DNA of 64,000 nt from Ignavibacteria bacterium (GTDB taxonomy: Bacteria; Bacteroidota; Ignavibacteria; Palsa-1295). Both the position numbers and the translations under genes were made by a program. The notes beneath the pieces were generated by a model. That model made no database searches. It was not told the DNA's origin and worked only from the letters and a program-made list of their open reading frames with translations. Positions 1 to 64,000 of the stretch are shown one piece after another. Location: positions 1,145 through 65,144 of the forward strand of contig JABDDM010000002.1 in the NCBI GenBank assembly GCA_013287605.1. Reading direction: 5' to 3'. Within the stretch, counting starts at the first letter, position 1, and every line of letters begins with the position of its first letter.

Positions 1-109
1 GCCCCGAGTCTAACGGAACAGCATATTTGTGCGGAGTGGGTCGATCGAACACCAGTTCGACTGTTCATTAAAGAACCCCCAGCTTTGAGGGTATATAACA
101 AAGGGCAAT

Positions 110-706
110 GTGTTCACAGGACTAATTGAAGAACTCGGCACACTCGTTGACCGAAAGACAGAGGGAACTTCTGTGCGTCTACAAATTGAGGCACAAAAGG
201 TGCTCTCAGACCTGAAAATCGATGATTCTATTTCGGTTAACGGTTGCTGTCAGACAGTCGTACGCGTAGAGCCGTCCGTTTTTGAAGTCATTGCAGTCGG
301 GGAGACTCTCCAAAAAACGACACTCGGATCATTGAAAATTGGTGCAGCACTTAACTTGGAGCGGGCCGCTACCTTAGAGACACGTTTAGGCGGTCATCTT
401 GTACAAGGTCATGTCGACGGCGTCGCTCGAGTTAGCGCAATAAACTCGCTCGACGGAAGTTGGGAATATTACTTCGAGATCCCTGAGGCTTTCATTCGGT
501 ATATCGTGCCGGTTGGATCGATCGCTATCAACGGTGTCAGCCTGACAGTCGCAAATATCGAGTCAAGAACGATCAAGGTGGCGGTCATACCGCACACCCA
601 CGCTGTCACCAATTTCAAAGACCTTCGTCCCGGCGATGAGGTCAACATCGAGACCGATGTGATCGCAAAGATGGTCGAGCGGTTTGTCGAACGAAGAGCA
701 GAATAG
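110..706 (+). CDS. ribE: riboflavin synthase alpha subunit
   Basis: Translation starts MFTGLIEELG and carries the two lumazine-binding repeats typical of riboflavin synthase. The full-length ORF of 198 aa starts at an ATG. Confidence 0.9.
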   Translation: MFTGLIEELGTLVDRKTEGTSVRLQIEAQKVLSDLKIDDSISVNGCCQTVVRVEPSVFEVIAVGETLQKTTLGSLKIGAALNLERAATLETRLGGHLVQGHVDGVARVSAINSLDGSWEYYFEIPEAFIRYIVPVGSIAINGVSLTVANIESRTIKVAVIPHTHAVTNFKDLRPGDEVNIETDVIAKMVERFVERRAE

Positions 707-880
707 AGTTTTGAGGACTATCGAACTTTGTGTTGATGGAGCCGGGAGTCACCCGGGGAGACGGTAGCCAGAAGGTAACGAGCGAGAACAGCGTAGTTTG
801 CCGAGCCACAGGTAGCACCACTAGCTCACAAAGAGTTTTTTTGAATGTCGCATTCTTCATATTGCAGTTAGGATCGCACC

Positions 881-2539
881 ATGTCTAAAGGCGGAGCGGG
901 AAAAGTATATTTCATTCTTTACCTTGCAGTTCTACTCGAACTGCTGATCATTATCGTCGAACGCGATGACGCAGAAGACGAACTTAAAAAGGAAAAATTA
1001 GCGCTTGAACAAAAGAGCAAGCGAATTCAATTGATCGCCGAGACGATCATCAATTCGCTTCGCGGAAGTGCCACTTCCGTTAGCTCGACCTCGGATCAGA
1101 GCATGATCCTTGGAGACCCAAAGGAGCTGGAACGCCAGTTCTCCGTGCGCGTCCGCGTTGCAGATCCTTTCCGCGATTCGGTCAAGGAGCTCGATCTCCA
1201 CATCCTCCGCAACAATCAGGAGATGTCTGTCTCCAATATCGCCTCCGATTCCGTGCTCTATCCACGAACACATTCAGGCCAGGATTATACGTTCCGATAT
1301 AATTTCAAGCCGACGTTTGGAGCAGGTGAATACAAGCTTCATTTCGATGCCCGTACGAATCAGGTCGTTGGCGTAACGCCGGAAGCGGGTGTCAATGACA
1401 CAGTCAAGATCGGCGCTATCCACTTGACTGTTGGCGAATTGAGAGAAGTGAAAGACGGTATCGTCGAAAATGTACCGCTGAGAGGTTACATCGATTCTCT
1501 CTTGAGCGGCAATTACATGAATTTCGCGACGAACGTAGGTTCGAACGAATTCACTGTGAACGTGCAGCCTCCGAAGAACCCAGTCTACGATCAGCTTTCG
1601 GTATTCCCCGAAGAGAATGATTTTGCAGCGTTCCCAACGCTGGAGCTGCCAAATCCTTTGAAGATTCAGGGTGCAGAAGCAAGTAAGGTTGAAATTATCC
1701 AGACTGAGGGTAAGGGACAAATCGTTAAGGTCGATACCAACTGGGTATGGACATGGAAACCCAGTGCGATCGATGTCGGAACAACTGGCACCGTAAAGTT
1801 CTCAGCCAATGCTAAACGAGGCGGCGGTGCGAAGGACATTGCACAGGGAAGCTTCTCGTATAAGGTTGATAAATTGGAGCCTGCTATCCCATCGCGGTTC
1901 TATCCTGAGAATTCGAAGACGCATGCAGGTCTCCCCTATAGCGGAATCGTATTCAAGGCAAATGGTAAAAAGGCTAAGCTGGATGGCAGCTACAGAATGG
2001 AGCTTTATCTTGCTAACGCCAAAGTAGCTTCGAGCAACGAGCCCACCATTGAATATACCCCAGTCTTCACGCAAGACGAGGGTAAGAAGCTTGAGGTTCG
2101 TACTTATTACAAGTCGGCCTTCATGAAGGATTATATTCAGTTGCAGGATACCACACTTACAGTTCAGCCACCGCCATTGAAAGTTGCCCAATCTGATGAT
2201 CTTCAAGTCGGGGATCCATTGGATATCAGAGTTGCCCTCGGTATTGCAGGTGCCTACAGAGAAGTCGGAGCCGATCACGTTGACATCGAATCCGGTGGTT
2301 ATTTCGAGAACAGCGCCAAAAAACAAATTACTGATAAGGTCGGAAATAACTTCAACTTCGAGGCCAAGATGACAAGCAAAGCGATGAATATTCGCAGCAA
2401 GGCCGGACAAGTTGTGAACTACACGGTATCCGACCCCATCACCCATCAGAGCTTTAGTGCACAGCTCACTATAACACCGAAACAAAAGGCCAGCGGTCGT
2501 CCGGGAGTACCGGCAGTTGGGAGTGGTGGTATACATTAA
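881..2539 (+). CDS. hypothetical membrane-anchored protein with one N-terminal TM helix, a coiled-coil region and a large periplasmic domain; faint resemblance to the GldM/PorM N-terminus
   Basis: 552 aa ORF. The N-terminus has a hydrophobic helix (VYFILYLAVLLELLIIIV) followed by charged coiled-coil-like sequence. It is the first gene of a tightly spaced four-gene plus-strand cluster. The function is an inference only. Confidence 0.45.
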   Translation: MSKGGAGKVYFILYLAVLLELLIIIVERDDAEDELKKEKLALEQKSKRIQLIAETIINSLRGSATSVSSTSDQSMILGDPKELERQFSVRVRVADPFRDSVKELDLHILRNNQEMSVSNIASDSVLYPRTHSGQDYTFRYNFKPTFGAGEYKLHFDARTNQVVGVTPEAGVNDTVKIGAIHLTVGELREVKDGIVENVPLRGYIDSLLSGNYMNFATNVGSNEFTVNVQPPKNPVYDQLSVFPEENDFAAFPTLELPNPLKIQGAEASKVEIIQTEGKGQIVKVDTNWVWTWKPSAIDVGTTGTVKFSANAKRGGGAKDIAQGSFSYKVDKLEPAIPSRFYPENSKTHAGLPYSGIVFKANGKKAKLDGSYRMELYLANAKVASSNEPTIEYTPVFTQDEGKKLEVRTYYKSAFMKDYIQLQDTTLTVQPPPLKVAQSDDLQVGDPLDIRVALGIAGAYREVGADHVDIESGGYFENSAKKQITDKVGNNFNFEAKMTSKAMNIRSKAGQVVNYTVSDPITHQSFSAQLTITPKQKASGRPGVPAVGSGGIH

Positions 2540-2653
2540 ATAAAGGCAGCTCTGTAGCCGAATGAGGATATTCCGATCCCTACAAAAATGAACTCTGGGC
2601 AAATTGCAGCCAAGATGGTAAACCATATGACAATATCGATTTCTCTCAGTACG

Positions 2654-4336
2654 ATGGCCAAACGAATCACGCTGGGAAGCATCCTGGCGGCATCCATTAC
2701 ATTTATCAGTGTTTCCGCATTCGCGCAACCACTTGTGGACTCTTTGAAAGCGCTTCAACTGCGTAATGATAAGATGTACAGGACGTTGAACGCGATGGAT
2801 GATAAGGGTGCCTCATATCAGTTCACTAATGTCACCGCTTGGCATATCGTTGATCCTGATCTGTTCGATCTCATCAAGCGAGTCTACGTGGATCAGTACG
2901 GCCAGAAACAATTGAAGGATTTCGATATTCAGGACGTCTACCTCTTCGCAGCTCCTGGCAGCGGTGAGAATTTTGAGCCGTTCCATGTCTTGTTCATGGG
3001 TAAGCGCGTCAAGACCGACACGGCTGGAGGCTCTGACGTCGATCCATTCTTTGGAGGGGCAAAGAGAAAGAATACAAATGAGAAGATCCCGATTGCGTTC
3101 AAGGGCAAAGATGTTGTGCGCTTGATGCATCGCCAGCCAGCGCTGCTCGAGCAGATCAATGCAATCCAGGGTGAGATCGTTGAATTGCCTGGAGATATTC
3201 TGCCCAGTGGAGTTCAATTGATCAAATCTTCTGCACAGCGTTACATCTACCATCAGATGTTCGAAGGCTTCTACGCGAAGCGCCAGATTATTGATGAACA
3301 AAATCGAGCGCTTGGGCTGCCAACGAGTGATGAATCGTTTGGAACAGCGGATACAACGGCTGCCCTGATCGCAGGAGCGAATCCGGATGTCATTCCCAGA
3401 GATCCTGAATCCTCAGCCGCACTTCCTGACGAACAATTGGCCGCTCGCGCATTCAAGTATGGGAAGACGATCGACCTATCGATGAATCATTTGCTGGTCA
3501 ATGTCTCGCGCAATACGGCGGTCGAGCTCCAGCTTGGCAACCCCGAGGTCGGACTTCCATTCTGGAGCTCTGGCGAAGGCAGGCTTTGGCTCGTCTTGAA
3601 AAACCAGATCGGCACCGAGAGTAACTTTAAGCTCGGATTCGACTTCCCTGCAAATCTTGGTCGCGATGGAGCGGCGATCTTCCAGGCTCGAAAGCTATCT
3701 GGCTTTTTTGGTGGATCGATCGACGCTTACTTTGCGGGCATCGACTTTTTCAGCGCATTCAACATGCCACTTGCACTGAATTTCTCCATCCTGCCGGCTG
3801 GTGGGTACAATTCCAGCATTATCTACAATGGTGGTTACCCGACAGTCAATCCCAAAGCCGCAGATGGCATTCATGATTATATCGTAAAGCCAGGCCGCAC
3901 ATTTTTCCGTACTGCATTGGTTGGCCAGCTTTACATTCCGATCATCGTTCAGCTCGACCCCGCGAACTTCATCCAGTTTTCAGCCGGCGTCGGCATTCAC
4001 ACCGTCTATCGTTCGTGGATTCCCGATTCGAGCGATGCAGATTTCCGCGCCAATGGCGGCCATCCGATCGATGCGAGCCTGGTCGACAAAGTGCAGGATC
4101 TGGACCGAGTCTCTACTCCTGTAACACCACATGTGGGTCTGGAATACGTCAATCACCGCTCGAGCAAGTTCGGGCTTAATCTGTACTACGATCACTTGTT
4201 TACCTTCGGCGGATGGATCGAACTGATTGAAGATCATCTCCGAATCGAGACAAGCTACACGGCGCCACTCGTCCGCGATGCGAAGCCATACGAGCCTTCG
4301 TACTTCTTCCAAATTACACCGCGCATTTATTTCTAA
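2654..4336 (+). CDS. hypothetical exported protein, possibly an outer-membrane beta-barrel
   Basis: An internal ATG at 2654 gives a classic signal peptide (MAKRITLGSILAASITFISVSAFAQ). The protein ends in an aromatic residue (…RIYF), as many outer-membrane proteins do. The ORF track begins at 2588, but that start lacks a signal-like N-terminus. Confidence 0.55.
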   Translation: MAKRITLGSILAASITFISVSAFAQPLVDSLKALQLRNDKMYRTLNAMDDKGASYQFTNVTAWHIVDPDLFDLIKRVYVDQYGQKQLKDFDIQDVYLFAAPGSGENFEPFHVLFMGKRVKTDTAGGSDVDPFFGGAKRKNTNEKIPIAFKGKDVVRLMHRQPALLEQINAIQGEIVELPGDILPSGVQLIKSSAQRYIYHQMFEGFYAKRQIIDEQNRALGLPTSDESFGTADTTAALIAGANPDVIPRDPESSAALPDEQLAARAFKYGKTIDLSMNHLLVNVSRNTAVELQLGNPEVGLPFWSSGEGRLWLVLKNQIGTESNFKLGFDFPANLGRDGAAIFQARKLSGFFGGSIDAYFAGIDFFSAFNMPLALNFSILPAGGYNSSIIYNGGYPTVNPKAADGIHDYIVKPGRTFFRTALVGQLYIPIIVQLDPANFIQFSAGVGIHTVYRSWIPDSSDADFRANGGHPIDASLVDKVQDLDRVSTPVTPHVGLEYVNHRSSKFGLNLYYDHLFTFGGWIELIEDHLRIETSYTAPLVRDAKPYEPSYFFQITPRIYF

Positions 4337-4381
4337 AGAAGAGCGCGTCTTTACACGTTGAACTTTTAACGACCGACGACA

Positions 4382-5767
4382 ATGTCAGTATTGAACAAAT
4401 CTCTTCTCTGGAATCTGCCCGGCTTAGTTGTGGCCGGTCTGCTAGCGCTCACGGTGCAAACCGCGGAAGCCCAGGCGCAGCCCAACCAGGGCCAGCAAGG
4501 CATCTCGCCACAGAGCAACTGGGCCGATTCGCTTCGGATGGCACGTGCCGAGAACGAGTCGCTTACGCGAATTCTGCAGGCGGTCGAATCGATCGATACA
4601 GCCCGGCAGAACGAGCTCATCCAGTGGATCATCACCGACCGTAACATTCGCAGCCGAGTTATTTCGGCGCTTCGCAAGGCGGGAAAATCCATTTCCCCGA
4701 ACTCGGTCGCTGAGCTTACGGTAACTCAAAAGCCGCCGACCGCGGATTCTCCTGACCCAGACAACATGCAGTTGCTCCGTCTGGTGATTGAATCGATCGG
4801 TGTCTATGGAGAACCCAATATTCGGCGCATCCTGGGTCAGGATCTTTACACGAAGATTCAAGGCCGTCAGGGTTACGAATACACGCTCATCTCGACTGAG
4901 CCTGCGCAGCAGAAGATCCAGTTCGTCTATCTGGACGCTTCGCTCTTCGGCGGACAAATCATCTTTAAGTCAGGTTTTGGTTTTGGTCTTCGCGTCGGTA
5001 ACGACTATGTTGGCTATCCATTCTGGCTGCCCGGCACCCTCGGCACGTTCGGCATCCTTCGTCGTGGCACGACGGATTTCAAGATCGGTCTTGAATGGCC
5101 ACTGGGCGAATCAGGTGTGGCTCCATTTACGATCACCGGTGGCATGAAGATCAAGGAGCGCAAGCTTGAAGGTGTGATGACCTTCGCAACCGCCATCGAT
5201 CAGGACCTTGGGCTTCTGAGCGAGCAGTCGGGCAAACTTCACTTCGGTGCGGATTTTCTTACCGGCTTCAACCCAACCATCTCGACGTTTTCGAGCCGCG
5301 CAACGCTACAGCCGCAGTTCCGCACAAGCTATATTTCGAATCAATTCCCTGGCACGCTGAAGGACAGCTTGTTCTACCTGCAACTCTCTGCTCATGCCTG
5401 GGTGACGTATAAACTAACGACATTCCTTCGTGGCGCGTATATTTCAGTCGGCGCCGGCACCCACAGGATCAACGCAGTTACGATCGGACAAAAGACTGAC
5501 CCTGCAAGCCAGGATGTCGTAAATGCCGCGACATTCAGCTTCTTCGATCCGCTTATCAAAGTCGGTTACGTACACACTGGCGATGCTGGTGACGAATATG
5601 GCATGAGCCTGCAGTATTGCAATACGCTGCTTGCCGACGGCTTTGTGAAGCTCTTCCCATGGCTTCAGCTTGAAGTCAAGTACGCTGCTGTAGTTGGCCG
5701 CGACCCGGAAAAGTGGGAATGGAAAGATTATGTAATGGTCTCGCCGAAGATCATCTTCAATTTCTAA
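4382..5767 (+). CDS. hypothetical exported protein, possibly an outer-membrane beta-barrel
   Basis: Signal peptide ending …TAEAQAQ. Alternating hydrophobic stretches. C-terminal …IIFNF with a terminal Phe. 461 aa. Confidence 0.55.
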   Translation: MSVLNKSLLWNLPGLVVAGLLALTVQTAEAQAQPNQGQQGISPQSNWADSLRMARAENESLTRILQAVESIDTARQNELIQWIITDRNIRSRVISALRKAGKSISPNSVAELTVTQKPPTADSPDPDNMQLLRLVIESIGVYGEPNIRRILGQDLYTKIQGRQGYEYTLISTEPAQQKIQFVYLDASLFGGQIIFKSGFGFGLRVGNDYVGYPFWLPGTLGTFGILRRGTTDFKIGLEWPLGESGVAPFTITGGMKIKERKLEGVMTFATAIDQDLGLLSEQSGKLHFGADFLTGFNPTISTFSSRATLQPQFRTSYISNQFPGTLKDSLFYLQLSAHAWVTYKLTTFLRGAYISVGAGTHRINAVTIGQKTDPASQDVVNAATFSFFDPLIKVGYVHTGDAGDEYGMSLQYCNTLLADGFVKLFPWLQLEVKYAAVVGRDPEKWEWKDYVMVSPKIIFNF

Positions 5768-5790
5768 TGCAAGCCGATCTGGCGAATTTC

Positions 5791-5822
5791 ATCCCCCGAC
5801 TTATTCGGGGGATTTTTTTTGT
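5791..5822 (+). terminator. rho-independent terminator
   Basis: Hairpin ATCCCCCG-ACTTATTC-GGGGGAT followed by a T8 run, immediately after the stop of the 4382..5767 gene. Confidence 0.65.
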
Positions 5823-5890
5823 CTGAGGGCCACAGCGGGCACAAACTAGAGTAGCATTCCATTAGCCTTACTGTTACATTATTGCAATTC

Positions 5891-7228
5891 ATGCTCAAAC
5901 GCGCACTCGCACTTTCGGTCGTTGTTTGCCTTGTTTGTTCCAGTCAACTTTTTGCGCAGCAGAAGGAGACGGCCAAGCTGCGCGATGCATCAAAGCGGCC
6001 TGCGCGTTACGGACTGCAGTCAGTCAAAGGTGATGCGCTGTTCGATATCAAAGATGTCGATATCACCCACTTCCCGGAAATGAGCGTCATCTTTTCCGCG
6101 GTCAACAATCGCAACCAGTTTATTCGGACGCTGAAAAAAGACGATGTTCTTCTGGTCGAGAATGGTCAGAAACGCCCAATCATCTCGCTCGATCTTATCA
6201 GCGCCCAAAACCGGGTACCGATTGACATCGTTTTTGTCATCGATCAAACCGCGAGCATGCGCGACATGATCGCGACCGTCAAGCAGAGTGTCATTTCGTT
6301 TGCGGATCAATTACGCAGGCATGGTTCCGATTTTCGACTAGGCATGGTGCGCTTCGGAGATGCGGTCGAATGGGTGAGCCCAGAACTCACAGACGACGCC
6401 GTGACATTCGAAAAATGGGTTGCCGCAGTTGAAGCCAGCGGCGGCGGTGATGTGAAGGAGAATGCACTCGAAGGCCTTCACGCTGTGGCTTCCATGCCAC
6501 TTCGACGCATCGCTATACGCATGGCCGTGCTCATCACCGATGCGCAGTGCCATCTTGCGGGCGAGCATGGAGATGGTACTACCGACTTCACAATGCACTC
6601 CATGGGAGATTTTCTCTACGAGCGTGAAGTCCGTCTGCTTACCGTCACCCCACCCGAATTTCCGGAATATCATGATCTTGCGACACTCACCGAAGGTGCA
6701 AGTTTCGACCTTGGAAGGAGCTTCGACAACGTGCTTGGAGATCTCGTCCAGGACATCACGAGTCTCTACTCACTGAAGTATTTATCGCAGTCAACACTTG
6801 CGCCGGACTCAGTCCGCATCGATATTCTTCGTTCGGAAGACCGCTCCCCTCTCGCCTCACGCAAGTTGATTGCCCTTGAACCTGGCCGTCGGTTTGTGTT
6901 CGAAGATCTTCTCTTTGGTGCAAACCAGGCCTCGCTTGCTTCTGAGTTTGTCCCTGAACTTGAACGCGTCGTCCGGCTGATGCACGTGCGCCCTACTATG
7001 CGTGTCCGGATCGAGGGACATGCCGATTCAACCGGTTCTGAGGAGCTCAACATGCGACTCTCCCAGGAGCGAGCCGAAGCGGTAAAGCATTATCTGATCA
7101 CTTCAGGAATCCAGCCTGAGCGTCTGGAGACCGTTGGCTATGCTGCTTCGCGTCCGCTTGCTTCGAATGCAACTGAAGAAGGAAGACGCGCGAATCGGCG
7201 AATCGAGTTTCTGATCCTGGTGAAATGA
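5891..7228 (+). CDS. von Willebrand factor A domain protein with a C-terminal OmpA-like peptidoglycan-binding domain
   Basis: Signal peptide MLKRALALSVVVCLVCSSQLFAQQ. vWA-like core (VFVIDQTASMRD). C-terminal OmpA motif (RVRIEGHADSTGSEELNMRLSQERAEAV…RRIEF). The ORF track start at 5882 is a TTG; the ATG at 5891 is preferred. Confidence 0.8.
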   Translation: MLKRALALSVVVCLVCSSQLFAQQKETAKLRDASKRPARYGLQSVKGDALFDIKDVDITHFPEMSVIFSAVNNRNQFIRTLKKDDVLLVENGQKRPIISLDLISAQNRVPIDIVFVIDQTASMRDMIATVKQSVISFADQLRRHGSDFRLGMVRFGDAVEWVSPELTDDAVTFEKWVAAVEASGGGDVKENALEGLHAVASMPLRRIAIRMAVLITDAQCHLAGEHGDGTTDFTMHSMGDFLYEREVRLLTVTPPEFPEYHDLATLTEGASFDLGRSFDNVLGDLVQDITSLYSLKYLSQSTLAPDSVRIDILRSEDRSPLASRKLIALEPGRRFVFEDLLFGANQASLASEFVPELERVVRLMHVRPTMRVRIEGHADSTGSEELNMRLSQERAEAVKHYLITSGIQPERLETVGYAASRPLASNATEEGRRANRRIEFLILVK

Positions 7229-7845
7229 TCGGGCGTTCTCAACGCACAACTTCAATGAAGCTCACCGCAGATCAAATCCTGTATGCCTATCGTCAGGGAT
7301 TTTTTCCGATGGCTTCCGGCCGGAACGGACACATTAAGTTTTGTGCCTTCCCGGTTCGAGGAATCGTCCCACTTGATGACCGATTCAAAGTACGCAGGTC
7401 GGTTCGTCAGGCAGAGCGAAAAGAACAATTTCGAGTAACCTTTGACACGAGCTTCGCGGATGTGATCAATGCTTGTGCGCGTCACGTCACCTTGCCAGAG
7501 GAAGAGATCTGGTTGAGCGAGGAGTTGATCCCGTTTTATCTGGAGTTGCATGAGCGCGGCATTGCGCATTCCGTTGAGGTCTGGAAGAAAGGGCTACTCG
7601 TTGGAGGACTCTACGGTTTGCATCTCGGAAGTGCGTTCCTTGGGGAGTCGATGTTCTCGAACGTTGCCTACGCTTCACAGGTCGCACTCGTACATCTGGT
7701 CGAGCGGCTGCGAGAGAAACAATTCGAACTGCTTGATGCCCAGATGGCTACTGAGCACCTAAAGCAGTTCGGATTGTATGAAGTCTTGCACAAGGATTAT
7801 CTCGATCTCCTTCGACCGGCGCTCCTTGAACATCGAGAGTTCTAA
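7225..7845 (+). CDS. aat: leucyl/phenylalanyl-tRNA--protein transferase
   Basis: Conserved L/F-transferase motifs (…FPVRGIVPLD…, GESMFS). 206 aa. The start overlaps the upstream stop (ATGA). Confidence 0.9.
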   Translation: MIGRSQRTTSMKLTADQILYAYRQGFFPMASGRNGHIKFCAFPVRGIVPLDDRFKVRRSVRQAERKEQFRVTFDTSFADVINACARHVTLPEEEIWLSEELIPFYLELHERGIAHSVEVWKKGLLVGGLYGLHLGSAFLGESMFSNVAYASQVALVHLVERLREKQFELLDAQMATEHLKQFGLYEVLHKDYLDLLRPALLEHREF

Positions 7846-7863
7846 GTCGACGCGCTCCTTGGC

Positions 7864-10800
7864 TTACCTTGAGATGATCATCTTTTTCACCATCGGCTTT
7901 TGATCGCCTGCGGTGAATTCGTAAAAGTATACGCCATTTTGCAACTCGTTTGTCCTGACGAGCACGCTATACCGGCCTTGTGCAAATGAATGTTGATCGA
8001 CTGGACGCAACACTTCGCGCCCGGACACATCAACCACGCGGATCGAAATCTGGGTGTTATCATGCGCCACATCAAATGTGATGGACGTATGATGTGAACC
8101 TCCGACAGGATTCGGCGAATTCTGCTGCACGAACGTGCCCTGGACATCGCCCGTTTGAAGATGCGTACTTCCGCAGGACGAATCAACGACGATCATCCCA
8201 CTCACCGTAAGTGGTGCAACCTGGTTCGTATTGAAGAACTGGAAGCTTGTGTGCTTCAGCTCTGTCTTCCCGCCGATCGTCGCATCCTTGTTGATCATGA
8301 ACGTCACACGCAGCAGCACCCCTGCTTGTGTCAACGGATCGATCGGATCGCGAAGGTCGTAATGCACTGACTCAATTGTCTGAGCGCTGCTATTCGTAGT
8401 CGTCAGCGTCCAATTTGAATTCGAAACATCGCCGCCTTTTTCGATCTTCACCAACTGCGCGATTGTCGTATCGAACGTAAACGTACCCGAGAGTTCGTGC
8501 ACATTTGCACTCACAGCAATCGGTGTCCGGAGACGAAGTTCTTCATAGACCATGTCACCAGGACGAGCAAGGTAGTTTCCGAATGCAATCTGCGTGGCAT
8601 TCGGGGCTTTGTCAAGTTCGGTAAGCCCAAGCGGGAAGGTTGAATTGTCGTCAAGCGTGAATGTCAGAGTCGCAGTGCGTGGCGTCAACTGCAGCGGCGA
8701 ACTCGCGAGGAACGTTGATGCGAGCGGAATTGAATCTCCCGGATGCAATGTGAAGCTTGTCGGAATGGAGCTGAAATCGAAATCTGTCATGTTCGGTCCA
8801 GCGATCGAGACACCGGTCACGACCAGATCCCAATCGCCGGCATTGACCAGCATCGTATTCTGCGAACTGCTGCCGCCGACAAATTGACTTCCAAAATCCA
8901 GCGTTGCCTGCGCAAGTTGTGCAATCGGCGCTACACCGATACCATTGATCACGACCGTATCATTCTTCATGTCACCACCAACTGCTTCAAGCTTGGATTG
9001 GAACACGCCGCGCTGCATGGGACTGAAGGTAATATGGATCGGTTGTGTGGTCCGTGTCGGAACGACGATTGTACCAGTAGCATCGAGCGAGAACGGTGGC
9101 GTCTGTGGCTGAAGCGAAATCGACTTCACTGTGAGCGGGGTGCTGGACGTATTGACCAGGCTGACCGTCTGCATTGCAGATTTGAACACGCGTACCTTAC
9201 CGAAATTGATATACGTTGAATCCAGGACAAGTTTACGATATTCATCTCTTCCGATGAGACGGATCGTATCGGTCAGGCCGTCGTCATACGTGAAGACGAG
9301 ATCCGCCGAATGAAGAAGTCGCGGCACATTTGGCGAGAAGGTGATCGTATAGTCAGACTTCGCACCGATCCAGATGCTGTCAGTTGAGGTCGAACCAGAG
9401 CCTGTCGCAATCGAAAACTCGTTATTGGCATCATTGACAATCGCAAACGATGTTTTCAAATACCAGTCACCGGCGTTTGTCAGGGTCAGCGTCTTTGACG
9501 AGGTCCCGGGCATCACAACAAGGCCGCAGTCGACTACTCTTGTAGAGAAGGTAGGAACAGGTGCAGCACCAACACCGAGCAAGAGCACGGAGTCTGGTTT
9601 GATATCGCCATCACGCGCGTGCAAATACCCTGTAAATGAACCGCGAACCGGCGGCTGAAAATAGATTGCTACATTCGATGTGTCCTGCGCCCGAACGGTC
9701 GAGACGGTGTCGCCAACGGTAAACGCCGTCCCAGTCTGCGAAATACTAATGTTGCCTACATGCAAAATCGCATTTGACCCATTGGAGAAGATGGCCTGGC
9801 GCAAGGCTCTTGTTTTGACGCGTACGTTGCCGAAGTCGATCGACTTCTGAGCAAACTGGATGTACTGCGATTGCTCGCGCCCGAGCAGCACTACCCTCCC
9901 CCTCGAGCTGTCTGTATACGTGATCGAAAGCAGCGCCTGATGCAGCATTCCGGTCTTTGCATTCGTTACAAACGTTACGGCCAGACTTGTATCGCGGCCC
10001 GCCGGTATTCTAAATGCCGAGCGAGGCGTCGCTGCTGTAATTGTAAAATCCTTTTGGTCAGGACCAGTGATCTCCAGATGTGCAACACGCAATTCGAAAT
10101 CGCCGGTGTCCGAAAGTACGGTAAAGAGCGTCGAAGGAATTCCAGCAGGATGAATGCCAAAATCCAGCGTATCGAGGCTCAACCTCGGATACGCCATTGC
10201 GCCGAAGCCAACAAGATAGACCGAATCCATCTGACCATTGACGATCGTATGAAGCCAGGCGGCCACCGGGCCATGGACGCGCGGTGTGAACGATACCTCG
10301 ATCGAATCCTTCTGAAACGAACTCAGCGTTAACGGCGCATAAGGTACCTGGAACGGAGCGCTTAGGGGAATGATATATGGACGCGTGACGATCGGCAGCA
10401 CTACATTACCATTATTGCGTATCGAAACAGTATCCGTCTTCGTTGCGCTGACTTCCACTTTCCCAAAGTCGATCAGATCGCGACCTAAAAATACCTTCGG
10501 TTCAATTTCGTAGCCGTCGAGATTGACATACTGCGCACTCTTGTCGTCGTAATCAAACTCGAGCCATGCCTGCCGCTGACCTTCAGGTCCGGTACCAGGC
10601 GCAAAGCTGATGTTAAAATTGATCGATGAATCAACATCGAGCAGGAAGCTGGTCAGATTCGGCGAGTATTGGTATGCGGAAGCGTTTGGACCGTGGAGTC
10701 CAGCACTGACTACCGTCGCCGTCATGTTGCCTTTGTTCGTAAGAGTAACGGTCTTCGTGACACGATCGCCTCGTCGAACATTTCCATAACTGAGCGATGT

Positions 10801-12042
10801 CGAGCTCAGTACCGGGATCGGTTGAACTCCCTCGCCAGTGAACTGCACGCTATCGAGCGGCACATTTTGCGCTTGCACGAGCATCGTCGCAGCATATTGC
10901 TGCCTAAGCATTGGAGCAAAATGCACGCGCATCTGCCAGTTGCTTGCAGGTGATACCGTGACCTGATCCTTCTGCGAGATTACCGGCTGGGTCGTAAACG
11001 GGGACCCGATCGGATTGATCGGATTGCCGTACAGATACAGATTGGCGTTACCGCCATTGTAAACATTTGTATAACTCGTCACGAACGAATTGACGCGGAC
11101 CTTGCCGTAATCAATCCTGTGCGGCCCAATGGCTATCGCCGGTGCTCCCCCAACGCCATGAAGATGGACGATGCGGTGACGATTCGGTCCGTCGGCGTTG
11201 TGCGAATAAATGTGAAGATCGGCATCCACGTCAGACTTCGAGCTCGGGGCGAATCGGATCATGAATTCATTTGTCACTTCGGAGGAAAGCGTGAAGTGAT
11301 CACCTCGCTCTGAAAGAAAACTGAAATCACTCGAGCCGATGATCTGCACGCTATCGACCTGCAACGGATCGACGCCATAACTTTCGATCGAATCCGGAAT
11401 CGTTGCGGCAAAGCCGATCAACACAGTACCGAATTCTACCCGCTCCGACTGCAACGCGATGCCAGCAGTAAATCTGGCAAGATTGACACGAATCGCGCCT
11501 GTGCCGCTGCCATAATAATAGCCGTCGGGACGTTCGTTCAGCCGGTCCTTAATCCTAAATTTGAATGGGACGCCAGTACTGGCGTATCGAGCCGTGTATT
11601 TGTGCGAGACCTGGTAAGGCTCATTGACTCGAATGACGCTCTCGCCAAGTCGATTCGTATCGATCGCGACATAGATTTGATAATTCGTCCCGTTGAATGC
11701 CGGCGGATCGATCAGAGGGTACGGAGCCAGCCAACCTGGGACATTATAAGTATACCGCGCATCGAAACCGGTGCTATCCTGCCCGGCCCATAAGCCAAAG
11801 GTGCCTTTCAATTCCAAGCTTACGCCGATGCTGCTGGTCAGAACCATGTTGCTCGTAACAACACTGGGGTTGTTCGCATGAATCGTGAGCGAATCGCGTG
11901 GCGTTGCGATTCTCCATTGGGCATCAGCCGATCGAACGCTAATAAGCATGAAGCAAAGTAGCGCTGCAGAAAAGGTTGAGACACTCAATTGCTGAGCTAG
12001 CCGTGAGACGCGTGGGGACGGAGAAACGCTGTTCGTTCTCAT
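7864..12042 (-). CDS. giant secreted surface protein (about 1390 aa) with repeated Ig-like/beta-sandwich domains and a T9SS C-terminal sorting domain
   Basis: An internal ATG at 12042 gives the signal peptide MRTNSVSP…SADAQ. Domain-like segments recur (…DFGxV… repeated). The C-terminus (…RYSVLVRTNELQNGVYFYEFTAGDQKPMVKKMIISR) resembles T9SS CTDs. Confidence 0.8.
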   Translation of the reverse strand: MRTNSVSPSPRVSRLAQQLSVSTFSAALLCFMLISVRSADAQWRIATPRDSLTIHANNPSVVTSNMVLTSSIGVSLELKGTFGLWAGQDSTGFDARYTYNVPGWLAPYPLIDPPAFNGTNYQIYVAIDTNRLGESVIRVNEPYQVSHKYTARYASTGVPFKFRIKDRLNERPDGYYYGSGTGAIRVNLARFTAGIALQSERVEFGTVLIGFAATIPDSIESYGVDPLQVDSVQIIGSSDFSFLSERGDHFTLSSEVTNEFMIRFAPSSKSDVDADLHIYSHNADGPNRHRIVHLHGVGGAPAIAIGPHRIDYGKVRVNSFVTSYTNVYNGGNANLYLYGNPINPIGSPFTTQPVISQKDQVTVSPASNWQMRVHFAPMLRQQYAATMLVQAQNVPLDSVQFTGEGVQPIPVLSSTSLSYGNVRRGDRVTKTVTLTNKGNMTATVVSAGLHGPNASAYQYSPNLTSFLLDVDSSINFNISFAPGTGPEGQRQAWLEFDYDDKSAQYVNLDGYEIEPKVFLGRDLIDFGKVEVSATKTDTVSIRNNGNVVLPIVTRPYIIPLSAPFQVPYAPLTLSSFQKDSIEVSFTPRVHGPVAAWLHTIVNGQMDSVYLVGFGAMAYPRLSLDTLDFGIHPAGIPSTLFTVLSDTGDFELRVAHLEITGPDQKDFTITAATPRSAFRIPAGRDTSLAVTFVTNAKTGMLHQALLSITYTDSSRGRVVLLGREQSQYIQFAQKSIDFGNVRVKTRALRQAIFSNGSNAILHVGNISISQTGTAFTVGDTVSTVRAQDTSNVAIYFQPPVRGSFTGYLHARDGDIKPDSVLLLGVGAAPVPTFSTRVVDCGLVVMPGTSSKTLTLTNAGDWYLKTSFAIVNDANNEFSIATGSGSTSTDSIWIGAKSDYTITFSPNVPRLLHSADLVFTYDDGLTDTIRLIGRDEYRKLVLDSTYINFGKVRVFKSAMQTVSLVNTSSTPLTVKSISLQPQTPPFSLDATGTIVVPTRTTQPIHITFSPMQRGVFQSKLEAVGGDMKNDTVVINGIGVAPIAQLAQATLDFGSQFVGGSSSQNTMLVNAGDWDLVVTGVSIAGPNMTDFDFSSIPTSFTLHPGDSIPLASTFLASSPLQLTPRTATLTFTLDDNSTFPLGLTELDKAPNATQIAFGNYLARPGDMVYEELRLRTPIAVSANVHELSGTFTFDTTIAQLVKIEKGGDVSNSNWTLTTTNSSAQTIESVHYDLRDPIDPLTQAGVLLRVTFMINKDATIGGKTELKHTSFQFFNTNQVAPLTVSGMIVVDSSCGSTHLQTGDVQGTFVQQNSPNPVGGSHHTSITFDVAHDNTQISIRVVDVSGREVLRPVDQHSFAQGRYSVLVRTNELQNGVYFYEFTAGDQKPMVKKMIISR

Positions 12043-12737
12043 CTGAGACCGAGTATCAAAGTTTGTTAAGAAGCACATAATTAACAGACGAGCATCAGAT
12101 GGTGGCTGAGGGAATCGAATCGACTCGTGCCGACCGACGCACACCGCTCCAAGTGCTACAAAAGACGTATTAAGACTAAATTGTTTCTCTACAATAACCC
12201 ATCATTGGGTTGGGCAATACATGTCACTATGGATGAGCGCTCCAAGTCTTCGAGCAAGAAGACAAAAGAACGGGCAAACAAGGCTGTCTCGAGCGATGAT
12301 CTTGGGCCAAATGGGCAAAATTCCCCCAACCACACCCTTCTCTCGACAAACTAATATACACAACCATACCACAAAATCCAAATTCTCACAGAACATTTGG
12401 CCATTTTTTGTCAGGAAAGCTAGAAGCTGGCGAAACGGGCTTAATTTGTCGTTAGGAAAGTCATCGCCTAGGATCATTTTCATTCCGTATTTTTCCCCTC
12501 AGAGAGAGGTACGAGAAGTTCACTTCTTCATTCGTGGCATGTTATCCACGACAGAGTCGTCCCCAGAGCCGACCGCAGCACGGTGCGACACAAAGCGATC
12601 GCAAGGATATCCATCTCAGGTTCAATGCGAGGGCATTATTTTTACCCCCTATCACTCGAAGCCGCGGTGTAACGATTCGCCAGCTTCCGAGTTGTTTTGT
12701 CTGGGTTCAACTAATGATAACCGTTCAAATTGGTCAC

Positions 12738-15230
12738 ATGAGATTATTTCTCGCTGGATTCCTCCTGATTTTTCTCTCAAAAGCCTCCTTCGCACAGCAA
12801 TGGCAGGCGATTGCGCCGATGCTTCAAGCCCGAGCTGAACATCGCGCTCTGAAGCTGAACGATGGCAGGGTCCTCATCGTCGGTGGACGTAATGCTGATA
12901 GTGCTCTATCAAGTTGTGAGATCTACGACCCAGTGAAGAACTCGTGGAAGCCAACTGGAAATTTACTTCAAGCCAGATATCGAAGTCAGGTGGTGAAATT
13001 GCGTGATGGAAGGATTTTCGCGACTGGTGGTCTTACCGATTTGAACGTAGCAACGACTTCGACGTGCGAGATTTATGATCCGGTCGCAGGCTCTTGGAGA
13101 TTTACCACGAGTATGCAGGATGCACGAGAGAATCATTCCAGTGCATTGCTACCAGATGGCAATGTCATACTCGTTGGTGGACTAGATGCGAATCAGCCGG
13201 CGTACCTGACCTCCTGTGATCTGTTCGACCCGGCAACAGAGCTGATGAAACGATTACCTCCGATGCTGATTCCTCAATTTGGGGAGCAAGTGTATTATTC
13301 TGTTATATTAAACGGACTGTTCGTTGTTGGTGGGTCCTATGGAGGATTTAGTGGCACGTGGGTCAACACAACACAAATACTTTCATTCTACGACACAACA
13401 TGGAGGAACGGCGCCTCATCTGTCTCTCCGCATGACGCACCATCCGTACAGCTACCGGACGAAAGAGTCATCGCACCAGGAGGCAGGATCGGTTCGACAG
13501 TTTTTACGACGCTTGTAGAAAATTTTAATCCTGTCTCGAATACATGGTCAACCATCGGCAATCTCGATCAAGAGCACTGGGGAGGCGCTGCCTATTTGGT
13601 CGGTAACGACACCGTTTTGCAATTCGGCGGGTCGACAAATTCAATTCCGAGTGCATCGCGAATAGATGGTTGCTCGGTTGTCAATCTTAAGAACAATCTT
13701 GAGTCGATAGGTCCCGCGATGCTATCGCCAAGATCGGCATTCGCTTCTATACTATTACTACAAGCTCCAGATGAAGGTCACTGCGTGACGCATCGCGATC
13801 TTTATGTTTTTGGTGGAGATCTTAGTGAGCACTCCGTGCTTGCCAGTTCAGAAAAACTCGATCTCGGTGTAGCTGATATCCCTCCTGAGATTCAACTCAA
13901 CGTTCAGCGAGTGTTATTGCCAGATTCCACTGCTTGCCGAGAGGTTGACACTGGCATTACAATTTTCAACGGCGGCTGCGACTCGATCGTCTTAGTAGGC
14001 ATTGCTACTCTTGACAATGGCATTGGTGTTCATTACAACTCATCATTGCTTCCAAGCAGCATTCGCCAGGGAGCAAGTAGCCCTTTTCCTATCTCGATCA
14101 TTCCATTTTTTTCGGACACCTCGATAACATCGGCTATTCAATTCACATTTGTTGATCGTGTCGGGGATACACTGCGCAGGTACGTTCGGGTGAATGCCAA
14201 CAAACCGATTGTGCCAACTGGACTGAATGGTCCTCTCAATCTTACTCTCGCAACGTCCCAATGTCACGCATTGGACACAGTGGTAGTGTTCCGCAATTTA
14301 GGTTGCCGTAATTTAATACTACATTCCGTGCTCATCCGAGGAGCAGACTCCAGCAGCTTCGTCTGTTCCTTACAGCGCGACACGTTGCTTCTGCCAGGTG
14401 ATTCCATTCATTTTCACATCACTGGTGCCTTCATCGCTCCAGGATTGTCGAATGTAACTCTCATTCTGCCTTATACGATCGATGGGCATGATTTGACAGC
14501 GAATGTAGCGATCTCGTGCTCCGTCGCGACCGGAGGCAAATCAGTGGCGCCAATTCTGATGCAAGCTCCTCAACAAGCTTTTTTGGGAGATACGGTGAGG
14601 ATTCCGATTTACATGTTCGTGAAGTCTTCGATCACAGTAAATGGTGTTTCGCTTAACTTGAGTTACAATACCGACTTGCTGCATCTGATAGGATGCGAGG
14701 GCGCTGGGACCGCAACTGCCAACTTGGTCTCAATATGCAGTGATGGCTTTGGTCATGGAACAGTCCGAATACCTCAAGCCTTTCTTGTTTCTCCACTCCT
14801 GCCAATTACTAAACTCGTGTTCGAAAGCTTCTCGACGAATACCTCCTGCACCAATCTGAGAGTGGATAACCTTTCGCTGGACCAGGATAACGGAATTCTA
14901 TGTCAGACTGTAGGCGAAACAGACTCCGTGCAGATCTGTCTGCAGCAGAGGTGCGGCGACCGGATGATAGCTGATTTGATGAACCATGTCCTGAACCAAG
15001 TTACTCTTGAACCAAACCCTGCCCAAACCGTTATACGGCTTCATTCTGGCGGGAGAACAGCACCCTTCACGGTAAGGATTTACGATGTTCTTGGAAGGTT
15101 GTGGAAGAGCTTCGACATGTCGCTTCAAAATATTCAGATCGACATTTCAACACTCCCTGAAGGCGAGTACACTATCGTTCTCAGAACAGGGAATCTCGCC
15201 AGCTACAAAAAGCTCTCAGTCTTGAGATAA
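12738..15230 (+). CDS. Kelch-repeat (galactose-oxidase-like beta-propeller) protein with a T9SS C-terminal sorting domain
   Basis: Start at the ATG giving the signal peptide MRLFLAGFLLIFLSKASFAQQ. Repeated Kelch-like motifs (DGRVLIVGG, DGRIFATGG, DGNVILVGG). C-terminal CTD-like sequence (…YTIVLRTGNLASYKKLSVLR). The ORF track start at 12534 is GTG and lies upstream of the signal peptide. Confidence 0.8.
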   Translation: MRLFLAGFLLIFLSKASFAQQWQAIAPMLQARAEHRALKLNDGRVLIVGGRNADSALSSCEIYDPVKNSWKPTGNLLQARYRSQVVKLRDGRIFATGGLTDLNVATTSTCEIYDPVAGSWRFTTSMQDARENHSSALLPDGNVILVGGLDANQPAYLTSCDLFDPATELMKRLPPMLIPQFGEQVYYSVILNGLFVVGGSYGGFSGTWVNTTQILSFYDTTWRNGASSVSPHDAPSVQLPDERVIAPGGRIGSTVFTTLVENFNPVSNTWSTIGNLDQEHWGGAAYLVGNDTVLQFGGSTNSIPSASRIDGCSVVNLKNNLESIGPAMLSPRSAFASILLLQAPDEGHCVTHRDLYVFGGDLSEHSVLASSEKLDLGVADIPPEIQLNVQRVLLPDSTACREVDTGITIFNGGCDSIVLVGIATLDNGIGVHYNSSLLPSSIRQGASSPFPISIIPFFSDTSITSAIQFTFVDRVGDTLRRYVRVNANKPIVPTGLNGPLNLTLATSQCHALDTVVVFRNLGCRNLILHSVLIRGADSSSFVCSLQRDTLLLPGDSIHFHITGAFIAPGLSNVTLILPYTIDGHDLTANVAISCSVATGGKSVAPILMQAPQQAFLGDTVRIPIYMFVKSSITVNGVSLNLSYNTDLLHLIGCEGAGTATANLVSICSDGFGHGTVRIPQAFLVSPLLPITKLVFESFSTNTSCTNLRVDNLSLDQDNGILCQTVGETDSVQICLQQRCGDRMIADLMNHVLNQVTLEPNPAQTVIRLHSGGRTAPFTVRIYDVLGRLWKSFDMSLQNIQIDISTLPEGEYTIVLRTGNLASYKKLSVLR

Positions 15231-15267
15231 TTTTGTCGACCCATTTCAACGATACTAACACTTCACG

Positions 15268-16155
15268 ATGGCTTCTTCGATCAAGCGATTGCTTCGACAT
15301 GGATTACGCAGCTACCTTACTTACACTCCCGTTAAGTTGGGCCGTTTTCCATTGATGATGTTCTTCCACAAGTTCTTGTCGGAGCCAGTCATCGAAGAGG
15401 TGGCGACGAAGGACCGCGGAAGAATGATTCTCGAGATTGATGACTGGACGCAGTACACCATGTACTACAATCTCTATGAGTCAAAATATGACAAGATCAT
15501 GCTCGCGCTAATGAAGGACACAAATGTGGTCCTTGATATTGGCGGGAACATTGGTCAGCATACCCTTTGGTTTGCTCGATATGCTAAGAAGGTCTATACC
15601 TTTGAGCCGCTCCCACGTCTCATCGAACGTTTGAAAAAACACATTGCGATGAACCGCTTGGAAAACAAGGTCACTCTAGTTACAAAAGCTCTAAGTGATG
15701 AACCTAAGACGTTAAGGATTACCGATCCTGAGCCCGGTATGAGCGGAATCGCGAGTACGATTTTGGGTCGTAATCAGAATGAGAAAACGGTTGAAATCGA
15801 CGCAATCCGACTTGATGACTATCTTGATTCTGAAGGAGTCAAGACAGTTGATCTAATTAACATCGATATCGAGGGCGCTGAGTTATTCGCACTCAAGGGG
15901 ATGCCCGAACTCTTGAAACGCTGCTCGCCCCCTCTTATTCTGGAAATGAATGACCTGATGATGGGACTTGCTGGATATACGTTCGATGACGTTCAGAATT
16001 ACCTCAGTCAGTTCGGATACCAGCCTTATCAAATGTTGAAGAATGGCCTTTCGGGTCCTGTACCTAAGATTATTTCCGACTCGGAGAATTTTTGTTTCTT
16101 GACTGCAGAACATTTGCAGATGCAGAAGATCAAAGACATTGTCGTTTCTGGATGA
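15268..16155 (+). CDS. FkbM-family SAM-dependent methyltransferase
   Basis: Motifs VVLDIGGNIGQHT, …YTFEP…, DLINIDIEGAELFAL are typical of the FkbM methyltransferase family. Confidence 0.75.
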   Translation: MASSIKRLLRHGLRSYLTYTPVKLGRFPLMMFFHKFLSEPVIEEVATKDRGRMILEIDDWTQYTMYYNLYESKYDKIMLALMKDTNVVLDIGGNIGQHTLWFARYAKKVYTFEPLPRLIERLKKHIAMNRLENKVTLVTKALSDEPKTLRITDPEPGMSGIASTILGRNQNEKTVEIDAIRLDDYLDSEGVKTVDLINIDIEGAELFALKGMPELLKRCSPPLILEMNDLMMGLAGYTFDDVQNYLSQFGYQPYQMLKNGLSGPVPKIISDSENFCFLTAEHLQMQKIKDIVVSG

Positions 16156-16457
16156 TGACATTCTAAGTCCAGCAAGTTGCGCGAGGGCTCACCACCTCGG
16201 TGCCCGAATGGGAGCCGAGATCTTCAGCGGAAATCTGATACTGTCTGAACCTTGATTCTTGAGATTTTTGGAGTTGGGAGATGAGTTGACAGAAGCGATT
16301 TAATGCCATAATTTATGAAACTTTAAGCTTGTCGGAGGCGTTTACTTTAAGCGGGATTTCGGCCGTCAATCGGCGTGCCCAACCCATGGGATCCCCAACT
16401 AACCCTTCGGACTGTGATACCCTGCTCCCTAAAGATTTTGGTTTCGGATCCGACCCC

Positions 16458-16560
16458 GTGGATTCCCGCATGTGCGGGAATGACAATGACGGCGGTTGAA
16501 TGCGCGAAGCGCAGTAGAACGACGATCCTGTCCTTACCCGCGAAAGCGGGAATCCATCCC
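16458..16560. repeat. MITE-like palindromic repeat element, copy A (about 105 bp), with terminal 26-nt palindromic units
   Basis: GGATTCCCGCATGTGCGGGAATGACA … CCTTACCCGCGAAAGCGGGAATCCATCC. Each unit is itself a palindrome (CCCGC-N4-GCGGG) and the two units are inverted relative to each other. A near-identical element occurs at 45985-46086. Confidence 0.55.
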
Positions 16561-16915
16561 CAAACGTTGAGCCAAAACTCCCATTAGTTTTCTATACGAA
16601 GGAGAATTATGAATAAAGGGACTAACATACTTGACTCAGCAGACTAGCCCAGGTCTGCACCTCCCTACCTACCAACACGTTATGGCCTTTTCCACGCATA
16701 CAGTTGAGAACTCCTCAGCGCTTGTTGAAAGCTTCCGGCAATAAATGCGAATCATGTGCCCCGACTTTTGTAGATAATACGTCGCATCACTCTAAGTATC
16801 TGATTTTAAAAGAGTTAGTGCCTATTGGGGTGTGAGGAGCTTTCGGAGTTGAAAAACCCCGAAATAGTTGAGGGTAACCGTTGACGCGGTTACCCTCAAG
16901 GTCGATCTAAAAAGC

Positions 16916-16984
16916 GGGGCGGGCTATTGGTAGCAAGCTTGATTTGGCATCCGGCTAATGGGGGTTCGAATCCCCTCCGCTCCA
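16916..16984 (+). other. tRNA-like 3' fragment (T-arm plus acceptor 3' strand), possibly an integration-site remnant
   Basis: …GGGGGTTCGAATCCCCT CCGCTCC A… is a canonical T-stem-loop (TTCGAAT) plus 7-nt acceptor strand plus discriminator. It is followed by CTG rather than CCA. A convincing D-arm or anticodon arm could not be folded from the upstream 45 nt. Confidence 0.3.
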
Positions 16985-17075
16985 CTGCTTTAGATCTCCA
17001 AATATACAACGGGATAACTCACATTTCCACCTAGAAGTGCCGAAAGGTGATAAATCCGAGGTTATCCACACTTAA

Positions 17076-17297
17076 TCACTGCGGAATCTCGATAATCCGC
17101 TCGCCTAGAGCGTTTTCTAAAAGCAGGATAGTCTTGAGCGTCAGGTTCGTCTCACCAGCAAGGATAGCGCTGATGTAGGACTTACCCTTACTCGTCGCAT
17201 CCGCGAGGTCTTGTTGATTCCAACCCTTTCGCTCTAGGATCATAGCGATCCGTTCAGCGATCTCCAGTTGGCGCTTTTCGAGAGTGATTTTAGCCAT
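17076..17297 (-). CDS. XRE-family helix-turn-helix transcriptional regulator
   Basis: 73 aa. The HTH_XRE signature (…WNQQDLADATSKGKSYISAILAGETNLTLKTILLLENALG…) is present. Confidence 0.75.
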   Translation of the reverse strand: MAKITLEKRQLEIAERIAMILERKGWNQQDLADATSKGKSYISAILAGETNLTLKTILLLENALGERIIEIPQ

Positions 17298-17406
17298 TCA
17301 CTAGTAAGACAAAGTTTATTCAAAGATAGTTCAATTATATTGGAACCGCTTACTCCGTTTCTTCGTATCTATATACGTAAGAGTTCTATTATAATTGAAC
17401 TACTAA

Positions 17407-18339
17407 ATGCAAACCGTACCAAAGACCTTACTCGAAGTGATCCGATATTTCTCAGACAAGAAGAACTGTGTTGAGTTCGTGAAGAACCTCCGTTGGCCGG
17501 ATGGTAGCGTGGCGTGTCCGAAGTGTGGGACCCTCAAAGTGAAGGAGCTTGCTACACGTCAGATATGGCAGTGTGGTGAGAAGGGCTGTCGCAAGCAGTT
17601 CTCAGTTAAGGTCGGTACGATCTTCGAGGATTCAGCGCTCACACTTGACAAGTGGCTGATTGCAATGTGGATGATCTCAACGTGTCGCAATGGTGTGTCC
17701 AGCTACGAAATTGCACGTTCCCTCGGTATCACTCAGAAGAGCGCATGGTTTCTCTTGCACCGCGTCCGTGAATGTATGCGTCGTGGTACGGTTACAAAGC
17801 TCACAGGGACCGTTGAAGTCGATGAGACCTACATCGGTGGCCTTGAGAAGAATAAGCACTCCTGGAAGAAAGTACACGGTGGCAACATCGGCAACAAAGT
17901 TATTGCGATGGGCTTAGTTGAGCGCGATGGTGACGTTATTGCAAAAGTTGTTGATGATACCACGTATACTTCGCTAAGCAAAGAGATAGAACTGCACGTC
18001 GAGAAGGATGCAAAGCTCTATACCGACGAATGGCGTAGCTACATGAAGTTGGGAGCGACATACGATCACTTCGTAGTCAATCACGGTGCAAAAGAGTACG
18101 TTCGAGGTAATGTCCACACCAACACCATTGAAAGCTTCTGGTCGCTCTTAAAGCGCGGCTTGAAAGGCACGTACATTCACGTTGCTCCGTTTCATCTTGA
18201 TCGTTACATCGACGAACAGGCACTCCGTTTCAACCTTCGTAAGGGTTCGGAGTTCAACCGCCTTGAGGTAGTAACGGCGCAAAGCATCGGACGTAGACTC
18301 ACTTGGAATGAACTGACTGGCAAAGCCGCCACAGAATGA
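17407..18339 (+). CDS. IS1595-family transposase with an N-terminal zinc ribbon and a DDE domain
   Basis: N-terminal CxxC…CxxC zinc ribbon (VACPKCGT…WQCGEKGC), followed by the ISXO2-like DDE transposase core. 310 aa. Confidence 0.75.
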   Translation: MQTVPKTLLEVIRYFSDKKNCVEFVKNLRWPDGSVACPKCGTLKVKELATRQIWQCGEKGCRKQFSVKVGTIFEDSALTLDKWLIAMWMISTCRNGVSSYEIARSLGITQKSAWFLLHRVRECMRRGTVTKLTGTVEVDETYIGGLEKNKHSWKKVHGGNIGNKVIAMGLVERDGDVIAKVVDDTTYTSLSKEIELHVEKDAKLYTDEWRSYMKLGATYDHFVVNHGAKEYVRGNVHTNTIESFWSLLKRGLKGTYIHVAPFHLDRYIDEQALRFNLRKGSEFNRLEVVTAQSIGRRLTWNELTGKAATE

Positions 18340-18548
18340 ATCAGAAACCGAACGCATCACACGGTCCCGAGAACTCAGAACCCGACAACCTAGACCAAAA
18401 GGACAATGGGAAGTCGAGCGAAGAGAACGACTTAAAAAAGTGGGACGAGTTCAAGAACCTCGTCCAGAAGGTAGTAAACCTCCCCGAGTCAGATGTCGAA
18501 AAGGTCAAGCGCAAAGTCCCAAGCAACCGAAAATCAAAAGAAAAATAA
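18336..18548 (+). CDS. hypothetical small, highly charged protein; start overlaps the transposase stop (ATGA)
   Basis: 70 aa, low complexity, rich in K, E, D and N. The only support is translational coupling to the transposase. Confidence 0.3.
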   Translation: MNQKPNASHGPENSEPDNLDQKDNGKSSEENDLKKWDEFKNLVQKVVNLPESDVEKVKRKVPSNRKSKEK

Positions 18549-18608
18549 TCGTTAGACGCGAGGGGATGACAGGGGCAAGATGGTGGCGAGAAAACGTCAA
18601 TATTTAGG

Positions 18609-19007
18609 CTACGGAGTTCTCATTTTTCGCCTTTTCAACTCTTTCCCCATCCTAGTAGCGGTGAACTGCAATCCCCCTTTGTCCAAGTAGGTGTTGTAGT
18701 CTGCTAGAAGTTGCTTGTTCGTCACCTTCGTAAAATCGATACTATCTAACTCCGGCGAGGAGCGAGGCCCTTTGATTCGGGAAAGAATATCCTGAGTCTT
18801 TTCCATGTCCGTTGGATGCTTCCCACCTCCTGAAGATAGCCCCCCATGCGACGAATGCCCATGCAACTTCGAATTCTTTGCTCCCTCCCTCGCTATGTGC
18901 CGTTGATGGATTTGCTCTCTCGTAAGACCTGATTTGCCGTGACCTAGTTGTCTCATAATGATATTAAATGGATTAACGTACTTGCACGAACGTTGACACG
19001 GCATCAA
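18609..19007 (-). CDS. hypothetical protein
   Basis: 132 aa ORF in the accessory island with no recognisable motif. Confidence 0.35.
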   Translation of the reverse strand: MMPCQRSCKYVNPFNIIMRQLGHGKSGLTREQIHQRHIAREGAKNSKLHGHSSHGGLSSGGGKHPTDMEKTQDILSRIKGPRSSPELDSIDFTKVTNKQLLADYNTYLDKGGLQFTATRMGKELKRRKMRTP

Positions 19008-19233
19008 AATTCCACCTGTTCACAAAATCCTTCTCTCAGCCGCGGTTTGGCTGGCTTTCACGATAGGTCCGACACAGGCCAATCAATCTAGGCACAGCGT
19101 AGACCGTCATGAACGATGGCCCGTAAAAACACTTGAAGATGGCTTCGAGCCGAACGGCGTTGTAGAACACACATCGATTGACAAGCTAGCGAATGAAGAT
19201 ACTCTACGATACCTTGGTAATGATTCTCCACGC

Positions 19234-19704
19234 ATGGAGCGAGAGAAACAGATAATTGAATTCACAGCGATCCTTTTGGGCTACAGGATAGAGCACGATG
19301 GCGACCTTCACATTGCACTGAGAGATTCGCAAACCAGACAAAGGATGATTGCCGAAATTCCCGATTCGATTGAGTCTCCGAAACACGGGCGTCTTTTCGC
19401 CTCTTTGCGGATCGATCTCGAAAGGAGGTTCGGAAGAGCTACTTTGAACTTCAACTGGAGCAAGTTCTATAGAAAGAAAAGGGTGTTTGTTTCCATCCAA
19501 GGTGTCCTGTTTGTTGACAGACGGCATGGGAATAAGGTCGAGGCTAAGAACTTCGTTGAGTGCCATCCTGTTTTTATCCATGCGGTTTCCCGGGTAATGG
19601 CCCCGCTCTCAACATATGGCAGTCATGGAAGAGAAGATCAAGGTAGGGGATGTTGTCCAGCTCAAACAGGGAGGTCAAATCATGACCGTAACGCAGATCA
19701 ATAA
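19234..19704 (+). CDS. hypothetical protein
   Basis: 156 aa ORF. The 3' end overlaps the DUF2158 ORF in another frame, so the true end or start is uncertain. Confidence 0.35.
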   Translation: MEREKQIIEFTAILLGYRIEHDGDLHIALRDSQTRQRMIAEIPDSIESPKHGRLFASLRIDLERRFGRATLNFNWSKFYRKKRVFVSIQGVLFVDRRHGNKVEAKNFVECHPVFIHAVSRVMAPLSTYGSHGREDQGRGCCPAQTGRSNHDRNADQ

Positions 19705-19885
19705 AAAGATGGGTGATGACTTTGAATCTGCGTTTTGCTCGTGGCCTCTGAATGGTGTCGCCCATCACGGGGCGTTTGCGCTTGCAGCACTCAAGAGAGC
19801 ATCTAAGGGATCTATTCGAGCCTTTAGGATTCAGGGCTTCTTGGCTGGAATTTTTCCCTTCATGAATAGGGGCAAATCTTCATAA
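19616..19885 (+). CDS. DUF2158 (YodC-like) small protein
   Basis: KVGDVVQLKQGGQIMTVTQI…FCSWPLNG matches the YodC/DUF2158 pattern (VGDVVxLKSGGPxMTV…CxWF). The real start is probably the internal Met (MEEKIKVGD). Confidence 0.55.
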   Translation: MAVMEEKIKVGDVVQLKQGGQIMTVTQINKKMGDDFESAFCSWPLNGVAHHGAFALAALKRASKGSIRAFRIQGFLAGIFPFMNRGKSS

Positions 19886-20112
19886 GTTGATCAGGCCCGA
19901 CTTCAATTCGAACACGGAGTCAACCCCTTACTTCTTAAAGCTTTTTCGATCATTTCGACGGATTTCCTCTCGCAGTCGTCGTAAGTTCTCCTCCTTGGGA
20001 TTTTTGGGGAGAGCCATGGGAGCCTCCTTCGCAGAGTGTTTGGAATTCTCCTTAATAATTTTTTTCTGTTCAGGGGATAAAATGTCTTGCGTCGTTGGGT
20101 ATAGCATCTAAC

Positions 20113-21126
20113 TTACTCTTTGTGCTTTGAAACAGCGTGAAATCTAGTCTTGTAGGCTTCCTCGGACATCCATCTGAAGCCGTCGCTAGGTGTGATCAGC
20201 CCAATATGTATTTCGCCACCGACAGTCGGCAATCTATCGCTGAATTGCTGCGACTTGATCATCAGGTCTACCAAGAACTCAACAAACTCAATGGCCGCTT
20301 GTTCCGAGAAAAATCTCAATTCCGAAGACAGTCTGCTGTAGGCAAACGGAAAATCGAACCGTTCCTCAGATTTTGGCACTAATGTGTTGAAATCTGGGAC
20401 ATCTCCAGTATAGCCGTTCCCCTGCAAGTAGTTTTTTAGTCTTTCCTGGTAGAGGCCTAGGGCAAAGTAAGCTTGATGGATCGCCACACCCCACCCCCTG
20501 TCGTCGATACCATTCACAACTCGTTGAATCACGTCGTGTTGGCCACCAAATACGATACTATATCTGCTGGGATCCTCATTGCACTCGGTAATCTCTGGTT
20601 CGTCCCCATATTTGATCACGATTTTCCAAATTTCTGGATCATGACTCCCTTTGGAATATCCCGAAACGATTACTTCCATTGGTGAATAATATTGTGAGGA
20701 AGCTTTGTACTCCTTGTCAAGGTGCTCGCTTAGTGCCTTAGTCAAACTGTCCATTTTCTTCGCAGCGGTCTTGAACCCAGCTGACTCTTGGAATTCCTCA
20801 ATAATAGTCTTTAGACTCTTCGCGCCCAGGCTCGCTAATCCCGCAAAAAGTAGCCCTACTGGAAGGTGTTCCTTGGGCTTACCAAGTGGAAATAGTTTGG
20901 TAAGTGATGGTATCTGGTTAGACGGTATGGGTTGAGAGAGTTCGAAGAGTTTCTCGCTCGTAAGGGTGACCGGTACACCGTTAGCATCTGTTTTGGGATT
21001 GCCATTGGATTCAAAAAGATGCTGATATATTGAAATCCAAGGCACGTATGGATTACTGATTGTGCCCAAACTATCGCAGCCAAGGACAATGCAGTTACTA
21101 GTCGCCAAACTGATGGTGGTGGTCAT
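20113..21126 (-). CDS. hypothetical protein with an N-terminal Ntn-hydrolase (proteasome beta/HslV-like) signature
   Basis: The N-terminus MTTTISLATSNCIVLGCDSLGT parallels HslV/proteasome-beta N-termini (MTTIVSV…VIAGDGQAT), with a Thr nucleophile directly after the Met. 337 aa. Lower GC than the flanking DNA. Confidence 0.4.
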   Translation of the reverse strand: MTTTISLATSNCIVLGCDSLGTISNPYVPWISIYQHLFESNGNPKTDANGVPVTLTSEKLFELSQPIPSNQIPSLTKLFPLGKPKEHLPVGLLFAGLASLGAKSLKTIIEEFQESAGFKTAAKKMDSLTKALSEHLDKEYKASSQYYSPMEVIVSGYSKGSHDPEIWKIVIKYGDEPEITECNEDPSRYSIVFGGQHDVIQRVVNGIDDRGWGVAIHQAYFALGLYQERLKNYLQGNGYTGDVPDFNTLVPKSEERFDFPFAYSRLSSELRFFSEQAAIEFVEFLVDLMIKSQQFSDRLPTVGGEIHIGLITPSDGFRWMSEEAYKTRFHAVSKHKE

Positions 21127-21427
21127 CTTCTCTATATTTGGAAGTGAGGAGGCAACAAATATACGTACTATTCTAATCGTTTCACGAAGATGCCGGTGAA
21201 TCTGGCCAAGTCCCCTGCTGAGTCAAGTATATCAGTCCCTGAATAAAGTTTTCACACACACTAGCGTTGCTTGAAGGAAATATTGATTCCAGATCAGAAT
21301 CGAGGATGTAACTGTGACTGACCTCTTATTATGAAAAACGTTTACACATCTCGCGGCTGATCCGCCTGGAGGATTCCATGAGATCCTTCGTCGGCCCAGG
21401 ATGACAAATCGAAATCCTAATCCCCAA

Positions 21428-21471
21428 CTGTTCCCCGTTCCCCGTTCCCTGTTCCCTGTTCCCTGTTCCCC
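21428..21471. repeat. tandem array of the heptamer CTGTTCC(C/T), about 6-7 copies
   Basis: CTGTTCCCCGTTCCCCGTTCCCTGTTCCCTGTTCCCTGTTCCCC read directly, about 140 bp upstream of the ssb start. Confidence 0.8.
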
Positions 21472-21609
21472 GACTCGCAGAGTCTCGATTGTTGAAAATT
21501 CGCAGAAACGGTTACTTCTCTTTTCGAATTATATGTGACGTGTTCTCACGCTGGGAAGGGTATAACCTTCGGCGCAGACGATAACCAAATAGAATATTTA
21601 GTCGACGAT

Positions 21610-22080
21610 ATGGGTAAGAGTTTGAATAAGGCGACGATTATCGGGAATGCCGGTAAGGATGCAGAGGTCCGATACACAGGTACTGGCAAAGCGGTCGCGA
21701 CCTTCAGTGTTGCGACCACAGATTCATGGAAAGACAAGACCTCCGGTCAGATGCAGGAAAAGACTGAGTGGCACAATATCGTGGCCTGGGAACGGCTTGG
21801 TGAGATCTGCGGGGAATATGTCAAGAAGGGCAAGCGAGTCTACATCGAGGGCCGCATCCAGTCGCGAAGCTATGATGATAAAGAAGGCAACAAGCGTTAC
21901 ATCACAGAGATTGTAGCAAGCGATATGATCCTTCTGGATGGCGGCACGCCACGCGAAGGCGGCGGCAACCACTCGGAGGGCTCGTACTCGAATAATCGAA
22001 GCGCAGCTCCAAGCCAGTCTAGCGCACCGGTGGTCCATGAGTTCGATCAGGCTAGCGCCGTCGACGATCTTCCGTTCTAA
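21610..22080 (+). CDS. ssb: single-stranded DNA-binding protein
   Basis: OB-fold SSB motifs (LNKATIIGNAGKDAEVRYT…TEWHNIVAWERLGE…VYIEGRIQSRSYDDKEG). Gly/Ser/Asn-rich tail. Acidic C-terminal tip DDLPF. Start taken at the internal ATG (MGKSLNKATIIGN). Confidence 0.9.
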   Translation: MGKSLNKATIIGNAGKDAEVRYTGTGKAVATFSVATTDSWKDKTSGQMQEKTEWHNIVAWERLGEICGEYVKKGKRVYIEGRIQSRSYDDKEGNKRYITEIVASDMILLDGGTPREGGGNHSEGSYSNNRSAAPSQSSAPVVHEFDQASAVDDLPF

Positions 22081-22094
22081 AGTGCTGATTGTGG

Positions 22095-22120
22095 GTAGAG
22101 AACAGGATCCTGTTCTCTAC
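22095..22120 (+). terminator. perfect 26-bp palindrome downstream of ssb; possible terminator or operator
   Basis: GTAGAGAACAGGATCCTGTTCTCTAC followed by T-rich sequence (CTTTGTTCTCTCT). It shares the GAACAG core with the heptamer arrays. Confidence 0.45.
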
Positions 22121-22122
22121 CT

Positions 22123-23199
22123 TTGTTCTCTCTGCGCTCATCTTCGGCACAGCATTGGCTCGTATTTGGTCCAAGACGCGCTATTTGCGTAGATTTGTAC
22201 GCTGTTTTGCGCTCTAACACCCCTTTTACCCAACCATTGGCAACCGAACGCTCGACTGATGTTAAAGTAGGATTGACCGTTATTGTCGGCCTTCTTATCC
22301 TTTTTCTTGGTATCACCTGGGCGAAAGGCTTAAATATTTTCGGCGCAATCGAGAGCTCGTCGTACATCCGCTTTCACGAGATCGGTGGCCTTGAGGTTGG
22401 CGATCCTGTTTCGATCAGTGGAGTCAAGCGAGGACGCGTCGACAACATTTGGACTCGAGCTACGGATGTGCTAGTAAAGATCACGTTGCCACGTGACGTC
22501 GTCCTCCATAAGGACGCGATTGCCAAGATCATGATGCTCGAACTCATGGGTGGCAAAAAGATCGAGATGTCAATAGGTAGCTTGCCGCCAGTACGAAAGG
22601 AGTCTGATACCCTTGATGGTTATTTCAGCGGCGATGTCGGCACGCTTGTGGAAATGGTGACAGGTCTCTCGGGGACAGTGACATCGCTGGCAAACAATGC
22701 GGATACGATGTTTCTGTCGCTCAACAATTTCTTCCGTGATAACGACCTGAAGGGCACCGTCAACAAGACGCTCAAAGATGCACAGCAGACGCTCGAACAT
22801 TTTGACGTGACAGCGCACAAGGTCAACGCGATGCTCGACGACAACGCAGGACCGATCAAACGTACGTTGCAGCAGGCTGAATCCGCGACCAAGGATCTCG
22901 CAGAGTTTTTGCAGACGGACCGTCCTATCATTCACGCGCTGCTCGACACGACGAGTCTTGTAATGCATGACGCGCGCAGCCTGGTACTGAAAGCAACGAG
23001 CGTTTTTGCAAATGTTGATACGCTGCTTGAGGGTGCATCGCGCAACAATACAGTTCTTTTCAAACTGACCAAAGATGTCGCGTTCGGCAACCGGCTTGAT
23101 ACGCTTGTCACAAATCTGAATAAGTTTATCGAGCAGCTCCGCAAGCAGGGACTTGATGCAAATATTCGGTTCTTCGAGTCCTCGAAGCCGTTACCATAA
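22123..23199 (+). CDS. MCE/MlaD-family protein (outer-membrane lipid asymmetry or ABC-transporter periplasmic component)
   Basis: TM helix VGLTVIVGLLILFLGI followed by an MCE domain (…FHEIGGLEVGDPVSISGVKRGRV…). The start codon is uncertain: the ORF begins at a TTG. Confidence 0.7.
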   Translation: MFSLRSSSAQHWLVFGPRRAICVDLYAVLRSNTPFTQPLATERSTDVKVGLTVIVGLLILFLGITWAKGLNIFGAIESSSYIRFHEIGGLEVGDPVSISGVKRGRVDNIWTRATDVLVKITLPRDVVLHKDAIAKIMMLELMGGKKIEMSIGSLPPVRKESDTLDGYFSGDVGTLVEMVTGLSGTVTSLANNADTMFLSLNNFFRDNDLKGTVNKTLKDAQQTLEHFDVTAHKVNAMLDDNAGPIKRTLQQAESATKDLAEFLQTDRPIIHALLDTTSLVMHDARSLVLKATSVFANVDTLLEGASRNNTVLFKLTKDVAFGNRLDTLVTNLNKFIEQLRKQGLDANIRFFESSKPLP

Positions 23200-23273
23200 A
23201 ATCTTTCAGATGCGGAGCGATTGCGTACGTCAATCTTGTTGCACAACCGGCATTTCAAATCTTTTCGATAACC

Positions 23274-24305
23274 ATGATCCGTTTTGCTTCACGCTCGCTC
23301 ATCATTACGATCACAGCGCTCCTCTCGTTACAAAGCTGTTCAAAGAAGACAGAGGACCTGACGCCCGTTTCGCCGGGCGAGACGATCACGTACAAAGATG
23401 ATTCGCGAAAGTTTAGCTTCAAGGCTCCAAAGGCCTGGGTCGCGGAGTCGCAGCCAGGAGTCAGAACAAGCTATTATTCGACACCCGGCACAGAGCAGCG
23501 CTTCACTAATTTTACGACCGGAGACTACGGTGCGCGGATTGAAGTAGGTGTCGATAGCGGAAAATCTGCGGCCGAAGATGCGGCGGCATTTCGTACCAGC
23601 ATCGAGGGTGTGACCTTCAGCAACCCGGAGCCCTCAACCCTTGGTGGACAGCCGGCGGTCAAAGTTAGCTACTCGCAAGGCAACGATGAAAACGGGCTGA
23701 ACGGTTATCGAATCTTTGCCGATCATGATTCACTCGTGACCTACTTCGACGCGGCGACATTTGGACCTGGAAGAATGTCGAAGTACAAGCCGGTATTTGA
23801 TCTTGCTGAGAAGTCAGTAGTACCAGCGCATGTGATGCGCATCAGCGCGGGCGGCAAAATGGATAGCGCGACCGAAGCGCAGATGAACGAGGACATCAAG
23901 CCTTCGGATCAGATGAGTACCTACCGCGGCAACGGATTCACGATCGACTATCCAGCCAACTTCAACATCCGCGCTTCTTCAAAAGGCGTGCTGATCAAGG
24001 GTGAGCGAAACGACGCGACGATTCAGGTTGATGTGCTCGACAATCCAGGCGGCGCAGATCTTGGTAAATTTGTTGAAGAGAATTCGCAAAAGGTGTATCA
24101 CGGCGCCGCCGTTCAGAATGCGACCGTCGGCGGCCAGCCTGCGAAGGTGATCAGTTATTCATTCCAGCCTTCGGCTGCATCGAAAGCGTATTTTGTCTCA
24201 CGCGGCAAACAGGTTTATAGAATCACGATCAACTGGCCGGTAGCGCAGGAAGCTTCATATAAGCCAGCGATTGAGCGTGCGGCGCAAAGCTTTAAGCTAC
24301 AGTAG
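23274..24305 (+). CDS. hypothetical lipoprotein
   Basis: Lipoprotein signal with lipobox (…LLSLQSC). 343 aa. No recognised catalytic motif. Confidence 0.55.
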   Translation: MIRFASRSLIITITALLSLQSCSKKTEDLTPVSPGETITYKDDSRKFSFKAPKAWVAESQPGVRTSYYSTPGTEQRFTNFTTGDYGARIEVGVDSGKSAAEDAAAFRTSIEGVTFSNPEPSTLGGQPAVKVSYSQGNDENGLNGYRIFADHDSLVTYFDAATFGPGRMSKYKPVFDLAEKSVVPAHVMRISAGGKMDSATEAQMNEDIKPSDQMSTYRGNGFTIDYPANFNIRASSKGVLIKGERNDATIQVDVLDNPGGADLGKFVEENSQKVYHGAAVQNATVGGQPAKVISYSFQPSAASKAYFVSRGKQVYRITINWPVAQEASYKPAIERAAQSFKLQ

Positions 24306-24385
24306 AAAAACAAGTTGCTCTTCTCACTGGAGAAGCCCTTCCTCAGTTTGAGGTTGGGCTTCTCAATTTGATGCGAGTCCCAGAT

Positions 24386-25249
24386 ATGGAATCAACACTG
24401 CGATCGAAGATCGAAGCGTTCGTTGCGATGCCTCCCTCCGAACTTGAAGGAAAGAAAAAAGCGGCGCTCGAATGCTTTGCGTTACTTAAGCAGCAACTCA
24501 ACGAAGGTGTCGTGCGCGCCGCTGAACCGGACAGCAGTTCAGCAACTGGTTGGCGGACGAACAGGTGGGTCAAGCAAGGGATCTTATTGGGATTTAGGAT
24601 TGGAGTTCTAAGAGAGGTCGAGAGCACACCGCCATGGAGTTTTTTTGATAAGTCCACGGTGCCGGTGAAGTCATTCCGAATCGAGGACAATGTTAGAGTC
24701 GTCCCCGGCGGCAGCACAGTCCGTGATGGTGCGTTCGTTTCGAACGGAGTTATCATCATGCCTCCGGCTTATGTGAACATCGGTGCCTATATCGGTGAGG
24801 GTACGCTGGTCGATTCGCACGCACTTGTTGGCTCCTGCGCGCAAGTTGGAAAGCGTGTACACATCAGCGCTGCGGCTCAGATCGGTGGTGTGCTCGAACC
24901 TGCCGGAGCAATGCCAGTGATCATTGAAGACGATGTTCTGCTCGGTGGCAATACTGGAGTCTATGAAGGTTGTATCGTGAAGACCAGAGCAGTGCTAGGT
25001 ACCGGTGTTGTATTGACGGGATCGACACCACTGTATGATGTTGTCAATGATAGGATCATCTCACGCGCTTCTGCTGACGAACCTTTGATCATTCCTGAAG
25101 GAGCCGTGGTGATCGCGGGCTCACGATCCATCGCCAATCGCTCGGCTTTTGCAAAAGAACACTCACTCGCGCTCTATACCCCGATCATTATCAAGTATCG
25201 TGACGCGAAGACCGACGGAAGAACTGCGCTTGAAAATGCGTTGCGATAA
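24386..25249 (+). CDS. dapD: 2,3,4,5-tetrahydropyridine-2,6-dicarboxylate N-succinyltransferase
   Basis: Collinear with E. coli DapD across the hexapeptide-repeat core (FRVVPGG…VNIGAYIGEGTLVDSHALVGSCAQVGKRVHISAAAQIGGVLEP…). Start chosen at the ATG giving MESTLRSKIEAF. Confidence 0.85.
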   Translation: MESTLRSKIEAFVAMPPSELEGKKKAALECFALLKQQLNEGVVRAAEPDSSSATGWRTNRWVKQGILLGFRIGVLREVESTPPWSFFDKSTVPVKSFRIEDNVRVVPGGSTVRDGAFVSNGVIIMPPAYVNIGAYIGEGTLVDSHALVGSCAQVGKRVHISAAAQIGGVLEPAGAMPVIIEDDVLLGGNTGVYEGCIVKTRAVLGTGVVLTGSTPLYDVVNDRIISRASADEPLIIPEGAVVIAGSRSIANRSAFAKEHSLALYTPIIIKYRDAKTDGRTALENALR

Positions 25250-25250
25250 G

Positions 25251-26375
25251 TCATCGAACATCGATCGTAGTGAACAGCCCTGTCTCCTTCCAAGCGTGAC
25301 GTGATTGCAGGATCATCAGGATCACAAATACGGAGATAGCCGCGATTACGAGCGCGTCTGTCGAGTGTACATTGGGTAAGAGCGCAATCACTCCAATCGC
25401 AAACGTAAGCCAAAGTTGTGGCGCGCTCCGAAATGGAATGGCTGCCACCAGTAAGAGAATGAAGGGCGTAATCGAGATCGCAAGTCCTGTGACGACCAAC
25501 AGCGTCATCACGAAGAGCGATGCGAAGAGCGCCGTGTCCTTTCCGCTCAATTCGGCACGGTACAGAAAAGCGATCGTGACCAGGATGGCGAGTCCTAAGA
25601 GAATTCCGACCATGCCGATACTCCCTGTCCATGGAAGGACAAGAATCGAGAGCACTTTCTGAGGTCCATACGGCAGCATCACCAGAGATGCACAAGCACA
25701 GTACGCGACAACTGCGAGCGCCAATTGGCGAGGCCACTGCTCCCTCGCGGTTCTGGAGATAAGGTGCTTAAGAAATATCCCGACAAGCGCCAAGCCGAGA
25801 ATACCGAATCCGAAAGAGAGTCCGAGGAATGCAAAGGCGATCCACCAACCCCCTTTTATCAAAAACCAGAACGCCCATGCCGCGCACATGAACAAGACGA
25901 ATACACCGTTGTGACCAAAGAGCACGAGCAGGACCGTGGGGTTCAGAATGAAGAGCAGCGTAAATCGCGGCCGCCGTTCAAGTAAGCGAAGCGTCTTCAA
26001 TAACGCGAAGACAATACCAAGATAGCCCGCGGCGCCGATCGCTCGCTCGAGACGAGATGGAAGTGGCAGCAGATAGTGAGGCAGATTAGAAATTGCGAGC
26101 GGCTCATTGTACCAACCACCGAACATTAACTGTGTCGAAGGGAAGACGGACAGCACCGCAAAGGCTGCTGCGATCGCGAGCAACCAATTGACGAATTGAT
26201 TTGGGTCTTTATCCTCGAGTACGTTCGATGATTTGTAGGCCAAGAACATCACTGCCCACATTGCGACAGAGCAAACGAGCGCAGACCATCCCGTCGCTAT
26301 GCCAAACCCAACCACTGCGGTTAGCAGTAGTTGTGCAAAAACGGCAACAAAAAATTGAATCGTGGAGCGGGCCAA
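25251..26375 (-). CDS. hypothetical polytopic inner-membrane protein
   Basis: 374 aa with about 10 hydrophobic helices. No catalytic motif recognised. Confidence 0.55.
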   Translation of the reverse strand: MARSTIQFFVAVFAQLLLTAVVGFGIATGWSALVCSVAMWAVMFLAYKSSNVLEDKDPNQFVNWLLAIAAAFAVLSVFPSTQLMFGGWYNEPLAISNLPHYLLPLPSRLERAIGAAGYLGIVFALLKTLRLLERRPRFTLLFILNPTVLLVLFGHNGVFVLFMCAAWAFWFLIKGGWWIAFAFLGLSFGFGILGLALVGIFLKHLISRTAREQWPRQLALAVVAYCACASLVMLPYGPQKVLSILVLPWTGSIGMVGILLGLAILVTIAFLYRAELSGKDTALFASLFVMTLLVVTGLAISITPFILLLVAAIPFRSAPQLWLTFAIGVIALLPNVHSTDALVIAAISVFVILMILQSRHAWKETGLFTTIDVR

Positions 26376-26422
26376 ATGGTGCAGAGTTAAGGAGCGGAGA
26401 AAAATGCGGACGGCGGTCGTCC

Positions 26423-26848
26423 TTATTTCAGCACAAAATTAAAGAGGACTTGCGTGCCGTCGCCAGAACTGCGGACCTGCAGATCGTTCGTAAGTGCTCG
26501 AAGAAGAAAAATGCCGCGGCCCCCAGGACGGAAGAGAAGATCTCCCTGCGTAGGATCTGGAACGGCCGCTGGATCGAAGCCATCACCTTCGTCATCGACC
26601 TGGATCGCAACCTTGCGCGAGCTTGCTTCGAGCGAAATCACTACGCGATGCTCCTCATGCTCTTTGGAGCCATGACGGATCGCGTTGGTCACCGCTTCGG
26701 AGATCGCAAGCAATATATTATGAAGTGCTACTTCGGGAAGCCGAAGTTCAGCCAGCGTAGAAACTGCCCAACCGTGTACCGTCTCCAAAGAAGATAGTAC
26801 CCCCGGCACCACAAGCCTCTTGTGGATCATCCCCTGCTCACTCTTCAT
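26423..26848 (-). CDS. anti-sigma regulatory factor of the RsbW/SpoIIAB type (HATPase_c Ser/Thr kinase)
   Basis: …ISEAVTNAIRHG… N-box and …DDGDGFD…GGRGIFLLRALT… G-boxes of GHKL-family anti-sigma kinases. 141 aa. Confidence 0.7.
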   Translation of the reverse strand: MKSEQGMIHKRLVVPGVLSSLETVHGWAVSTLAELRLPEVALHNILLAISEAVTNAIRHGSKEHEEHRVVISLEASSRKVAIQVDDEGDGFDPAAVPDPTQGDLLFRPGGRGIFLLRALTNDLQVRSSGDGTQVLFNFVLK

Positions 26849-26899
26849 GAACTGCGTAACGAACGTTCGATAGTAATTAGAACAAGAATGAAAGAAGTA

Positions 26900-27403
26900 T
26901 TACTCTGCTTTTGCGGTGAGCATCCAGTCCTTAACAATGGCCAGATCTCCAATGAGATCAATGAGTCTCGCAAAGCTTTGTGCGTCTACCGAAGTGTAGG
27001 CCGCCGCATCCGAGAATCCAAGCTGTTCAGATTCAACAAGAACCTTCTGCACCTTTTCTACGGCTTCTGCAAAGGATTGTTGCATTCGGTCGAACCCCAT
27101 TGCGTCTTTGCCCTCGCGGCGCATAACGGCGAACGTTCTGTGAGCAAAGCGCGCATAAAACGTCAGGTCGAAGAGTAGCTCAGTTTCGCCATTGAGAGCA
27201 GTCACGATCGAGCTTATCGCATCAGCGTTTTTGAGCCTCCGCGCCTGGGCACTCGACCAGAACTTCCCAAAATCCACGTCTGAAGAACTGCTCACCGAAT
27301 GCTCTGCTCGCAATTCAAGAACATTAATGCTTGATTCATTTGAGGGTAACACCCAGCTAAAACCAGGAGACGATTTTTGCAGCGATCCGAAACGACACAA
27401 CAC
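26900..27403 (-). CDS. hypothetical protein
   Basis: 167 aa ORF upstream of, and on the same strand as, the RsbW-like gene. No STAS-domain signature seen. Confidence 0.4.
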   Translation of the reverse strand: MLCRFGSLQKSSPGFSWVLPSNESSINVLELRAEHSVSSSSDVDFGKFWSSAQARRLKNADAISSIVTALNGETELLFDLTFYARFAHRTFAVMRREGKDAMGFDRMQQSFAEAVEKVQKVLVESEQLGFSDAAAYTSVDAQSFARLIDLIGDLAIVKDWMLTAKAE

Positions 27404-27485
27404 TCATCTCACCTTAATCACATCTCTGAAGGGTTGTTTGCACAACCCTTTTTTGATTTTAAAGAATTGAGATCGGCATGAAACC

Positions 27486-28151
27486 TTACAATGCAGAATC
27501 CGCCATTGCAGGTTCGCTTGCGCGCGTCGACGCAGAGGAACTGTGATCGGACACAGCTCCGCTGATGAAGCCGAGAAGCTCGTTGTGATATTTGTCAAAC
27601 AATTCGGGGACGATCTCTGGAAGCAGTTGGCGAAGCGCTTCGGATGAATGCGGCTTCTCTTTTACGATCGACTGCAATTGACGGTTGTTAAACAGCGAGA
27701 ACGGCTTCAGGTCCTGCTCTTTTGCGATGCCATTGCGCCACTTGCGGATCGCCTCGTATAGCGGCATGTCTTCCTGGGCCACATCGATCACAATCTCGGG
27801 ACGAGGAGCTTTCTCTCTCGGAGCGTCACGCTTGGGTCCGCGCTCATTTTTGATTCCACGACCGTCGCGATCGGAAGGCCGCTCGTTGCGATCGTTTCTA
27901 CCGTGTTCTTCTCTCGAGCGTGGGTTCCGGCGTTCCTGCGGATCGTCGCGTCGCTCTTCATAGGCAACGAGCACGTTCCAGACACCATTGATCGGGTCAC
28001 CGCTGAACTCGGTGCCCCAATGTCGTACGATTTTGTTCTCTAGAAACTGGTTGATTGCGTTCTCTTCCGCTTCGTTTGTGATGCGGAAAGATCTTACACG
28101 GATCGCCATACGCTGTTTGTGGCTTGAAATGATACTACGCCGCTCGGCCAA
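27486..28151 (-). CDS. hypothetical protein with a C-terminal HRDC-like domain and an Arg/Asp/Glu-rich linker
   Basis: LYEAIRKWRNGIAKEQDLKPFSLFNNRQLQSIVKEKP resembles the HRDC fold of RecQ/RNase D. The central region is RDRNERPSDRDGRG…. Confidence 0.45.
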   Translation of the reverse strand: MAERRSIISSHKQRMAIRVRSFRITNEAEENAINQFLENKIVRHWGTEFSGDPINGVWNVLVAYEERRDDPQERRNPRSREEHGRNDRNERPSDRDGRGIKNERGPKRDAPREKAPRPEIVIDVAQEDMPLYEAIRKWRNGIAKEQDLKPFSLFNNRQLQSIVKEKPHSSEALRQLLPEIVPELFDKYHNELLGFISGAVSDHSSSASTRASEPAMADSAL

Positions 28152-28251
28152 TTGCTGTGCGGCAGGAAATGTTCGCCCAGTAATTTAGGGCGTACCTACA
28201 ACATTGAAGCGGAAGAATCTCTCCCGCGATTTTAGTATCTTCCAGGCTTTC

Positions 28252-28956
28252 TTAGCTCGTATCGTCAAGCCTCGCTTCCCTGACGTTGTGACGAAGAAGA
28301 AAGACGAGTAGTGCGCCCGAAGCAAATCCCCCGATGTGAGCCATGTAGGCGATGCCGCCAGTGGCGTTCGATGCGCGATTAAAGACATCAACAGAGCCGG
28401 AAACGAGCTGTGTTACAATCCAAAGTCCCAATACGAACCAGGCACTAACGTTCACGATGAAAAATCCCATCAATACCCGTACTTTGTTTTTCGGATAAAG
28501 GATTAGATAAGCGGCCAGCACTCCCGAGATCGCACCTGATGCGCCGAGATTGGGGATGTTAGAGCTGGGGTAGGCAATGATCTGCGCGAGAAATGCGATC
28601 ATGCCGCACAGAAGATAAAACACCAGATATCGAAAGTGGCCGAGCCGATCCTCCACGTTGTCACCGAAGACGAAGAGATAAAGCATATTGCCTAGCAGGT
28701 GTGCCCAACCGGCGTGCATGAACATCGCAGTAATCAAGGTCTGGATCGGTGGGAAGCCGCTAGTGTAATCAAGCGGGAGAACTGACCACTTGACGACGAA
28801 CGTATCGCCGCGTTGCATCTCGATGTAAAACATGACCACGTTCGAGGCAATCAGTGCGAACGTAACGAATGGAAAGGAAACGCGCTTCGAGTTATCGTCG
28901 CCTATGGGTATGAACATGCAGTGATCGCCTAGAGATTGGTCGGACGAAGATACCAA
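28252..28956 (-). CDS. rhomboid-family intramembrane serine protease
   Basis: GASGAISGVLAAYL (GxSG catalytic Ser) and AHIGGFASG (catalytic His). Six TM helices. Confidence 0.85.
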   Translation of the reverse strand: MVSSSDQSLGDHCMFIPIGDDNSKRVSFPFVTFALIASNVVMFYIEMQRGDTFVVKWSVLPLDYTSGFPPIQTLITAMFMHAGWAHLLGNMLYLFVFGDNVEDRLGHFRYLVFYLLCGMIAFLAQIIAYPSSNIPNLGASGAISGVLAAYLILYPKNKVRVLMGFFIVNVSAWFVLGLWIVTQLVSGSVDVFNRASNATGGIAYMAHIGGFASGALLVFLLRHNVREARLDDTS

Positions 28957-29008
28957 GAGTGACGGAGGTGCACTCGCTAGCGAAAGAGAACCTTAGGAAA
29001 CTACGACG

Positions 29009-29083
29009 TGGGCATTGCGGGGTTCGAACCTGCGACCTTTCGCGTGTGAGGCGAACGCTCTGGACCAACTGAGCTAAATGCCC
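29009..29083 (-). tRNA. tRNA-Val (anticodon CAC)
   Basis: The reverse complement folds as GGGCATT-TA-GCTC…GAGC-…TTCGC-CTCACAC-GCGAA…GCAGG-TTCGAAC-CCCGC-AATGCCC-A. D-arm, anticodon arm (CAC) and acceptor stem are perfect. There is one A·C mismatch in the T-stem. CCA is not encoded. Coordinates are ±2 nt. Confidence 0.8.
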
Positions 29084-29201
29084 GATGCCACTGGTCTTGA
29101 AACCGATAGCAGCCGAATAACTCACCACTATTCGACGTGGTTCCGATTGGATCTCAGAGACCGGAGTTCGTTCACTGGTCTCGAGTAAGAAGCGAAGGCT
29201 C

Positions 29202-29248
29202 AAAAAAATCTTCCAGACCCGGGGAAGGTGAGATGTTTCCCCGAGGTC
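29202..29248 (-). terminator. rho-independent terminator (minus strand)
   Basis: On the minus strand the hairpin GACCTCGGGGAAA…TTCCCCGGGTC is followed by T7. It lies downstream of the small minus-strand ORF 29398..29682. Confidence 0.5.
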
Positions 29249-29397
29249 CTGGAAGTCGAGTGTTGCAGTTGCAGGGCAGTGGACATTACCACTTCAGAGG
29301 TATTCCTCCAGAAGATATTGTCCAAAGCCTACAGGATTAAGGATTAAGCATTTTAGCCACAAACCTTTTTTGCCACCACAGCCCGACTTCGATCAGC

Positions 29398-29682
29398 TTA
29401 TCTGATGCCTTCGTCGTAGTCGATATGTACGATCCCCTGCGCCTGATCGTAATAATCGTGGTTGACTTTCGTCATCAGGTCAGTATTGACCTGAATCTGA
29501 TGGATCGCATCCGAGTGATCAGCGGCTAATCCGTTGATCTGAGCGGCCGTCGGCACAGCCCCGCTCCCCGAAATCAGTTGTAAGTATAAAAGAATTTCGA
29601 TTATCTGTAACATGGCTAATTCTCCTGCTTGGGCTAAAACGATACTATTGTCAACACTCACTTGCAAAACTGCAACATGCAA
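29398..29682 (-). CDS. hypothetical small secreted protein (His/Asp/Tyr-rich)
   Basis: Signal-like N-terminus (…LQIIEILLYLQLISGSGAV). A short mature part rich in D, H, Q and Y. 94 aa. Confidence 0.3.
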   Translation of the reverse strand: MHVAVLQVSVDNSIVLAQAGELAMLQIIEILLYLQLISGSGAVPTAAQINGLAADHSDAIHQIQVNTDLMTKVNHDYYDQAQGIVHIDYDEGIR

Positions 29683-29792
29683 GCGCCAATTCCTATGGCG
29701 ATTCCTACGTTTCTATTACCAAAATATTCCGCCGGTTTTGTACAATTCCTTGGTCCAACTCTTGACTTTCCTTCTCTATTTTTGTAGATTGC

Positions 29793-31349
29793 ATGCAAAT
29801 TTCAGCAAATTTGGACATGCAGTACTTACGAGAAATCAGCCAGATCATTACCAATACCCCAAGACAACGCGAAGATATTTTCGTTGATCGAGCCGCCGGA
29901 AGGCCATCCGATCACGTCGCCCGCCTCTATGAAGGGATCCGAAGCGGCAAATACCTATCCGACCAATCGGCAGTTCAGGATATCTACGGCACCGCTCAGA
30001 AACACGGCACGTACGCGGTTTTGAAATCAAGGTTGCGCACGCGCCTGTTAAATTCTCTTTTTGTGCTGGATCCCAAGCCACCACGGTACTCAGAGGGGAC
30101 TCGCGCCTTTTACCAGTGCCACAAAGGACTCTTCTGGGCCAGCGTTCTGCTTCGTTTCGGCGCTCGTAACATCGCGATCCAGATCGCAGAACGAACGCTG
30201 GAGGAAGCCACAACCTACCAGTTTACAAGCATAGTTCTTGAACTATTGTTCTTCCTAAGAGGACACTACAGCCTGCTCGGAAATTACGCGGAGTTCGAGG
30301 CGATCAATACGCGCCTTAACCAAACGTTACAAATGCTCGAAGCCGAATTCCTAAGCCGCGAGTATCTCGAGCGCGTTACCATCAAATTCGCCACTACTGA
30401 GGCCGAGCAGCCCGAGATCGCATCTCTCGCCCGCACCTATTCCGATGCGCTCGATCCCTTGCGGAAGATCTTTGATAATTTCAGTATCAACTTGAATTAC
30501 TATCGCCTTCGAGCGCTAAGCCTGCAGATCGCACAGGAATACGCACCAGCGATCGAAGTATGCGAAGAAGCCGCGCAGTACCTGCGCGGAAATCCGCGAC
30601 TTGTTCTTGGGGTGAACTTGGGAGAGTTCGCGTTGCAAAAGCTTTCCTGTCTTTTGCATCTGCGTGATTACGAGCGTGGTAAGGTTACGGCACAGGAATG
30701 CGCAACACACTTCCCAACTGGCAGCAATAACTGGTTCACGTACATGGAGTACTTTTTTCTCCTGTCCATGCATACAGAGCATTTTGAAGAAGCACATCGC
30801 ATCTACATCGCGGCCACGACGCATGCCCGATTTGCAGGACTCACCGAAACCCGCAAAGAGAAATGGAAGATTTTCGAGCTCTACCTGCAGTATGTTGTTC
30901 AGAGCCTCAATCCCGACACGAGCACAAAGCCCATTGGACGCGCGACCAGAACATTCGATCGCAAGCGCATTTTAAGGATGGTACCAACCTATTCTCGTGA
31001 TAAGTATGGCTACAACATCGCACTGTTGGTCATGCACATTCTTTATCTGCTCGATCAGCACGATCTGGAAGGCATTATCAATCGTATGGAGGCACTGAAA
31101 GCGTATCGAAGCCGGTATCTGACCATGCGCTCCAATCGCCTGAGCGCGCTCTTCTTCAAACTGTTGCTCGTCATGGAAGCAAATTCGTTCGATTACAAAC
31201 GAACAAAACAGAAGGGTGAGAAATACTATCAGCAGCTTCTCATCACCACTCCTGGCTCCGAAGAATTCAACGAAACGTTGCAGGTACTGCCGTTCGATTG
31301 GCTCTGGCTTCACGTGCTGGAAAAGCTGAAAAGACTGAATCCAAATTAG
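29793..31349 (+). CDS. hypothetical all-alpha protein
   Basis: 518 aa, predicted helical and TPR-like. No motif recognised. Lies upstream of, and co-oriented with, the YfhO-like gene. Confidence 0.55.
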   Translation: MQISANLDMQYLREISQIITNTPRQREDIFVDRAAGRPSDHVARLYEGIRSGKYLSDQSAVQDIYGTAQKHGTYAVLKSRLRTRLLNSLFVLDPKPPRYSEGTRAFYQCHKGLFWASVLLRFGARNIAIQIAERTLEEATTYQFTSIVLELLFFLRGHYSLLGNYAEFEAINTRLNQTLQMLEAEFLSREYLERVTIKFATTEAEQPEIASLARTYSDALDPLRKIFDNFSINLNYYRLRALSLQIAQEYAPAIEVCEEAAQYLRGNPRLVLGVNLGEFALQKLSCLLHLRDYERGKVTAQECATHFPTGSNNWFTYMEYFFLLSMHTEHFEEAHRIYIAATTHARFAGLTETRKEKWKIFELYLQYVVQSLNPDTSTKPIGRATRTFDRKRILRMVPTYSRDKYGYNIALLVMHILYLLDQHDLEGIINRMEALKAYRSRYLTMRSNRLSALFFKLLLVMEANSFDYKRTKQKGEKYYQQLLITTPGSEEFNETLQVLPFDWLWLHVLEKLKRLNPN

Positions 31350-31469
31350 CAGCAATCCTGCATGCGCTCTCAACTTCCAGCACTATTTCGAGAGCCTGAA
31401 AGTTGAAACCCAGACGCTTTTGGCAAGTTCGCCCAAAGCTCAAGGATCTATTTTCTTCGCCCAGAGTTC

Positions 31470-34175
31470 ATGGCCAAACAGCAGCAACGTACCCAGCGCA
31501 CTCAGCCGGAGCGCAAAGCTTCACAAAAGTCCTCCTCCCGCAGCCTCGACGATATGCGCGGTGAGCGCACCGGTGACCCGGCGGGTCTCTGGCCCGAGAA
31601 GTGGAAAGATCTTATCTGCATCCTGGTCATCTTTTTTTCGCTGTTGATCTTTTTTAACAAGGTCCTCGACAAAGAGCACACATTCAACGCGCCAGACAAT
31701 GTCGCAAGCGAGAGCTTCAAACCGTTCGTCGAAGCAGCGAAGAAGGACGGGGTCAGTGTCCCGCAATGGATGCCAAATATTTTTTGCGGCATGCCTGCCT
31801 TCGCCGCCCTCGTGGTGACCGGTGAACGGACATACGATGTCGTGCACGAAGTCTTCGACCTCTTCCAGCAAGTGCCGGCAGCGTTAGTCGGCAATTCAGA
31901 TGCGATGACACAGCTCTGGCATTATTTCATACTGGGTATGGGAGTTTACCTCCTGCTGCGAGTTGGACGCAAGACTTCGTGGCTGTCAGCACTGTTTGGT
32001 GCGTTCAGCGCTATGTTTTCGACGTGGATCATCACCTACGTTATGATCGGGCACAATACAAAAGTGTTTGCCATCATGACGATGCCCTACATCTTCCTGG
32101 CGGTCGAAAAATTGCGCGTCGAAAAACTTGGATGGCGAACGGCAGTCTTCTGGTCGGCGATTCTCGCGATTGCTGTCCACTTCTTGCTTGAATCGACGCA
32201 CATGCAGATGGTATTTTACATCTTCCTTGCGTTGCTCATCTATTTCATCGTCGGACTGATCACCGATCTTATTCGGAAGTCAGGTGCAATGAGTACGATT
32301 CGCGCAGGAGTGATAGCTCTATGCATGGTAGGTCTCGCATTCGCTATGAGCGCTGATCGCTATCTGGCGACGCTTGGCTATGAACCATACTCGATTCGCG
32401 GTTCGGCACCAATTGTTGATACAAAAACTACCTCAGCCAAGCCTGCAGCGAGCACTGCTGGCGTAGACAAAAGCGGCGGGCTCGATTGGAATTACGCAAC
32501 GCAATGGTCATTTTCACCTGGCGAGATGATCACTTTCATCGTACCAGCCTGGTTTGGCTTCGGCAAATTGCCCTATTCCGGCAGCGACCTTAACGTCCCT
32601 GAAGGCACGCCAATACCAACCTACTGGGGTCAGATGAACGGAACGGATGCCGCCAATTATACTGGCATCATTGTATTCTTCCTTGCGCTCATCGGCATCA
32701 TTGCGCTTTGGAAGCGAGACCGCCTGGTACCAGCGCTTGCGATCATCAGCTTGTTTGCGCTGGTGCTTTCATTTGGAGGAAACATGCCGATCCTCTATGG
32801 TCCGATGTTCCATGCGTTTCCGATGTTCGACAAATTTCGAGCACCAATGATGGCGCTCGTCCTGATGCAGCTAAGCTTTCCAATCATCGCTGCACTCATG
32901 CTCGAAGAAATTTTTCGCGTATGGAAGAATCGTGACAGAGCGGAAGCTGTGCAGCTTGAAAAATATTTCAAGTACGCGATGATCGTCGCCGCTGTGTTGC
33001 TCGTCATCTTCGTCGTTGGCCGCGGCGGGTTCGAGGGTTCGATCAAAAACTCGATTACAAAGAGCGGAAAGCCTTATGTATCAACGATCCCAGCGCTTGG
33101 AGAGCTTGCCGCATCGACGGCAATGAACGATGCATTGATCGGCATGCTGATCGCGGCAATCGCTTGTGGCCTCGTTTGGTGGTTTATCAAAAAGCAATCG
33201 ATCTCCCCACTCATTCTCGGCCTTGCAATCTTCACGCTCTCCGCGATCGATCTTTGGAGAATCGATAGCCGTCCCTTCGATGTGACGACGCGCTCGGATT
33301 ACGAGAACAATTTCAAAGATCACGATTATGTGAACTTCATCAAGCAGGACAAGTCCCTCTTTCGAATCCTCGATTTGAACGAGCCAATGTCGAACGTACC
33401 CGTAAGCTGGGGGTTGCAAACGATCGCTGGCTATCATGCAGCAAAGATGCGCGAGTATCAGGATGTTGTTGATGTCACTGGCGATGGCGCCGGCAATGCG
33501 ATCGTCAATCCGTATATGTGGAATCTGCTGAACACGAAATACATCATTGCGAACGGTGGCATCTCAGAGGACAGGAATCGCTTCGTGCCCGTATTCCAAT
33601 CGAGAGAGCCCGCAGCTGCCGGTCAGGATGGCAAGCCGGGTCAGGCGACACTCGTGTGGATGAATCCACAAGCACTCCCGAGGGTATTCCTTGTGTCAAA
33701 CTATGAAGTTCGTGCGCCGCTCGACATTCTACACGCAATGCATGACGGCGCCTTCGATCCGCGTCAACTTGTTCTCTTCGACAAGTCGCCTCAAGGACTC
33801 GGTGCGCTTCCCGGCACGCCGGTCGATACGACGAAAGAGCACGCAGAAATCACGGGCTATAAGAACGAGTCGATCGAGATCAAAGCAAGTGCTGCGACTG
33901 ACCGCTTGCTCTTTATGTCCGAAACATGGTATCCCGATTGGAGTGCAACAATCGATGGAAAGCCAACAACTATTTATAAGGCAGACTACGCATTTCGCGC
34001 GATCAAAGTACCTGCTGGCGATCACACCTTTAAACTTACGTTTGAGGACCCACATTACAAAACAGGTCGCGCAATCTCGCTCACAGCGAACATCCTCGCT
34101 ATCGCAGGCCTCATCGCTGGTCTTGGAAGCGTGTTAAGCGGGAAAAAGAAAGAAAGCGAAGAAAGCGCTGCGTAA
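31470..34175 (+). CDS. YfhO-family large polytopic membrane protein (putative glycosyl- or lipid-transferase)
   Basis: 901 aa with about 14 TM helices and a large extracytoplasmic C-terminal domain that ends in a final TM (…ILAIAGLIAGLGSV). This architecture matches the YfhO family. Confidence 0.5.
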   Translation: MAKQQQRTQRTQPERKASQKSSSRSLDDMRGERTGDPAGLWPEKWKDLICILVIFFSLLIFFNKVLDKEHTFNAPDNVASESFKPFVEAAKKDGVSVPQWMPNIFCGMPAFAALVVTGERTYDVVHEVFDLFQQVPAALVGNSDAMTQLWHYFILGMGVYLLLRVGRKTSWLSALFGAFSAMFSTWIITYVMIGHNTKVFAIMTMPYIFLAVEKLRVEKLGWRTAVFWSAILAIAVHFLLESTHMQMVFYIFLALLIYFIVGLITDLIRKSGAMSTIRAGVIALCMVGLAFAMSADRYLATLGYEPYSIRGSAPIVDTKTTSAKPAASTAGVDKSGGLDWNYATQWSFSPGEMITFIVPAWFGFGKLPYSGSDLNVPEGTPIPTYWGQMNGTDAANYTGIIVFFLALIGIIALWKRDRLVPALAIISLFALVLSFGGNMPILYGPMFHAFPMFDKFRAPMMALVLMQLSFPIIAALMLEEIFRVWKNRDRAEAVQLEKYFKYAMIVAAVLLVIFVVGRGGFEGSIKNSITKSGKPYVSTIPALGELAASTAMNDALIGMLIAAIACGLVWWFIKKQSISPLILGLAIFTLSAIDLWRIDSRPFDVTTRSDYENNFKDHDYVNFIKQDKSLFRILDLNEPMSNVPVSWGLQTIAGYHAAKMREYQDVVDVTGDGAGNAIVNPYMWNLLNTKYIIANGGISEDRNRFVPVFQSREPAAAGQDGKPGQATLVWMNPQALPRVFLVSNYEVRAPLDILHAMHDGAFDPRQLVLFDKSPQGLGALPGTPVDTTKEHAEITGYKNESIEIKASAATDRLLFMSETWYPDWSATIDGKPTTIYKADYAFRAIKVPAGDHTFKLTFEDPHYKTGRAISLTANILAIAGLIAGLGSVLSGKKKESEESAA

Positions 34176-34221
34176 AAGATGTGAGTTAGGCACGACGGAC
34201 TGCGGTTGAAGTATTTGACAT

Positions 34222-34671
34222 TCACTTCTTATACGATCGTCTAACCTCTGGCAGCAACGCCACAAAAATAATGGCGATAGCAAAGAACATGTAGAAGGTA
34301 TGCAGCCAGCTAACGCCTTGGAGAAACACCATTTCGAGTTGTATCCAAATGATTAGTGCAAAGGCAATGTAGATGCTGTAGGTCCATGACCAGTGCATAT
34401 CCTTGTAGAAATTAAGTTGCTCGGCAATTTTGCTTTCTGGCTTTCCTAGCAACGCGAAGATCAGGAGACTGGGAGCAAGCCCAAGCACCAGGAATAGGAT
34501 GATCCCTGGCACGAGGAAGCTACTGAATGGCGACTTTTCCAGCATTGACAAAGGCATTCCAATGAGCTCGCCAGTTGGAGAAATGCTCAAAATTCCACCG
34601 CCAAAAATTGCTCCCAATCCGAGGAACGCTAATAAGAACAGAAGGACATTCCGCTGCGATTTCATTTGCAT
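34222..34671 (-). CDS. small membrane protein with four TM helices
   Basis: 149 aa, hydrophobic throughout. Confidence 0.5.
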   Translation of the reverse strand: MQMKSQRNVLLFLLAFLGLGAIFGGGILSISPTGELIGMPLSMLEKSPFSSFLVPGIILFLVLGLAPSLLIFALLGKPESKIAEQLNFYKDMHWSWTYSIYIAFALIIWIQLEMVFLQGVSWLHTFYMFFAIAIIFVALLPEVRRSYKK

Positions 34672-34762
34672 AACCTCTCATTGATTGATGGCTGCATGTC
34701 TAGTCTAGAGCTCCTGGCGAACCCCGATTGGATATGTAAGATGCAATTGAAGAGGAGAGCCC

Positions 34763-35536
34763 CTATCTCCGATCGACTACCGTCGCACTTGCCTGGGATG
34801 TGGGGAAGATGATTATCTCCGCTATCTGCACATGCGCTGGTCGGCTAACCGACCAGATAATCGCATCAGCGATATCCGCAGGTGAGAGTGGCGTGAAACC
34901 CTGATATACTTTTTCCGCGCGTTCTTTATCGCCGTGAAATCGGACTTCGGAGAATTCCGTCTCGACAAGACCCGGGTCGATTGTTGTCACGCGTATTGGT
35001 GTGTCGACCACATCGAGTCGCAACCCTTTTGTAATTGCATCGACCGCAAACTTCGAAGCACAATAGACATTACCCTTCGGATACACTTCGTGTCCAGCGA
35101 TCGATCCGATGTTAATCACGTGTCCCCGGTTACGATTGACCATTCCCGGTACCACAGCGCGCGTTACGTAGAGCACTCCTTTGACATTCGTGTCAAGCAT
35201 TTCCTCCCAGTCGTTGATATTGCTCTCGTGCAGTTTGTCAAGACCGCGTGAAAGTCCGGCGTTATTGAGCAGGATCTCGATCTCGCTCCATTCAGCCGGC
35301 AATCCCGCGATCACAGCGAGCACGGCTTCGCGGTCGCGTACATCGAGCTGAAAGGAATAGACCTTCACATCAGGATGAAGCGCAGCTATCTCAGCCTTCA
35401 GCGCCTCCAATCGATCCACGCGTCGTGCACAAAGAAGAAGTCTTGCGCCCGCATTTGCGAACGCTATTGCGGATGCACGTCCGATACCACTTGAAGCACC
35501 GGTTATGAAAACAAGCTTATTCTTTAACTCTTGCAT
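34763..35536 (-). CDS. SDR-family NAD(P)-dependent oxidoreductase (YdfG-like)
   Basis: TGASSGIGRA cofactor motif, NNAG, catalytic S…YxxxK. Confidence 0.85.
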   Translation of the reverse strand: MQELKNKLVFITGASSGIGRASAIAFANAGARLLLCARRVDRLEALKAEIAALHPDVKVYSFQLDVRDREAVLAVIAGLPAEWSEIEILLNNAGLSRGLDKLHESNINDWEEMLDTNVKGVLYVTRAVVPGMVNRNRGHVINIGSIAGHEVYPKGNVYCASKFAVDAITKGLRLDVVDTPIRVTTIDPGLVETEFSEVRFHGDKERAEKVYQGFTPLSPADIADAIIWSVSRPAHVQIAEIIIFPTSQASATVVDRR

Positions 35537-35606
35537 ACGTGAAAGGTGAGCGAACTTGAATTCGCATTTGAAATTGCGTCAAAGATCTTGCTAACGAGAA
35601 GTCTCT

Positions 35607-36740
35607 TTACGCCGTCTCTTTTTTCTCCTGCCAGCTTTCCCAGTATTCTTTCCATTCCACAGCTTCGGCGGCGGGGGCAATTGTCAAAGGGTGGCGAGCA
35701 TCGATCATCATTGCCATTTCATTTGTGCGCTTGAGCTTATCCTGGTTACGCAATGCCTTCGGATGCGGCCCATGATGGATACCTTGCGGATGCAACGTCA
35801 TCATTGCCGCTTCGATGTTATCTCGCGAGAAAAAATCGCCATCATGATAGAAGAGCACTTCATCGTAATCGGAATTGCGATGATAGAAGGGTACTTTCAG
35901 CGTGTCCTGATCTTCTTCAAGTGGGCGTGGCAAAAATGAGCATACAACAAAGTTCTCCGCTAAGAAAGTGGTGTGAACCGGTGGTGGTAAGTGGACACGC
36001 GGAGACATCACAGGACGGATGTCGCGCATGTTGATCTTGAATACAGTTAGATCGCCTCGCCACCCGACGATATCAATTGGATGATAAGGGTAAAAGACCG
36101 AGGTCCATTCACCAAGTCGTTTGATGCGGATCTCGTACTCTTTGCCGTTTGATGGCGTCTCAGTATATTCAGTAAATTCAGGGATCGTCAGCGCACCGTT
36201 ATCGTAAAGCGCGTGCATTCCCATAAGACCCTTCTGTTCAGGAGTCGGCGGAAGAATTTCTGAATGCGCTTCTACGTGCACAAAGAAATTATCCTTTGTT
36301 GAGGGTACAAACCGATATGTTGTCGCGCGCGGGATCACGATGTAATCGCCTTTCTCGTAATCGAGGACACCGAAATCAGTCTCGAGCTTACCTTCGCCCA
36401 GATGTACGAAATAGAGTTCGTCGCCATCTGCATTGCGATAGTATGCAGGCGAAGCTTCAGCACGTCGAGAGATCGAGATGATAAGATCATCATTGTAAAG
36501 GATCGGCACAGACCACCCGTTCTTATCCTTCAGATCAGTCGGCTTGACTTTGTCAAGATAGAATGCATGAGGACGTAGCTTCCCCTCAATTCGAGACCAG
36601 CCAGTCGGAGGGTGGGCATGATACAAATGCGACACACGTCCAAAAAAACCTTCTCTGCCGTGCTCTTCCTCAAACGTCCCCTCCGGAAGCCCAACGTGCG
36701 GCTGCCTCGTGGCACGGCCCTTCATGATCGGAAAATTCAT
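35607..36740 (-). CDS. hmgA: homogentisate 1,2-dioxygenase
   Basis: Cupin HGD-family signatures (…NADGDELYFVHLGEGKLETDFG…, …HRNSDYDEVLFYHDGDF…). Start chosen at the internal ATG (MNFPIMKG); the track ORF extends to 36776. Confidence 0.8.
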   Translation of the reverse strand: MNFPIMKGRATRQPHVGLPEGTFEEEHGREGFFGRVSHLYHAHPPTGWSRIEGKLRPHAFYLDKVKPTDLKDKNGWSVPILYNDDLIISISRRAEASPAYYRNADGDELYFVHLGEGKLETDFGVLDYEKGDYIVIPRATTYRFVPSTKDNFFVHVEAHSEILPPTPEQKGLMGMHALYDNGALTIPEFTEYTETPSNGKEYEIRIKRLGEWTSVFYPYHPIDIVGWRGDLTVFKINMRDIRPVMSPRVHLPPPVHTTFLAENFVVCSFLPRPLEEDQDTLKVPFYHRNSDYDEVLFYHDGDFFSRDNIEAAMMTLHPQGIHHGPHPKALRNQDKLKRTNEMAMMIDARHPLTIAPAAEAVEWKEYWESWQEKKETA

Positions 36741-36846
36741 ATATCCTCCAAAGTCGAGTGATGATCGCTTATGCAAACTTCATCGGGCAAAGATTGGATT
36801 CAGGCTGTAAATTTGACCTGCTAAAATCATAAGCTCTTCGTATCTC

Positions 36847-37191
36847 ATGGACCGTGAAGCAATTCGCAAATATTGTCTCAGCTTCCCTGGCGCCACCGAG
36901 CAGATCCAGTGGGGCGACGATCTCGTTTTCAAAGTCGGCGCCAAAATGTTCGCGGTGACGGGACTCGGACCGGAATTCCATCTTTCATTCAAATCTGACG
37001 CGGAAGACTTCGCCAAACTAGTCGAACGAGAAGACATCATCCCAGCGCCTTATCTCGCGAAACATCTTTGGGTAGCACTTCGCTCGGAGAAGGCGTTGAG
37101 CACGAAAGAGTTCAAGGAGCTCTTGCGCAAGAGCTATGATCTCGTGGTTGAGAAATTGCCGAAGAAGATTCGGACCTCTTTGAAACAGTAG
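36847..37191 (+). CDS. MmcQ/YjbR-family protein
   Basis: …YCLSFPGATEQIQWGDDLVFKVGAKMFA… is the characteristic YjbR-family N-terminus. 114 aa. Confidence 0.7.
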   Translation: MDREAIRKYCLSFPGATEQIQWGDDLVFKVGAKMFAVTGLGPEFHLSFKSDAEDFAKLVEREDIIPAPYLAKHLWVALRSEKALSTKEFKELLRKSYDLVVEKLPKKIRTSLKQ

Positions 37192-37272
37192 ATCAACCGG
37201 CATCTTCTTGTAACTATTGAAGCCTTCGACGTTATTACTACTATGTCGGACTCATCTGTCCCCAGGTAGACC

Positions 37273-39309
37273 ATGGTATCCCTTCGTACTCTCGCACTCC
37301 TTGTCTTTCTTTTCTCGACCAATGCGTCAGTAGGATTCGCGCAATGGACTCAGATTGCCTCGTTTCCATCCTTCGTCAGAGTCATCCGCTTTCTAGACTC
37401 CCCAGGTGCATCTCACATTGGCTTTCTCGGAACTGGTCTCGGTCACGTTTTCAAGACTACTGACTATGGCGCAACTTGGATCCAGAGTTCGATCAACACT
37501 GGAAACGTATCTGTCTCCGAGTTCACGTTCAAGGATTCGACTACGGGCTGGCTCACGACGAAAGTATTGTCCTCTGGATCTGTTAATGGTGAAGTCTTTA
37601 TGACGCACGATGGTGGGCTAAACTGGGTCGCCCTCAACCATACCGGCACATTATCCTCGATTTATTACAACAGGTCATCCAAGCTTCTCTTCTTATCCGA
37701 TTGGAACGCGGGAGAACTTGTGTCGAATGATGAGGGACAAACTTTCAATGTGCTTAGCACGGGCACATACTTCAATGGCATCCAATTCCCCAATGATCAG
37801 AATGGAATAATCGCTGCAGCTGGATCTGGAGGCTTCGTCCTCGTGACGACCGATGCAGGACTGACATGGGCCAACGTCGGGCCTGACGACGAGACGTGGC
37901 AACCGGCTTCCTCCGCCACTGGCAATTTCTACGAGTTAAGCGAAATAACCAACCGCGTTTATCGCTCGACCGACCAAGGACACAATTGGTCATTCCGCTA
38001 CAGGTTCTCCAGCGGATTCGCGACTGGCTTGACAGGCTGCCTACGCGCCTCGTCGTGCGACGATATCTTCACCCAATCATTGAATGAAGGATTCTTCCTT
38101 TCGACTGATGAGGGCGATTCCTGGACCGCGTTCGGTGGACCTGGCAACGCGATCGATTCGAGATTCTGGATATCTGACTCAAAAATCTTCGCAGGTGATA
38201 CAGGCGGTGGACTGTTTACGCACCCGCTTCCCTCCAAAGCAAGCTTTGACATTTTGCCTGCGAATATTGAATATCAAATCGTGAGTTGTCCAACGCAAGA
38301 TTCCATCTTACATTTCGATGTAAGCAGTTGTTCAGGGATCGGTGACTCTTTGATCGATGCAAATATTCTAGGTTCATCTCGATTCAAGCTGGTCAACACA
38401 CTCGCACTGCCTCGCAAGACGTTCGTCAACGATTCCCTCACGATCGAATACACTCCATCCCTCAGCAATCATGACAGCTCAACGTTGGTCTTGAGATTCC
38501 TGGTTGGTGGCAAAACGATCGATACAGTGGTCCCGCTCGTCGCAAGACACATGAGACAACCAGAACAACTTCATCCAATCATACGATTTGACAGCGATAA
38601 GAAGGCAGTTTCAATTGTCGCTCCCGAGAAGATCGATGCTGTGATCGCACTTGATGACACGTTAACTGCGCCCACATTTCTAACGGACCTCGATGTTTTC
38701 CTACACTATGACAGTGACGCACTGACGCAATTGGGTATCATCACAACCTATCAAGGCTGGGTCGCCAGTAATCTCTCTCAACAGACAGGAATCCTGAGCT
38801 TCCATCTTCACCGAACGATCATAGCAAGAATTGAAAAGGATTCAGCTTTGGCGCGTATAAAGTTTTCATCCTCTGTTTCGCCCAACGCATTCTCTCCCAT
38901 TTCAATATCTCAGTTCCTCTACAATCAGGATACGATGGCAACCGATAATTGCACGTACCTTCTTTCCTCAAAGCACGACAGCGTGATGGTCAATATCGGC
39001 TCGATTTGCTCCGACAGTACGCTGAGAACTGCTTTGCGTGGCGAACCAGTGCTCCTGCTTCTTGGAATTTCTCCCAATCCCGCTTCCGATCATTTGAATG
39101 TGTCTATCCAACTCCCCCAAGCCAGTGAAATTGATGTAATCCTCGAAGACATGCTTGGACGAATTGTTGCAATATTGCATCAGGGTGAACTCACGACTGG
39201 CGTGCACGAGCTCAGCCTACCATTCAAGTTGCCTTCGGGGATTTACAATGTTGGGATCACCGTCAATGGCGCTGCTCAGGTAAATGCCCGGATGGTAGTC
39301 GCGAAATAA
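37273..39309 (+). CDS. BNR/Asp-box repeat (sialidase-like beta-propeller) protein with a T9SS C-terminal sorting domain
   Basis: Six SxDxGxTW Asp-box repeats (TTDYGATW, THDGGLNW, SNDEGQTF, TTDAGLTW, STDQGHNW, STDEGDSW). Signal peptide. A CTD-like C-terminus (…GIYNVGITVNGAAQVNARMVVAK). Confidence 0.8.
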   Translation: MVSLRTLALLVFLFSTNASVGFAQWTQIASFPSFVRVIRFLDSPGASHIGFLGTGLGHVFKTTDYGATWIQSSINTGNVSVSEFTFKDSTTGWLTTKVLSSGSVNGEVFMTHDGGLNWVALNHTGTLSSIYYNRSSKLLFLSDWNAGELVSNDEGQTFNVLSTGTYFNGIQFPNDQNGIIAAAGSGGFVLVTTDAGLTWANVGPDDETWQPASSATGNFYELSEITNRVYRSTDQGHNWSFRYRFSSGFATGLTGCLRASSCDDIFTQSLNEGFFLSTDEGDSWTAFGGPGNAIDSRFWISDSKIFAGDTGGGLFTHPLPSKASFDILPANIEYQIVSCPTQDSILHFDVSSCSGIGDSLIDANILGSSRFKLVNTLALPRKTFVNDSLTIEYTPSLSNHDSSTLVLRFLVGGKTIDTVVPLVARHMRQPEQLHPIIRFDSDKKAVSIVAPEKIDAVIALDDTLTAPTFLTDLDVFLHYDSDALTQLGIITTYQGWVASNLSQQTGILSFHLHRTIIARIEKDSALARIKFSSSVSPNAFSPISISQFLYNQDTMATDNCTYLLSSKHDSVMVNIGSICSDSTLRTALRGEPVLLLLGISPNPASDHLNVSIQLPQASEIDVILEDMLGRIVAILHQGELTTGVHELSLPFKLPSGIYNVGITVNGAAQVNARMVVAK

Positions 39310-39488
39310 GCCCGCTTCCTGGGGCAAATCGCACCAAAAGCCTGAAAATCCGTTAGTTTTGTATACTATTCGGTCGTGCTAGAATAGTGCTGGCTGATCA
39401 TTAAACCTTCTTTGCTCTGTTTGCTCTAATGGATGTGGACGAGATCTGGACACACCTGATTGGCGGCCCCGAGTGAAGAGAGATATGC

Positions 39489-40106
39489 ATGGCATTTCAA
39501 CAGGAATATCTGCTCTTGTCGGATGAAGAGCTCGTCGTGCTCTTTCATAATGGAGAACGGCACGGCAGCTTTACGGTAATCGTAGAACGCTATCAGAAGC
39601 GAATCTACTATGCCGCCAGACGGATGATGGATGGCGATCATGATGAGGCCGATGAGGTCTCGCAGGATACCTTCGTCAAGGCGTACGAAGCTTTGGGTAG
39701 TTTTCGCGGCGATGCGAAGCTCTATACCTGGTTGTATCGGATCATGATGAACGCTGTGATTCAGCGTTCGCGCAAGAAGAAGTCGCGGAAGACCGTCGGA
39801 CTTGAGGGCATCGAGAATACAGTTGAAACCGGTGAGCTTTCCGCACACGACAGACTCGAACAGCGAGAGACGACACGGATCATTGAAAAAGCGATCGAGA
39901 TACTACCTAAGAAACAGCGCGAGGTTTTTCTCATGAGGTTCTACGATGAACTTCCGTATGAAGAGATCGCACGGCTGACCGGGACCAGCGTCGGCGGATT
40001 GAAGGCAAATTACTTTCACGCGGTCAAGAAGATCGGCGAGTATTTGCATCAGTATGGGAAGATCGCACCGGAGTTTTTGGCTGCGTTCGAACAGCCGAAT
40101 AATTGA
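39489..40106 (+). CDS. ECF-subfamily RNA polymerase sigma-70 factor
   Basis: Region 2 (…DEADEVSQDTFVKAYEAL…YTWLYRIMMN) and region 4 (…EVFLMRFYDELPYEEIARLTGTSVGGLKANYFHAVKKI). Confidence 0.85.
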   Translation: MAFQQEYLLLSDEELVVLFHNGERHGSFTVIVERYQKRIYYAARRMMDGDHDEADEVSQDTFVKAYEALGSFRGDAKLYTWLYRIMMNAVIQRSRKKKSRKTVGLEGIENTVETGELSAHDRLEQRETTRIIEKAIEILPKKQREVFLMRFYDELPYEEIARLTGTSVGGLKANYFHAVKKIGEYLHQYGKIAPEFLAAFEQPNN

Positions 40107-40769
40107 GTGAGGCGCACAGCAGATACGATGAACACGCACGAAGAACAGGATGATGAGCGGTTAAAGCCGATCTTGAACGAGATCCGCAAAGCCGGCGCGC
40201 CCTATTCTGACGAACCGGATCCCCGCTATTGGGCGAACTTCCGCGTCCGAGTCATGGAGCGTGTCGAGCAGGCAGAAGCCGCGCACCGGCCTGTTGGTCA
40301 GCGCATTTGGGAATGGATCACCGAGCGCCCCCTTCGTTCAGGCCTTATCGGTTTTTCGACAGCGGCACTCGTGATCGTAAGCGTTCTGATGAACCCCTTC
40401 ACAAATGGTAAGCGCGACGTTGCCGTGCTTCAGCAACCGCCTATTGTTTTGCATCACGATTCTGCTTCGTCCGGGACAGTGCCCGTCACGCCGATCGCTC
40501 CATCGCATGTTTCTCCTTCGGACGTTCAGGTGCAGAAGGATATGGCAGCGACGAACAAGGCCGTTAAGAAGATGCTTCGGTCGCATGAATACACGCAGCA
40601 TCTCAGACATTCTGTGGAGTCGTCTGAGCAGACAAAGATGGCTGAACTTGAACCAGCCGAGAGTGTCTCGACTGTTACTACAGCCGATTCCGATCTGCCT
40701 GTCAGTTTGAATGACCTGTCCGAATCCCAACTGGAGAGTGTACTCCATTCGCTTGAATCGACCAAGTAA
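40107..40769 (+). CDS. putative anti-sigma factor (single-pass membrane protein)
   Basis: Immediately downstream of the ECF sigma gene, with start and stop adjacent. One TM helix (GLIGFSTAALVIVSVLM). The assignment rests on position only. Confidence 0.45.
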   Translation: MRRTADTMNTHEEQDDERLKPILNEIRKAGAPYSDEPDPRYWANFRVRVMERVEQAEAAHRPVGQRIWEWITERPLRSGLIGFSTAALVIVSVLMNPFTNGKRDVAVLQQPPIVLHHDSASSGTVPVTPIAPSHVSPSDVQVQKDMAATNKAVKKMLRSHEYTQHLRHSVESSEQTKMAELEPAESVSTVTTADSDLPVSLNDLSESQLESVLHSLESTK

Positions 40770-40794
40770 GGATGCCCAAAGTTTTTGAGAACAG

Positions 40795-41397
40795 ATGAAA
40801 ACGACACTTTTATTTTCCATTGTGCTTGCCGCGCTTCTTAGCGTGCAGTGGGTTATGCCCATGTCGATACTCGCACAGACGACGAATTCAATTGATACCG
40901 CGCAACGGGGAATGCTGCGTCGGCCCGATCCAGCAAGGCTCGAAGCGCTTAAGGCAAAGATCGAAGAATTGAAATATCAGAGAATCAAGACCTCGCTGGG
41001 ATTGGACGATGAGCAAGCCAGAAAATTCTTTGAACAGTACAAGCCAGTGGAGCGCGACATTCAGGAACTCGTTAAGAAGCGTAACGAGGCGATGAAAGCT
41101 TTGCAAGAAGCGACGAGCAGCGGAAAACCCAATGCTGAAATAGAGCCTAAGCTGAATGAGATTCGCGACCTCACTGCGGCAATACAGCAGCGACAAGTAC
41201 AGCTCGATCAAAACCTGAAGCCGATTCTCACGCCCGTGCAGCGTGCCCGACTCCTTGTATTCGAGCAGGAATTCAACCATCGCGTTCGCCAGCAGATCGA
41301 CAAGCGCAAATTCCTCAATAATCATCCGCTGATTCGCAACCGCCTGCAACAATTCAGATTACAGCGCCGCCTTCAAAAGAAGCTGAACCACCGCTGA
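40795..41397 (+). CDS. Spy/CpxP-family (LTXXQ-motif) periplasmic protein
   Basis: Signal peptide, coiled-coil, and LTPVQRARL (LTxxQ) motif. Third gene of the sigma/anti-sigma cluster. Confidence 0.55.
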   Translation: MKTTLLFSIVLAALLSVQWVMPMSILAQTTNSIDTAQRGMLRRPDPARLEALKAKIEELKYQRIKTSLGLDDEQARKFFEQYKPVERDIQELVKKRNEAMKALQEATSSGKPNAEIEPKLNEIRDLTAAIQQRQVQLDQNLKPILTPVQRARLLVFEQEFNHRVRQQIDKRKFLNNHPLIRNRLQQFRLQRRLQKKLNHR

Positions 41398-41416
41398 GCG
41401 GAACACGAGAATTCAA

Positions 41417-41443
41417 GGCCGGGATTTCATCCCGGCCTTTTTT
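41417..41443 (+). terminator. rho-independent terminator
   Basis: GGCCGGGAT-TTC-ATCCCGGCC hairpin followed by T6, directly after the stop of the Spy/CpxP-family gene (40795..41397). Confidence 0.7.
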
Positions 41444-41484
41444 CATTTATGCGGGAGCGCCAGACACACTACCGCACACTCAGC

Positions 41485-42639
41485 ATGATCTATCTCGACA
41501 ATAGCGCTACTACCCCACTCGCACCAGAAGTGCGCGAGGCGATGGAGCCGTGGCTTGACAATGAATTCGGTAATGCCTCAAGCATCCATTCGATCGGACG
41601 AAGCGCGAAGGTTGCTCTTGAGGCCGCCCGCGAGATAATCGCGAATGCCATTGGCGCACGGCCGAGCGAAATTGTTTTTACTTCGAGTGGCACCGAAGCC
41701 AACAACGCTGCTATCGTCGGAAGCGTGATGCACGAAAAACTGAAGGGCACCGGATTTTCATCGCAGTCGATCATCACCTCAGCCGCCGAACATCATGCCG
41801 TGCTTGAGCCTGCGCAGTTTCTTGCGAAGCTTGGTGCAAGATCACTTGTATTGCCGGTTGATTCCGAAGGACGGTCTTTCCCAGAAGCAGTTGCCGGCTC
41901 GCTTGATGATTCTACGACGATCGTATCGATGATGCTCGTCAATAATGAGGTCGGGTCGATCAATCCGATTGCGGAGATCTCAGAAGTTGTCCATACAAAT
42001 TCTGGGGCGCTGATGCACACGGACGCGATACAAGCGCTCGGGAAGATGCCACTGAATGTCGGCGAATTGGGGGTTGATCTCGCTTCCTTTTCCGCTCACA
42101 AGATTCACGGACCGAAAGGCATTGGTGCACTCTTCGTAAAGAGCGGGACTGAACTCGAGCCGCTCGTACATGGTGGTGCACAAGAGCGAAACCGCCGTGG
42201 GGGCACGGAGCCGGTGGCGCTGGCTGTCGGCTTTGCACAAGCTGTGCGGCTGGCGGAGAAACGTCTCGCCGCGCAGCACTCGGAATTGGAAGCGCTCGGC
42301 CATTGGCTCCGAAGCGAACTCCTGGTGATCCCTGGTGTTACGATCAACTCACCGCAGGAACATTGGCTCCCTTCAATTATCAACTTTAGCTTTGCGCCGG
42401 AGTTACTTGACACGATTGATGGCGAAACGCTCATCATGCGATTCGATCTTGAAGGGATCGCAGTTTCGAACGGCGCTGCATGTACTTCCGGGACCGTTCA
42501 GCCTTCGCATGTGCTGCTTGCAATGGGCAAGGGAGATAAAGTCGCTGGAGCTTCAGTACGGATATCGCTCTCGCACGAAACGACGAAGACCGATCTCGAT
42601 CAATTCTTACAAGTACTTCGACGCATGATCAAACAATGA
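41485..42639 (+). CDS. iscS: cysteine desulfurase (class V aminotransferase, IscS/NifS type)
   Basis: MIYLDNSATTP…, SIHSIGR…, …SFSAHKIHGPKGIGALFVK (PLP lysine) and …GGTE… motifs. Start at the ATG giving MIYLDN. Confidence 0.85.
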   Translation: MIYLDNSATTPLAPEVREAMEPWLDNEFGNASSIHSIGRSAKVALEAAREIIANAIGARPSEIVFTSSGTEANNAAIVGSVMHEKLKGTGFSSQSIITSAAEHHAVLEPAQFLAKLGARSLVLPVDSEGRSFPEAVAGSLDDSTTIVSMMLVNNEVGSINPIAEISEVVHTNSGALMHTDAIQALGKMPLNVGELGVDLASFSAHKIHGPKGIGALFVKSGTELEPLVHGGAQERNRRGGTEPVALAVGFAQAVRLAEKRLAAQHSELEALGHWLRSELLVIPGVTINSPQEHWLPSIINFSFAPELLDTIDGETLIMRFDLEGIAVSNGAACTSGTVQPSHVLLAMGKGDKVAGASVRISLSHETTKTDLDQFLQVLRRMIKQ

Positions 42640-43591
42640 TCTCCCATGATCGCGGCGCAAGCTCAACATGTCGCTCTAGTGCATCAATCGCAATTCCATA
42701 ACGCAAGCCACGCGTGCTGACTGTGACGAATTCAATCCCGAAGATCTCCATCGTCTCCAACAAGATCAAGCTACCGGCAAGCAGTATATCCGCGCGACCC
42801 TTCAAGATCACAGGATAACGTCGCATCATTTCTTCGATACTCGTCACTGCCATTTCGTCGACGAACCGATTAACGGCATCCTTTCGAAGCACATGACCTT
42901 GCACTAGCGCCGCGTCGAACACCTTCAAACCAAGCTCCATTGCGGCAAGCGACGTCGGCGTACCCGCGACTGCCACGAACGGAATTCCCCTAAGAGGCTC
43001 CTTAACATTCTCGATAATTGCTTCACGAATATCCTGCCTGGCTGAAGTCACATCGTGAGGAGCTGGCTTGCCGAAATATCGTTCGGTCATCCTGACTGCA
43101 CCGACATCGATGCTCTGGCCTTGCAGGAACAGGCCATTCGCTCCTATCGCGATCTCCGTGCTTCCGCCACCAACGTCGAGCACCGCGACCTTCTCCTCAC
43201 TCATCTTCATGCCTGCCAGCGCCCCGCGATACGTCAGCTCTGCTTCTTTTGATCCTGAGATGATCTGGATATCGATACCAAGATCATGCTTCGCGCGATA
43301 CAAGATGTTGCCGCGATTCTGGGCATCTCGCAGCGCACTTGTTCCTACTGCGGCGATCTCATTGACACTAAGTGTCGAGAGCGCGAGAAGATGCTCTTTG
43401 ATCACCTTCACAAAACGATCGTAGGCAGCATCCGAAATGATGTGGGTTTTGTCGACGCCTTCGCCGAGTCTGGCAATCGCATGTCGATCAGCGATTACTT
43501 TCGCGGATGCCTCGCTTTGAGATTCAAGGACCAGACACAAGGCAGTGTTCGTGCCGATATCGAACGCGGCTACGCGATACTTATCCGGCAT
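42629..43591 (-). CDS. ppx: Ppx/GppA-family exopolyphosphatase/phosphohydrolase
   Basis: N-terminus …VAAFDIGTNTALCLV plus a second actin-like ATPase motif (…VLDVGGGSTE…). Confidence 0.85.
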   Translation of the reverse strand: MPDKYRVAAFDIGTNTALCLVLESQSEASAKVIADRHAIARLGEGVDKTHIISDAAYDRFVKVIKEHLLALSTLSVNEIAAVGTSALRDAQNRGNILYRAKHDLGIDIQIISGSKEAELTYRGALAGMKMSEEKVAVLDVGGGSTEIAIGANGLFLQGQSIDVGAVRMTERYFGKPAPHDVTSARQDIREAIIENVKEPLRGIPFVAVAGTPTSLAAMELGLKVFDAALVQGHVLRKDAVNRFVDEMAVTSIEEMMRRYPVILKGRADILLAGSLILLETMEIFGIEFVTVSTRGLRYGIAIDALERHVELAPRSWEIIV

Positions 43592-44456
43592 ACTTCATGA
43601 GCAGCGCCGACCACTCGTGCTCGCGAAGCTCTTCGACCAGTTGATAACCGAGCGAGCGATACTCCTCAGCAACTTCAGCAGAATCGTAGACCAATAAACC
43701 CGAAAGAATCAGCGTTGAACCGGGAAGCGAGTGAGATGCGATCTCTTCTGAAGATTCGATCAGGATGTTGCGATGAATGTTGGCGAGGATGAGATCAAAT
43801 TTATCCTCGCTATCAATCGTGCTGGCAAGATTGCCGCAAAAGACTGTGAATCGATCGGCCGCAAGACCATTCAGATCCCGATTCTCTTCAACATTTTCGA
43901 CGGCCCAATCGTCTGTGTCGATCCCGATCGCTCGCGCTGCGCCGCGCATGAGCGCGTAGATAGCCAGCACACCTGAGCCGGTGCCAACATCAAGCACTGA
44001 CATTTTTTTGACGTTAACCTTCTCGATCGCTCGCAAGCAAAGCCTCGTCGTCTCATGATGACCCGTCCCGAAACTCATCTTCGGATCGATCACGATCAAA
44101 TACTTTGAATCGAGATGCTCGGCCTCCTCTTCCTTCCACGATGGAGCGATGACAAGATCGTCCGTGACTCGCACAGGCTCAATGCCGGCCTCCCACTCTG
44201 CATTCCAGTCTTTCTCTTCGATCGGCTCAACGGACCGAAGTTCAACTGGCGATGGAAGCATCGAGACAAACTCGGAGAGCTCATCCTGCAGTTCTGGAGT
44301 CCACTCGCCGATCGGAATGAAATATCGGACGTCACCTTCCTGCGTCTCTTCGAGGCCTTCGAGTGTCGTCTGTGTCAGCATGAACCCTTGCAGCGAGTCC
44401 TGCACGTCGAGCGGCACACGAAAGGTTAAGGCGAGAGTGCGAGGAGCTTTTGTCAC
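43581..44456 (-). CDS. prmA: ribosomal protein L11 methyltransferase
   Basis: …VIDPKMSFGTGHHETTRLC… and SAM motif VLDVGTGSGVLAI. Confidence 0.85.
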   Translation of the reverse strand: MTKAPRTLALTFRVPLDVQDSLQGFMLTQTTLEGLEETQEGDVRYFIPIGEWTPELQDELSEFVSMLPSPVELRSVEPIEEKDWNAEWEAGIEPVRVTDDLVIAPSWKEEEAEHLDSKYLIVIDPKMSFGTGHHETTRLCLRAIEKVNVKKMSVLDVGTGSGVLAIYALMRGAARAIGIDTDDWAVENVEENRDLNGLAADRFTVFCGNLASTIDSEDKFDLILANIHRNILIESSEEIASHSLPGSTLILSGLLVYDSAEVAEEYRSLGYQLVEELREHEWSALLMKYAG

Positions 44457-45577
44457 AGTGATCGGATGGAATTTGGCAGGCGTTCGTAGATCAGATATAG
44501 TAAAAGTCGGCCGACCTCATCGAGTGTTTTATCACTAACGTTGTTCGGAAGATCATGCGTCGTATGCCAATACTTGCGGTCCGGATCCTGGGTATGCGCG
44601 CCTACCAAATCACCGTCGATAATATCAACCGCAGGGATTCCGCCCTGAATGAATGGAAGATGATCGTCTTCGATCGTTGGACCCGCAATTTGTTTGAAAG
44701 TTGTGAGTCCCAGATCCTGCGCTGCTCTCCAGATCTCCGCAGTGAATTGCGGTGCTGACCTTTGCGAATTTCCTTCCGGCTTGAATTCCGCCTTTTTGTC
44801 ACCCACCATATCAAGCAGGATGGCGAAGCGTGGATTGTAGTCTGCGGGCTTCGTCTTCACAAAAAATTTCGCGCCGAGAAAATACTTATTGAGTTCGTCG
44901 ATCGAGGGCTTGCCATAATCTTCACCATCATCGAAGAGCAGATCAACGCCGATCGGCGGTGGATTGTCTTTCATTGCCTTTGCGAGTTCGAGCATGACGG
45001 CAGTCCCCGAGCCACCATCATTGGCGGCCGGCACAGGCTTATTTCGATTCGTTGAATCCTTATCCTCATCAGCCCACGGACGAGAATCCCAGTGGGTCAG
45101 GATCAGGATCCGATCTGTCGCCGAGGGATTGAATGACGCGACGACATTCGTCAAGTTCAAAGTCGAGCCGTCGTAGCCGGTTTCGGTAAATGGCTGGAGG
45201 CTAACGGCGCTGGTGTACTTCGCGAGCTCCGTTTGGATATATTTCAGCTCATGGTCATGAGCTGCACTGTTCGGCACTCGTGGACCAAAGCTAACCTGCT
45301 GCACAACCGACTTCATCGCGGCTGCACCATCGAACGGAGGAGCCGTCTTCGCGACGAGCGGCGGCAGCGCCTTGGCTGGCCCATCGGCCGGTGGATTATC
45401 CGTCTTCTTAGAGCACGCGACTGCAACAAAAGCGAGAAGGGCAAGCGGAGGGAAAAGTAGCTTCCGCGGTAGTCGATTCAAAAATTGCATCAAAAAATAG
45501 TACGCTGAAATTCGTCGTGAAAGGTGTGTAACAAAACGAGAGTAGGCAAGTTCTTTTATATGTCTCCGTTTGAGCAC
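44453..45577 (-). CDS. M28-family peptidase (aminopeptidase or glutaminyl-cyclase-like), secreted
   Basis: Signal peptide. Zinc-ligand context …ILTHWDSRPWADED… and …DDGEDYG…. Confidence 0.75.
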   Translation of the reverse strand: MLKRRHIKELAYSRFVTHLSRRISAYYFLMQFLNRLPRKLLFPPLALLAFVAVACSKKTDNPPADGPAKALPPLVAKTAPPFDGAAAMKSVVQQVSFGPRVPNSAAHDHELKYIQTELAKYTSAVSLQPFTETGYDGSTLNLTNVVASFNPSATDRILILTHWDSRPWADEDKDSTNRNKPVPAANDGGSGTAVMLELAKAMKDNPPPIGVDLLFDDGEDYGKPSIDELNKYFLGAKFFVKTKPADYNPRFAILLDMVGDKKAEFKPEGNSQRSAPQFTAEIWRAAQDLGLTTFKQIAGPTIEDDHLPFIQGGIPAVDIIDGDLVGAHTQDPDRKYWHTTHDLPNNVSDKTLDEVGRLLLYLIYERLPNSIRSL

Positions 45578-45696
45578 GGGACAATTAGCTTGGAAGCAAT
45601 GCTCTCTTGAGTGACCTTCCCGGTGAATAGAAGCACATCTGAAGATCTCGAGTAGCCTGGATGAACGATAACTTCATTCGGGCTCTCTCGTTTTAT

Positions 45697-45815
45697 GGGG
45701 TCAGGGAACAGGGCACGGTAAACAGGGAACAGATAGGGATTGAAGGCGGGAGAGTGCAAAAACTTCGATCATCCCTCCCGCTGTTCCCTGTTCCCATTCC
45801 CTGTTCCCTGAGCCC
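45697..45815. repeat. imperfect palindrome about 115 bp long whose arms are arrays of GGGAACAG / CTGTTCCC
   Basis: CAGGGAACAGGGCACGGTAAACAGGGAACAG … (central GCGGGAG…CTCCCGC) … CTGTTCCCTGTTCCCATTCCCTGTTCCCTG. It uses the same heptamer as the array at 21428-21471. Confidence 0.7.
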
Positions 45816-45984
45816 GTGTGTAAATGCGTTATTCATAATCCAAGATTCAACCTTCGATTTTGTGCTGAAAACGGCAATTCGCGATTGCCAAGCTTGGTGT
45901 GTGTGAAAACTTTATTCATAATTCCCCTTCGTATAGAAAACTAGTGGGGTGTTTTTGAGATCGACCCACATCCTAGACTCTGGG

Positions 45985-46086
45985 GATGGATTCCCGCATT
46001 CGCGGGAATGACAAGATGGAGACTCTGTGGCGCTTCGCGCGTTACTCCCTGTTGATGTCATTCCCGCACAGGCGGGAATCCATGGG
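45985..46086. repeat. MITE-like palindromic repeat element, copy B
   Basis: GGATTCCCGCATTCGCGGGAATGACA … TGTCATTCCCGCACAGGCGGGAATCCA. The interior shares GCGCTTCGCGC with copy A in inverted orientation. Confidence 0.55.
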
Positions 46087-46460
46087 GAAGGAAGGATGCA
46101 ACTCGCGTGGGTCGGGCGTCTCGCCCGACCTAGGGTGGCGCGGGGTACTCTCTCTTGTTGCGACCTACCGGGAGTCGGGCGAGAGGCCCGACCGCTGAAG
46201 AGCGGAGAATTTGCCTACGCTACATAAAACGCATAATTATCCACCATCGTTCCCTTGGGAGAACGAATACCTCACGAGAATGAGCAGCTTTATGAACCAG
46301 ATCAATCTACAACCCTCGGAACTCACAATAGGGACACGATGTGTTCTTTTGCCAGCTTTCGACCCTGAGCGCAGGTTCGTCCCGAAACCCAACTCTCTCA
46401 CCGTCCATTGCACAAGATCACAAGTATTTGAGATGCCCAAAAACGTTATAATGAACTGGC

Positions 46461-48359
46461 ATGCCTGAATTTAGTCCGACTGAAGAGCAACGAAAAATTC
46501 TTGAGCACGATATGAGGCGTCATGCCAGGGTTAAAGCGGGCCCCGGCACAGGCAAAAGTGCTACGCTTGTTGCACTTCTCGACAAGTTGATCACTGAGGG
46601 CGCGACTGGAAGAATGAAGCTGTTGACATTCACTCGCGCTGCAACGGGCGAACTGCTTAAGAAGGTGTCGAGCCATCCCGCCGCCGCAGCTGAGCATCCG
46701 AGCACGATCCACTCCTTTGCAATATCAATCTTGCTTGCGAATCCTGGCGCTGGCAACTTCCCTGAGCCATTACGCATCGCGGATGACTGGGAATTTAACA
46801 ACGTGGTGCGACTAACACTCGCAAAGCGGCTTGGAATAAAGCAGAAACAACTCGACCGCCTAGTTAAAGAACTTGCCGCGAATTGGGAAGCGCTAAGGCC
46901 CCAAGATGATGCTGGCATCAGTGACGAGCTACGAAGCAGGTTTTTAGGAGCTTGGAATGAGCATCGCCTAATTTTTGGCTATGTGTTATTGCAAGAGTTG
47001 CCCTACGCCTTGAGGCACGCATTAGTAAATTATCCCGAGCTGCGAGGTATCGACTTCGATTTACTGATAGTCGATGAGTATCAAGACCTGAACTCATGTG
47101 ACCTCGATGTTATTCATTTGCTCTCACAACGAGGATGCTCGATTATTGGAGCAGGAGATGACGACCAATCGATATACCACTTTCGAAAAGCAGCGCCGGA
47201 AGGAATTCGAAGGTTTCTGACCGATTATCCTGGCGGAGAAGATTATGCGCTATCGATAACACAGCGTTGCGGAAGCCAAATCATTGAATGGGCCAACTAC
47301 GTTATCAGTGGTGATCCCGACCGGCCCCAACGAAATCCTCTCACTCCGGTTGCAGGATCACCGAGGGGGGAGTGCAAGCTTTTATCTTTTCGGAATCAGA
47401 GTGAAGAGATCGAGGGTGTAGCCGAACTCATCGAAAACCTTACTGAACAAGACGTAAAAGCATCTGACATCTTGGTCCTCCTCAGAAGTGATTATTACGG
47501 TATTTTTAGTAGACCTCTCAAAGGGGAGCTGAAGATAAGAAATATTCCGTGTTCTGAGGAAGACGCTGTTGAAAGGATGTTGCAAGAGCCCGACAATCGG
47601 CGCATTATGGAAGTTTTGAGGCTGGTTGAGAACGAAGAAGATTCCATCGCGTGGGCTTCACTTCTCAAGCTCAGCAAAAGAATTGGCATGTCATTTTTTG
47701 AGTATGTTTATGGTATCGCCAAGTCGAGGCGTGCGACTTTTGGAAAGACGCTCTTAGAGACCTACGGCTTTGGCTTCCCTGGAGCGCCATCCGCGTCGGC
47801 TTCGAAGGCAAAAGAATTTATCCGCCAAACGCTGAATTGGCTTAATACAAGAAGGGCTGACTTGCAGGAGCAAGAGCACTGGGGGGCGTCAATTTTGGAA
47901 CTCCCCGATGGGCTTGTGATCCCTCAGCCAAGCAAGGAATTTCAGGATTTGCTTCTCTCGCTCGATGAAATAGCAGACCCAGGCCAGAACTTGGGAAGGT
48001 ATTTGAGTCAGGTCATTCCTTTGGGAAAGGACATGATGCAGGCTACATGCGAAGGCGTGCGAATCATGAGCATGGGGGGCGCTAAGGGACTTACCGTCAG
48101 AGCCACGATAATGATGGCCTTAGAGGAAGGAATCGTACCTCGCCCAGAAGCCGATCTTGGGGAAGAGAGACGACTACTGTACGTTGCAATGACAAGGTCG
48201 AAGGAGTTCCTCTACGGAACATGGGCAAGAACGCGAACCGGCCCTACCGCGAGATCAGGGGAGGGCCAAGTTGGCGGCATACGTAACTACACACACTTTC
48301 TACAAGGCGGGCCTGTTGATTCAGAAGACGGGAAACGGTATCTCGCCACTCTGATTTAG
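46461..48359 (+). CDS. UvrD/Rep-family superfamily 1 DNA helicase (compact, 632 aa)
   Basis: Walker A (AGPGTGKSATL), motif II (LLIVDEYQDLN), motif III-like (IIGAGDDDQSIY), motif VI-like (LLYVAMTRSKEFLY). Lower GC than its surroundings. Confidence 0.8.
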   Translation: MPEFSPTEEQRKILEHDMRRHARVKAGPGTGKSATLVALLDKLITEGATGRMKLLTFTRAATGELLKKVSSHPAAAAEHPSTIHSFAISILLANPGAGNFPEPLRIADDWEFNNVVRLTLAKRLGIKQKQLDRLVKELAANWEALRPQDDAGISDELRSRFLGAWNEHRLIFGYVLLQELPYALRHALVNYPELRGIDFDLLIVDEYQDLNSCDLDVIHLLSQRGCSIIGAGDDDQSIYHFRKAAPEGIRRFLTDYPGGEDYALSITQRCGSQIIEWANYVISGDPDRPQRNPLTPVAGSPRGECKLLSFRNQSEEIEGVAELIENLTEQDVKASDILVLLRSDYYGIFSRPLKGELKIRNIPCSEEDAVERMLQEPDNRRIMEVLRLVENEEDSIAWASLLKLSKRIGMSFFEYVYGIAKSRRATFGKTLLETYGFGFPGAPSASASKAKEFIRQTLNWLNTRRADLQEQEHWGASILELPDGLVIPQPSKEFQDLLLSLDEIADPGQNLGRYLSQVIPLGKDMMQATCEGVRIMSMGGAKGLTVRATIMMALEEGIVPRPEADLGEERRLLYVAMTRSKEFLYGTWARTRTGPTARSGEGQVGGIRNYTHFLQGGPVDSEDGKRYLATLI

Positions 48360-48382
48360 TATTCATCCCGCACATTTCATCA

Positions 48383-50029
48383 ATGTCAACTCACAAGCAA
48401 CGAATGCGCAGGTTTGGCACCTTGGCTCCCCCTCCTAAAGGTACCAAAGAACGCGATGCGCTAATGAAAACAGTTGACGCTGCGCTCGCGATGGATCCTG
48501 AATTTAAGAAGATTCTCAAACGAAAACGTAAAGCGGCTTTCGGAAAATGGGAAATGCAGCTTGCAAACGGAGCTGGCTTGCAATTGGATGGGCATCTGAG
48601 ACACTTCTTAACGGAATTCAACCACAGAATGTCCGAATTCGGATTTGACTCAATGCCGGCTTCGTTTAATGTTCTAGAAGCCTTCTTTAAGTATGATGGC
48701 AACATCTTCTATTTCGAGTTGCTACCTGAAGTCGATCATTTGTTTTCATTTCTCGACTATTGCGACTATCTCACCTCGCCCGATAACAACATTGAAGTTG
48801 CCTCGAGCCTGGAATATTTTGCAGAAGGAATGATCTACTCGTTCAATATCCTGAACGATCCTAAAGACATTCAATTCTCGACCTCTTCGAAAAAGTCTTT
48901 CGCCGTGGGCGGTGTATCCATGATTCGGCGTGGAAGCGAGGTATCAATTCTCCTTCTGGGAGGGGAAAAGATAGACACGACAAACGACCCAGCAGAACTT
49001 CTTGATCCAGATTTGGGGGATGTGAAAGTCACACCGGGACACGAGGAGATCAAGCCCTCACCCGACCGTATACGAGAGACAGTGAAGCTTCTTAATCAGG
49101 ATGAGTTTTGGCAGTGTCTCATCCTAGTCAGGCTCGATATTAATACGATGACCATTGATTCACGGTATGTATTGCATGACCAAGGGGATGCGTTTCAGAT
49201 TACCACTGATGACATCTCTTCTTTCTCTCACGAGATCGGTAAAGATGGTCTGTTTAAGACCCCTTCTGTAAAGGAACTGTACGAGAAATTCTCAGAAAGA
49301 ACGATTGGCTATGACGCGCTTTTTCAGGTAGCAGCAAGCTCGATACATCTTTTAAGGTATTTTGTGGACTATAATGAGTCACTCACCTACGAGCAGCATG
49401 TGACGTCGTACGGAGACTCCAAACCAAAGCCTGAGATATACCGTCAAGACCGCGTTGACCCAATGCTCAAGATCAGAGAGAGAACTGTAGCTGTAATGGA
49501 GCGACGCAACGTGTTTGCCTCTGATAGTACGATCTTTGCAACTAATGATTTCAAGATTGAAAGGTCTGGCTATTGGAAAAAACTATCTTATAATGCGATT
49601 GGTAAGGATAAGCATGGCAAAAGCATTCACGGACGTACCTGGGTAGAAAGCACAATGACTTGGAATGAGTCGCCGCCTAGTCCACTTCGCATTTACACGA
49701 ATTTGAATCAACCAATTTCCAGTGGCCAATCAGGTATCATCTATGTTATGCGCAACGCGTCGCATGGGAAAAACATCTTCAAAGTGGGTATGACCACCCG
49801 CGATCCAGAAACGAGGGCCTTAGAATTGTCTTCCACGACAGGTTCACCCGATAGATTCCTTGTTGCTCAAGAATGGGATGTACAGGATTGCGTGATCGCG
49901 GAGAAGCGTATTCACAAAGAGCTTGATGCTTATAGAATTAATACCAACCGTGAGTTTTTCAAGATCGAATACAATGCGCTTATAAAAATCATTGAGAAGT
50001 GCGTTTTTGAAATCAATCGCCTAGATTAA
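48383..50029 (+). CDS. protein with an unassigned roughly 430 aa N-terminal region and a C-terminal T5orf172/MUG113 (GIY-YIG-like) domain
   Basis: The C-terminus GIIYVMRNASHGKNIFKVGMTTRDPETRALELSSTTGSPDRFLVAQEWDVQDCVIAEKRIHKELDAYRINTNREFFKIEY matches the T5orf172 pattern (YVM…KIGxT…RxxEL…P…EFF). It lies 24 nt downstream of the helicase on the same strand. Confidence 0.65.
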   Translation: MSTHKQRMRRFGTLAPPPKGTKERDALMKTVDAALAMDPEFKKILKRKRKAAFGKWEMQLANGAGLQLDGHLRHFLTEFNHRMSEFGFDSMPASFNVLEAFFKYDGNIFYFELLPEVDHLFSFLDYCDYLTSPDNNIEVASSLEYFAEGMIYSFNILNDPKDIQFSTSSKKSFAVGGVSMIRRGSEVSILLLGGEKIDTTNDPAELLDPDLGDVKVTPGHEEIKPSPDRIRETVKLLNQDEFWQCLILVRLDINTMTIDSRYVLHDQGDAFQITTDDISSFSHEIGKDGLFKTPSVKELYEKFSERTIGYDALFQVAASSIHLLRYFVDYNESLTYEQHVTSYGDSKPKPEIYRQDRVDPMLKIRERTVAVMERRNVFASDSTIFATNDFKIERSGYWKKLSYNAIGKDKHGKSIHGRTWVESTMTWNESPPSPLRIYTNLNQPISSGQSGIIYVMRNASHGKNIFKVGMTTRDPETRALELSSTTGSPDRFLVAQEWDVQDCVIAEKRIHKELDAYRINTNREFFKIEYNALIKIIEKCVFEINRLD

Positions 50030-50174
50030 AGCACCTCTTTTCCGTGGTTGTGGAACTCCTGAGCCCGTTGAATGGACTCGAGCTTAACGAGATCCAATTA
50101 ATTTTGCAACGTCAGTAGTGCGCCTGCTTAACCGTTGCCCTTACATAGGTGTCCCCTCTTGCGCTGAGGCCCCC

Positions 50175-51134
50175 CTACTCCTCTACATCCTCCGAATAAA
50201 CATCATCTGGTGTCACCTCGGTGGGTGGGACGAGGATGCGGAGGAAGCGTTTGAAGGCGCGCTGGCCTACGAGGTCGTGTGATTCGCCGAAGACCATGAT
50301 GAGGTTGCGGATCATGCGGAGAATGATCGTGCGGTCTTCTGCAGGGTCGAGGAAGGCGTCGTTATATTTTAACTTGGATGCATCCAGAAAGCGTTTGATG
50401 TCACGCTTTCGTAGCACGACACCCCCATTAAATGCGTCTACGAACAGCGGCTCTTCGATGGCGCCATCATAGCGAATGAGGAAATGTCCGGGTGCGCTTG
50501 AACCTGAGAACGGAAGGCCGACGCGCATTTTTGCGATCAGGAGATATGCAACTGCGAGCGAAATCGGGATGCCCATCTTGCGATCGATCACGCGATTCAA
50601 ATAGCTGTTGTCGGGTTCGAGGAACGCGCCCTGGTTGCCGCGAAACTTTTGTTTTTCGAAAAAGAAATCGTTGGTGATCGCAAGTATCTCAAGCGGTGAG
50701 TGAACTCCGGCGATTCGGTCGCGGAGCATTCCGGCCAGCGCCGAAAGTTCGATTCGATAATGCTCGATGTTGAGCCGTGGGTAACCGTAGCGTGCTACGA
50801 GGAACGCCCCATCTTCGAGCGCTCGTGGGTCACCCCATTCGAGCCGCTTATTGAGCACACAAAATTCTTTCGCAAGCCGCTCTTCGTTCAACTCCCGGAC
50901 AAGCATCGAAGCCCGATCGCCCGCGAGTTCGTCATCGGTGAGATCGACAAAATCGAGAAGTTCACCCAGGATCGCATCGCCCTTGCTTCGGAGCCGTTCG
51001 ATCACTGTTTCTGAAATGCGTGTGTCGGGGTCGTCGAGCAGGCTGAATAACGGCTGTAGCTCCCTGTCGAGTGTCGGAGCGTCGACCTCGAGTTTGGTGA
51101 GTGTATGAACCGGATCCTGTCGCGACAAAGCCAT
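50175..51134 (-). CDS. transglutaminase-like/SirB1 (UPF0162) family protein
   Basis: …RKMGIPISLAVAYLLIAKMRVGLPFSGSSAPGHFLIRY… is the hallmark of the SirB1 N-terminal transglutaminase-like family. Start chosen at the internal ATG (MALSRQDP). Confidence 0.6.
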   Translation of the reverse strand: MALSRQDPVHTLTKLEVDAPTLDRELQPLFSLLDDPDTRISETVIERLRSKGDAILGELLDFVDLTDDELAGDRASMLVRELNEERLAKEFCVLNKRLEWGDPRALEDGAFLVARYGYPRLNIEHYRIELSALAGMLRDRIAGVHSPLEILAITNDFFFEKQKFRGNQGAFLEPDNSYLNRVIDRKMGIPISLAVAYLLIAKMRVGLPFSGSSAPGHFLIRYDGAIEEPLFVDAFNGGVVLRKRDIKRFLDASKLKYNDAFLDPAEDRTIILRMIRNLIMVFGESHDLVGQRAFKRFLRILVPPTEVTPDDVYSEDVEE

Positions 51135-51212
51135 AGTGTGTGGGACATGAGAGCGCAACGACTCAACACCCGCGAGGCAGAAATACAATCCTGCTCCCGT
51201 ACTAAAATATTT

Positions 51213-52199
51213 TTACGCCAGCGGATCGCTATTCATGAAGCTTTCCTCGCCTTCGTCCAGACGCGTTAGTTCGGCGGAGAGATATTCGAAGGCTTCCTGT
51301 GGCGAATCGGAAAAGTGGATCAGGTTAAGATCCTGCCGAGAGATCATGCCGTAATATTCGAGCATTTCCAGATCGATGATCTTTTGCCAAAAGCTTGAGC
51401 CATACACGACGATCGGCATTTTCTTTCTGATCTTACCCGTCTGAATGAGCGTCAGACATTCGAAGAGCTCGTCCATCGTGCCGAAACCACCGGGAAAAAT
51501 CACAAGCGCTTTTCCCAGATACGCAAACCAGAATTTGCGCATGAAGAAGTAGTGGAATTCGAAATTTAGTTCGTCGGTGATAAACGAGTTCGGCATTTGC
51601 TCGAACGGAAGTGCGATGTTAAAGCCGATCGTCTTTCCACCCGCAAGCGAAGCCCCGCGATTTGCGGCTTCCATAATGCCGGGTCCACCGCCAGAACAGA
51701 TCACATAGCGCTGACGGAATGAGTGCGTCTTGATCGACTCCACATTCACGTATGGGATCTGCTCGCGTATCTGCGCCGCTGCAACCTGACCCTTTGCGAT
51801 CTGCGCTTTCTCATAGTTCTGCGCCGCCTGCGTGATCGACCACTCGGTCAGCAGCCGTGCGAGCTCGGTAGCTTCCTCGTAATACCGCGCGAGCTCTTTG
51901 TGCATTTGTGCTCTGCGAAGTGCTTCCTCTAATTCGGATACGACTTCCTTCGAAAGCGAATTCGTTTGCTCTGCAAGCACTTTCGCATTTTTTAGCTGGC
52001 GAAGTTCTGCTTCGGCTTCTTCCGGTGAATGAATTCGTGCACTGCCGAAGAAGACGATCGTGTCCTTGACACGTGCATGAGCAAGCCGCGAGCGCGGCTC
52101 GACGTATTCACTCAGGATTCGAACGATGCGTGCTTCAGGACTTGTGAGAAATTTTTCGTTGAGGTACGCCTTGAGTGCGCGTTGTTTGACTGATGGCAA
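51213..52199 (-). CDS. LOG-family protein (TIGR00730 Rossmann-fold; cytokinin riboside 5'-monophosphate phosphoribohydrolase-like) with an N-terminal extension of about 150 aa
   Basis: …ICSGGGPGIMEAANRGA…PGGFGTMDELFE… LOG-family motifs (GGGxGxMG, PGGxGTxxE). Confidence 0.8.
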   Translation of the reverse strand: MPSVKQRALKAYLNEKFLTSPEARIVRILSEYVEPRSRLAHARVKDTIVFFGSARIHSPEEAEAELRQLKNAKVLAEQTNSLSKEVVSELEEALRRAQMHKELARYYEEATELARLLTEWSITQAAQNYEKAQIAKGQVAAAQIREQIPYVNVESIKTHSFRQRYVICSGGGPGIMEAANRGASLAGGKTIGFNIALPFEQMPNSFITDELNFEFHYFFMRKFWFAYLGKALVIFPGGFGTMDELFECLTLIQTGKIRKKMPIVVYGSSFWQKIIDLEMLEYYGMISRQDLNLIHFSDSPQEAFEYLSAELTRLDEGEESFMNSDPLA

Positions 52200-52226
52200 T
52201 GGAGTTGGTGTTTTTGGTGATTGATG

Positions 52227-52958
52227 TTAACTCATGACGGACCGACCGCCGTCCACAATGATTGTTTGTCCGGTGATGTATGGTGCATCGAATGCGAGGA
52301 ACTGGACGACACGAGCAATATCATGTACGGTGCCATATCGCTTCATCGGGATACGCTCGCGAGCGATCCCCATCCGTTCTTCACTTTCGTCTTCAAGCTG
52401 GATCGCGCCCGGCGCGACGGCATTGACCGTAATACACTGCTCGGCGAGTTCGCGTGCTAAAGTTTTTGTCAGTGTGATCAACGCCGATTTCGACACATTG
52501 TAATCGATCCGTTCTTTCCAGATCTGCACTCCGCCAAGCGATGCAAGATTTACGATCGCGCTCCCGGAGTTCATTTGCTTTGCAGCCGCTCGTACCATTG
52601 CGAATGGGGCAACGAGATTTAGCTCCAAGGCTTCACGAAGGTCATTTGGCTCCAGGTTGTCCAACTTCCTTCTTGCAGGAAGGACTCCTGAATTATTGAT
52701 CAATACGTCGATGCCGCCGGCCAGTTTAACAAATCGCTCAACGATTGCATCTGCCTCCGACCGAACGTCGCCTTGCAATAAATGCGCTGCTTCCGCACCG
52801 GCCTGCAAGCATCGCTCGGCAAACGCCTTTGCCTCGTCAGCAGGTGTACGGTAATAATTGAGCCCGAGCACGACGCCCTTCTCGGCCAATTCCAACGCAA
52901 TACCGCCGCCCAATCGGTGGACGCCTCCAGTGATCAGCACGCGGGAGGATTTTATCAT
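52227..52958 (-). CDS. SDR-family oxidoreductase
   Basis: VLITGGVHRLGGGIALEL, NNSG, S…Y…K triad spacing. Confidence 0.8.
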   Translation of the reverse strand: MIKSSRVLITGGVHRLGGGIALELAEKGVVLGLNYYRTPADEAKAFAERCLQAGAEAAHLLQGDVRSEADAIVERFVKLAGGIDVLINNSGVLPARRKLDNLEPNDLREALELNLVAPFAMVRAAAKQMNSGSAIVNLASLGGVQIWKERIDYNVSKSALITLTKTLARELAEQCITVNAVAPGAIQLEDESEERMGIARERIPMKRYGTVHDIARVVQFLAFDAPYITGQTIIVDGGRSVMS

Positions 52959-52961
52959 CAG

Positions 52962-54092
52962 TTAGCTCGCCCGTTTGGTAATATCGAGCATACGCTGGAG
53001 CGCAACATTTGCCCATTTTGCAGTTTCTGCTGGCACCGATATCTGGTTCTTGATTTCGCCTTGTTTTAGGTGTTCGAGAATGTCCAGCAACGCCTCGGGT
53101 GAGATGCGATACATGGTTGCGCACTCGCAGGCGTAAGGTGCGAGCGTCGTGACGAATTGATCGGGATGATCGTGTTTGAGTCGATTGACCAGATGATGCT
53201 CGGTGCCAATCGCCCATAAGCTGCCCGCCGGTGCTTCTTCGACCGTCTTCATGATAAACGCGGTCGAACCAACTTTGTCAGAATTTTTCACTACTTCGAA
53301 ATTGCATTCGGGATGGACCATGATCTGAATGCCGGGATAAAGCGCTCGCATGATATTGGGATGCGAAGCCTGAAAATGCTGGTGCACCGAGCAGTGACCA
53401 CGCCAAAGCAACACGCGTGCACTTGTCAGCTCTTCATCGTGAAGTCCGCCACCGGGCTGTGTTTGATCAAAGAGCGAAATGTCGTGGAGTGGAATGCCTA
53501 ACTGGAAGTGAGCAGTGTTACGTCCGAGATGTTGATCGGGAAAGAAAAAGATCTTTTCAAAGCCGTTGTTGAATGCCCACTCGAATATTGCCTTGTTATT
53601 CGAACTTGTTGAGACAGCGCCGCCATGTTCGCCACAAAATGCTTTGATCGCAGCACTCGAGTTCATGTAGGTGATCGGGCAGACCTTCGTTGTATCGATC
53701 ACATTGTCCAAATAATCCCATGCATCGAGCACTTGATCCAGACGTGCCATGTCGCTCATCGAACAGCCGGCTTTGAGGTCGGGAAGGATGACTTTCTGGT
53801 CTGGGCCAGAGACGATATCCGCCGTCTCGGCCATGAAGTGCACGCCGCAGAATATGATGAACTCGCGGTCTTTGAGATTCGCGGCATAACGTGCGAGTTC
53901 GAACGAATCGCCAGTGCGATCGGCAAACTGCACGATGTCATCACGCTGATAATGATGGCCGAGAATGACGACTCTGTCGCGAAGCTCTTCTTTCAGAGCG
54001 TGGATGCGCGCGACGATATCAGGCGAGGTCGTCTCGGCTATGAGCACTTCCTCTTGTGGTGCAAGAACGGTGAGATCGAGAACTTCTGCCAT
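52962..54092 (-). CDS. nadA: quinolinate synthase A
   Basis: …ILGHHYQRDDIVQFAD…, …AGCSMSDMA…, …CECATM… Cys ligands of the [4Fe-4S] cluster. Confidence 0.9.
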   Translation of the reverse strand: MAEVLDLTVLAPQEEVLIAETTSPDIVARIHALKEELRDRVVILGHHYQRDDIVQFADRTGDSFELARYAANLKDREFIIFCGVHFMAETADIVSGPDQKVILPDLKAGCSMSDMARLDQVLDAWDYLDNVIDTTKVCPITYMNSSAAIKAFCGEHGGAVSTSSNNKAIFEWAFNNGFEKIFFFPDQHLGRNTAHFQLGIPLHDISLFDQTQPGGGLHDEELTSARVLLWRGHCSVHQHFQASHPNIMRALYPGIQIMVHPECNFEVVKNSDKVGSTAFIMKTVEEAPAGSLWAIGTEHHLVNRLKHDHPDQFVTTLAPYACECATMYRISPEALLDILEHLKQGEIKNQISVPAETAKWANVALQRMLDITKRAS

Positions 54093-54095
54093 GTG

Positions 54096-55109
54096 CTAGA
54101 CCAACTCCATTTCAAATGGAAGCTTTTGCATTGTTACGGCGAGCTTCTTCTCTTCCACAACAAGTTGAAGTTCCGAACCCGCGTTGGCCATTGTCGTCCG
54201 GATGTAGGCCAGGCCGATCATCCGTTCGATGCCTGGAGAAAAAGCGATGCTCGTGAGTTCACCGGCTTCGTCTCCACCTGCGGTAAATAATTTGGATGGA
54301 GTGACGACATTCGATGCATCTTCAGCAAGGATGATCCCCATGAGATGCCGCTGTACTTTGTCGTAACTATCAAGCCTAGCGATGACTTCCTGTCCGATAT
54401 AGCAACCCTTCGTAAAACTAATTGCCGAGACAAGCCCAGCTTCGAGCGGATTGTGCTTCTCATTTAATTCATTCGGCACAACCGGAATACCTGATTCGAT
54501 TCTCAGTACGTCGAACATTTCATCATCGAGAACGCTGCCGCCTAACGCCAGCACTTCAGCGTCCAGCGCGTTTCGCACCGCGTCTGCATTTGCACGATCT
54601 ACAAGAATCACCCATCCGCTCTCGGCGATGCGAACGCCCTTCTGCATTTGAATCGGAGCGCCCGCAAAGGTCGCATTCATTGCGCTGAAGCGTTCAATGG
54701 TTGACGGATCAACCCCAAGGAGATCTTTCACGAATTGATACGCGGCGCGACCGATGAGTAAGTATTGATCGATCTCGTCCGTTGCGCGAGTAAATCGCGC
54801 ATCGTCCATGATGGTAAACTTATCGAGCCAGGCGATGAGCGGTTCTTCGCGGTCTTTACTTGTCATGAGGAGCACATCCTCACCCCGATTGAGTACGGTT
54901 ACGAAGTCGAGTATGCGACCCTTTTCAGTCGTCAGGACCGTCTGTGCGCCGCGCATTTTCTGTTCGACCGGCTTTAGATCATTCGTCGACATCCGATGCA
55001 AAAGGTCAACGACATCTTTCCCGTGGCCGATCACACGTCCTGACCGCAAGGTCTGATCGTAAAGCCCAATGACATTCCGTGCTTTGGAGTATTCGTCTCT
55101 GTTTACCAT
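54096..55109 (-). CDS. ygfZ: folate-binding YgfZ/GcvT-family protein
   Basis: The C-terminal KGCYIGQE motif is diagnostic for the YgfZ family. GcvT-like fold. Confidence 0.8.
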   Translation of the reverse strand: MVNRDEYSKARNVIGLYDQTLRSGRVIGHGKDVVDLLHRMSTNDLKPVEQKMRGAQTVLTTEKGRILDFVTVLNRGEDVLLMTSKDREEPLIAWLDKFTIMDDARFTRATDEIDQYLLIGRAAYQFVKDLLGVDPSTIERFSAMNATFAGAPIQMQKGVRIAESGWVILVDRANADAVRNALDAEVLALGGSVLDDEMFDVLRIESGIPVVPNELNEKHNPLEAGLVSAISFTKGCYIGQEVIARLDSYDKVQRHLMGIILAEDASNVVTPSKLFTAGGDEAGELTSIAFSPGIERMIGLAYIRTTMANAGSELQLVVEEKKLAVTMQKLPFEMELV

Positions 55110-55180
55110 AGCAATATCTCTTCCAGATTAGTAGAACACGTTTCGGGCAGGTATGAATTCGAGGGAGATATGATGGCATT

Positions 55181-56815
55181 TCAGCGTGTGGTACTATCTC
55201 TTACATTGCGATAAATCTCGAAATCGTGGAGGGTTGTATCGTATTGGTAGTTTGTGGTGAGGAAAGTGTCGAATTTGGGAATTTCATGCATCAAAACATT
55301 TGGCGGCTGGGAAAGAAAATTCAGGAAGCTCTTGTGCTCCCTTGCGAGGACGATGTATTTCGGGAGCACCGCTGTGAGGGAATCTACAAACTCCTTTCGC
55401 CAATTGAGCTGGTAATCAGTGAATCCGCCTTCGCCCCGATGCATCACAAGCGGGAAGATCATTGTAAATCTTGTAGCTGGTTCACGTTCCGATTTCCAAA
55501 TGAACTCGGGGTTTTCGCTGCATAACTCGACTCGGTCGGTCGTTACTGTGCGTGAAAGGATATAGTTTGTCAATGCTAGATTTTGCACATTGTCGCGATG
55601 ATAAAATGTCGAGAACTGGTTGTGCACGTATTCAACCGTTGGGCCAGGTTGAGTCATCCCATCAACGAACCACTGCAATACTCGCCAGGGGAACGTTGCA
55701 AAAAGGAAAAGCACAATGACAGCCCAAAGCACGATCGTGCGAGTGCTTTTTTGTTTGATGAGTGGTACCGCTATATCCAATAAAAATGCGAGAAGAATAC
55801 TTGTAAGTATCAGCAGCATCTCATAGTGATGCCGGAAGAACTTGCCCATCACCAGAATGCTCACTCGTGCTGCAACGTAATAAGCGATAAACAGGTAGCG
55901 ATCAAATCGATCGAAGCCGGTTACGTTGTGGAATCCTCGATTCGTTGAATGCTTCTTAAGTGCGAAATAGATAATGAGGAAGACCAGCAGAACTGCGTCA
56001 ACGAAGAGCTCGGCTCCTTGGTAAAATGCCTCAGTCAACGGAGACCGGTATCTGCTGCTGCCGTAGATATCGATGTTGAATCGAATCGTAGCGAGATAGA
56101 GTGCATTGAGCGCGCCGGGCTTCGATGCGAATGGCAAGATGACGGCCGCAATTAATATCAATGAGCCGAGGAGAAAAGCGGCCACTCGTTTGGGCGCACC
56201 GGGCAGAGGCAATTTCCACAGTGCGACAGCGATGATGACAGCGAACAATCCATATGTCGGCCTGACCCAGCATGCGCATGCTGCGAAGACTCCAATTACA
56301 ACGCAAGTAAAGATATCTCCAGTTTGCGGCTGATTGCTTATTGCTCTGTCTTTGATTCGATAGAGAAGCATCGTGACCACAAGTGTAAAGAACGCGGCAA
56401 ATCCCTCGCGTTGACCCGTACTCCCGTCGCCTCCGCTGATGTAGAGAAGACACAATACGATTGAAACGATAAATGCAGTACGCGGCGAAGTCCAACGGAT
56501 AACCAATCGATAAAGCATGAGCACTATCCCGACATGGACGATGATGTCGAGTATCCGAAAACCAGTGTCGGTATTTCCAAAAAGAAGAATCGCCAGCGAA
56601 TGGATAAAGACAATTCCCGGGAAATTCATATCCCATGAGCCTACATACGGAAGCCGGTGGAATTGGACCAACTGCACGGCCATCGTTTGATAGACACTTT
56701 GGTCCATTGTGAATGGGTAAAGCGCGGTGACAAGAAGCAGCAGAAACGCTGTGAGTCCGGTGAGAACGAAGAACTTGCGATTCGGATCTCTAATGATGCT
56801 TTCGTAAAGGCTCAA
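55181..56815 (-). CDS. polytopic membrane protein, possibly a GT-C-fold (ArnT/PMT-like) glycosyltransferase
   Basis: 544 aa with about 12 TM helices. The first periplasmic loop is Asp-rich, as in GT39/GT83 enzymes. Weak assignment. Confidence 0.45.
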   Translation of the reverse strand: MSLYESIIRDPNRKFFVLTGLTAFLLLLVTALYPFTMDQSVYQTMAVQLVQFHRLPYVGSWDMNFPGIVFIHSLAILLFGNTDTGFRILDIIVHVGIVLMLYRLVIRWTSPRTAFIVSIVLCLLYISGGDGSTGQREGFAAFFTLVVTMLLYRIKDRAISNQPQTGDIFTCVVIGVFAACACWVRPTYGLFAVIIAVALWKLPLPGAPKRVAAFLLGSLILIAAVILPFASKPGALNALYLATIRFNIDIYGSSRYRSPLTEAFYQGAELFVDAVLLVFLIIYFALKKHSTNRGFHNVTGFDRFDRYLFIAYYVAARVSILVMGKFFRHHYEMLLILTSILLAFLLDIAVPLIKQKSTRTIVLWAVIVLFLFATFPWRVLQWFVDGMTQPGPTVEYVHNQFSTFYHRDNVQNLALTNYILSRTVTTDRVELCSENPEFIWKSEREPATRFTMIFPLVMHRGEGGFTDYQLNWRKEFVDSLTAVLPKYIVLAREHKSFLNFLSQPPNVLMHEIPKFDTFLTTNYQYDTTLHDFEIYRNVRDSTTR

Positions 56816-56974
56816 AAAGGATTGCTATATGGTGATTGCGGAAAGGCATTTTGGACAAACGTGCGACGCATCAGAAGAATGCTGCCACTACTGAGAAACC
56901 AACCATCGATTGTTCGAGACGAGACCTGAACCACTGCAGGTGTTATATTTCCTCAACTTCACCGAACGCTTTGT

Positions 56975-57982
56975 ATGCTCAACAAGATCTGGTTAGGGCT
57001 TATTGTTATCGCAGTCGTTGTCGCATTGGGGCGCGACATCACCGAACTTGCGAACGATCGCTTTCGAAACGATTCACCAATCATGCTCACGGCTGAGAAG
57101 GGTCTTACTATCGCCGGGCCGAATCATTATACAGCGAAAGCCATCATTACAAAGCGCACGCTTACCGATCTCTACGGAAAGCACGAGACCGATTCGCTCA
57201 AGGCTGACACCCTCCTTGCGCCAGTTGATCTTGTAACAACTTCAACGAAAGCCATCGGAACTGCAACGATCACACTTCCCGACGGCTCGCCGGCAATTCT
57301 CACCGATATTGCCGCCGCGAATGGCGATGCGACGAAGCTAACCGGGAGGGCACAATGGACGATCTCGGATTCGACGCACACGGCGGTGCTTCGATTCACC
57401 CCGCTGCCTGTTCATTTCCGCATCATGTCGAAAGTCACGAATGAAGGCATTCTCAAAATGGCCGACACTGCTGTCACGATCGCGCTTGGTCTAATCGGCG
57501 TTATGACGTTATGGCTTGGAATTATGCGGATCGCCGAGGCGGGAGGGCTTGTCACACTCGTCGCTAAAGCAGTAAAGCCTATCATGGTGCGGCTATTCCC
57601 CGATGTTCCACCAGAGCACCCAGCGATGGGCGCGATGGTCATGAACCTTGCCGCCAACTTTCTTGGGTTGAGCAACGCTGCAACGCCGCTCGGGCTGAAG
57701 GCAATGGAAGAACTCAATAAGTTGAATCCCGTCGCTGGCACTGCAACAAACGCGATGTGCATGTTCCTGACGATCAATACGACGGCACTCACCCTAGTCC
57801 CTGCGACGGTGATCGCGATTCGGCTTTCGCTTGGATCAAAGGATCCGTCAGAGATCATCATGCCCACCTTCCTCGCGACGCTCGTAAGTCTCATCCTCGG
57901 CGTCTTGTTTACAAGAATGATCGAACGCTTCTACCCTTTCCCCTCCCCAACTGGGAATGAAGAACTAAGCAATCAACACTAA
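56975..57982 (+). CDS. nucleoside-recognition (Gate) domain membrane protein, SpmA-like
   Basis: Gate-domain hydrophobic core (…TIALGLIGVMTLWLGIMRIAE…). Paired with a downstream SpmB-like gene. Confidence 0.55.
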   Translation: MLNKIWLGLIVIAVVVALGRDITELANDRFRNDSPIMLTAEKGLTIAGPNHYTAKAIITKRTLTDLYGKHETDSLKADTLLAPVDLVTTSTKAIGTATITLPDGSPAILTDIAAANGDATKLTGRAQWTISDSTHTAVLRFTPLPVHFRIMSKVTNEGILKMADTAVTIALGLIGVMTLWLGIMRIAEAGGLVTLVAKAVKPIMVRLFPDVPPEHPAMGAMVMNLAANFLGLSNAATPLGLKAMEELNKLNPVAGTATNAMCMFLTINTTALTLVPATVIAIRLSLGSKDPSEIIMPTFLATLVSLILGVLFTRMIERFYPFPSPTGNEELSNQH

Positions 57983-57997
57983 GACCTCCCCATAAGC

Positions 57998-58540
57998 ATG
58001 GACTTATTTCTTACGATCGTCAAGCTTCTTTCCAATCTCGCGATACCGCTGTTGATCTTTGTGATTGTCGCTATCGCTGCGATTCGCAAGGTGAAAGTGT
58101 ACGAAGAATTTGTTGATGGGGCAAAAGAGGGTTTCCAGGTAGCGATCAGGATCATCCCTTACCTGGTCGCGATGCTCGTTGCCATCGGGATGTTTCGCGC
58201 TTCTGGCGCGATGGATTTTCTGACATCGGCGCTCAGTCCGATCACCAATGCCATCGGATTTCCAAGTGAGTTGTTCCCACTCGCTGTTGTCCGAAATCTT
58301 TCAGGTTCCGGTTCGCTCGGACTCATGACCGACATTGTCAAAACACACGGGCCGGATTCATTCATCGGCAGGCTCGCCTCGACAATGATGGGAAGCCACG
58401 AAACAACCTTCTACGTGCTCGCTGTCTACTTCGGCTCTGTGGGCGTCAAGCGAGTGCGCCATGCTGCCATCGCAGGGATCTTGGCGGATATTGTCAGCGT
58501 GATCGCGAGCGTGATCCTGGTTAGAATGTTGTTTAGATAA
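57998..58540 (+). CDS. spore-maturation-protein-B-like (SpmB) nucleoside-recognition domain protein
   Basis: 180 aa. MDLFLTIVKLLSNLAIPLLIF… and …SFIGRLASTMMGSHETTFYVLAVYFGSVG… resemble SpmB. Confidence 0.65.
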   Translation: MDLFLTIVKLLSNLAIPLLIFVIVAIAAIRKVKVYEEFVDGAKEGFQVAIRIIPYLVAMLVAIGMFRASGAMDFLTSALSPITNAIGFPSELFPLAVVRNLSGSGSLGLMTDIVKTHGPDSFIGRLASTMMGSHETTFYVLAVYFGSVGVKRVRHAAIAGILADIVSVIASVILVRMLFR

Positions 58541-58569
58541 GCGCGCTCCAATTTTCTTCTTGCAACCTA

Positions 58570-58938
58570 TTGACAGATGAGCTTGCATTCTCTATATTTG
58601 TCAATCTCACGCCGTCGACCACGTTTCTTACTTTCGCCGCTAACATGCTCCACCGAAAGGGCCTCATTTTTTGGGCTGGTTTCCTCGCCTTGCTCGTCTG
58701 CGTGCTTTATCCGCCCTATCACCGCGTCCGCTGGGACAAAGGACAACGATATGAATCCGATGTACACTACGAATCCATCTTCGAGCGAACCCTCGATGAG
58801 CAGGGTCCCTTTGATCCAATCTATAAACTCGACGTTCCCCGCTTCTCCATTCAGGCTGCGGCGATCATTATTCTCACGTTTGCTGGCAGCAGGGTGAAAT
58901 CAAGAAAGAAGAAAGGGTCGTCTCAATCACTCGAGTAG
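58570..58938 (+). CDS. hypothetical small membrane protein
   Basis: 122 aa with two hydrophobic helices. Confidence 0.4.
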   Translation: MTDELAFSIFVNLTPSTTFLTFAANMLHRKGLIFWAGFLALLVCVLYPPYHRVRWDKGQRYESDVHYESIFERTLDEQGPFDPIYKLDVPRFSIQAAAIIILTFAGSRVKSRKKKGSSQSLE

Positions 58939-58947
58939 ACAGCCCGG

Positions 58948-60996
58948 TTATTCCTCAGCGATAACCCAGCCTTCAGCGAATTCGGATTCTACGAGGCCGT
59001 CGATAAAGCGGCTGGGTTTGGAGAGTACGATTCCAGCTTCGCGGTCGTAGAGGTTGGTTGGATACGTGATGATGAGATGTTCTTTGGCGCGAGTGCTTGC
59101 GACATACATGAGTCGTCGTTCTTCTTCGAGCGAATCGGGATCATTCGCCGAAGCGATACTTGGAAAACGGCCGTCCAGGCAATTTGTGATGATAACGGTG
59201 TTCCATTCAAGTCCTTTTGCGGAATGAATGGTCGAGAGCGTTAGGATCTCGTCTTCTTTCGGCGCGTCTTCGGAGCCGGCAAGCGATTCTGTTGGAGGTT
59301 CGAGTGAAAGATCGCTCAAGAGCGATTGCATCGATTGATAGCGATCGGTGATGAGTTGGAACGTCTCAAGATCTTTTTCGCGCTTCTGGTAGTCGTCGTA
59401 CTTCCTGCGCAAGAGTGGTTTGTAGAACTGGATCAGTTGTTCGGTTTTCTCGGCCGGCAGTGAATCTTCGCGACTCGCCATCTTGAGCGCCCCGAAAAGC
59501 TCCATCACTTTTTGCGGAATTCCCATATCGGGCGCGGGCTCCATGCCCGTTACAACCTCATCCGTGAAGCGCTTGAGGGAGACTTTGTCATTGAGGATGT
59601 CCTGCACGATTTTCTCAGCCGATCTCGGTCCGACGCCATCCTGCAACAAGAGAATTCGATACCAGCTCACCGCGTCTTTCGGATTATGAATGACGCGCAG
59701 CATCGCAGTAAGATCCTTGATATGAGCGGTTTCGATGAACTTCATCCCGCCGAATTTCTGGAAGGGAATGTTGGCGCGCTGCAACTCGAGTTCAAGATCG
59801 AACGACATGTAGCCCGAGCGAAACAGCACGGCAATATCCTCAAGCTTTGCTCCCTGCTCGCGGAATTCCAATATCTTCTCTACGACGTACACCGACTGTT
59901 GGTGCTCGTTCTCCGCGCAGACGACTTGCGGCAGTTCATCGGAAGTCATACGAGAGAAAAGCGTCTTTTCATAGCGCTCGCTCGCGAGTGAGATAATACG
60001 ATTTGTCAGCGCAAGAATCGGCTGTGTCGAGCGGTAGTTCTCTTCCAGACGAATGATCCGAGCACCCGGAAACAGATCAGGAAATTCAAAAATGTTCTTC
60101 ACATCAGCACCGCGAAAGCGATAGATCGATTGCGCATCGTCGCCAACGACCATTACGTTCGCTTGTGTAGGTTCGCGACTTGACGAAAGCCGCTCGATGA
60201 CGCGCGCCTGCAATCGGTTGACATCCTGGTACTCATCGACCATGATATACTTATACTTCTTCGTGACGGCCGCGCGAACTTCGGAGCTCGATTCGAGCAG
60301 GACGACGAGATTGGTGATGAGGTCGTCGTAGTCCATCACATTCGCTCGGCGCTTGTAGTCGTCGTAGCGTGTGAGAAGTCGAGTGATGTTCTCAGTCTCT
60401 TCGATAAAGTGGGGATAATCCTGCTCGATGACTTCATCGAGCGACGCCATCCGGCTAAGCTGCAGCGAATGCATCGCGAGGAGCGTACCCTTTCGCGGGA
60501 AGCGCTTCTTACTGGCCGCGAGACCAAGCTGTGTGCGCAGAAGATTGATCACATCTTCCGAATCGCCCTGATCGAGTATAGAGAAATTCTGATTGTAGCC
60601 GATGACGGGCGAATACTTGCGAAGCGTAAGATTCGCGAACGCATGGAAGGTACCGCCGGAAACGTCCTCGGCTTTAGTGTCATGCAGGAGCATTGCTGCA
60701 CGACGCAGCATCTCTTTTGCGGAGCGGCGAGTAAACGTAAGCAAGAGAATGCTCTTCGGATCGACGCCCATTTCCACGAGACGGGCAACGCGATAGGTCA
60801 GCGTGCGAGTTTTACCGGTACCTGCTCCTGCAATGACTAGCGCTGGACCATCGACATGCCGCACCGCATCAAGCTGTCCCGGATTTAACTCGCGCTCGTA
60901 GTTGACCTTGAACCGCGATTCGTCAACGCGTGAAAGATCCGTCGTTCGTTTGAGAACGAATCGCTTCGGTTGAACGGCTGGACTATTCTCACCCAT
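58948..60996 (-). CDS. uvrD: ATP-dependent DNA helicase, UvrD/PcrA family
   Basis: …LNPGQLDAVRHVDGPALVIAGAGTGKTRTL… (motifs Ia/I), …IMVDEYQDVN… (II), …VGDDAQSIYRFRGA… (III), …TIHSAKGLEW…, …YVASTRAKEHL… (VI). Confidence 0.85.
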   Translation of the reverse strand: MGENSPAVQPKRFVLKRTTDLSRVDESRFKVNYERELNPGQLDAVRHVDGPALVIAGAGTGKTRTLTYRVARLVEMGVDPKSILLLTFTRRSAKEMLRRAAMLLHDTKAEDVSGGTFHAFANLTLRKYSPVIGYNQNFSILDQGDSEDVINLLRTQLGLAASKKRFPRKGTLLAMHSLQLSRMASLDEVIEQDYPHFIEETENITRLLTRYDDYKRRANVMDYDDLITNLVVLLESSSEVRAAVTKKYKYIMVDEYQDVNRLQARVIERLSSSREPTQANVMVVGDDAQSIYRFRGADVKNIFEFPDLFPGARIIRLEENYRSTQPILALTNRIISLASERYEKTLFSRMTSDELPQVVCAENEHQQSVYVVEKILEFREQGAKLEDIAVLFRSGYMSFDLELELQRANIPFQKFGGMKFIETAHIKDLTAMLRVIHNPKDAVSWYRILLLQDGVGPRSAEKIVQDILNDKVSLKRFTDEVVTGMEPAPDMGIPQKVMELFGALKMASREDSLPAEKTEQLIQFYKPLLRRKYDDYQKREKDLETFQLITDRYQSMQSLLSDLSLEPPTESLAGSEDAPKEDEILTLSTIHSAKGLEWNTVIITNCLDGRFPSIASANDPDSLEEERRLMYVASTRAKEHLIITYPTNLYDREAGIVLSKPSRFIDGLVESEFAEGWVIAEE

Positions 60997-61054
60997 ATGA
61001 TTAAGAACGATTGCGATAGGTGCCTATCATCTGCCGAGCAAGATAGTCACAATA

Positions 61055-62359
61055 TCAAGCCCCCAGCAAATCTTTTGCAGCTTCGATGAACTTGTCAACA
61101 TCCTCCATCGAAGAGTAAATATGAAGGCTCAGCCTGTTGGCATCAAGTTTTGATTCGTGCACGACACGTGTGCGAACTTTGTGCTTCGACATCAACTTGT
61201 TCGCAAAATCCTGGCAGTCTCTTCCTTCAAGTTTGATCGTTGTCAGCCCTGTGATCGAAGTTGCAGGTGTCAGATAGTGGAAGCGGTCGCCGAGTGCTTC
61301 ATGTAATTGCGTTCGCATATAGCTTGTCAGGTGCTGAATGCGTGATTCGATCTTGTCGAACCCGATCGCTGACATCCAGTCGATCGCCGCATGCAGGCCG
61401 TCGAAGAGCGCAAAGTTTTGCGTCGCAAAGTCGTAGCGCGATGCTGTCGGAAGAAAATCGAGCTTGCCGTCGTAACCCCAGTACTTATCCGCTTCAGCAC
61501 CTGACCATGTTGGCAGCACATGCTGCATGAAGGCATCGGTGATATAGAGGAAGCCGATCCCTTTCGGCCCGCAGAGCCATTTATGACCGCAGCTTGTGTA
61601 CGCGTCGACGCCAAGATCCTTCACATTTAATTGCATCATCCCAGGCGGATGCGCACCATCTGCCATCACCCAAATATTTTTTTCGTGAGCAAGCTTGCTA
61701 ATCTCTTTGATCGGAAGCACCTGCCCTGTTGTACACGTAACATGCGGCACCGCGATCACGCGTGTGCGAGCAGTGATGAGTTCATTGATACGATTGAGGA
61801 CAGTCGCATCGTCAGGCGCGAGCGTTACGAACTTGACGACAATTCCATCTCGCTTCGCACGTGCAAGCCAGGGAATTGCATTGCCGGCATGTTCCTGATC
61901 GGATAGGATGACTTCATCTCCCGCCTTCATTTCGACGCCCGAGGCGACGATGGAAATGGCTTCGCTGACATTATGCGTGTACGCGATCTCATCGCCACTT
62001 GCTGCGCCGACAACAAGAGCGATCGCCTTGCGGAGTCCCTCGTAGTCACCGCCGTAATCACCGGTCGAGTCGACATACTCGATCCGCTTCGTCACTCGTT
62101 CGGTCACTTCGCGCGGGCTTGGTCCCATGGTGCCGTTGTTCATATAGATCAACTGGCGCGTGATCGGATAATGTTTGCGGATTGTGTTCCAATAGGCTTC
62201 GTCAGTGGCAAGCGTCAACGCATCCGATGTAGAGTGCAGATCTGGCTGCACGGATGCAACAAATTGTTTCTTTAGTAGCTCGGTGGCAACGGGCGATACA
62301 AGGCTCATAGTTAAGAATGTTCTGCGGTCCATGAATAAATGGGGCAATGACAGCTTCAA
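61055..62359 (-). CDS. class V aminotransferase-fold PLP-dependent enzyme with a Tat-type signal peptide
   Basis: N-terminal DRRTFLTMSLVS (twin-arginine). …SCGHKWLCGPKGIGFLYI… (PLP-Lys context), as in isopenicillin-N-epimerase or cysteine-desulfurase-like enzymes. Confidence 0.7.
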   Translation of the reverse strand: MKLSLPHLFMDRRTFLTMSLVSPVATELLKKQFVASVQPDLHSTSDALTLATDEAYWNTIRKHYPITRQLIYMNNGTMGPSPREVTERVTKRIEYVDSTGDYGGDYEGLRKAIALVVGAASGDEIAYTHNVSEAISIVASGVEMKAGDEVILSDQEHAGNAIPWLARAKRDGIVVKFVTLAPDDATVLNRINELITARTRVIAVPHVTCTTGQVLPIKEISKLAHEKNIWVMADGAHPPGMMQLNVKDLGVDAYTSCGHKWLCGPKGIGFLYITDAFMQHVLPTWSGAEADKYWGYDGKLDFLPTASRYDFATQNFALFDGLHAAIDWMSAIGFDKIESRIQHLTSYMRTQLHEALGDRFHYLTPATSITGLTTIKLEGRDCQDFANKLMSKHKVRTRVVHESKLDANRLSLHIYSSMEDVDKFIEAAKDLLGA

Positions 62360-62427
62360 AGAGAACCGAGATTGAACCAGAAAACATTCAGACGGCGATC
62401 TGAATGAGAAACCCTATGGCATGGAGA

Positions 62428-63000
62428 TCAGTACAGACGCACGCCTGAGGACTTGGGAAGATACAACGGCTGTCGAAACAGCGGGTGATGCACGAAAAAC
62501 ACTTGATCGTTTTCGCCAAAGAGGTTAAGCTCGTCACCTTTGTCAGCGTGCGTCGCCGTTTCGCGGGTGGTCGAATCCGAGTACAGAATCGAGAATTGCG
62601 TTACAAGTACTCTTCCAACGAGCGGTGTCGTGATTTTAAAGAATTCTTCAGCTTCTTTTTTCGATCGCTGTTTCAGTACAACGATCGTGTCAAGCCCCCG
62701 GCCTTGCACATGCAATCTTGCTGAGAGCATGAAGTTCGCCTCAGGTAAATGGAGATGGACGGTACCGAGGGAATCGACACTGGCTTCGGAAGGCGGTTCG
62801 ATGATGTTGCAGTTCAGGCAATCGACGTCCACCGATCCCGGGTGCTCTCGGCCCGCAGTTGTGTCAGTCTGTCGAAGGCTGAATTCGATGGCATCCGCCT
62901 TCCAGTGAATGTCGCTCACGTTGAAGAAACTTGCTTCACGAGCACATCCGAATAAGAACACGCACGAGAACATTCCGAGAAATCGGAGCCCAACACTCAT
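62428..63000 (-). CDS. hypothetical lipoprotein
   Basis: Signal plus lipobox (…FLFGCAR). 190 aa. Confidence 0.45.
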   Translation of the reverse strand: MSVGLRFLGMFSCVFLFGCAREASFFNVSDIHWKADAIEFSLRQTDTTAGREHPGSVDVDCLNCNIIEPPSEASVDSLGTVHLHLPEANFMLSARLHVQGRGLDTIVVLKQRSKKEAEEFFKITTPLVGRVLVTQFSILYSDSTTRETATHADKGDELNLFGENDQVFFVHHPLFRQPLYLPKSSGVRLY

Positions 63001-63677
63001 GGAGCTATCTGAACAGCATCAGCGTCGACAAATCCTTCTACTTCATCGAGAACGACCGAATACATGTCGCCCTCTTTCGCAAGATACGGCAGAGTTGCTC
63101 CCTTTGGAAGGATCCTGAGGACTTCACGCTTGGACTTGTCTTTGTAGACTGCGACCCCTTCGTTCGCTGTGACCTTCAGCATCGTAGCCTTCTTGGTCGT
63201 TACTACTTTCGTATCGGTCGTTGCCTTTTTTGCTTCATGATGCGAAGGCGTCGTTTGATGCCGAGGCGCAACGGCCCCTGCTACTGGCTCCTTGTCAAGA
63301 AGATCTTCAGCGTCAAGCGTATAGGTCGTGTCGAGCATCTGACGATGATAGACCGAGAACTTCATGCTTGGCGAAGCATCCGTGCTCAGATAGGCATTGT
63401 TTCGGTCCTGAAAGCGGAGTGTGACGCGGTCCTTATTCTGGTAACACTCAGTACATTCGACAACAACAGAGTCATCGGCTGGCGACCAGTGCGCGCTGTG
63501 TTGCGGGTCGAGCTCAACGCGAACGCTATCACTATACCGGCTAAAGAGCAGGCGCGCATGCTCACGTGAACCTGTACATGCCGCCAGCGTACACGCACAC
63601 GACAAGATCAACAGCAGCCAACTCACTGTCTTCTCCTTAGGTACCATGATCAACCTTCCTGTTACAAAACTCAACAT
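62997..63677 (-). CDS. hypothetical lipoprotein with a C-terminal SH3-like domain
   Basis: Lipobox LAACTGS. C-terminal …VTANEGVAVYKDKSKREVLRILPKGATLPYLAKEGDMYSVVLDEVEGFV… resembles bacterial SH3 (SH3b). Confidence 0.45.
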   Translation of the reverse strand: MLSFVTGRLIMVPKEKTVSWLLLILSCACTLAACTGSREHARLLFSRYSDSVRVELDPQHSAHWSPADDSVVVECTECYQNKDRVTLRFQDRNNAYLSTDASPSMKFSVYHRQMLDTTYTLDAEDLLDKEPVAGAVAPRHQTTPSHHEAKKATTDTKVVTTKKATMLKVTANEGVAVYKDKSKREVLRILPKGATLPYLAKEGDMYSVVLDEVEGFVDADAVQIAP

Positions 63678-63686
63678 TCATTTGCA

Positions 63687-63890
63687 TTACGGCAGAGGCG
63701 CCAGATAATTATCAATCTTGAACGTATCACGATCATTGAACGTCTGCAGCAACTTCCCTTTGCGCCATTTATTGTCGACTTTGAAGTATCCATATACCCC
63801 ACGCGCGAATTGCACGCTATCGAGTGTCAGCACATGTTCTACACTTGGATAGGAGCGTAAGCCCAAGCCGTTTGCGATCGCATCATCCAA
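63687..63890 (-). CDS. hypothetical protein; the gene may extend beyond the window edge
   Basis: The minus-strand ORF continues toward the right window boundary, so only the C-terminal part is visible. Confidence 0.25.
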   Translation of the reverse strand: MDDAIANGLGLRSYPSVEHVLTLDSVQFARGVYGYFKVDNKWRKGKLLQTFNDRDTFKIDNYLAPLP

Positions 63891-64000
63891 TTGGGTTCGA
63901 GAATCAAATTTATTTGGTGCGACAAAAAGTTGTTCCGGCTCCTGCAGCTTAATGACAACCGTCGACTTTGATTCTGGCGTTTGACGCCTGGATGTATCCA

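Follow-up and report, generated by a model that had tools for sequence, protein, structure and literature searches.

A cargo transposon of the IS1595 type very probably split an intergenic repeat cluster between an FkbM methyltransferase gene and ssb

In the window, the 64,000-nucleotide stretch of DNA analysed here, the gene for an FkbM methyltransferase (ending at 16155; Pfam Methyltransf_21, 6.9e-24) and ssb (starting at 21610; PF00436, 2e-36) are separated by a segment that has a MITE-like element near one end and a heptamer array near the other, which raises the question of whether these repeats delimit the segment or stand in some other relation to it. The initial annotation had described an accessory island and had proposed that the repeats, both of which recur at 45.7-46.0 kb, mark recombination or integration boundaries. 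All the features that it had listed were found at or near where it had placed them, each of the two repeat types is indeed present at either locus, and the repeats far exceed what chance would give. The true ends of the inserted DNA, however, are not the repeats but a pair of TIRs together with a TSD, which lie inward of the two repeats, by 55 nt on the side of the MITE-like element and by 188 nt on that of the heptamer array:

16618-21239, + strand: IS1595-family cargo transposon ('transporter IS'), 4,622 bp, with TIRs and an 8-bp TSD
16610-16617, no strand: left TSD copy, TGAATAAA, 8 bp, directly outside the TIR
16618-16642, + strand: left TIR, GGGACTAACATACTTGACTCAGCAG, 25 bp
21215-21239, - strand: right TIR, GGGACTGATATACTTGACTCAGCAG, identical to the left TIR at 23 of 25 positions
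21240-21247, no strand: right TSD copy, TGAATAAA, 8 bp, directly outside the TIR

The TIRs, which begin with GGG, were the only two matches in the window, at 16618 and 21239, where none was expected, and the two TSD copies are identical, forming a perfect 8-bp duplication. The accessory DNA between the FkbM gene and ssb is thus very probably a single 4.6 kb IS1595-type transposon with passenger genes. Its accessory nature was upheld by its absence from a syntenic relative (L040), while its extent had to be redrawn from 16156-21609 to 16618-21239. Against this reading, the GC content of the insert (0.45-0.50) is no different from that of the left flank. The exact element was present in one copy in public data, its relatives occupy different sites, and its structure suggests that it is, or was, mobile.

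The relative L040 is syntenic with positions 5205-26964 of the window at about 80% nucleotide identity over about 21 kb. At its orthologous site, the FkbM and ssb genes are spaced by 622 bp and no transposon is present, all 4,622 bp being missing as one block. The intergenic region of L040 carries the repeat modules in the same order, including a hairpin arm and a tandem array, with the array at the heptamer position reading (ACCACTG) x 4.9. The heptamer arrays are fast-evolving tandem repeats.

A further copy of the same cluster lies within the window, and the two copies comprise the following features:

16449-16562, no strand: MITE-like copy A, two NTS/SRM-type hairpins as an inverted doublet (arms at 16459-16485 and 16534-16562; core GCGCGAAGCGC), ancestral intergenic DNA
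16580-16617, + strand: left half of module M2 (ending in TTTTCTATACGAAGGAGAATTATGAATAAA), cut by the insertion, matching 45910-45948 in reverse complement at 95%
21240-21263, + strand: right half of M2 (TGAATAAAGTTTTCACACACAC); 20 nt of it recur beside the L013 element
21328-21349, + strand: module M1 (ATTATGAAAAACGTTTACACAT), ancestral intergenic DNA
21428-21472, + strand: heptamer array, six units of CTGTTCC/CCGTTCC, ancestral intergenic DNA
45697-46092, - strand: unsplit second cluster copy, inverted, with heptamer arrays at 45781-45815 and, inverted, at 45697-45741, M1 at 45816-39, M2 at 45897-45948, the empty target at 45911-18 and MITE-like copy B
45981-46092, no strand: MITE-like copy B, in the inverted cluster copy

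When the insert is removed, the flanks form one stretch that is colinear with the reverse complement of 45697-46092. The unsplit copy reads GAATTA-TGAATAAA-GTTTTCACACAC with no break, and TGAATAAA is present there as a single copy (45911-45918). The heptamer 14-mer gave five matches against none expected, and GGATTCCCGC-N4-GCGGGAAT gave seven against 0.01 expected. The locus at 45.7-46.0 kb had been regarded as another variable region, but it turned out to be an intergenic region of about 880 bp between divergent genes, poor in ORFs and without cargo. Since the copy at 45.7-46.1 kb is uninterrupted, the repeats are to be seen as a landing site and not as agents that delimit the island, and they would flank it because the transposon split one pre-existing intergenic repeat cluster. 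This reading could be settled without experiments because the window holds the unsplit copy and L040 the empty orthologous site, and it indicates that, where repeats flank an island, they may simply be a repeat-rich landing site cut in two rather than recombination boundaries.

The landing site upstream of ssb would have had the order NTS/SRM hairpin doublet, M2, M1 and heptamer array. Insertion of the transposon into M2 of this pre-existing mosaic cluster would have separated the hairpin doublet, now on the left, from the heptamer array, now on the right. Possibly the cluster is favoured for landing, given that the same 20 nt also adjoin the element of L013, a distinct family member.

The 'MITE' consists of NTS/SRM-type hairpins arranged as an inverted doublet; such hairpins are a widespread class of repeats published in 2025 (PMC11893778), the source of the motif definition used here. 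Four hairpin arms occur in the 64 kb window. As in NTS, dRS3 and SRM, each arm has the form GTCATTCCCGC-N4-GCGGGAATCCA, which fits the published SRM pattern (PMC11893778); with the degenerate version of this pattern, three of the four arms matched, and five sites were found in the window compared with 0.37 in shuffled sequences. The Neisseria NTS consensus, with at most one mismatch allowed, was not matched, the arms differing from it at 3-4 of 28 positions. The arms are SRM-like, not canonical NTS. Like REPIN doublets (PMC3116915), they are paired in inverted orientation around a short spacer; the two palindromic units of a doublet are predicted to fold into one long hairpin, the single-stranded DNA folds giving z values of -5.8 and -6.4. 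Repeats of the NTS/SRM (Ssn-related motif) class are linked to Ssn nucleases and often flank the ssnA gene (cd10448 GIY-YIG). Neither an ssnA nor a RAYT gene was seen in the window, and a crude scan of the window for the GIY...YIG pattern returned no convincing match. Elsewhere, the hairpin motif was found in at least 120 viral-contig stretches. Unlike that of the Neisseria NTS, the host here is Kapabacteria-like, which extends the NTS/SRM class to such an organism.

Neisseria NIMEs and E. coli BIMEs are mosaic intergenic clusters in which short modules recur in varying combinations and which attract mobile elements. The cluster described here resembles them in its modular build, its modules being hairpin doublets, M1/M2, a palindrome P and tandem arrays, whereas the module sequences differ.

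The core of the element has the following features:

17076-17297, - strand: XRE/HTH_3 regulator (8.8e-12), divergent from the transposase gene
17327-17402, no strand: two GTTC-N10-GAAC palindromes, candidate operators, between the XRE and transposase genes
17407-18339, + strand: intact IS1595-family DDE transposase with an N-terminal zinc ribbon (PF12762, 4.7e-40; PF12760, 4e-11)
18336-18548, + strand: accessory ORF of 70 aa; its start and the transposase stop overlap (ATGA)

The transposase exceeded the Pfam thresholds and that of NCBIfam NF033547 (189.5 bits, cut-off 75). Its catalytic residues D139, D207 and E242 and its zinc-binding residues C37, C40 and C56 were invariant among 15 homologues, with C61 nearly so. 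IS1595 'transporter IS' with passenger genes were reportedly described by Siguier, Gagnevin and Chandler in 2009. [quoted passage not shown] The IS1595 family is characterised by a TSD of 8 bp, a zinc finger and a DDE domain (PMC8101967), and PMC3129680, citing Siguier et al. 2009, notes that it includes ISs with passenger genes. The transposase would bind the 25-bp TIRs and insert the element by an 8-bp staggered cut, the trace of which is seen in the TSD. Repression of the shared promoter region probably falls to the divergent XRE protein, via the two palindromes, and the coupled small ORF is a conserved accessory gene.

The core recurs in related elements. An XRE gene is located at the same position in L004, L013, L170, L174 and L042, and of the palindromes, L170 has two and L013 has one. 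L003, L014, L171 and L174 likewise have a small ORF after the transposase gene, and these ORFs have an acidic/KNFE-like motif in common; a candidate in L042 (5476-5712) aligned poorly. The same type of TIR was found in L003, L171 and L042. The L003 element measures 5,106 bp, with the TSD CATTGATA (8 bp) and P63C and BglII/MT-A70 cargo, and that of L171 measures 2,957 bp, with the TSD CTAAGTTA (8 bp) and a C5-methylase; both have the same design as the element in the window, with the cargo within TIRs and TSD. L042 consists of a TIR pair, an HTH gene and a transposase gene, while L174 has genes for an HTH protein, a transposase, a small ORF, a methylase and Vsr. We define a subgroup by the TIR GGGAYTNAYWKACTTGACTCA, the 8-bp TSD, and an XRE gene and coupled small ORF (except in L171). 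It differs from transporter IS in its divergent XRE regulator with palindromic candidate operators, in the transposase-coupled small ORF, and in that the cargo flanks the core on both sides in most members (not in L171). The cargo of the related elements differs and consists mostly of restriction-modification genes, in place of which the element in the window carries an Ntn hydrolase unit and a tRNA-like element. Among Kapabacteria-like bacteria and other uncultured ones, the subgroup appears to act as a carrier of restriction-modification genes and further cargo.

Other explanations of the locus were weighed against the insertion of a single transposon. The MITE-like element and the heptamer arrays could themselves be sites of recombination or integration and so set the limits of exchangeable islands, as has been proposed for dRS3/NTS in Neisseria, which are enriched near variable genes, are the target of a phage recombinase and are linked to phage integration (PMC11893778). 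The presence of both repeat types at both loci and the NTS/SRM class of the hairpins agree with this, yet the joints lie off the repeats, at a TIR/TSD signature, the site in L040 has retained a hairpin arm and a tandem array with no island, the second locus has no cargo, and profile searches detected no integrase or site-specific recombinase within the island; we consider this explanation very improbable. A patchwork, in which the mobile IS is a core of about 1.3 kb (XRE gene, transposase gene and small ORF) and the Ntn-hydrolase and tRNA-like blocks are older or were separately acquired, is scarcely credible either. It would accommodate the wholly different cargo of the family members and the position of the HTH gene in L042, the simplest of them, where it adjoins the left TIR, but it is at odds with the lack of any internal TIR copy in the window even with three mismatches allowed, with the loss of the 4,622 bp from L040 as a single block, and with the cargo enclosed by TIRs and TSD in L003 and L171.

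It is rather unlikely, too, that the transposon arrived through exchange between copies of the M2/M1 cluster, whether by homologous recombination or by gene conversion, with the TGAATAAA duplication inherited from an older insertion elsewhere. In favour of such placement, the right end of a distinct member, L013, whose transposase is 68% identical, abuts an identical TGAATAAAGTTTTCACACAC; L013 comes from a metagenome that also holds the syntenic relative, and it may stem from the same organism or from another. The two M2 copies in the window are 95% alike while the L040 orthologue is more diverged, suggesting exchange between copies, and the units of the tandem arrays are common to the loci within a genome and differ between genomes. 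Against it, the identity of 68% between the transposases compares with at least 90% for the flanking housekeeping proteins, so that the elements of the window and of L013 are not simple copies of each other, and the left junction of L013 is missing, so that the two elements share the target at their right ends and only putatively in full.

Within the single transposon that we favour, the cargo is made up of the following features:

16868-16899, no strand: perfect 13-bp hairpin, in the non-coding left arm of the transposon
16916-16987, + strand: tRNA-like element with a 7-bp acceptor stem containing G3:U70, an intact T arm, and degenerate D and anticodon arms (fold z = -2.7)
18609-19007, - strand: 132-aa hypothetical ORF, an uncertain gene, absent from the gene calls of the public assembly
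19204-19581, - strand: 125-aa hypothetical ORF, overlapping a 156-aa + strand ORF at 19234-19704; either may be the real gene
19616-19885, + strand: DUF2158 small protein (2.5e-07; PHROG 3261 at 2.4e-12)
19928-20107, - strand: 59-aa ORF, directly downstream of the Ntn-fold gene
20113-21126, - strand: 337-aa protein with a predicted proteasome-like Ntn-hydrolase fold, invariant Met1-Thr2 and no curated family

To the left of the core, the cargo consists of the hairpin and the tRNA-like element. The right-hand cargo comprises two or three hypothetical ORFs and DUF2158, together with a unit of two genes, those of the proteasome-like Ntn hydrolase and the 59-aa protein. A perfect hairpin had been reported with 11 bp; it is real and has 13 perfect pairs. 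What had been called a tRNA-like 3' fragment is indeed tRNA-like, but comprises more than a 3' part, since both strands of the acceptor stem accompany the T arm. ARAGORN called no tRNA at 16916-16987. The sole model match over the reporting threshold was a weak tmRNA end-match of 22 bits, which was the best within the clan and below the tRNA gathering score of 29, so that the element does not qualify as a tRNA gene; L013 has a true tRNA-Thr at the equivalent relative place. Profile searches returned no family matches for the 132-aa ORF, and none was found for the overlapping 125-aa and 156-aa ORFs.

The description of the 337-aa protein as Ntn-hydrolase-like was borne out at the level of the fold. 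Proteasome subunits and HslV were the only structures matched by its model (pLDDT 88), all 50 of the PDB matches listed being proteasome subunits, and no sequence-family match was obtained for the protein. On the basis of this model, it is predicted to have a proteasome-like alpha-beta-beta-alpha fold with an N-terminal nucleophile. Like the 20S beta subunit and HslV, it has an invariant Thr right after the initiator Met and a similar fold (Foldseek E of about 5e-6 to the PDB, and 1.5e-8 to a phage proteasome beta-like protein). Unlike them, it has about 140 aa of extra helices, shows no detectable sequence similarity to either family, and occurs in mobile contexts together with a partner protein of about 60 aa. 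In L175 and L176, an ORF of 64-69 aa likewise comes directly after the gene of the homologue, and the three small ORFs are weakly similar. Speculatively, this IS1595 subgroup might prefer the exact M2 position in the NTS/SRM-rich cluster as a harmless 'safe harbour' from which it ferries defence-type cargo, such as the restriction-modification systems of its relatives, in which case the two-gene unit of the Ntn hydrolase and the protein of about 60 aa might be a defence or toxin module of a new kind. The protein flags an unannotated proteasome-fold family with about 900 cluster representatives, found in mobile contexts.

The FkbM methyltransferase gene and ssb are separated by 5,454 bp, and the genes that the initial annotation had listed between them, namely an XRE regulator, an IS1595 transposase with a coupled small ORF and a DUF2158 protein, were all present. 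A repeat search over the whole window recovered a 26-nt inverted pair at 16617-16642 and 21215-21240, with no further occurrence in the window, corresponding to terminal inverted repeats (TIRs) of 25 bp that match at 23 positions. Immediately outside both TIRs we found TGAATAAA, a perfect 8-bp target-site duplication (TSD), delimiting a transposon of 4,622 bp (16618-21239). The main features are as follows:

15268-16155, FkbM methyltransferase gene
16868-16899, perfect hairpin of 13 pairs
16916-16987, tRNA-like element
17076-17297, minus strand, XRE/HTH_3 regulator
17329-17346 and 17383-17400, GTTC-N10-GAAC palindromes, within the 109-bp XRE-transposase intergenic region
17407-18339, IS1595 transposase, scoring above cut-off in Pfam and NCBIfam; its stop overlaps the start of a 70-aa ORF
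19616-19885, DUF2158 protein
21610-22080, ssb

When 16618-21239 was removed, the flanks formed a single continuous stretch that aligned with the reverse complement of 45697-46092, in the order hairpin doublet, …GAAGGRGAATTA-TGAATAAA-GTTTTCACACACAC, a second similar motif and a heptamer array. Since the rejoined flanks are colinear with the second locus, both 'repeat families' belong to a single cluster, about 400 bp long, which occurs twice in the window in opposite orientations and of which one copy was split by the 4,622-bp insertion. The proposal that these repeats mark the boundaries of an island was therefore not borne out: the ends are the TIRs and the TSD, while the repeats are the split landing site. 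D139/D207/E242 and the zinc cysteines are conserved in the transposase, which is intact; this, the TIR match at 23 of 25 positions and the perfect TSD together point to a DDE transposase as the agent of a recent insertion.

In a cluster look-up, FkbM and ssb each had a second member at ≥90% identity, while the transposase and a 337-aa cargo protein had none. The contig carrying the second FkbM and ssb (L040) was syntenic with window positions 5205-26964 at about 80% nucleotide identity; it lacked the transposon, with FkbM and ssb only 622 bp apart, so the segment is accessory, as had been suggested. The L040 spacer contained one hairpin arm, a diverged copy of M2 (one of the short repeat modules of the cluster) and, in the corresponding position, a tandem array; the ssb leader, which is highly conserved, was also kept. 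The distance from the insertion point to ssb downstream of it is 370 bp, which places the insertion outside this leader, and ssb was probably left undisturbed. The segment is an ordinary, cleanly delimited transposon that inserted in intergenic DNA rich in repeats.

An 8-bp TSD, a zinc finger and a DDE domain are traits of the IS1595 family (PMC8101967), and the transposon shares all three. Siguier et al. (2009; cited in PMC3129680) describe passenger-carrying 'transporter ISs' in this family. Among other transposases the closest, at 73% identity, was encoded inside a 5,106-bp element (L003:4689-9794) with TIRs GGGACTAACTTACTTGACTC… and an 8-bp TSD, CATTGATA; the two elements have a core of HTH gene, transposase and small ORF in common, but the L003 cargo, which includes P63C, is unlike that of the transposon. 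A 2,957-bp element on L171 encoded a transposase with 62% identity and had the TSD CTAAGTTA, and a viral-collection contig (L042) carried the same TIR type together with an HTH gene and a transposase. Exact-protein look-ups gave matches confined to the contigs of the source organism, a Kapabacteria-like uncultured bacterium. The transposon is a new member, perhaps of a new subgroup, of the IS1595 transporter ISs, and its novelty is modest. Its relatives had restriction-modification genes in their cargo, as follows:

L003:8183-9423, restriction-modification genes, BglII endonuclease and MT-A70 methylase
L171:2009-3704, C5 methylase and an unknown ORF
L174:4518-6916 (Candidatus Kapaibacterium), C5 methylase, an unknown 335-aa ORF and Vsr

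Two contigs from the same metagenome as L040 (L013 and L014) carried a distinct family member, with a transposase 68% identical, whose diverged right TIR (GGGATTGACTTAC…) on L013 abuts 20 nt, TGAATAAAGTTTTCACACAC, identical to those at the window insertion. Possible reasons for this identity are a hot spot within M2 and recombination between clusters that moved the element; the targets of the L003 and L171 elements were unrelated. The two elements may share a full target; the left end of the L013 element is off the contig, and no left TIR was detected in the available 470 nt. If both elements used the same target, GAATTATGAATAAA would be expected directly before the left TIR of the L013 element, and the use of one target by two distinct elements would, if true, support either site preference or recombination between clusters.

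The repeats themselves are real and non-random. The hairpin motif GGATTCCCGC-N4-GCGGGAAT had seven matches in the window against 0.01 expected, all confined to 16.46-16.56 kb and 45.99-46.08 kb, and a 14-mer of the heptamer had five against none expected. The MITE-like element is an inverted doublet of NTS/SRM-type hairpins, each arm being GTCATTCCCGC-N4-GCGGGAATCCA, with three to four mismatches to the 28-nt Neisseria Transformation Sequence, which includes dRS3 (PMC11893778). The degenerate Ssn-related motif published in the same paper fitted five window sites, compared with 0.37 in shuffles. Elsewhere the hairpin motif was very common, often in inverted pairs spaced by about 80 nt, with more than 120 viral-collection stretches among the matches listed. 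The two window doublets, in inverted orientation, were identical at 82 of 111 positions and folded as long ssDNA hairpins (z = -5.8 and -6.4). An M2/M1 cluster in the relative's metagenome (L166) lacked the doublet that lies between M2 and palindrome P at the second window locus; since L166 lacks it and L040 has a single arm, hairpin doublets come and go. SRM hairpins are now recorded in a Kapabacteria-like organism, which, with the cargo and the tRNA-like element, is a side observation worth recording. A further palindromic doublet (GGGTCGGGCGTCTCGCCCGACC … GTCGGGCGAGAGGCCCGAC) adjoins the cluster at 46103-46200, and 45 nt of it were 97.8% identical to L166:4943-4987, a non-syntenic locus. 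In a genome collection not containing the source genome, TGAATAAAGTTTTCACAC gave 25 scattered single matches, estimated to be close to chance.

(CTGTTCC)n arrays occurred at both window loci, one at the split copy and two in inverted orientation at 45697-45815, a pair able to form a hairpin about 120 nt long (ssDNA z = -6.8). The relative's arrays were (ACCACTG)n and (GATTTATGG)n, the latter at two of its loci:

L040:10920-10959 and L040:11356-11389, tandem arrays
L166:4864-4894, tandem array

Array units recurred within one genome and differed between genomes, a pattern that fits exchange between clusters and suggests that arrays are homogenized within a genome. The M1/M2 module, of about 120 nt, contains two direct ATTATGAAnAAnGnnTTnCACAC copies about 75 nt apart. 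It lies at several intergenic loci in the host and was found again in the relative's metagenome, with identity reaching 85%, higher than the level of about 80% for flanking genes:

45816-45948 and 21240-21349, M1/M2 modules in the window
L166:4735-4854 and L167:6540-6663, M1/M2 modules in the relative's metagenome

A reading of M2 as a small gene (RBS and ATG-like start, MNKVFTHT...) was rejected: an indel between the copies breaks the frame, and the downstream peptides are unrelated. The module is probably non-coding. L166 was likewise rejected as an orthologue of the second window locus because its flanking genes differ, and it is another paralogous cluster.

Within the transposon, the divergently encoded XRE protein would control the 109-bp intergenic region through both GTTC-N10-GAAC palindromes, which were present again in L170 and L013. 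At least four relatives had a small ORF beside the transposase gene, sharing a motif with the 70-aa ORF. The perfect hairpin had been described correctly except for its length, given as 11 bp, and the tRNA-like piece is present but is not a 3' fragment only, as a T arm and both strands of a 7-bp acceptor stem, with G3:U70, are present; tRNA detectors did not pass it. It lies 89 nt from the XRE stop, just past the hairpin. A genuine tRNA-Thr(CGT) in L013 (315-389) lies 73 nt from the XRE stop, likewise just past a hairpin, and homology between the two was not convincing outside the T loop. Because a search of the available 470 nt showed no left TIR, the L013 tRNA may be transposon cargo. Rfam searches at both loci returned nothing real, the sub-threshold Yfr1, mascRNA and miRNA matches reflecting hairpins only; the weak match to Yfr1, a cyanobacterial sRNA, at 16809-16862 on the minus strand (25.8 bits, gathering score 38; E 0.053) is probably due to chance.

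PADLOC, NCBIfam, PHROGs and PDB sequence searches of the cargo returned only the XRE and DUF2158 proteins, and the 337-aa protein had no match in Pfam, NCBIfam, PADLOC or PDB sequence searches. Its family comprised 887 cluster representatives at E ≤1e-10, and Met1-Thr2, G16, D18, S19 and K77 were invariant in a 50-sequence alignment. Since its AlphaFold model (pLDDT 88.1, pTM 0.81) matched proteasome subunits, the label 'Ntn-hydrolase-like' holds at the level of the predicted fold; the PDB structures listed as matches were only 20S proteasome subunits (E ~5e-6, target TM ≤0.7). The best viral-model match, at 1.5e-8, was to a phage protein labelled 'proteasome beta'; HslV came lower and was weak (E 0.025). 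A defence or addiction role is only a guess, made because the corresponding slot in relatives holds restriction-modification genes. The gene was again followed by a small ORF, of 64-69 aa, in two homologous contexts, and this unit of a proteasome-fold protein (~337 aa) and a ~60-aa protein is conserved and without a curated family:

19928-21126, minus strand, two-gene unit in the window
L175:2107-3308 and L176:5001-6216, two-gene units in the homologous contexts

Among the neighbours in these two contexts were transposases, an Mrr nuclease and RHS proteins.

Follow-up and report, generated by a model that had tools for sequence, protein, structure and literature searches.

The closest described system is that of the Neisseria dRS3/NTS motif (dRS3 being ATTCCC-N8-GGGAAT), which serves as the single-stranded DNA target of the Ssn family of GIY-YIG nucleases (Chenal et al., Nat Commun 2025, PMC11893778). 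SsnA cuts only single-stranded DNA at NTS and binds neither RNA nor double-stranded DNA; its critical determinants are three nucleotides (GTC) upstream of the palindrome and a C directly after it, and it reduces transformation by NTS-bearing DNA five-fold (PMC11893778). Mobilisation of hairpins by Ssn was raised in that paper only as a hypothesis (PMC11893778). NIMEs, in which families of 50-150 bp RS repeats separate arrayed dRS3 hairpins, were stated to be Neisseria-specific (Bentley et al. 2007, PMC1797815). G-rich heptamer repeats are known from Xanthomonas, with 70-75 convergent pairs of GGGAATC repeats in each genome (Rehm et al. 2015, PMC4692102).

The window analysed here is a stretch of 64,000 nucleotides from a member of the Candidatus Kapabacteria lineage. 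The locus under study is the junction between an M28 peptidase gene and a helicase gene. Sequences fetched for comparison are given as loci with L numbers where they have to be told apart.

Extent and content of the junction

A repeat-dense non-coding junction had been proposed at 45578-46460. The non-coding gap was confirmed, and its extent was corrected to 45491-46460 (970 bp): the coding sequence of the M28 peptidase, which opens with a lipoprotein signal peptide, begins with the ATG at 45490, in agreement with the public gene call. All four structures described in the original prediction were found at the given places, far above chance, and the region is built of repeats. The six-frame ORFs over the repeats were artefacts, as had been suspected; the translation of 45986-46198 (MDSRIRGNDK...SFPHRRES) reads through the hairpins, and none of the junction ORFs had a Pfam match. 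The junction contains the following features.

45491-45694, minus strand: conserved stretch upstream of the M28 peptidase gene, outside the repeats, ending where homology with relatives ends
45695-45815, unstranded: module 1 of composite copy A, a convergent pair of G3N4 heptamer arrays (repeat finding, TRF period 7, folding)
45816-45841, plus strand: module 2 (box 1), GTGTGTAAATGCGTTATTCATAATCC; homologous box in copy B at about 21325-21350, minus strand (alignments)
45897-45943, plus strand: module 3 (box 2), GGTGTGTGTGAAAACTTTATTCATAATTCCCCTTCGTATAGAAAACTA, the best conserved module
45986-46013, minus strand: NTS/SRM hairpin 1, TGTCATTCCCGCGAATGCGGGAATCCAT, exact match to the published SRM pattern
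46014-46055, unstranded: doublet spacer of 42 nt with a small central hairpin, GCGCTTCGCGC; centre conserved in copy B
46056-46083, plus strand: NTS/SRM hairpin 2, TGTCATTCCCGCACAGGCGGGAATCCAT (SRM pattern, consensus, folding)
46110-46193, unstranded: REP/REPIN-like GC-rich doublet, GGTCGGGCGTCTCGCCCGAC and GTCGGGCGAGAGGCCCGACC, arms 44 nt apart, each a hairpin
46194-46460, plus strand: leader of the helicase gene, unique, 267 nt (sequence, ORF list)

The M28 upstream region showed 74% nucleotide homology to L319 and L320 from the M28 gene up to 45694, and L321 shared 45593-45665 with the window at 80%. The region holds a conserved non-coding block (approximately 45560-45665) and a terminator-like hairpin on the plus strand (45654-45694). 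At the opposite edge, the helicase leader carries a 62-codon ORF (ATG at 46281 to TGA at 46468) that overlaps the helicase start, had no Pfam match, and is absent from the public annotation.

The arms of the GC-rich palindrome (46110-46129 and 46174-46193) are 20 nt long and 95% complementary. The doublet did not fit the SRM pattern, occurred once in the window, and was found among the other fetched loci only in the Logan contig of the same genome. It may be a separate REP-like element, seen once.

A short-read assembly breaks at 45917-46103. The break was considered as proof of high copy number and then downgraded, as the same contig crosses the other repeat sites and palindromes alone can break assemblies.

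Inverted pair of NTS/SRM hairpins

The structure that had been taken for a MITE-like element with palindromic ends is, by motif and fold, an inverted pair of NTS/SRM hairpins, TGTCATTCCCGC-N4-GCGGGAATCCAT, i.e., of the known Ssn target, and not a transposon with terminal inverted repeats. The two arms (45986-46013 and 46056-46083) are 28 nt long, 89% complementary, and 42 nt apart, and each of them forms a perfect 8 bp hairpin. With up to two mismatches allowed, ATTCCCGC-N4-GCGGGAAT was found four times in the window, at two sites, against 0.02 expected. The published SRM pattern (HGTCWYN(0-2)YYVSBRHN(0-5)WNVSBRGN(0-2)RNCYNB, plus hairpin formation) was matched five times against 0.28 expected under a Markov model; three of the five matches had a stem of at least 8 bp (16458-16485, minus strand; 45986-46013, minus strand; 46056-46083, plus strand), and the other two had no stem.

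When compared with the Neisseria NTS consensus CGTCATTCCCGCGMAVGCGGGAATCYRG, the three intact hairpins of the window had 3, 3, and 4 mismatches of 28 (positions 1, 13/16, and 28), with GTC and C kept, and the fourth (16530-16557) was decayed, with 6 mismatches. Two of the 3/28 mismatches in hairpin 1 lie at its extreme ends; its 8 bp stem folds at -9.0 kcal/mol, a value reached by 0/200 shuffles. Hairpin 2 retains the SsnA-critical determinants, GTC before the palindrome and C after it. The small hairpin in the spacer is weak alone (z = -1.3), and the stretch 45980-46200, with the NTS doublet and the GC-rich doublet, folds at z = -7.6. Since the pair is inverted, each strand is predicted to carry one cleavable copy.

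The hairpin core was found in >120 species of many phyla and in >120 viral contigs. Predicted viral contigs contained the identical 26 nt hairpin in abundance, and in several of them the nuclease gene was present as well.

Read as a classical MITE, 45986-46083 would be an internally deleted DDE-type IS bounded by terminal inverted repeats, and its size (about 100 bp), its 28 nt inverted ends, and its recurrence in the window are as expected of one. Each "end", however, is a complete palindrome with a core identical to this widespread motif, and no target-site duplication was present at 45985/46084, where the sequence reads CTGGGG on one side and GGGGAA on the other. Elsewhere, the two hairpins were more often arranged the opposite way (43 vs 13), and the one true transposon nearby, of the IS1595 family, has quite different ends. 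No IS family is known to have ends that behave in the manner of these self-palindromic motifs, spread over many phyla, and a MITE is considered a most improbable explanation.

Heptamer arrays and conserved boxes

Module 1 consists of GGGAACA (about 4 copies) and TGTTCCC (about 4 copies), which flank about 48-69 nt and make up an imperfect hairpin of 121 nt with arm units CAGGGAACAG / CTGTTCCCTG. Within 45695-45815, the arms comprise I2 (25 nt, 84% complementarity), I4 (17 nt, 88%), and I8 (12 nt, 100%). Tandem Repeats with period 7 were detected by TRF at about 4.4 copies per arm; the period 7 arrays comprise a convergent pair, 45702-45732 and 45781-45810, and a further array at 21430-21472. 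Folded as single-stranded DNA (131 nt), the module reached -37.7 kcal/mol (z = -7.2), and 0/200 shuffles folded as well. In a sequence motif check, candidate canonical G-quadruplex motifs (G3+N1-7 x4) were seen on the minus strand at 45793-45815 and 21447-21471; on the plus strand, the arm 45697-45750 yields such a motif only with an 11 nt loop. In its repeat pattern, the structure matches a known class, the G3N4 heptamer repeats in convergent pairs of the Xanthomonas GGGAATC type. The arrays would be simple repeats produced by slippage, with the capacity to fold into a long hairpin or into G-quadruplexes.

The same architecture was observed in L321 (12409-12580), with units GGGTATA/GGGAATA. 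The unit varies by locus and relative (GGGAACA, GGGTATA, GGTCAGT), and nothing points to compensatory change. The idea that heptamer/octamer arrays are a by-product of NTS was rejected: arrays at most 150 nt from hairpins were only about 2x the expectation, and convergent heptamer pairs were as common in control loci not selected by NTS (7 in 0.6 Mb vs 16 in 1.9 Mb).

Two direct copies of a short repeat about 85 bp apart had been reported next to the arrays. Their presence was verified, and the repeat proved longer than first written: GTGTGT(A/G)AA..TTATTCATAAT is found at 45816-45839 and 45899-45922, 83 nt apart. With at most one mismatch, TTATTCATAATYC was found four times in the window vs 0.17 expected. 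The alignment of box 2 with copy B was invariant from the TTTATTCATAAT core through TGGG except at two positions, and 22 nt at 45897-45918 were identical to 21240-21261 on the minus strand. A degenerate 29 nt box 2 pattern was also found in L321 (12611-12639) and in no other of the 323 loci; a related box of the box 2 type is present in L325. Box 2 had no match in IMG/VR, and a manual comparison revealed no convincing likeness to the -33/-7 motifs of Bacteroidota, to dif, or to loxP-like arms.

One composite element in two copies

Heptamer arrays, direct repeats, and hairpin pair had been listed as three separate structures. Judged by their order and their recurrence elsewhere, they are modules of one composite element of about 400 bp, with G-rich heptamer arrays, box 1, box 2, and the NTS doublet. 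The copy in the junction is copy A; copy B is split in two by a transposon.

21249-21475, minus strand: first part of copy B, with the GGGGAACA heptamer array (21428-21472), box 1, and the 5' part of box 2; upstream of ssb
16618-21239, unstranded: IS1595-family transposon (4.6 kb) that splits copy B inside box 2 (ends, duplication, DDE domain)
16458-16617, minus strand: second part of copy B, with the 3' part of box 2 (16575-16617) and the NTS doublet

The transposon is bounded by terminal inverted repeats of 25 nt and by a target duplication of 8-9 bp, TGAATAAA(G), and encodes a DDE_Tnp_IS1595 domain at 17407-18339. The second part of copy B is 74% identical over 180 nt to 45910-46087, and in its doublet the hairpin at 16458-16485 is intact and that at 16530-16557 decayed. 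Copy B is located between two core genes, those of a methyltransferase and ssb.

Parts of the composite were also found in relatives. L325 has an orthologous, uninterrupted composite at the position of copy B and no island there. At three loci, the module order was fixed and the orientation constant, with the composite reading away from its neighbour, which is the M28 gene, ssb, or, in L321, an epimerase gene. Three TIR-TPR genes are located downstream of the composite copy in L321.

The repeats are thus not specific to the defence-like gene pair, given the second copy between core genes and the one at the same position in an island-free relative. Because of these two placements, the composite is regarded as resident and vertically kept, twice an insertion site, and not as an island-borne marker.

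Window-specific segment and empty site

The original prediction had read the junction as an insertion hotspot and had called for a search for an empty site. Three assemblies of two close relatives (L319, L320, and L321) were used for the comparison; their gene order is transglutaminase-like gene, small ORF, M28 peptidase. Homology of the relatives to the window ended at 45694 and at 50185, and the first repeat starts at 45695, so the repeats, the helicase gene, and the T5orf172 gene make up a window-specific segment.

45695-50184, unstranded: window-specific segment of 4.49 kb with copy A, the GC-rich doublet, the helicase gene, and the T5orf172 gene; absent from L319, L320, and L321

In place of this segment, the relatives hold about 0.5 kb with the conserved small ORF. 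The two genes of the segment encode a UvrD/GajB-like helicase (46461-48359) and a T5orf172 protein (48383-50029) (Pfam and PADLOC matches). The empty-site search thereby gave a positive outcome: the two closest relatives are without the pair, and homology stops exactly at the first repeat (45694/45695). The hotspot reading is supported by the segment being window-specific in this comparison, with the empty site at the repeat edge, and by the second copy being an insertion site as well. The segment may have been gained here, with loss in the relatives (74-80% protein identity) as the alternative.

No integrase or transposase was found within the 4.5 kb segment, and no target duplication or clear terminal repeats around it. 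Among direct or inverted repeats bounding 45695-50184, only the 11-mer CCTGAGCCCGT was present near both ends (chance expectation approximately 0.12). The closest T5orf172 homologues were at most 44% identical and came from scattered taxa; in the two contexts examined, no helicase stood beside them.

The composite and the GC-rich doublet could instead have arrived with the two genes, as the end of a mobile element carrying them. The whole of 45695-50184 being missing from the relatives and the 11-mer near both ends are in line with such an arrival. Against it, box 2 and the NTS doublet count as host repeats specific to the lineage; they also occur in a spacer flanked by core genes and, in L325, at the orthologous position. 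In addition, the GC content is host-like in the repeats (about 47-53%) vs 43-48% over the two genes, the nearest T5orf172 homologues stand alone, and the segment lacks an integrase or transposase. Joint arrival is accordingly rated as very unlikely, and the composite is treated as resident.

A scan of JGI metagenomes with the M28 peptidase returned relatives of at most 63% identity with no island-side synteny, which were not usable as an empty-site test. The same scan revealed locus L249.

Ssn-like genes beside the hairpins

No ssn-like gene was found within the 64 kb window, and no ssn remnant was detected in the junction by low-stringency tblastn. In L321, a cassette at 1866-2338 consists of an NTS, a GIY-YIG gene of 105 aa, and another NTS, with hairpins nearly the same as those of the window. 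In L249, an NTS-ssn-NTS cassette (9281-9656), its hairpins likewise close to those of the window, lies directly upstream of the M28 gene of that locus. The GIY-YIG proteins of both loci matched Pfam GIY-YIG.

A further sample of 240 loci, from many phyla and viral contigs, was chosen by the hairpin alone and hence is an independent test of the Ssn link. An Ssn-like gene was present in 13 of them, mostly abutting the hairpin, and a Y1 transposase in none.

These counts bear on another account, by which the hairpin pairs are REPINs copied by a RAYT (REP-associated tyrosine transposase, Y1 family) and have no connection with Ssn. The same Neisseria sequence, ATTCCCGCGCAGGCGGGAATC, with 241 copies, has been assigned to a Group 2 RAYT as its REPIN (Bertels and Rainey). 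The pairs in the window fit the formal definition of a REPIN, in which REPs in inverted orientation are separated by less than 130 bp (42 nt in the NTS doublet, 44 nt in the GC-rich doublet), and the relative L321 encodes a Y1 transposase. That transposase, however, is flanked by a different hairpin, GTAGCGCCCAACTTCAGTTGGGCGAC, and it is the GIY-YIG gene that the NTS flanks. In a non-exhaustive screen by tblastn with an E. coli RayT sequence and by the HUH...Y motif, RAYT-like ORFs were found neither in the window nor in any of the 240 loci, vs the 13 with Ssn-like genes. Copying by a RAYT is considered unlikely for these hairpins, and Ssn is preferred as their partner.

Transcription and RNA structure

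A sigma-70-like promoter scan of the region gave zero sites. With Rfam 15 at the gathering score, only tRNA-Val was matched in the whole window; on the junction there were only sub-threshold, microRNA-like matches to the long hairpin (33 bits vs a gathering score of 96), and permissive thresholds applied to the junction and both other repeat regions gave chance-level matches only.

The composite might still be the gene or leader of a structured non-coding RNA, transcribed away from its neighbour, with the hairpins as RNA structure or terminator, and regulating the helicase pair or M28. Such an RNA would account for the very strong folding (z = -7.2 and z = -7.6), for the fixed module order and same orientation at three loci, and for the conservation of box 2 among relatives with a protein identity of only about 75%. 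The Rfam and promoter results argue against it, as do the heptamer unit, which differs between loci and relatives without compensatory change, and the hairpins, which are strand-symmetric palindromes. The regulatory RNA role proposed in the original prediction is thus not borne out, SsnA having no RNA binding, and a transcript of this kind is held to be improbable. The hairpins are read below as DNA targets.

Interpretation

The junction is best explained as a mosaic of dispersed hairpin repeats of the Candidatus Kapabacteria lineage at the edge of a 4.5 kb insertion specific to the lineage, with, as the core of the mosaic, the composite with Ssn-target hairpins, presumably maintained through Ssn. 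We give this reading a probability of roughly 0.7. By analogy with the Neisseria system, the NTS hairpins would be recognised by GIY-YIG endonucleases of the Ssn family, in single-stranded DNA only, and cut just upstream of the hairpin. A putative Ssn, encoded elsewhere in the genome as in the relatives, would bind the hairpins when they become single-stranded during replication, repair, or DNA uptake. Its binding may maintain and spread the hairpins as non-autonomous, REPIN-like units, and its action may render the surrounding spacer recombination-prone and insertion-tolerant. Foreign genes could in this way end up beside or inside the composite, the helicase and T5orf172 genes here and the IS1595 transposon in copy B.

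A stronger claim would be that the ordered composite is a previously undescribed, vertically persistent intergenic landing pad of Kapabacteria, preferred for integration or exchange of transposons and defence-type genes via Ssn-dependent single-strand breaks or cruciforms. It leans on the helicase/T5orf172 block, the IS1595 element inside box 2 of copy B, and the TIR-TPR genes by the L321 copy, and is considered doubtful.

Under the mosaic reading, the Ssn/NTS system is extended to Kapabacteria, a lineage within the FCB group, and the junction offers a concrete, datable case of NTS hairpins at the exact breakpoint of an apparent gene gain. The NTS with a GIY-YIG gene and a co-resident RAYT with its own palindrome bear on the REPIN/RAYT and Ssn accounts of Neisseria dRS3. 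For annotation, the hairpins account for a class of spurious ORFs (MDSRIRGND..., SFPHRRES...) and for the recurrent assembly break.

Comparison with known systems

The G-rich heptamer repeats of Xanthomonas (GGGAATC) and Nostoc (GGGGA(T/C)T, STRR-type) resemble module 1 in their 7 nt unit with a G3 run, intergenic location, few to about 10 units per array, often convergent and stem-loop-capable arrangement, G-quadruplex potential, and genome positions that are conserved while unit number and sequence vary (PMC4692102). Here the unit sequence and the phylum are different, and the arrays open a larger conserved composite as its first module.

With REP/REPIN-RAYT systems and enterobacterial BIMEs (Bertels and Rainey; Nunvar et al.; Ton-Hoang et al.), the locus shares short extragenic palindromes, paired in inverted orientation into long hairpins, vertical persistence at fixed intergenic sites, a mosaic with other motifs, and the role of known IS insertion targets. 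The associated gene in the Kapabacteria lineage, in contrast, is that of a GIY-YIG nuclease and not of a Y1 transposase. The GC-rich doublet (46110-46193) may belong to this class.

NIMEs are likewise mosaics of dRS3-type hairpins and other short repeats in long intergenic regions, adjoin variable or exchanged genes, and have been proposed as a recombination substrate (PMC1797815). They differ from the present sites, which have one or two hairpin pairs each and no long arrays, and whose heptamers, box 1, and box 2 are unrelated to the Neisseria RS families.

The likeness to the NTS/Ssn system (PMC11893778) extends to the same 8 bp stem, 4 nt loop, and oriented flanks (GTC before and C after), to inverted pairs in intergenic DNA, to the wide spread over phyla, and, in the relatives, to the NTS-ssn-NTS gene order of that paper. 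The host differs, as the experimental cases were Neisseria and Wolbachia; the window is without an ssn gene; and the doublet has conserved boxes and heptamer arrays joined to it, which were not described there. The transformation-limiting role is a result for N. meningitidis and may not apply to the present organism. In all, the junction is a new example of known things and not a new kind of element or system.

Layout of the junction

The non-coding gap spans 45491-46460, from the M28 peptidase gene (− strand; start ATG 45490, lipoprotein signal peptide, in agreement with the public gene call) to the UvrD-type helicase gene, which starts at 46461. The four structures of the original prediction were all found in it:

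Structures in the junction
45695-45815: structure (i), heptamer palindrome; inverted arms made of CAGGGAACAG units
Structure (ii), direct repeats; GTGTGT..TTATTCATAAT twice, 83 nt apart
45986-46013 and 46056-46083: structure (iii), MITE-like; inverted 28-nt arms, each a perfect 8-bp hairpin
46110-46129 and 46174-46193: structure (iv), GC-rich palindrome; two GC-rich hairpins

The arms of structure (i) have a period of 7 and ~4.4 copies each (TRF); folded as ssDNA, the structure gave −37.7 kcal/mol (z = −7.2). Repeat-pattern counts in the window were 4 vs 0.02 in dinucleotide shuffles for the hairpin, 4 vs 0.17 for the direct-repeat core, and 10 vs 3.0 for a further pattern. The junction ORFs that cross the repeats are not genes, as had been proposed: they had no Pfam match, and one (MDSRIRGNDK...SFPHRRES) carries the hairpins in translation. 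An uncalled 62-codon ORF (46281-46468, + strand) also had no Pfam match; its stop and the start of the helicase gene overlap (ATGCCTGA), a hint of translational coupling.

Identity of the hairpins

Exact matches were scanned for GGATTCCCGC-N4-GCGGGAATGACA, with 22 fixed bases and ~0.07 matches expected in 596 Gb of random bases. The hairpin was found in at least 120 stretches of species-representative genomes of widely varied phyla and in at least 120 stretches of IMG/VR viral contigs; its core is the Neisseria dRS3 repeat ATTCCC-N8-GGGAAT. ORFs ≤1.5 kb from the hairpin were clustered over the 240 matches listed (120 from genomes and 120 from IMG/VR), where a GIY-YIG protein of ~100 aa abutting the hairpin was the sole recurrent neighbor that was neither phage nor housekeeping. 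The literature accounts for this neighbor: the GIY-YIG protein SsnA has such a hairpin, the NTS, as its target (Chenal et al., PMC11893778). The 28-nt NTS (CGTCATTCCCGCGMAVGCGGGAATCYRG) is bound and cut by SsnA solely as single-stranded DNA, and the typical gene architecture is NTS-ssnA-NTS (PMC11893778).

The degenerate SRM pattern set out for other phyla in the same study had, as stem-bearing matches in the window, exactly the three intact hairpins and no other. They differ from the Neisseria NTS consensus at 3-4 of 28 positions and retain the GTC and C that are critical in PMC11893778. Judged by sequence, the window hairpins are identified with the biochemically characterized ssDNA nuclease target, and the inverted arms taken for a MITE-like element are NTS-type hairpins matching the SRM pattern. 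Among predicted viral contigs of IMG/VR, L139, L175, L176, L186, L212, and L237 carry the exact hairpin with an adjacent Ssn-like GIY-YIG gene.

The main rival reading assigns the hairpins to a REPIN/RAYT system, and the gene-neighbor census weakens it: tblastn found an Ssn-like gene at 13 of the 240 listed loci, and a screen by tblastn and motif found a Y1 transposase at none of them. The organism belongs to the Candidatus Kapabacteria/Kapaibacterium lineage, judging by the names that its M28 homologues bear.

Relatives compared with the window
L319: GCA_038240295.1; M28 80% aa identity
L320: Logan SRR24807096, independent assembly; same M28 protein as L319
L321: JGI 3300037156; M28 74% aa identity
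L249: contig from a JGI metagenome, a more distant relative; M28 58% aa identity
L325: JGI 3300020908; neighboring MlaD protein 76% aa identity

L321 has an intact NTS-ssn-NTS cassette, with hairpins nearly identical to those of the window. Its RAYT-like Y1 transposase (4703-5287) is separate from that cassette and has another palindrome, GTAGCGCCCAACTTCAGTTGGGCGAC, on both flanks, which further weakens REPIN/RAYT as the source of the hairpins; the lineage therefore has both REP/RAYT and NTS/Ssn, each with its own hairpin. NTS-ssn-NTS also lies immediately upstream of the M28 gene of L249, and in L319 an NTS doublet occupies a further, different site. The nuclease cassette is thus present in relatives, and Ssn would be encoded by this genome as well.

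A composite element in two copies

When compared by BLAST with the remainder of the window, the junction gave three matches: 45910-46087 with 16618-16454 (opposite strand, 74% over 180 nt), 45897-45918 with the identical 21240-21261 (opposite strand), and the heptamers with a six-unit array at 21428-21472. The pieces near 16454-16618 and 21240-21472 are one element cut in two by a transposon. With the transposon excised in silico, this copy B aligned end to end with 45685-46095 (copy A) at 64% overall identity, near-perfectly in box2, the hairpins, and a small central GCGCTTCGCGC hairpin. The window thus has two copies of a ~400-bp composite in fixed module order:

Modules of the composite, in order
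Heptamer array(s)
box1 (GTGTAAA..TTCATAAT)
box2 (GTGTGTGTGAAAACTTTATTCATAATTCCCCTTCGTATAGAAAACTA)
NTS-type hairpin doublet

Structures (i), (ii), and (iii), predicted to be three separate structures, are parts of this one composite; only (iv) stands outside it, as a single occurrence. A reading of the composite as a structured RNA has the fixed orientation of the element as its sole positive point.

The transposon in copy B (16618-21239, 4.6 kb) belongs to the IS1595 family (transposase 17407-18339) and has 25-nt terminal inverted repeats (GGGACT[AG]A[CT]ATACTTGACTCAGCAG) and an 8-9-bp target duplication (TGAATAAA(G)). It also carries an HTH_3 gene and several ORFs without a family match, including a 337-aa protein (20113-21126). 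A tRNA-like piece of ~70 nt within it (16916-16987, + strand) is similar to the portion of tmRNA that comprises the acceptor and T arm (22 bits with the Rfam tmRNA model, under the gathering score of 47; no ARAGORN call).

In L325, the methyltransferase-ssb spacer is uninterrupted, without the transposon; it contains a single NTS hairpin and box2, together with a GTGTGTAAAT box and an array of heptamers whose unit (ACTGACC) differs from that of the window. Copy B is therefore resident in this spacer and has been retained there, the transposon having entered it later; the composite architecture persists at an orthologous site. A further partial composite in L321 (convergent GGGTATA/GGGAATA arrays and box2) lies upstream of three TIR-TPR genes. 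These tandem TIR_2-TPR genes (13166-18438), with weak ThsB and SAVED-TIR matches, look like a defense-type cluster.

The window-specific segment

In L319, L320, and L321, a transglutaminase-like gene is followed by a small conserved ORF (109 or 152 aa, 55% mutual identity, without a Pfam match) and M28, and neither the helicase nor the T5orf172 gene is present at the M28 locus. Nucleotide homology to these relatives ends at 45694 and 50185, so the window-specific segment is 45695-50184; its first base is also that of the heptamer palindrome. The empty site suggested for comparison was thus found. GC content drops to 43-48% across the helicase and T5orf172 genes. The helicase matches GajB models, and the hits of the T5orf172 protein are to the nuclease domains PDC-S57 and PD-Lambda-1; its homologues (≤44% identity) are taxonomically scattered and lacked the partner gene in two contexts examined.

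The 11-mer CCTGAGCCCGT occurs near both segment ends (45807-45817 and 50058-50068; chance expectation ~0.12) and could be a leftover of the recombination event that introduced the segment, or a chance match. A non-coding block upstream of the M28 gene (45560-45665) recurs in L319 and L321 with strong conservation (for example, GAAGCACATCTGAAGATCT is invariant) and is followed by a terminator-like hairpin (45654-45694, + strand); it may be a promoter/regulatory region or a short divergent transcript. An SDR gene (52227-52958) and a PMT_2 gene (55181-56815) are missing from the otherwise syntenic L319 block, and their positions hold the Y1 transposase and the NTS-ssn-NTS cassette in L321; several spacers of the block are therefore variable.

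The hotspot proposed for the junction gains partial support from the empty site and from what appear to be two independent insertions at or inside the composite. The hairpins would be bound and cut while single-stranded, with a site on each strand owing to their inverted pairing, and this could maintain the repeats and leave the spacer recombination-prone and insertion-tolerant.

Heptamer arrays and known repeat systems

All three canonical G4 motifs of the 64-kb window lie within repeat regions. Convergent heptamer pairs were equally common in control metagenome loci and NTS-selected loci; the heptamer origin is therefore not attributed here to Ssn. In control loci from soil metagenomes chosen regardless of repeats (L243-L318), convergent array pairs had a period of exactly 7 in 7/7 (e.g., L299 9722-9944; L281 7316-7459), a striking regularity, apparently reaching beyond the cases published for Xanthomonas and Nostoc. 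NTS doublets lie between convergent 7-10-nt tandem arrays in unrelated genomes (L012 4199-4370, L081 4376-4541, L127, and L171), forming long composite palindromes (e.g., CACAGAGG ... CTCTGTGC); overall enrichment is weak, and this may be a coincidence of two intergenic repeat kinds.

The junction heptamers share their G-rich form with the Xanthomonas GGGAATC class, which has 70-75 convergent pairs per genome, conserved in position and variable in length, and forms G-quadruplexes (Rehm et al., PMC4692102). The junction is a NIME/BIME-like mosaic of Ssn-related hairpin repeats and G-rich heptamer repeats, all of known kinds.

Follow-up and report, generated by a model that had tools for sequence, protein, structure and literature searches.

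A strain-specific islet of an Ignavibacteria bacterium holds two probably independent defence-type genes: a solitary UvrD-like helicase gene and a candidate single-protein T5orf172 nuclease gene

Gabija comprises GajA, an OLD-type ATPase/TOPRIM nuclease, and GajB, a UvrD-like helicase. Hachiman comprises HamA (DUF1837) and the SF2 helicase HamB, and Nhi-like systems are formed by a single protein in which a helicase and a nuclease are fused. SNIPE (formerly PD-lambda-1) is a single-protein defence nuclease of E. coli (Saxton et al., Nature 2026, PMC13190303). A transmembrane segment is present in about 66% of its homologues, and PH-like domains occur in others (PMC13190303). The T5orf172-type domain is an active nuclease both in SNIPE (PMC13190303) and in Odn of ICP1 (PMC8263062). 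T5orf172 genes are also established as free-standing homing endonucleases in phages (PMC10448857), and it is clear from these enzymes and ICP1 Odn that a T5orf172 domain is able to act as a targeted nuclease on DNA (PMC10448857, PMC8263062).

The locus described here lies in a stretch of 64,000 nucleotides from an Ignavibacteria bacterium, the whole of which was analysed and is referred to as the window. It contains two co-oriented genes, for a helicase (gene 1) and for a protein with a C-terminal nuclease domain (gene 2), which a first-pass annotation had proposed to be a two-gene defence module in an islet between core genes. Both open reading frames were recovered at 46461..48359 and 48383..50029; the spacer between them, previously given as 24 nt, is 23 nt. 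The features are:

45695..50184, no strand: strain-specific islet, 4.49 kb long, which in comparison with a close relative is an insertion or a replacement (blastn against L170, GCA_038240295.1)
46461..48359, plus strand: gene 1, compact UvrD/Rep-type SF1 helicase of 632 aa (Pfam, PADLOC, NCBIfam, PDB sequence search)
48360..48382, plus strand: inter-gene spacer of 23 nt (sequence read directly)
48383..50029 (including the stop codon), plus strand: gene 2, 548 aa, with a C-terminal T5orf172/GIY-YIG domain (ORF, Pfam)
48383..49702, plus strand: N-terminal domain of gene 2, about 440 aa, of unassigned fold family; a role as sensor or regulator is proposed
49733..50002, plus strand: T5orf172/MUG113 (GIY-YIG superfamily) domain of gene 2, residues 451-540
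58948..60996, minus strand: housekeeping-type UvrD/PcrA, 682 aa (PcrA model, 426 bits)

The islet is a real insertion, since in the close relative GCA_038240295.1 (L170) the site is only 528 bp long and contains an orphan ORF of 109 aa. By blastn, window positions 41487-45694 correspond to L170 positions 15680-11476 and window positions 50185-52203 to L170 positions 10947-8935, and window positions 45695-50184 have no counterpart in that genome. The near-empty site bears out the view that the pair forms an accessory islet flanked by core genes. Both genes are also missing from the more distant relatives L172 and L174. Named homologues of a flanking gene are divided among MAGs of Bacteroidota, Ignavibacteriota and Acidobacteriaceae. 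At the borders of the islet there is no integrase, no flanking direct repeat and no tRNA, the sole tRNA of the window being at 29008-29083. The GC content is 0.447 for gene 2, 0.502 for the helicase gene, 0.507 on average for the window and 0.517-0.547 for the flanking core genes; the description of the islet as low in GC is thus correct for gene 2 but not for the helicase gene, which is close to the window mean.

Within the islet, the two genes are probably co-transcribed, and could possibly be functionally coupled in this one genome, since they are co-oriented and 23 nt apart and the scan of the spacer (48360-48382) detected neither a terminator-like nor a promoter-like site. The promoter scan called no sigma-70-type site upstream of the helicase gene. 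The hexamer TATAAT occurs at 46447-46452, 8 nt ahead of the helicase ATG, and was given no weight.

The product of gene 1 belongs to the UvrD/Rep/PcrA group of SF1A helicases. It has N- and C-terminal UvrD domains (PF00580, 108.8 bits; PF13361, 85.9 bits; PF13245 also matched), and its translation carries all the SF1 motifs, including Walker A, the DEYQD box and motifs III and VI (AGPGTGKS, DEYQD, GDDDQSIY, VAMTRSK), which are invariant across the family alignment. Pfam and motif reading therefore agree with the earlier description of a 632-aa SF1 helicase with all UvrD motifs, and its start codon is backed by N-terminal conservation from Met1. A search of PDB sequences returned PcrA, UvrD and Rep at about 1e-27. 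In PADLOC, many GajB models matched over the full length of the helicase (best 7e-38, 128 bits), and the best 25 of 54 families were all GajB or RTasHel. The NCBIfam equivalogs for PcrA, UvrD and Rep gave 121-133 bits against cut-offs of 911-1144 (PcrA, 133 against 911). The second UvrD/PcrA-like gene that had been reported at 58948..60996 is real, and is to be placed on the minus strand; it reaches 426 bits with the PcrA model, as compared with 133 bits for the islet helicase. The syntenic region of GCA_038240295.1 also holds a UvrD, of 685 aa. The claim that the islet helicase is not the housekeeping copy thus stands, as it scores far below the equivalog cut-offs, is missing at the syntenic site and has a separate counterpart at 58948-60996.

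More than 3000 homologues of the helicase were found, the top 120 of which are 55-65% identical to it. By sequence comparison, it belongs to a tight family of about 635 aa that is found as a solitary gene. The neighbours of this family include genes for Eco57I/Type IIG, Type I HsdM/HsdS, Type III Res, resolvases, integrases, AbiJ, AIPR and IstB. The helicase gene is often situated at the 3′ end of restriction-modification operons, is also found directly after the gene of an SF2 helicase with a NOV_C domain, and in some cases occurs in elements bearing integrase and ParB genes. The family is essentially absent from 2.9 million viral contigs.

In gene 2, residues 451-540 match PF10544 (T5orf172, 62.4 bits) and PF13455 (MUG113, 55.7 bits). 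The match exceeds the curated threshold and the fold is that of GIY-YIG, which places the domain in the T5orf172/GIY-YIG superfamily. The nuclease residues G451, Y454, K467, G469, R478, E507, H511, R518 and E524 are conserved in the family alignment, so that the domain may be catalytically active. Residues 1-440, on the other hand, have no Pfam or NCBIfam coverage, and both databases thus agree with the earlier reading of a C-terminal T5orf172/MUG113 domain preceded by about 430 aa that could not be assigned. For this N-terminal domain, a Foldseek search of the PDB returned nothing at E<=0.001 and a profile search of PDB sequences nothing below E 0.2; it is without a convincing structural relative among the PDB structures searched. 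The predicted model of gene 2 has a helical bundle and beta-rich globular domains, and is without a predicted transmembrane segment, as the Kyte-Doolittle mean over 19 residues does not exceed 1.08. The database gene call starts at Met8 and gives 541 aa; judged from the family alignment, which is conserved from Met1, 548 aa is the better call.

The N-terminal domain defines at least 588 sequence clusters at 50% identity; gene 2 is a member of a widespread, uncharacterised protein family that Pfam does not cover. When 90 proteins with this domain were scanned, the nuclease carried was T5orf172 in 66, HNH in nine and DUF4365 in one, and one had an added TIR domain. A conserved domain of orphan fold, carried with swappable nucleases and an occasional TIR fusion, is a signature of single-protein immune sensors. 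The closest homologues of gene 2 are at 44% identity or less, as against 55-65% for the top matches of the helicase. On plasmids, distant homologues adjoin genes for a Gabija-like AAA-ATPase and helicase, an anti-phage dGTPase, radical SAM, TIR and HEPN proteins, VapBC and integrase, an apparent association with defence islands that is drawn from a few annotated plasmids; many other neighbours are ordinary housekeeping genes (MFS, PGK, TGT, GidA and others). From the neighbouring genes, the proposed link to defence or mobile DNA thus holds for both the helicase and the gene 2 family. Full-length gene 2 is absent from 50,697 phage records, in which only domain matches of about 100 aa occur, and has two full-length matches in 2.9 million viral contigs, both in contigs derived from prophages. 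A phage origin of gene 2 was rejected on these two counts.

The question of whether the two genes belong together was addressed from both sides. At 30 loci of full-length gene 2 homologues from diverse phyla (26 with at least 2 kb upstream), tblastn and blastp found this helicase beside gene 2 at none; the sole UvrD match was weak, on the opposite strand and about 1.2 kb away (L001). A UvrD domain was present in only one of 117 neighbours of gene 2 homologues. Conversely, tblastn against 84 helicase loci, of which 80 are non-duplicate (52 of these 80 with at least 500 bp downstream), gave zero matches to gene 2 (0 of 80). The closest homologues (P0002, P0007, P0104; 44% identity for gene 2, 65% for the helicase) are without the partner gene. 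When the neighbours at the 30 and 84 loci were clustered all against all, neither family proved to have a conserved one, and the idea of a conserved partner for gene 1 or gene 2 was rejected. A permissive search of the upstream neighbours of the helicase revealed only similarity of restriction-modification specificity or methylase genes among three loci. Many of the contigs compared are short, and neighbours were called by a simple longest-ORF heuristic. The two-gene defence module is therefore not borne out, since the genes do not co-occur elsewhere (0 of 30 and 0 of 80 loci). Because each is normally alone in other genomes, they are probably two defence-type genes that are independent of each other and do not form a joint system; the difference in GC content (0.502 and 0.447) and the unequal conservation of the two families also support their independence. 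Tight spacing and a plausible pairing of domains are insufficient to call a system.

That no named system claims the pair, as had been stated, holds: in PADLOC, the helicase has only matches of the GajB type, with no GajA beside it, and gene 2 matches PDC-S57 and PD-Lambda-1 by domain only. The resemblance to Gabija consists of the full-length GajB profile matches of the helicase (7e-38, 128 bits) and the adjacent gene with a nuclease domain. However, Pfam and PADLOC gave no match of gene 2 to an ATPase, TOPRIM or GajA, and the helicase is about as close to PcrA, UvrD and Rep as it is to the profiles of GajB, belongs to a solitary family and is only 18% identical to the helicase of a Gabija-like pair of AAA-ATPase and helicase on an A. 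vitis plasmid. There was no GajB chain among the PDB sequence matches of the helicase at 1e-5. Gabija was rejected, as there is no GajA in the two-gene islet, and upstream there are 883 bp of non-coding DNA and then the M28 peptidase gene. With respect to Hachiman and Nhi-like systems, Pfam revealed neither DUF1837 nor a nuclease fused to the helicase, which is of the SF1 UvrD type and not SF2; below the best 25 of its 54 PADLOC families, all GajB or RTasHel, weaker Nhi matches may lie.

The layout of gene 2 resembles that of SNIPE: in a single gene, an extended N-terminal and middle portion that is not catalytic precedes a nuclease domain of the GIY-YIG/T5orf172 type, about 100 aa in length, at the C-terminus. 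Residues 449-539 of gene 2 are matched by the PD-Lambda-1 models of PADLOC at 1e-9, and both families vary outside the nuclease domain. However, the match is confined to that domain (profile positions 354-448 of 496), DUF4041 is not found in gene 2 (Pfam, E<=0.1), the maximum Kyte-Doolittle mean of 1.08 predicts no transmembrane segment, and the N-terminal domain is a different, strongly conserved globular unit of about 430 aa. Moreover, the gene 2 family swaps its nuclease (T5orf172, HNH or DUF4365), the very part that is best conserved in SNIPE. As the N-terminal domain is different and globular, membrane-based spatial discrimination of self from non-self is unlikely for gene 2. The absence of a conserved neighbour at the 30 gene 2 loci is consistent with single-gene function. 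Gene 2 may be considered a candidate stand-alone defence protein, sensor plus nuclease, which is SNIPE-like in layout without being a member of SNIPE. The best PADLOC match of gene 2 is PDC-S57 (1.3e-21), over the T5orf172 domain; only positions 4-94 of the 212-position profile are matched, by residues 449-541, and thus PDC-S57 proteins, which are a computational candidate only, are much shorter and lack the N-terminal domain. Phage T5orf172 homing endonucleases and ICP1 Odn have the same nuclease domain family as gene 2 (PMC10448857, PMC8263062), but these proteins are shorter, pair the domain with DNA-binding modules and have only its approximately 100 aa in common with gene 2, which is found on bacterial chromosomes or plasmids and whose N-terminal domain of 430 aa is unrelated.

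The explanation that we favour, with a probability of about 0.6, is that this 4.5 kb accessory islet carries two evolutionarily independent genes, one for a single-protein sensor-effector and one for a solitary helicase of a family found in defence islands. Gene 2 would most likely act alone, the N-terminal domain of about 430 aa recognising an infection cue or keeping the enzyme inactive, and the T5orf172 (GIY-YIG-type) nuclease then cutting DNA. Gene 1 would be a UvrD-like helicase of a solitary family carried in defence islands and integrative elements, and co-transcription here would probably reflect only the joint packing or transfer of the two genes. Alternatively, helicase and T5orf172 protein could be a functional two-gene anti-phage system, rare or recently assembled, in which the helicase loads on or unwinds foreign DNA that the nuclease receives. 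Such a system would be a new helicase-nuclease architecture for defence, and has in its favour the co-orientation at 23 nt with no terminator between, the position of both genes inside one insertion, the Gabija precedent and the frequent occurrence of the helicase family directly after Type I, IIG and III restriction-modification or SF2-NOV_C genes. We regard it as improbable, as the comparative data do not support it: co-occurrence is zero across 30 and 80 loci and the nearest homologues, a UvrD domain is found in one of 117 gene 2 neighbours, the gene 2 family keeps a fixed single-gene architecture over at least 588 clusters, and the GC content of the two genes differs.

A reading in which gene 2 is a selfish gene, mobile or akin to homing endonucleases, rather than a defence gene, the helicase gene a remnant of an integrative element that once used it for replication or maintenance, and the islet decayed mobile DNA of no benefit to the host, appears unlikely. 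It could draw on the homing endonucleases of phages (PMC10448857), on the patchy and solitary distribution of the gene 2 family, often between housekeeping genes, on helicase homologues in elements with integrase and ParB genes, and on the dispersed repeats that border the islet. Yet full-length gene 2 is essentially missing from phage genomes, which have only the domain matches of about 100 aa; its large conserved N-terminal domain has no recognisable DNA-binding module; both reading frames are intact with conserved catalytic motifs; and exchange among three nuclease families, along with a TIR fusion, is what one typically sees in immune sensors and not in homing enzymes. That the pair has a core function in DNA repair or recombination, as a second UvrD with an accessory nuclease, is very improbable and largely refuted by the empty site. 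The UvrD-family motifs are intact and the repair enzymes UvrC and SLX1 are GIY-YIG nucleases, but neither gene is found at the syntenic position in relatives, whether close or more distant, the window has a housekeeping-type UvrD/PcrA at another place, the helicase falls well short of the equivalog cut-offs for UvrD, PcrA and Rep, and the two genes do not co-occur elsewhere.

Going beyond two independent genes, we tentatively suggest, at less than even odds, that the N-terminal domain marks out a large family, as yet without a name, of immune proteins that act alone, with a sensor of unrecognised fold on interchangeable nucleases (T5orf172, HNH, DUF4365), sometimes with TIR. This would be a new single-gene anti-phage system, soluble and without DUF4041, with a trigger and a self/non-self logic unlike those of SNIPE. 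If so, gene 2 would add a soluble form to the GIY-YIG defence nucleases, a class established only recently (SNIPE), and this form would have to distinguish self from non-self in another way; as one gene of 1.6 kb, it is an easy target for cloning. A second lead, though a weaker one, is the solitary helicase family found at the end of restriction-modification operons. Since this family is often found directly after other nuclease systems, a promiscuous “helper helicase” for different nuclease systems, gene 2 in this islet and restriction-modification operons in other genomes, is conceivable, although this bolder extension is less likely.

The DNA between the M28 peptidase gene and the helicase gene (45578-46460; 883 bp) is non-coding and repeat-rich, as had been described for about 880 bp. 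It holds three hairpin-forming palindromic repeats:

45695..45815, no strand: long imperfect hairpin of GGGAACA-type repeats, REP-like and dispersed (inverted repeats I2, I4, I5, I7, I8)
45986..46083, no strand: REP-like palindrome whose inverted arms are two ATTCCCGC-N4-GCGGGAAT units (I1: 28-nt arms, 89% complementarity)
46110..46193, no strand: third palindromic element, GTCGGGCG-N4-GCCCGAC units (I3: 20-nt arms, 95% complementarity)

A motif search found no copy of GTCGGGCG elsewhere in the window. The repeats were considered as a part of the system, for example as a non-coding RNA or att sites, and rejected, because two of the three motifs recur elsewhere and Rfam gave only sub-threshold miRNA models for the gap, which were taken as chance matches to the hairpin at 45695..45815. 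They appear to be dispersed, REP-like repeats that are not particular to this locus, since two of the three motifs recur in the window and one in the genome of the relative: the element at 45986..46083 has a second copy pair at 16462-16553 and a 29-nt match of 96.6% identity elsewhere in L170, and the heptamer repeats of the hairpin at 45695..45815 recur at 21431-21472.

The helicase gene (gene 1) and the nuclease-domain gene (gene 2) lie in a 4.49-kb islet (45695-50184), which is a real insertion-type difference from the close relative GCA_038240295.1. Since blastn aligns only the flanks (window 41487-45694 and 50185-52203) to a contig of this relative, the islet stands against only 528 bp there, and its status as an islet, as proposed in the first-pass annotation, is borne out. 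The gene order in the relative is NadA, LOG, Transglut_core2, a 109-aa orphan ORF, Peptidase_M28, PrmA and Ppx, and the SirB1-like gene flanking the islet has a homologue there at 88% identity. Gene 1 and gene 2 are missing from two more distant relatives as well. At the islet borders an integrase, a tRNA and direct repeats were looked for, and none was seen. The features concerned are:

44453-45577, minus strand: M28 peptidase gene
46461..48359, plus strand: gene 1, 632 aa, UvrD N- and C-terminal domains
48383..50029, plus strand: gene 2, 548 aa, T5orf172/MUG113 nuclease domain at residues 451-540
58948..60996, minus strand: housekeeping-type UvrD/PcrA gene, 682 aa, PcrA model 426 bits

As an observation, the first-pass annotation is confirmed as a whole, with minor corrections. 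Both ORFs and the second UvrD/PcrA gene are where it had placed them. Its close spacing of the two ORFs also holds, but the spacer measures 23 nt rather than 24, and a sequence scan of this spacer found no terminator-like or promoter-like site. The low GC content ascribed to the pair applies to gene 2 (0.447) but not to the helicase (0.502), the window mean being 0.507 and the flanking core genes ranging from 0.517 to 0.547. For gene 2, the 548-aa start at 48383 is better supported than the Met8 start of the public gene call (P0001, 541 aa), because homologues keep M-x-x-H-x-x-R-M from the first ATG (48383-48403).

The proposal that the two genes form a helicase-nuclease defence module is not supported by comparison with homologous loci, where contigs were often short and neighbouring ORFs were called by a simple heuristic. 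In a one-genome-per-species collection, none of 30 full-length gene 2 loci (26 of them with 2 kb or more of upstream sequence) has this helicase beside gene 2; with the helicase of the window as query, tblastn and blastp gave no match in them except a weak one in a single locus (L001), where a UvrD gene lies approximately 1.2 kb away on the other strand. All-against-all clustering of the neighbouring ORFs gave no family common to more than three loci, and Pfam found a UvrD domain in one of 117 neighbours. Conversely, tblastn with gene 2 gave zero matches in 84 helicase loci (80 non-duplicate, none with gene 2; 52 extending 500 bp or more downstream); no neighbour is conserved in these 84, and the gene 3′ of the helicase is usually convergent. 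The partner is also missing beside the nearest homologues of gene 2 (P0002, P0007) and of the helicase (P0104, 65% identity). The two genes were thus not seen together in any of these loci, an outcome that the first-pass annotation had itself named as refuting its proposal. That the two are functionally coupled in this genome is improbable: co-transcription is likely, because only 23 nt separate them, but unrelated defence genes are often tightly packed, and the absence of co-occurrence extends to both sets of loci and the nearest homologues. Most simply, the helicase is a second, independent cargo gene.

Judged from its sequence, gene 1 is a compact UvrD-type SF1 helicase without a fused nuclease (PF00580, 108.8 bits; PF13361, 85.9 bits; all SF1 motifs present). 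With the equivalog models for PcrA, UvrD and Rep, where cut-offs of 911-1144 bits apply, it reaches only 121-133 bits. Its family (~635 aa) is large and tight, with more than 3000 matches, the top 120 at 55-65% identity. The first-pass annotation had named Gabija among comparable systems; PADLOC GajB profiles do match the helicase (best 128 bits, generic PcrA, UvrD and Rep models scoring equally well), but no GajA is present at the locus, and the assignment was rejected. An Agrobacterium vitis plasmid carries a Gabija-like pair (AAA-ATPase and helicase), and the helicase of this pair is 18% identical to that of gene 1. Homologues are found directly 3′ of a Type III Mod/Res pair, within an element that also carries ParB and integrases; 3′ of HsdS or HsdM genes of Type I systems, and of an SF2 helicase bearing a NOV_C domain; in the vicinity of Type IIG/Eco57I enzymes, resolvases, AbiJ, AIPR and IstB; and adjoining a DUF433/DUF5615 pair or GMT-wHTH, DUF5131 and DUF3800 genes. 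From these defence and mobile contexts, gene 1 is concluded to be an accessory helicase that occurs singly in defence islands and integrative elements. At loci L083-L085, L090, L094, L124, L154, L159 and L161 the ~635-aa helicase is co-oriented at the 3′ end of a restriction system (Type III Mod/Res, Type I HsdM/HsdS, Type IIG/Eco57I-like, or SF2 helicase with NOV_C), sometimes after a gap of only 5-85 nt, and trailing such systems may be a recurring accessory role. This family is a weaker lead than gene 2.

The interest that is left lies in the gene 2 family, an unnamed single-gene defence candidate that combines an orphan-fold domain with modular nucleases. As first described, gene 2 carries a C-terminal T5orf172/MUG113 domain (62.4 and 55.7 bits), preceded by residues 1-440, which match nothing in any library. 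Modelling with AlphaFold2 from 94 homologues gave a confident structure (pLDDT 87.1, pTM 0.82), and no transmembrane segment is predicted. G451, Y454, K467, G469, R478, E507, H511, R518 and E524 are conserved in the family and presumably correspond to the GIY-YIG catalytic positions. Full-length homologues (~100, 28-45% identity) have a scattered distribution that takes in Pseudomonadota, Bacillota, Bacteroidota, Spirochaetia, Planctomycetota, Chloroflexota, candidate phyla and others. With a profile built from the N-domain alone (the N-terminal ~430-440 aa), representatives of 588 clusters at 50% identity were retrieved; 301 reach E<=1e-30, and nearly all of the 588 are 520-600 aa long. Among 90 N-domain proteins scanned with Pfam, the C-terminal end is T5orf172 in 66, an HNH nuclease in nine and DUF4365 in one; one has a TIR domain at the front, and the remainder have no Pfam match. 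The family is therefore modular at the domain level. In a group made up of P0330, P0289 and nine aligned members with HNH, the N-domain is joined to HNH or DUF4365 instead of T5orf172 and, in one case, to an N-terminal TIR. On the Methylorubrum extorquens AM1 megaplasmid NC_012811.1 (locus L169, 4893-6227), a 444-aa ORF matching the N-domain only (query residues 60-431) precedes a 156-aa ORF that is read in a different frame, and the PLSDB table lists no gene here; the 444-aa ORF is a pseudogene disrupted by a frameshift or else a variant consisting of the N-domain only.

Distant full-length plasmid homologues sit in textbook defence islands: in A. vitis the order is AAA-ATPase and helicase, anti-phage dGTPase, gene 2 homologue, radical SAM, exonuclease, WYL and TIR; the neighbours are TIR, HEPN and integrase in A. 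tumefaciens, and integrase, VapBC and HEPN in Sinorhizobium. Many others lie between ordinary housekeeping genes, as in the window. Gene 2 is most likely a single-protein sensor-effector, in which the N-domain would sense an infection-associated cue or keep the enzyme inactive, and DNA would be cut by the C-terminal nuclease. Several observations suggest this: the single-gene architecture is stable, the nuclease at the C-terminus is exchanged for others, with three unrelated nuclease folds represented, one member is fused to TIR, and homologues have defence-island neighbours. In addition, T5orf172-type domains are documented as active nucleases in ICP1 Odn (PMC8263062) and SNIPE (PMC13190303). 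The main other rival, that gene 2 is a selfish, homing-type gene, fits its solitary, patchy distribution and the existence of phage T5orf172 homing endonucleases (PMC10448857), but is unlikely given the large N-domain and the effector swapping. Full-length copies number none in 50,697 phage records and two in 2.9 million viral contigs, both prophage-derived.

The closest characterised system to this putative sensor-effector is SNIPE (formerly PD-lambda-1), one protein with a transmembrane anchor, DUF4041 and a C-terminal GIY-YIG nuclease, which cleaves the DNA of a phage as it is being injected (PMC13190303). Gene 2 resembles it in its single-gene layout and its nuclease domain (PADLOC PD-Lambda-1 1e-9, domain only), and may work like a sensor-tethered GIY-YIG nuclease. 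However, DUF4041 was not detected in it and no membrane anchor is predicted; membership of SNIPE was therefore rejected, and SNIPE's spatial logic is unlikely to be available to it. PDC-S57 was also rejected, as the PADLOC match covers only part of a model much shorter than gene 2.

Three hairpin repeats lie 5′ of the helicase, all inside the inserted segment. Because two of the three motifs recur in the window (16462-16553 and 21431-21472), and one elsewhere in the relative's genome, they were rejected as parts of the system and look like dispersed REP- or MITE-like elements of the lineage. Units of ATTCCCGC-N4-GCGGGAAT, which occur in the relative's genome too, and GGGAACA heptamer arrays are found at several intergenic sites (16462-16553, 21431-21472, 45695-46193), and GTCGGGCG-N4-GCCCGAC units only at 46110-46193. 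Against Rfam, the longest hairpin gave sub-threshold miRNA matches only.

At the exact site of the islet, the relative's locus (L170, 11138-11467) has the 109-aa orphan ORF, which matches nothing in Pfam and is not represented in the window; the intergenic region here seems to be a hotspot where cargo varies. Nearby, a second gene also differs in presence, again on a small scale: the short-chain dehydrogenase gene (window 52227-52958, minus strand) between NadA and the LOG-family gene is missing in L170, the closest relative, but present in L172 and L174, which are more distant. Upstream of M28-prmA-ppx, non-coding window 45544-45694 contains a block of ~110-150 bp that is 90-92% identical to GCA_038240295.1, the coding DNA beside it being only ~70% identical. 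Several stem positions of a hairpin at its distal end (45654-45684) differ between the two genomes, Rfam gave no match to the block, and its fold is unremarkable (z -0.73). This conserved block may be a promoter, a 5′ UTR or a regulatory element.
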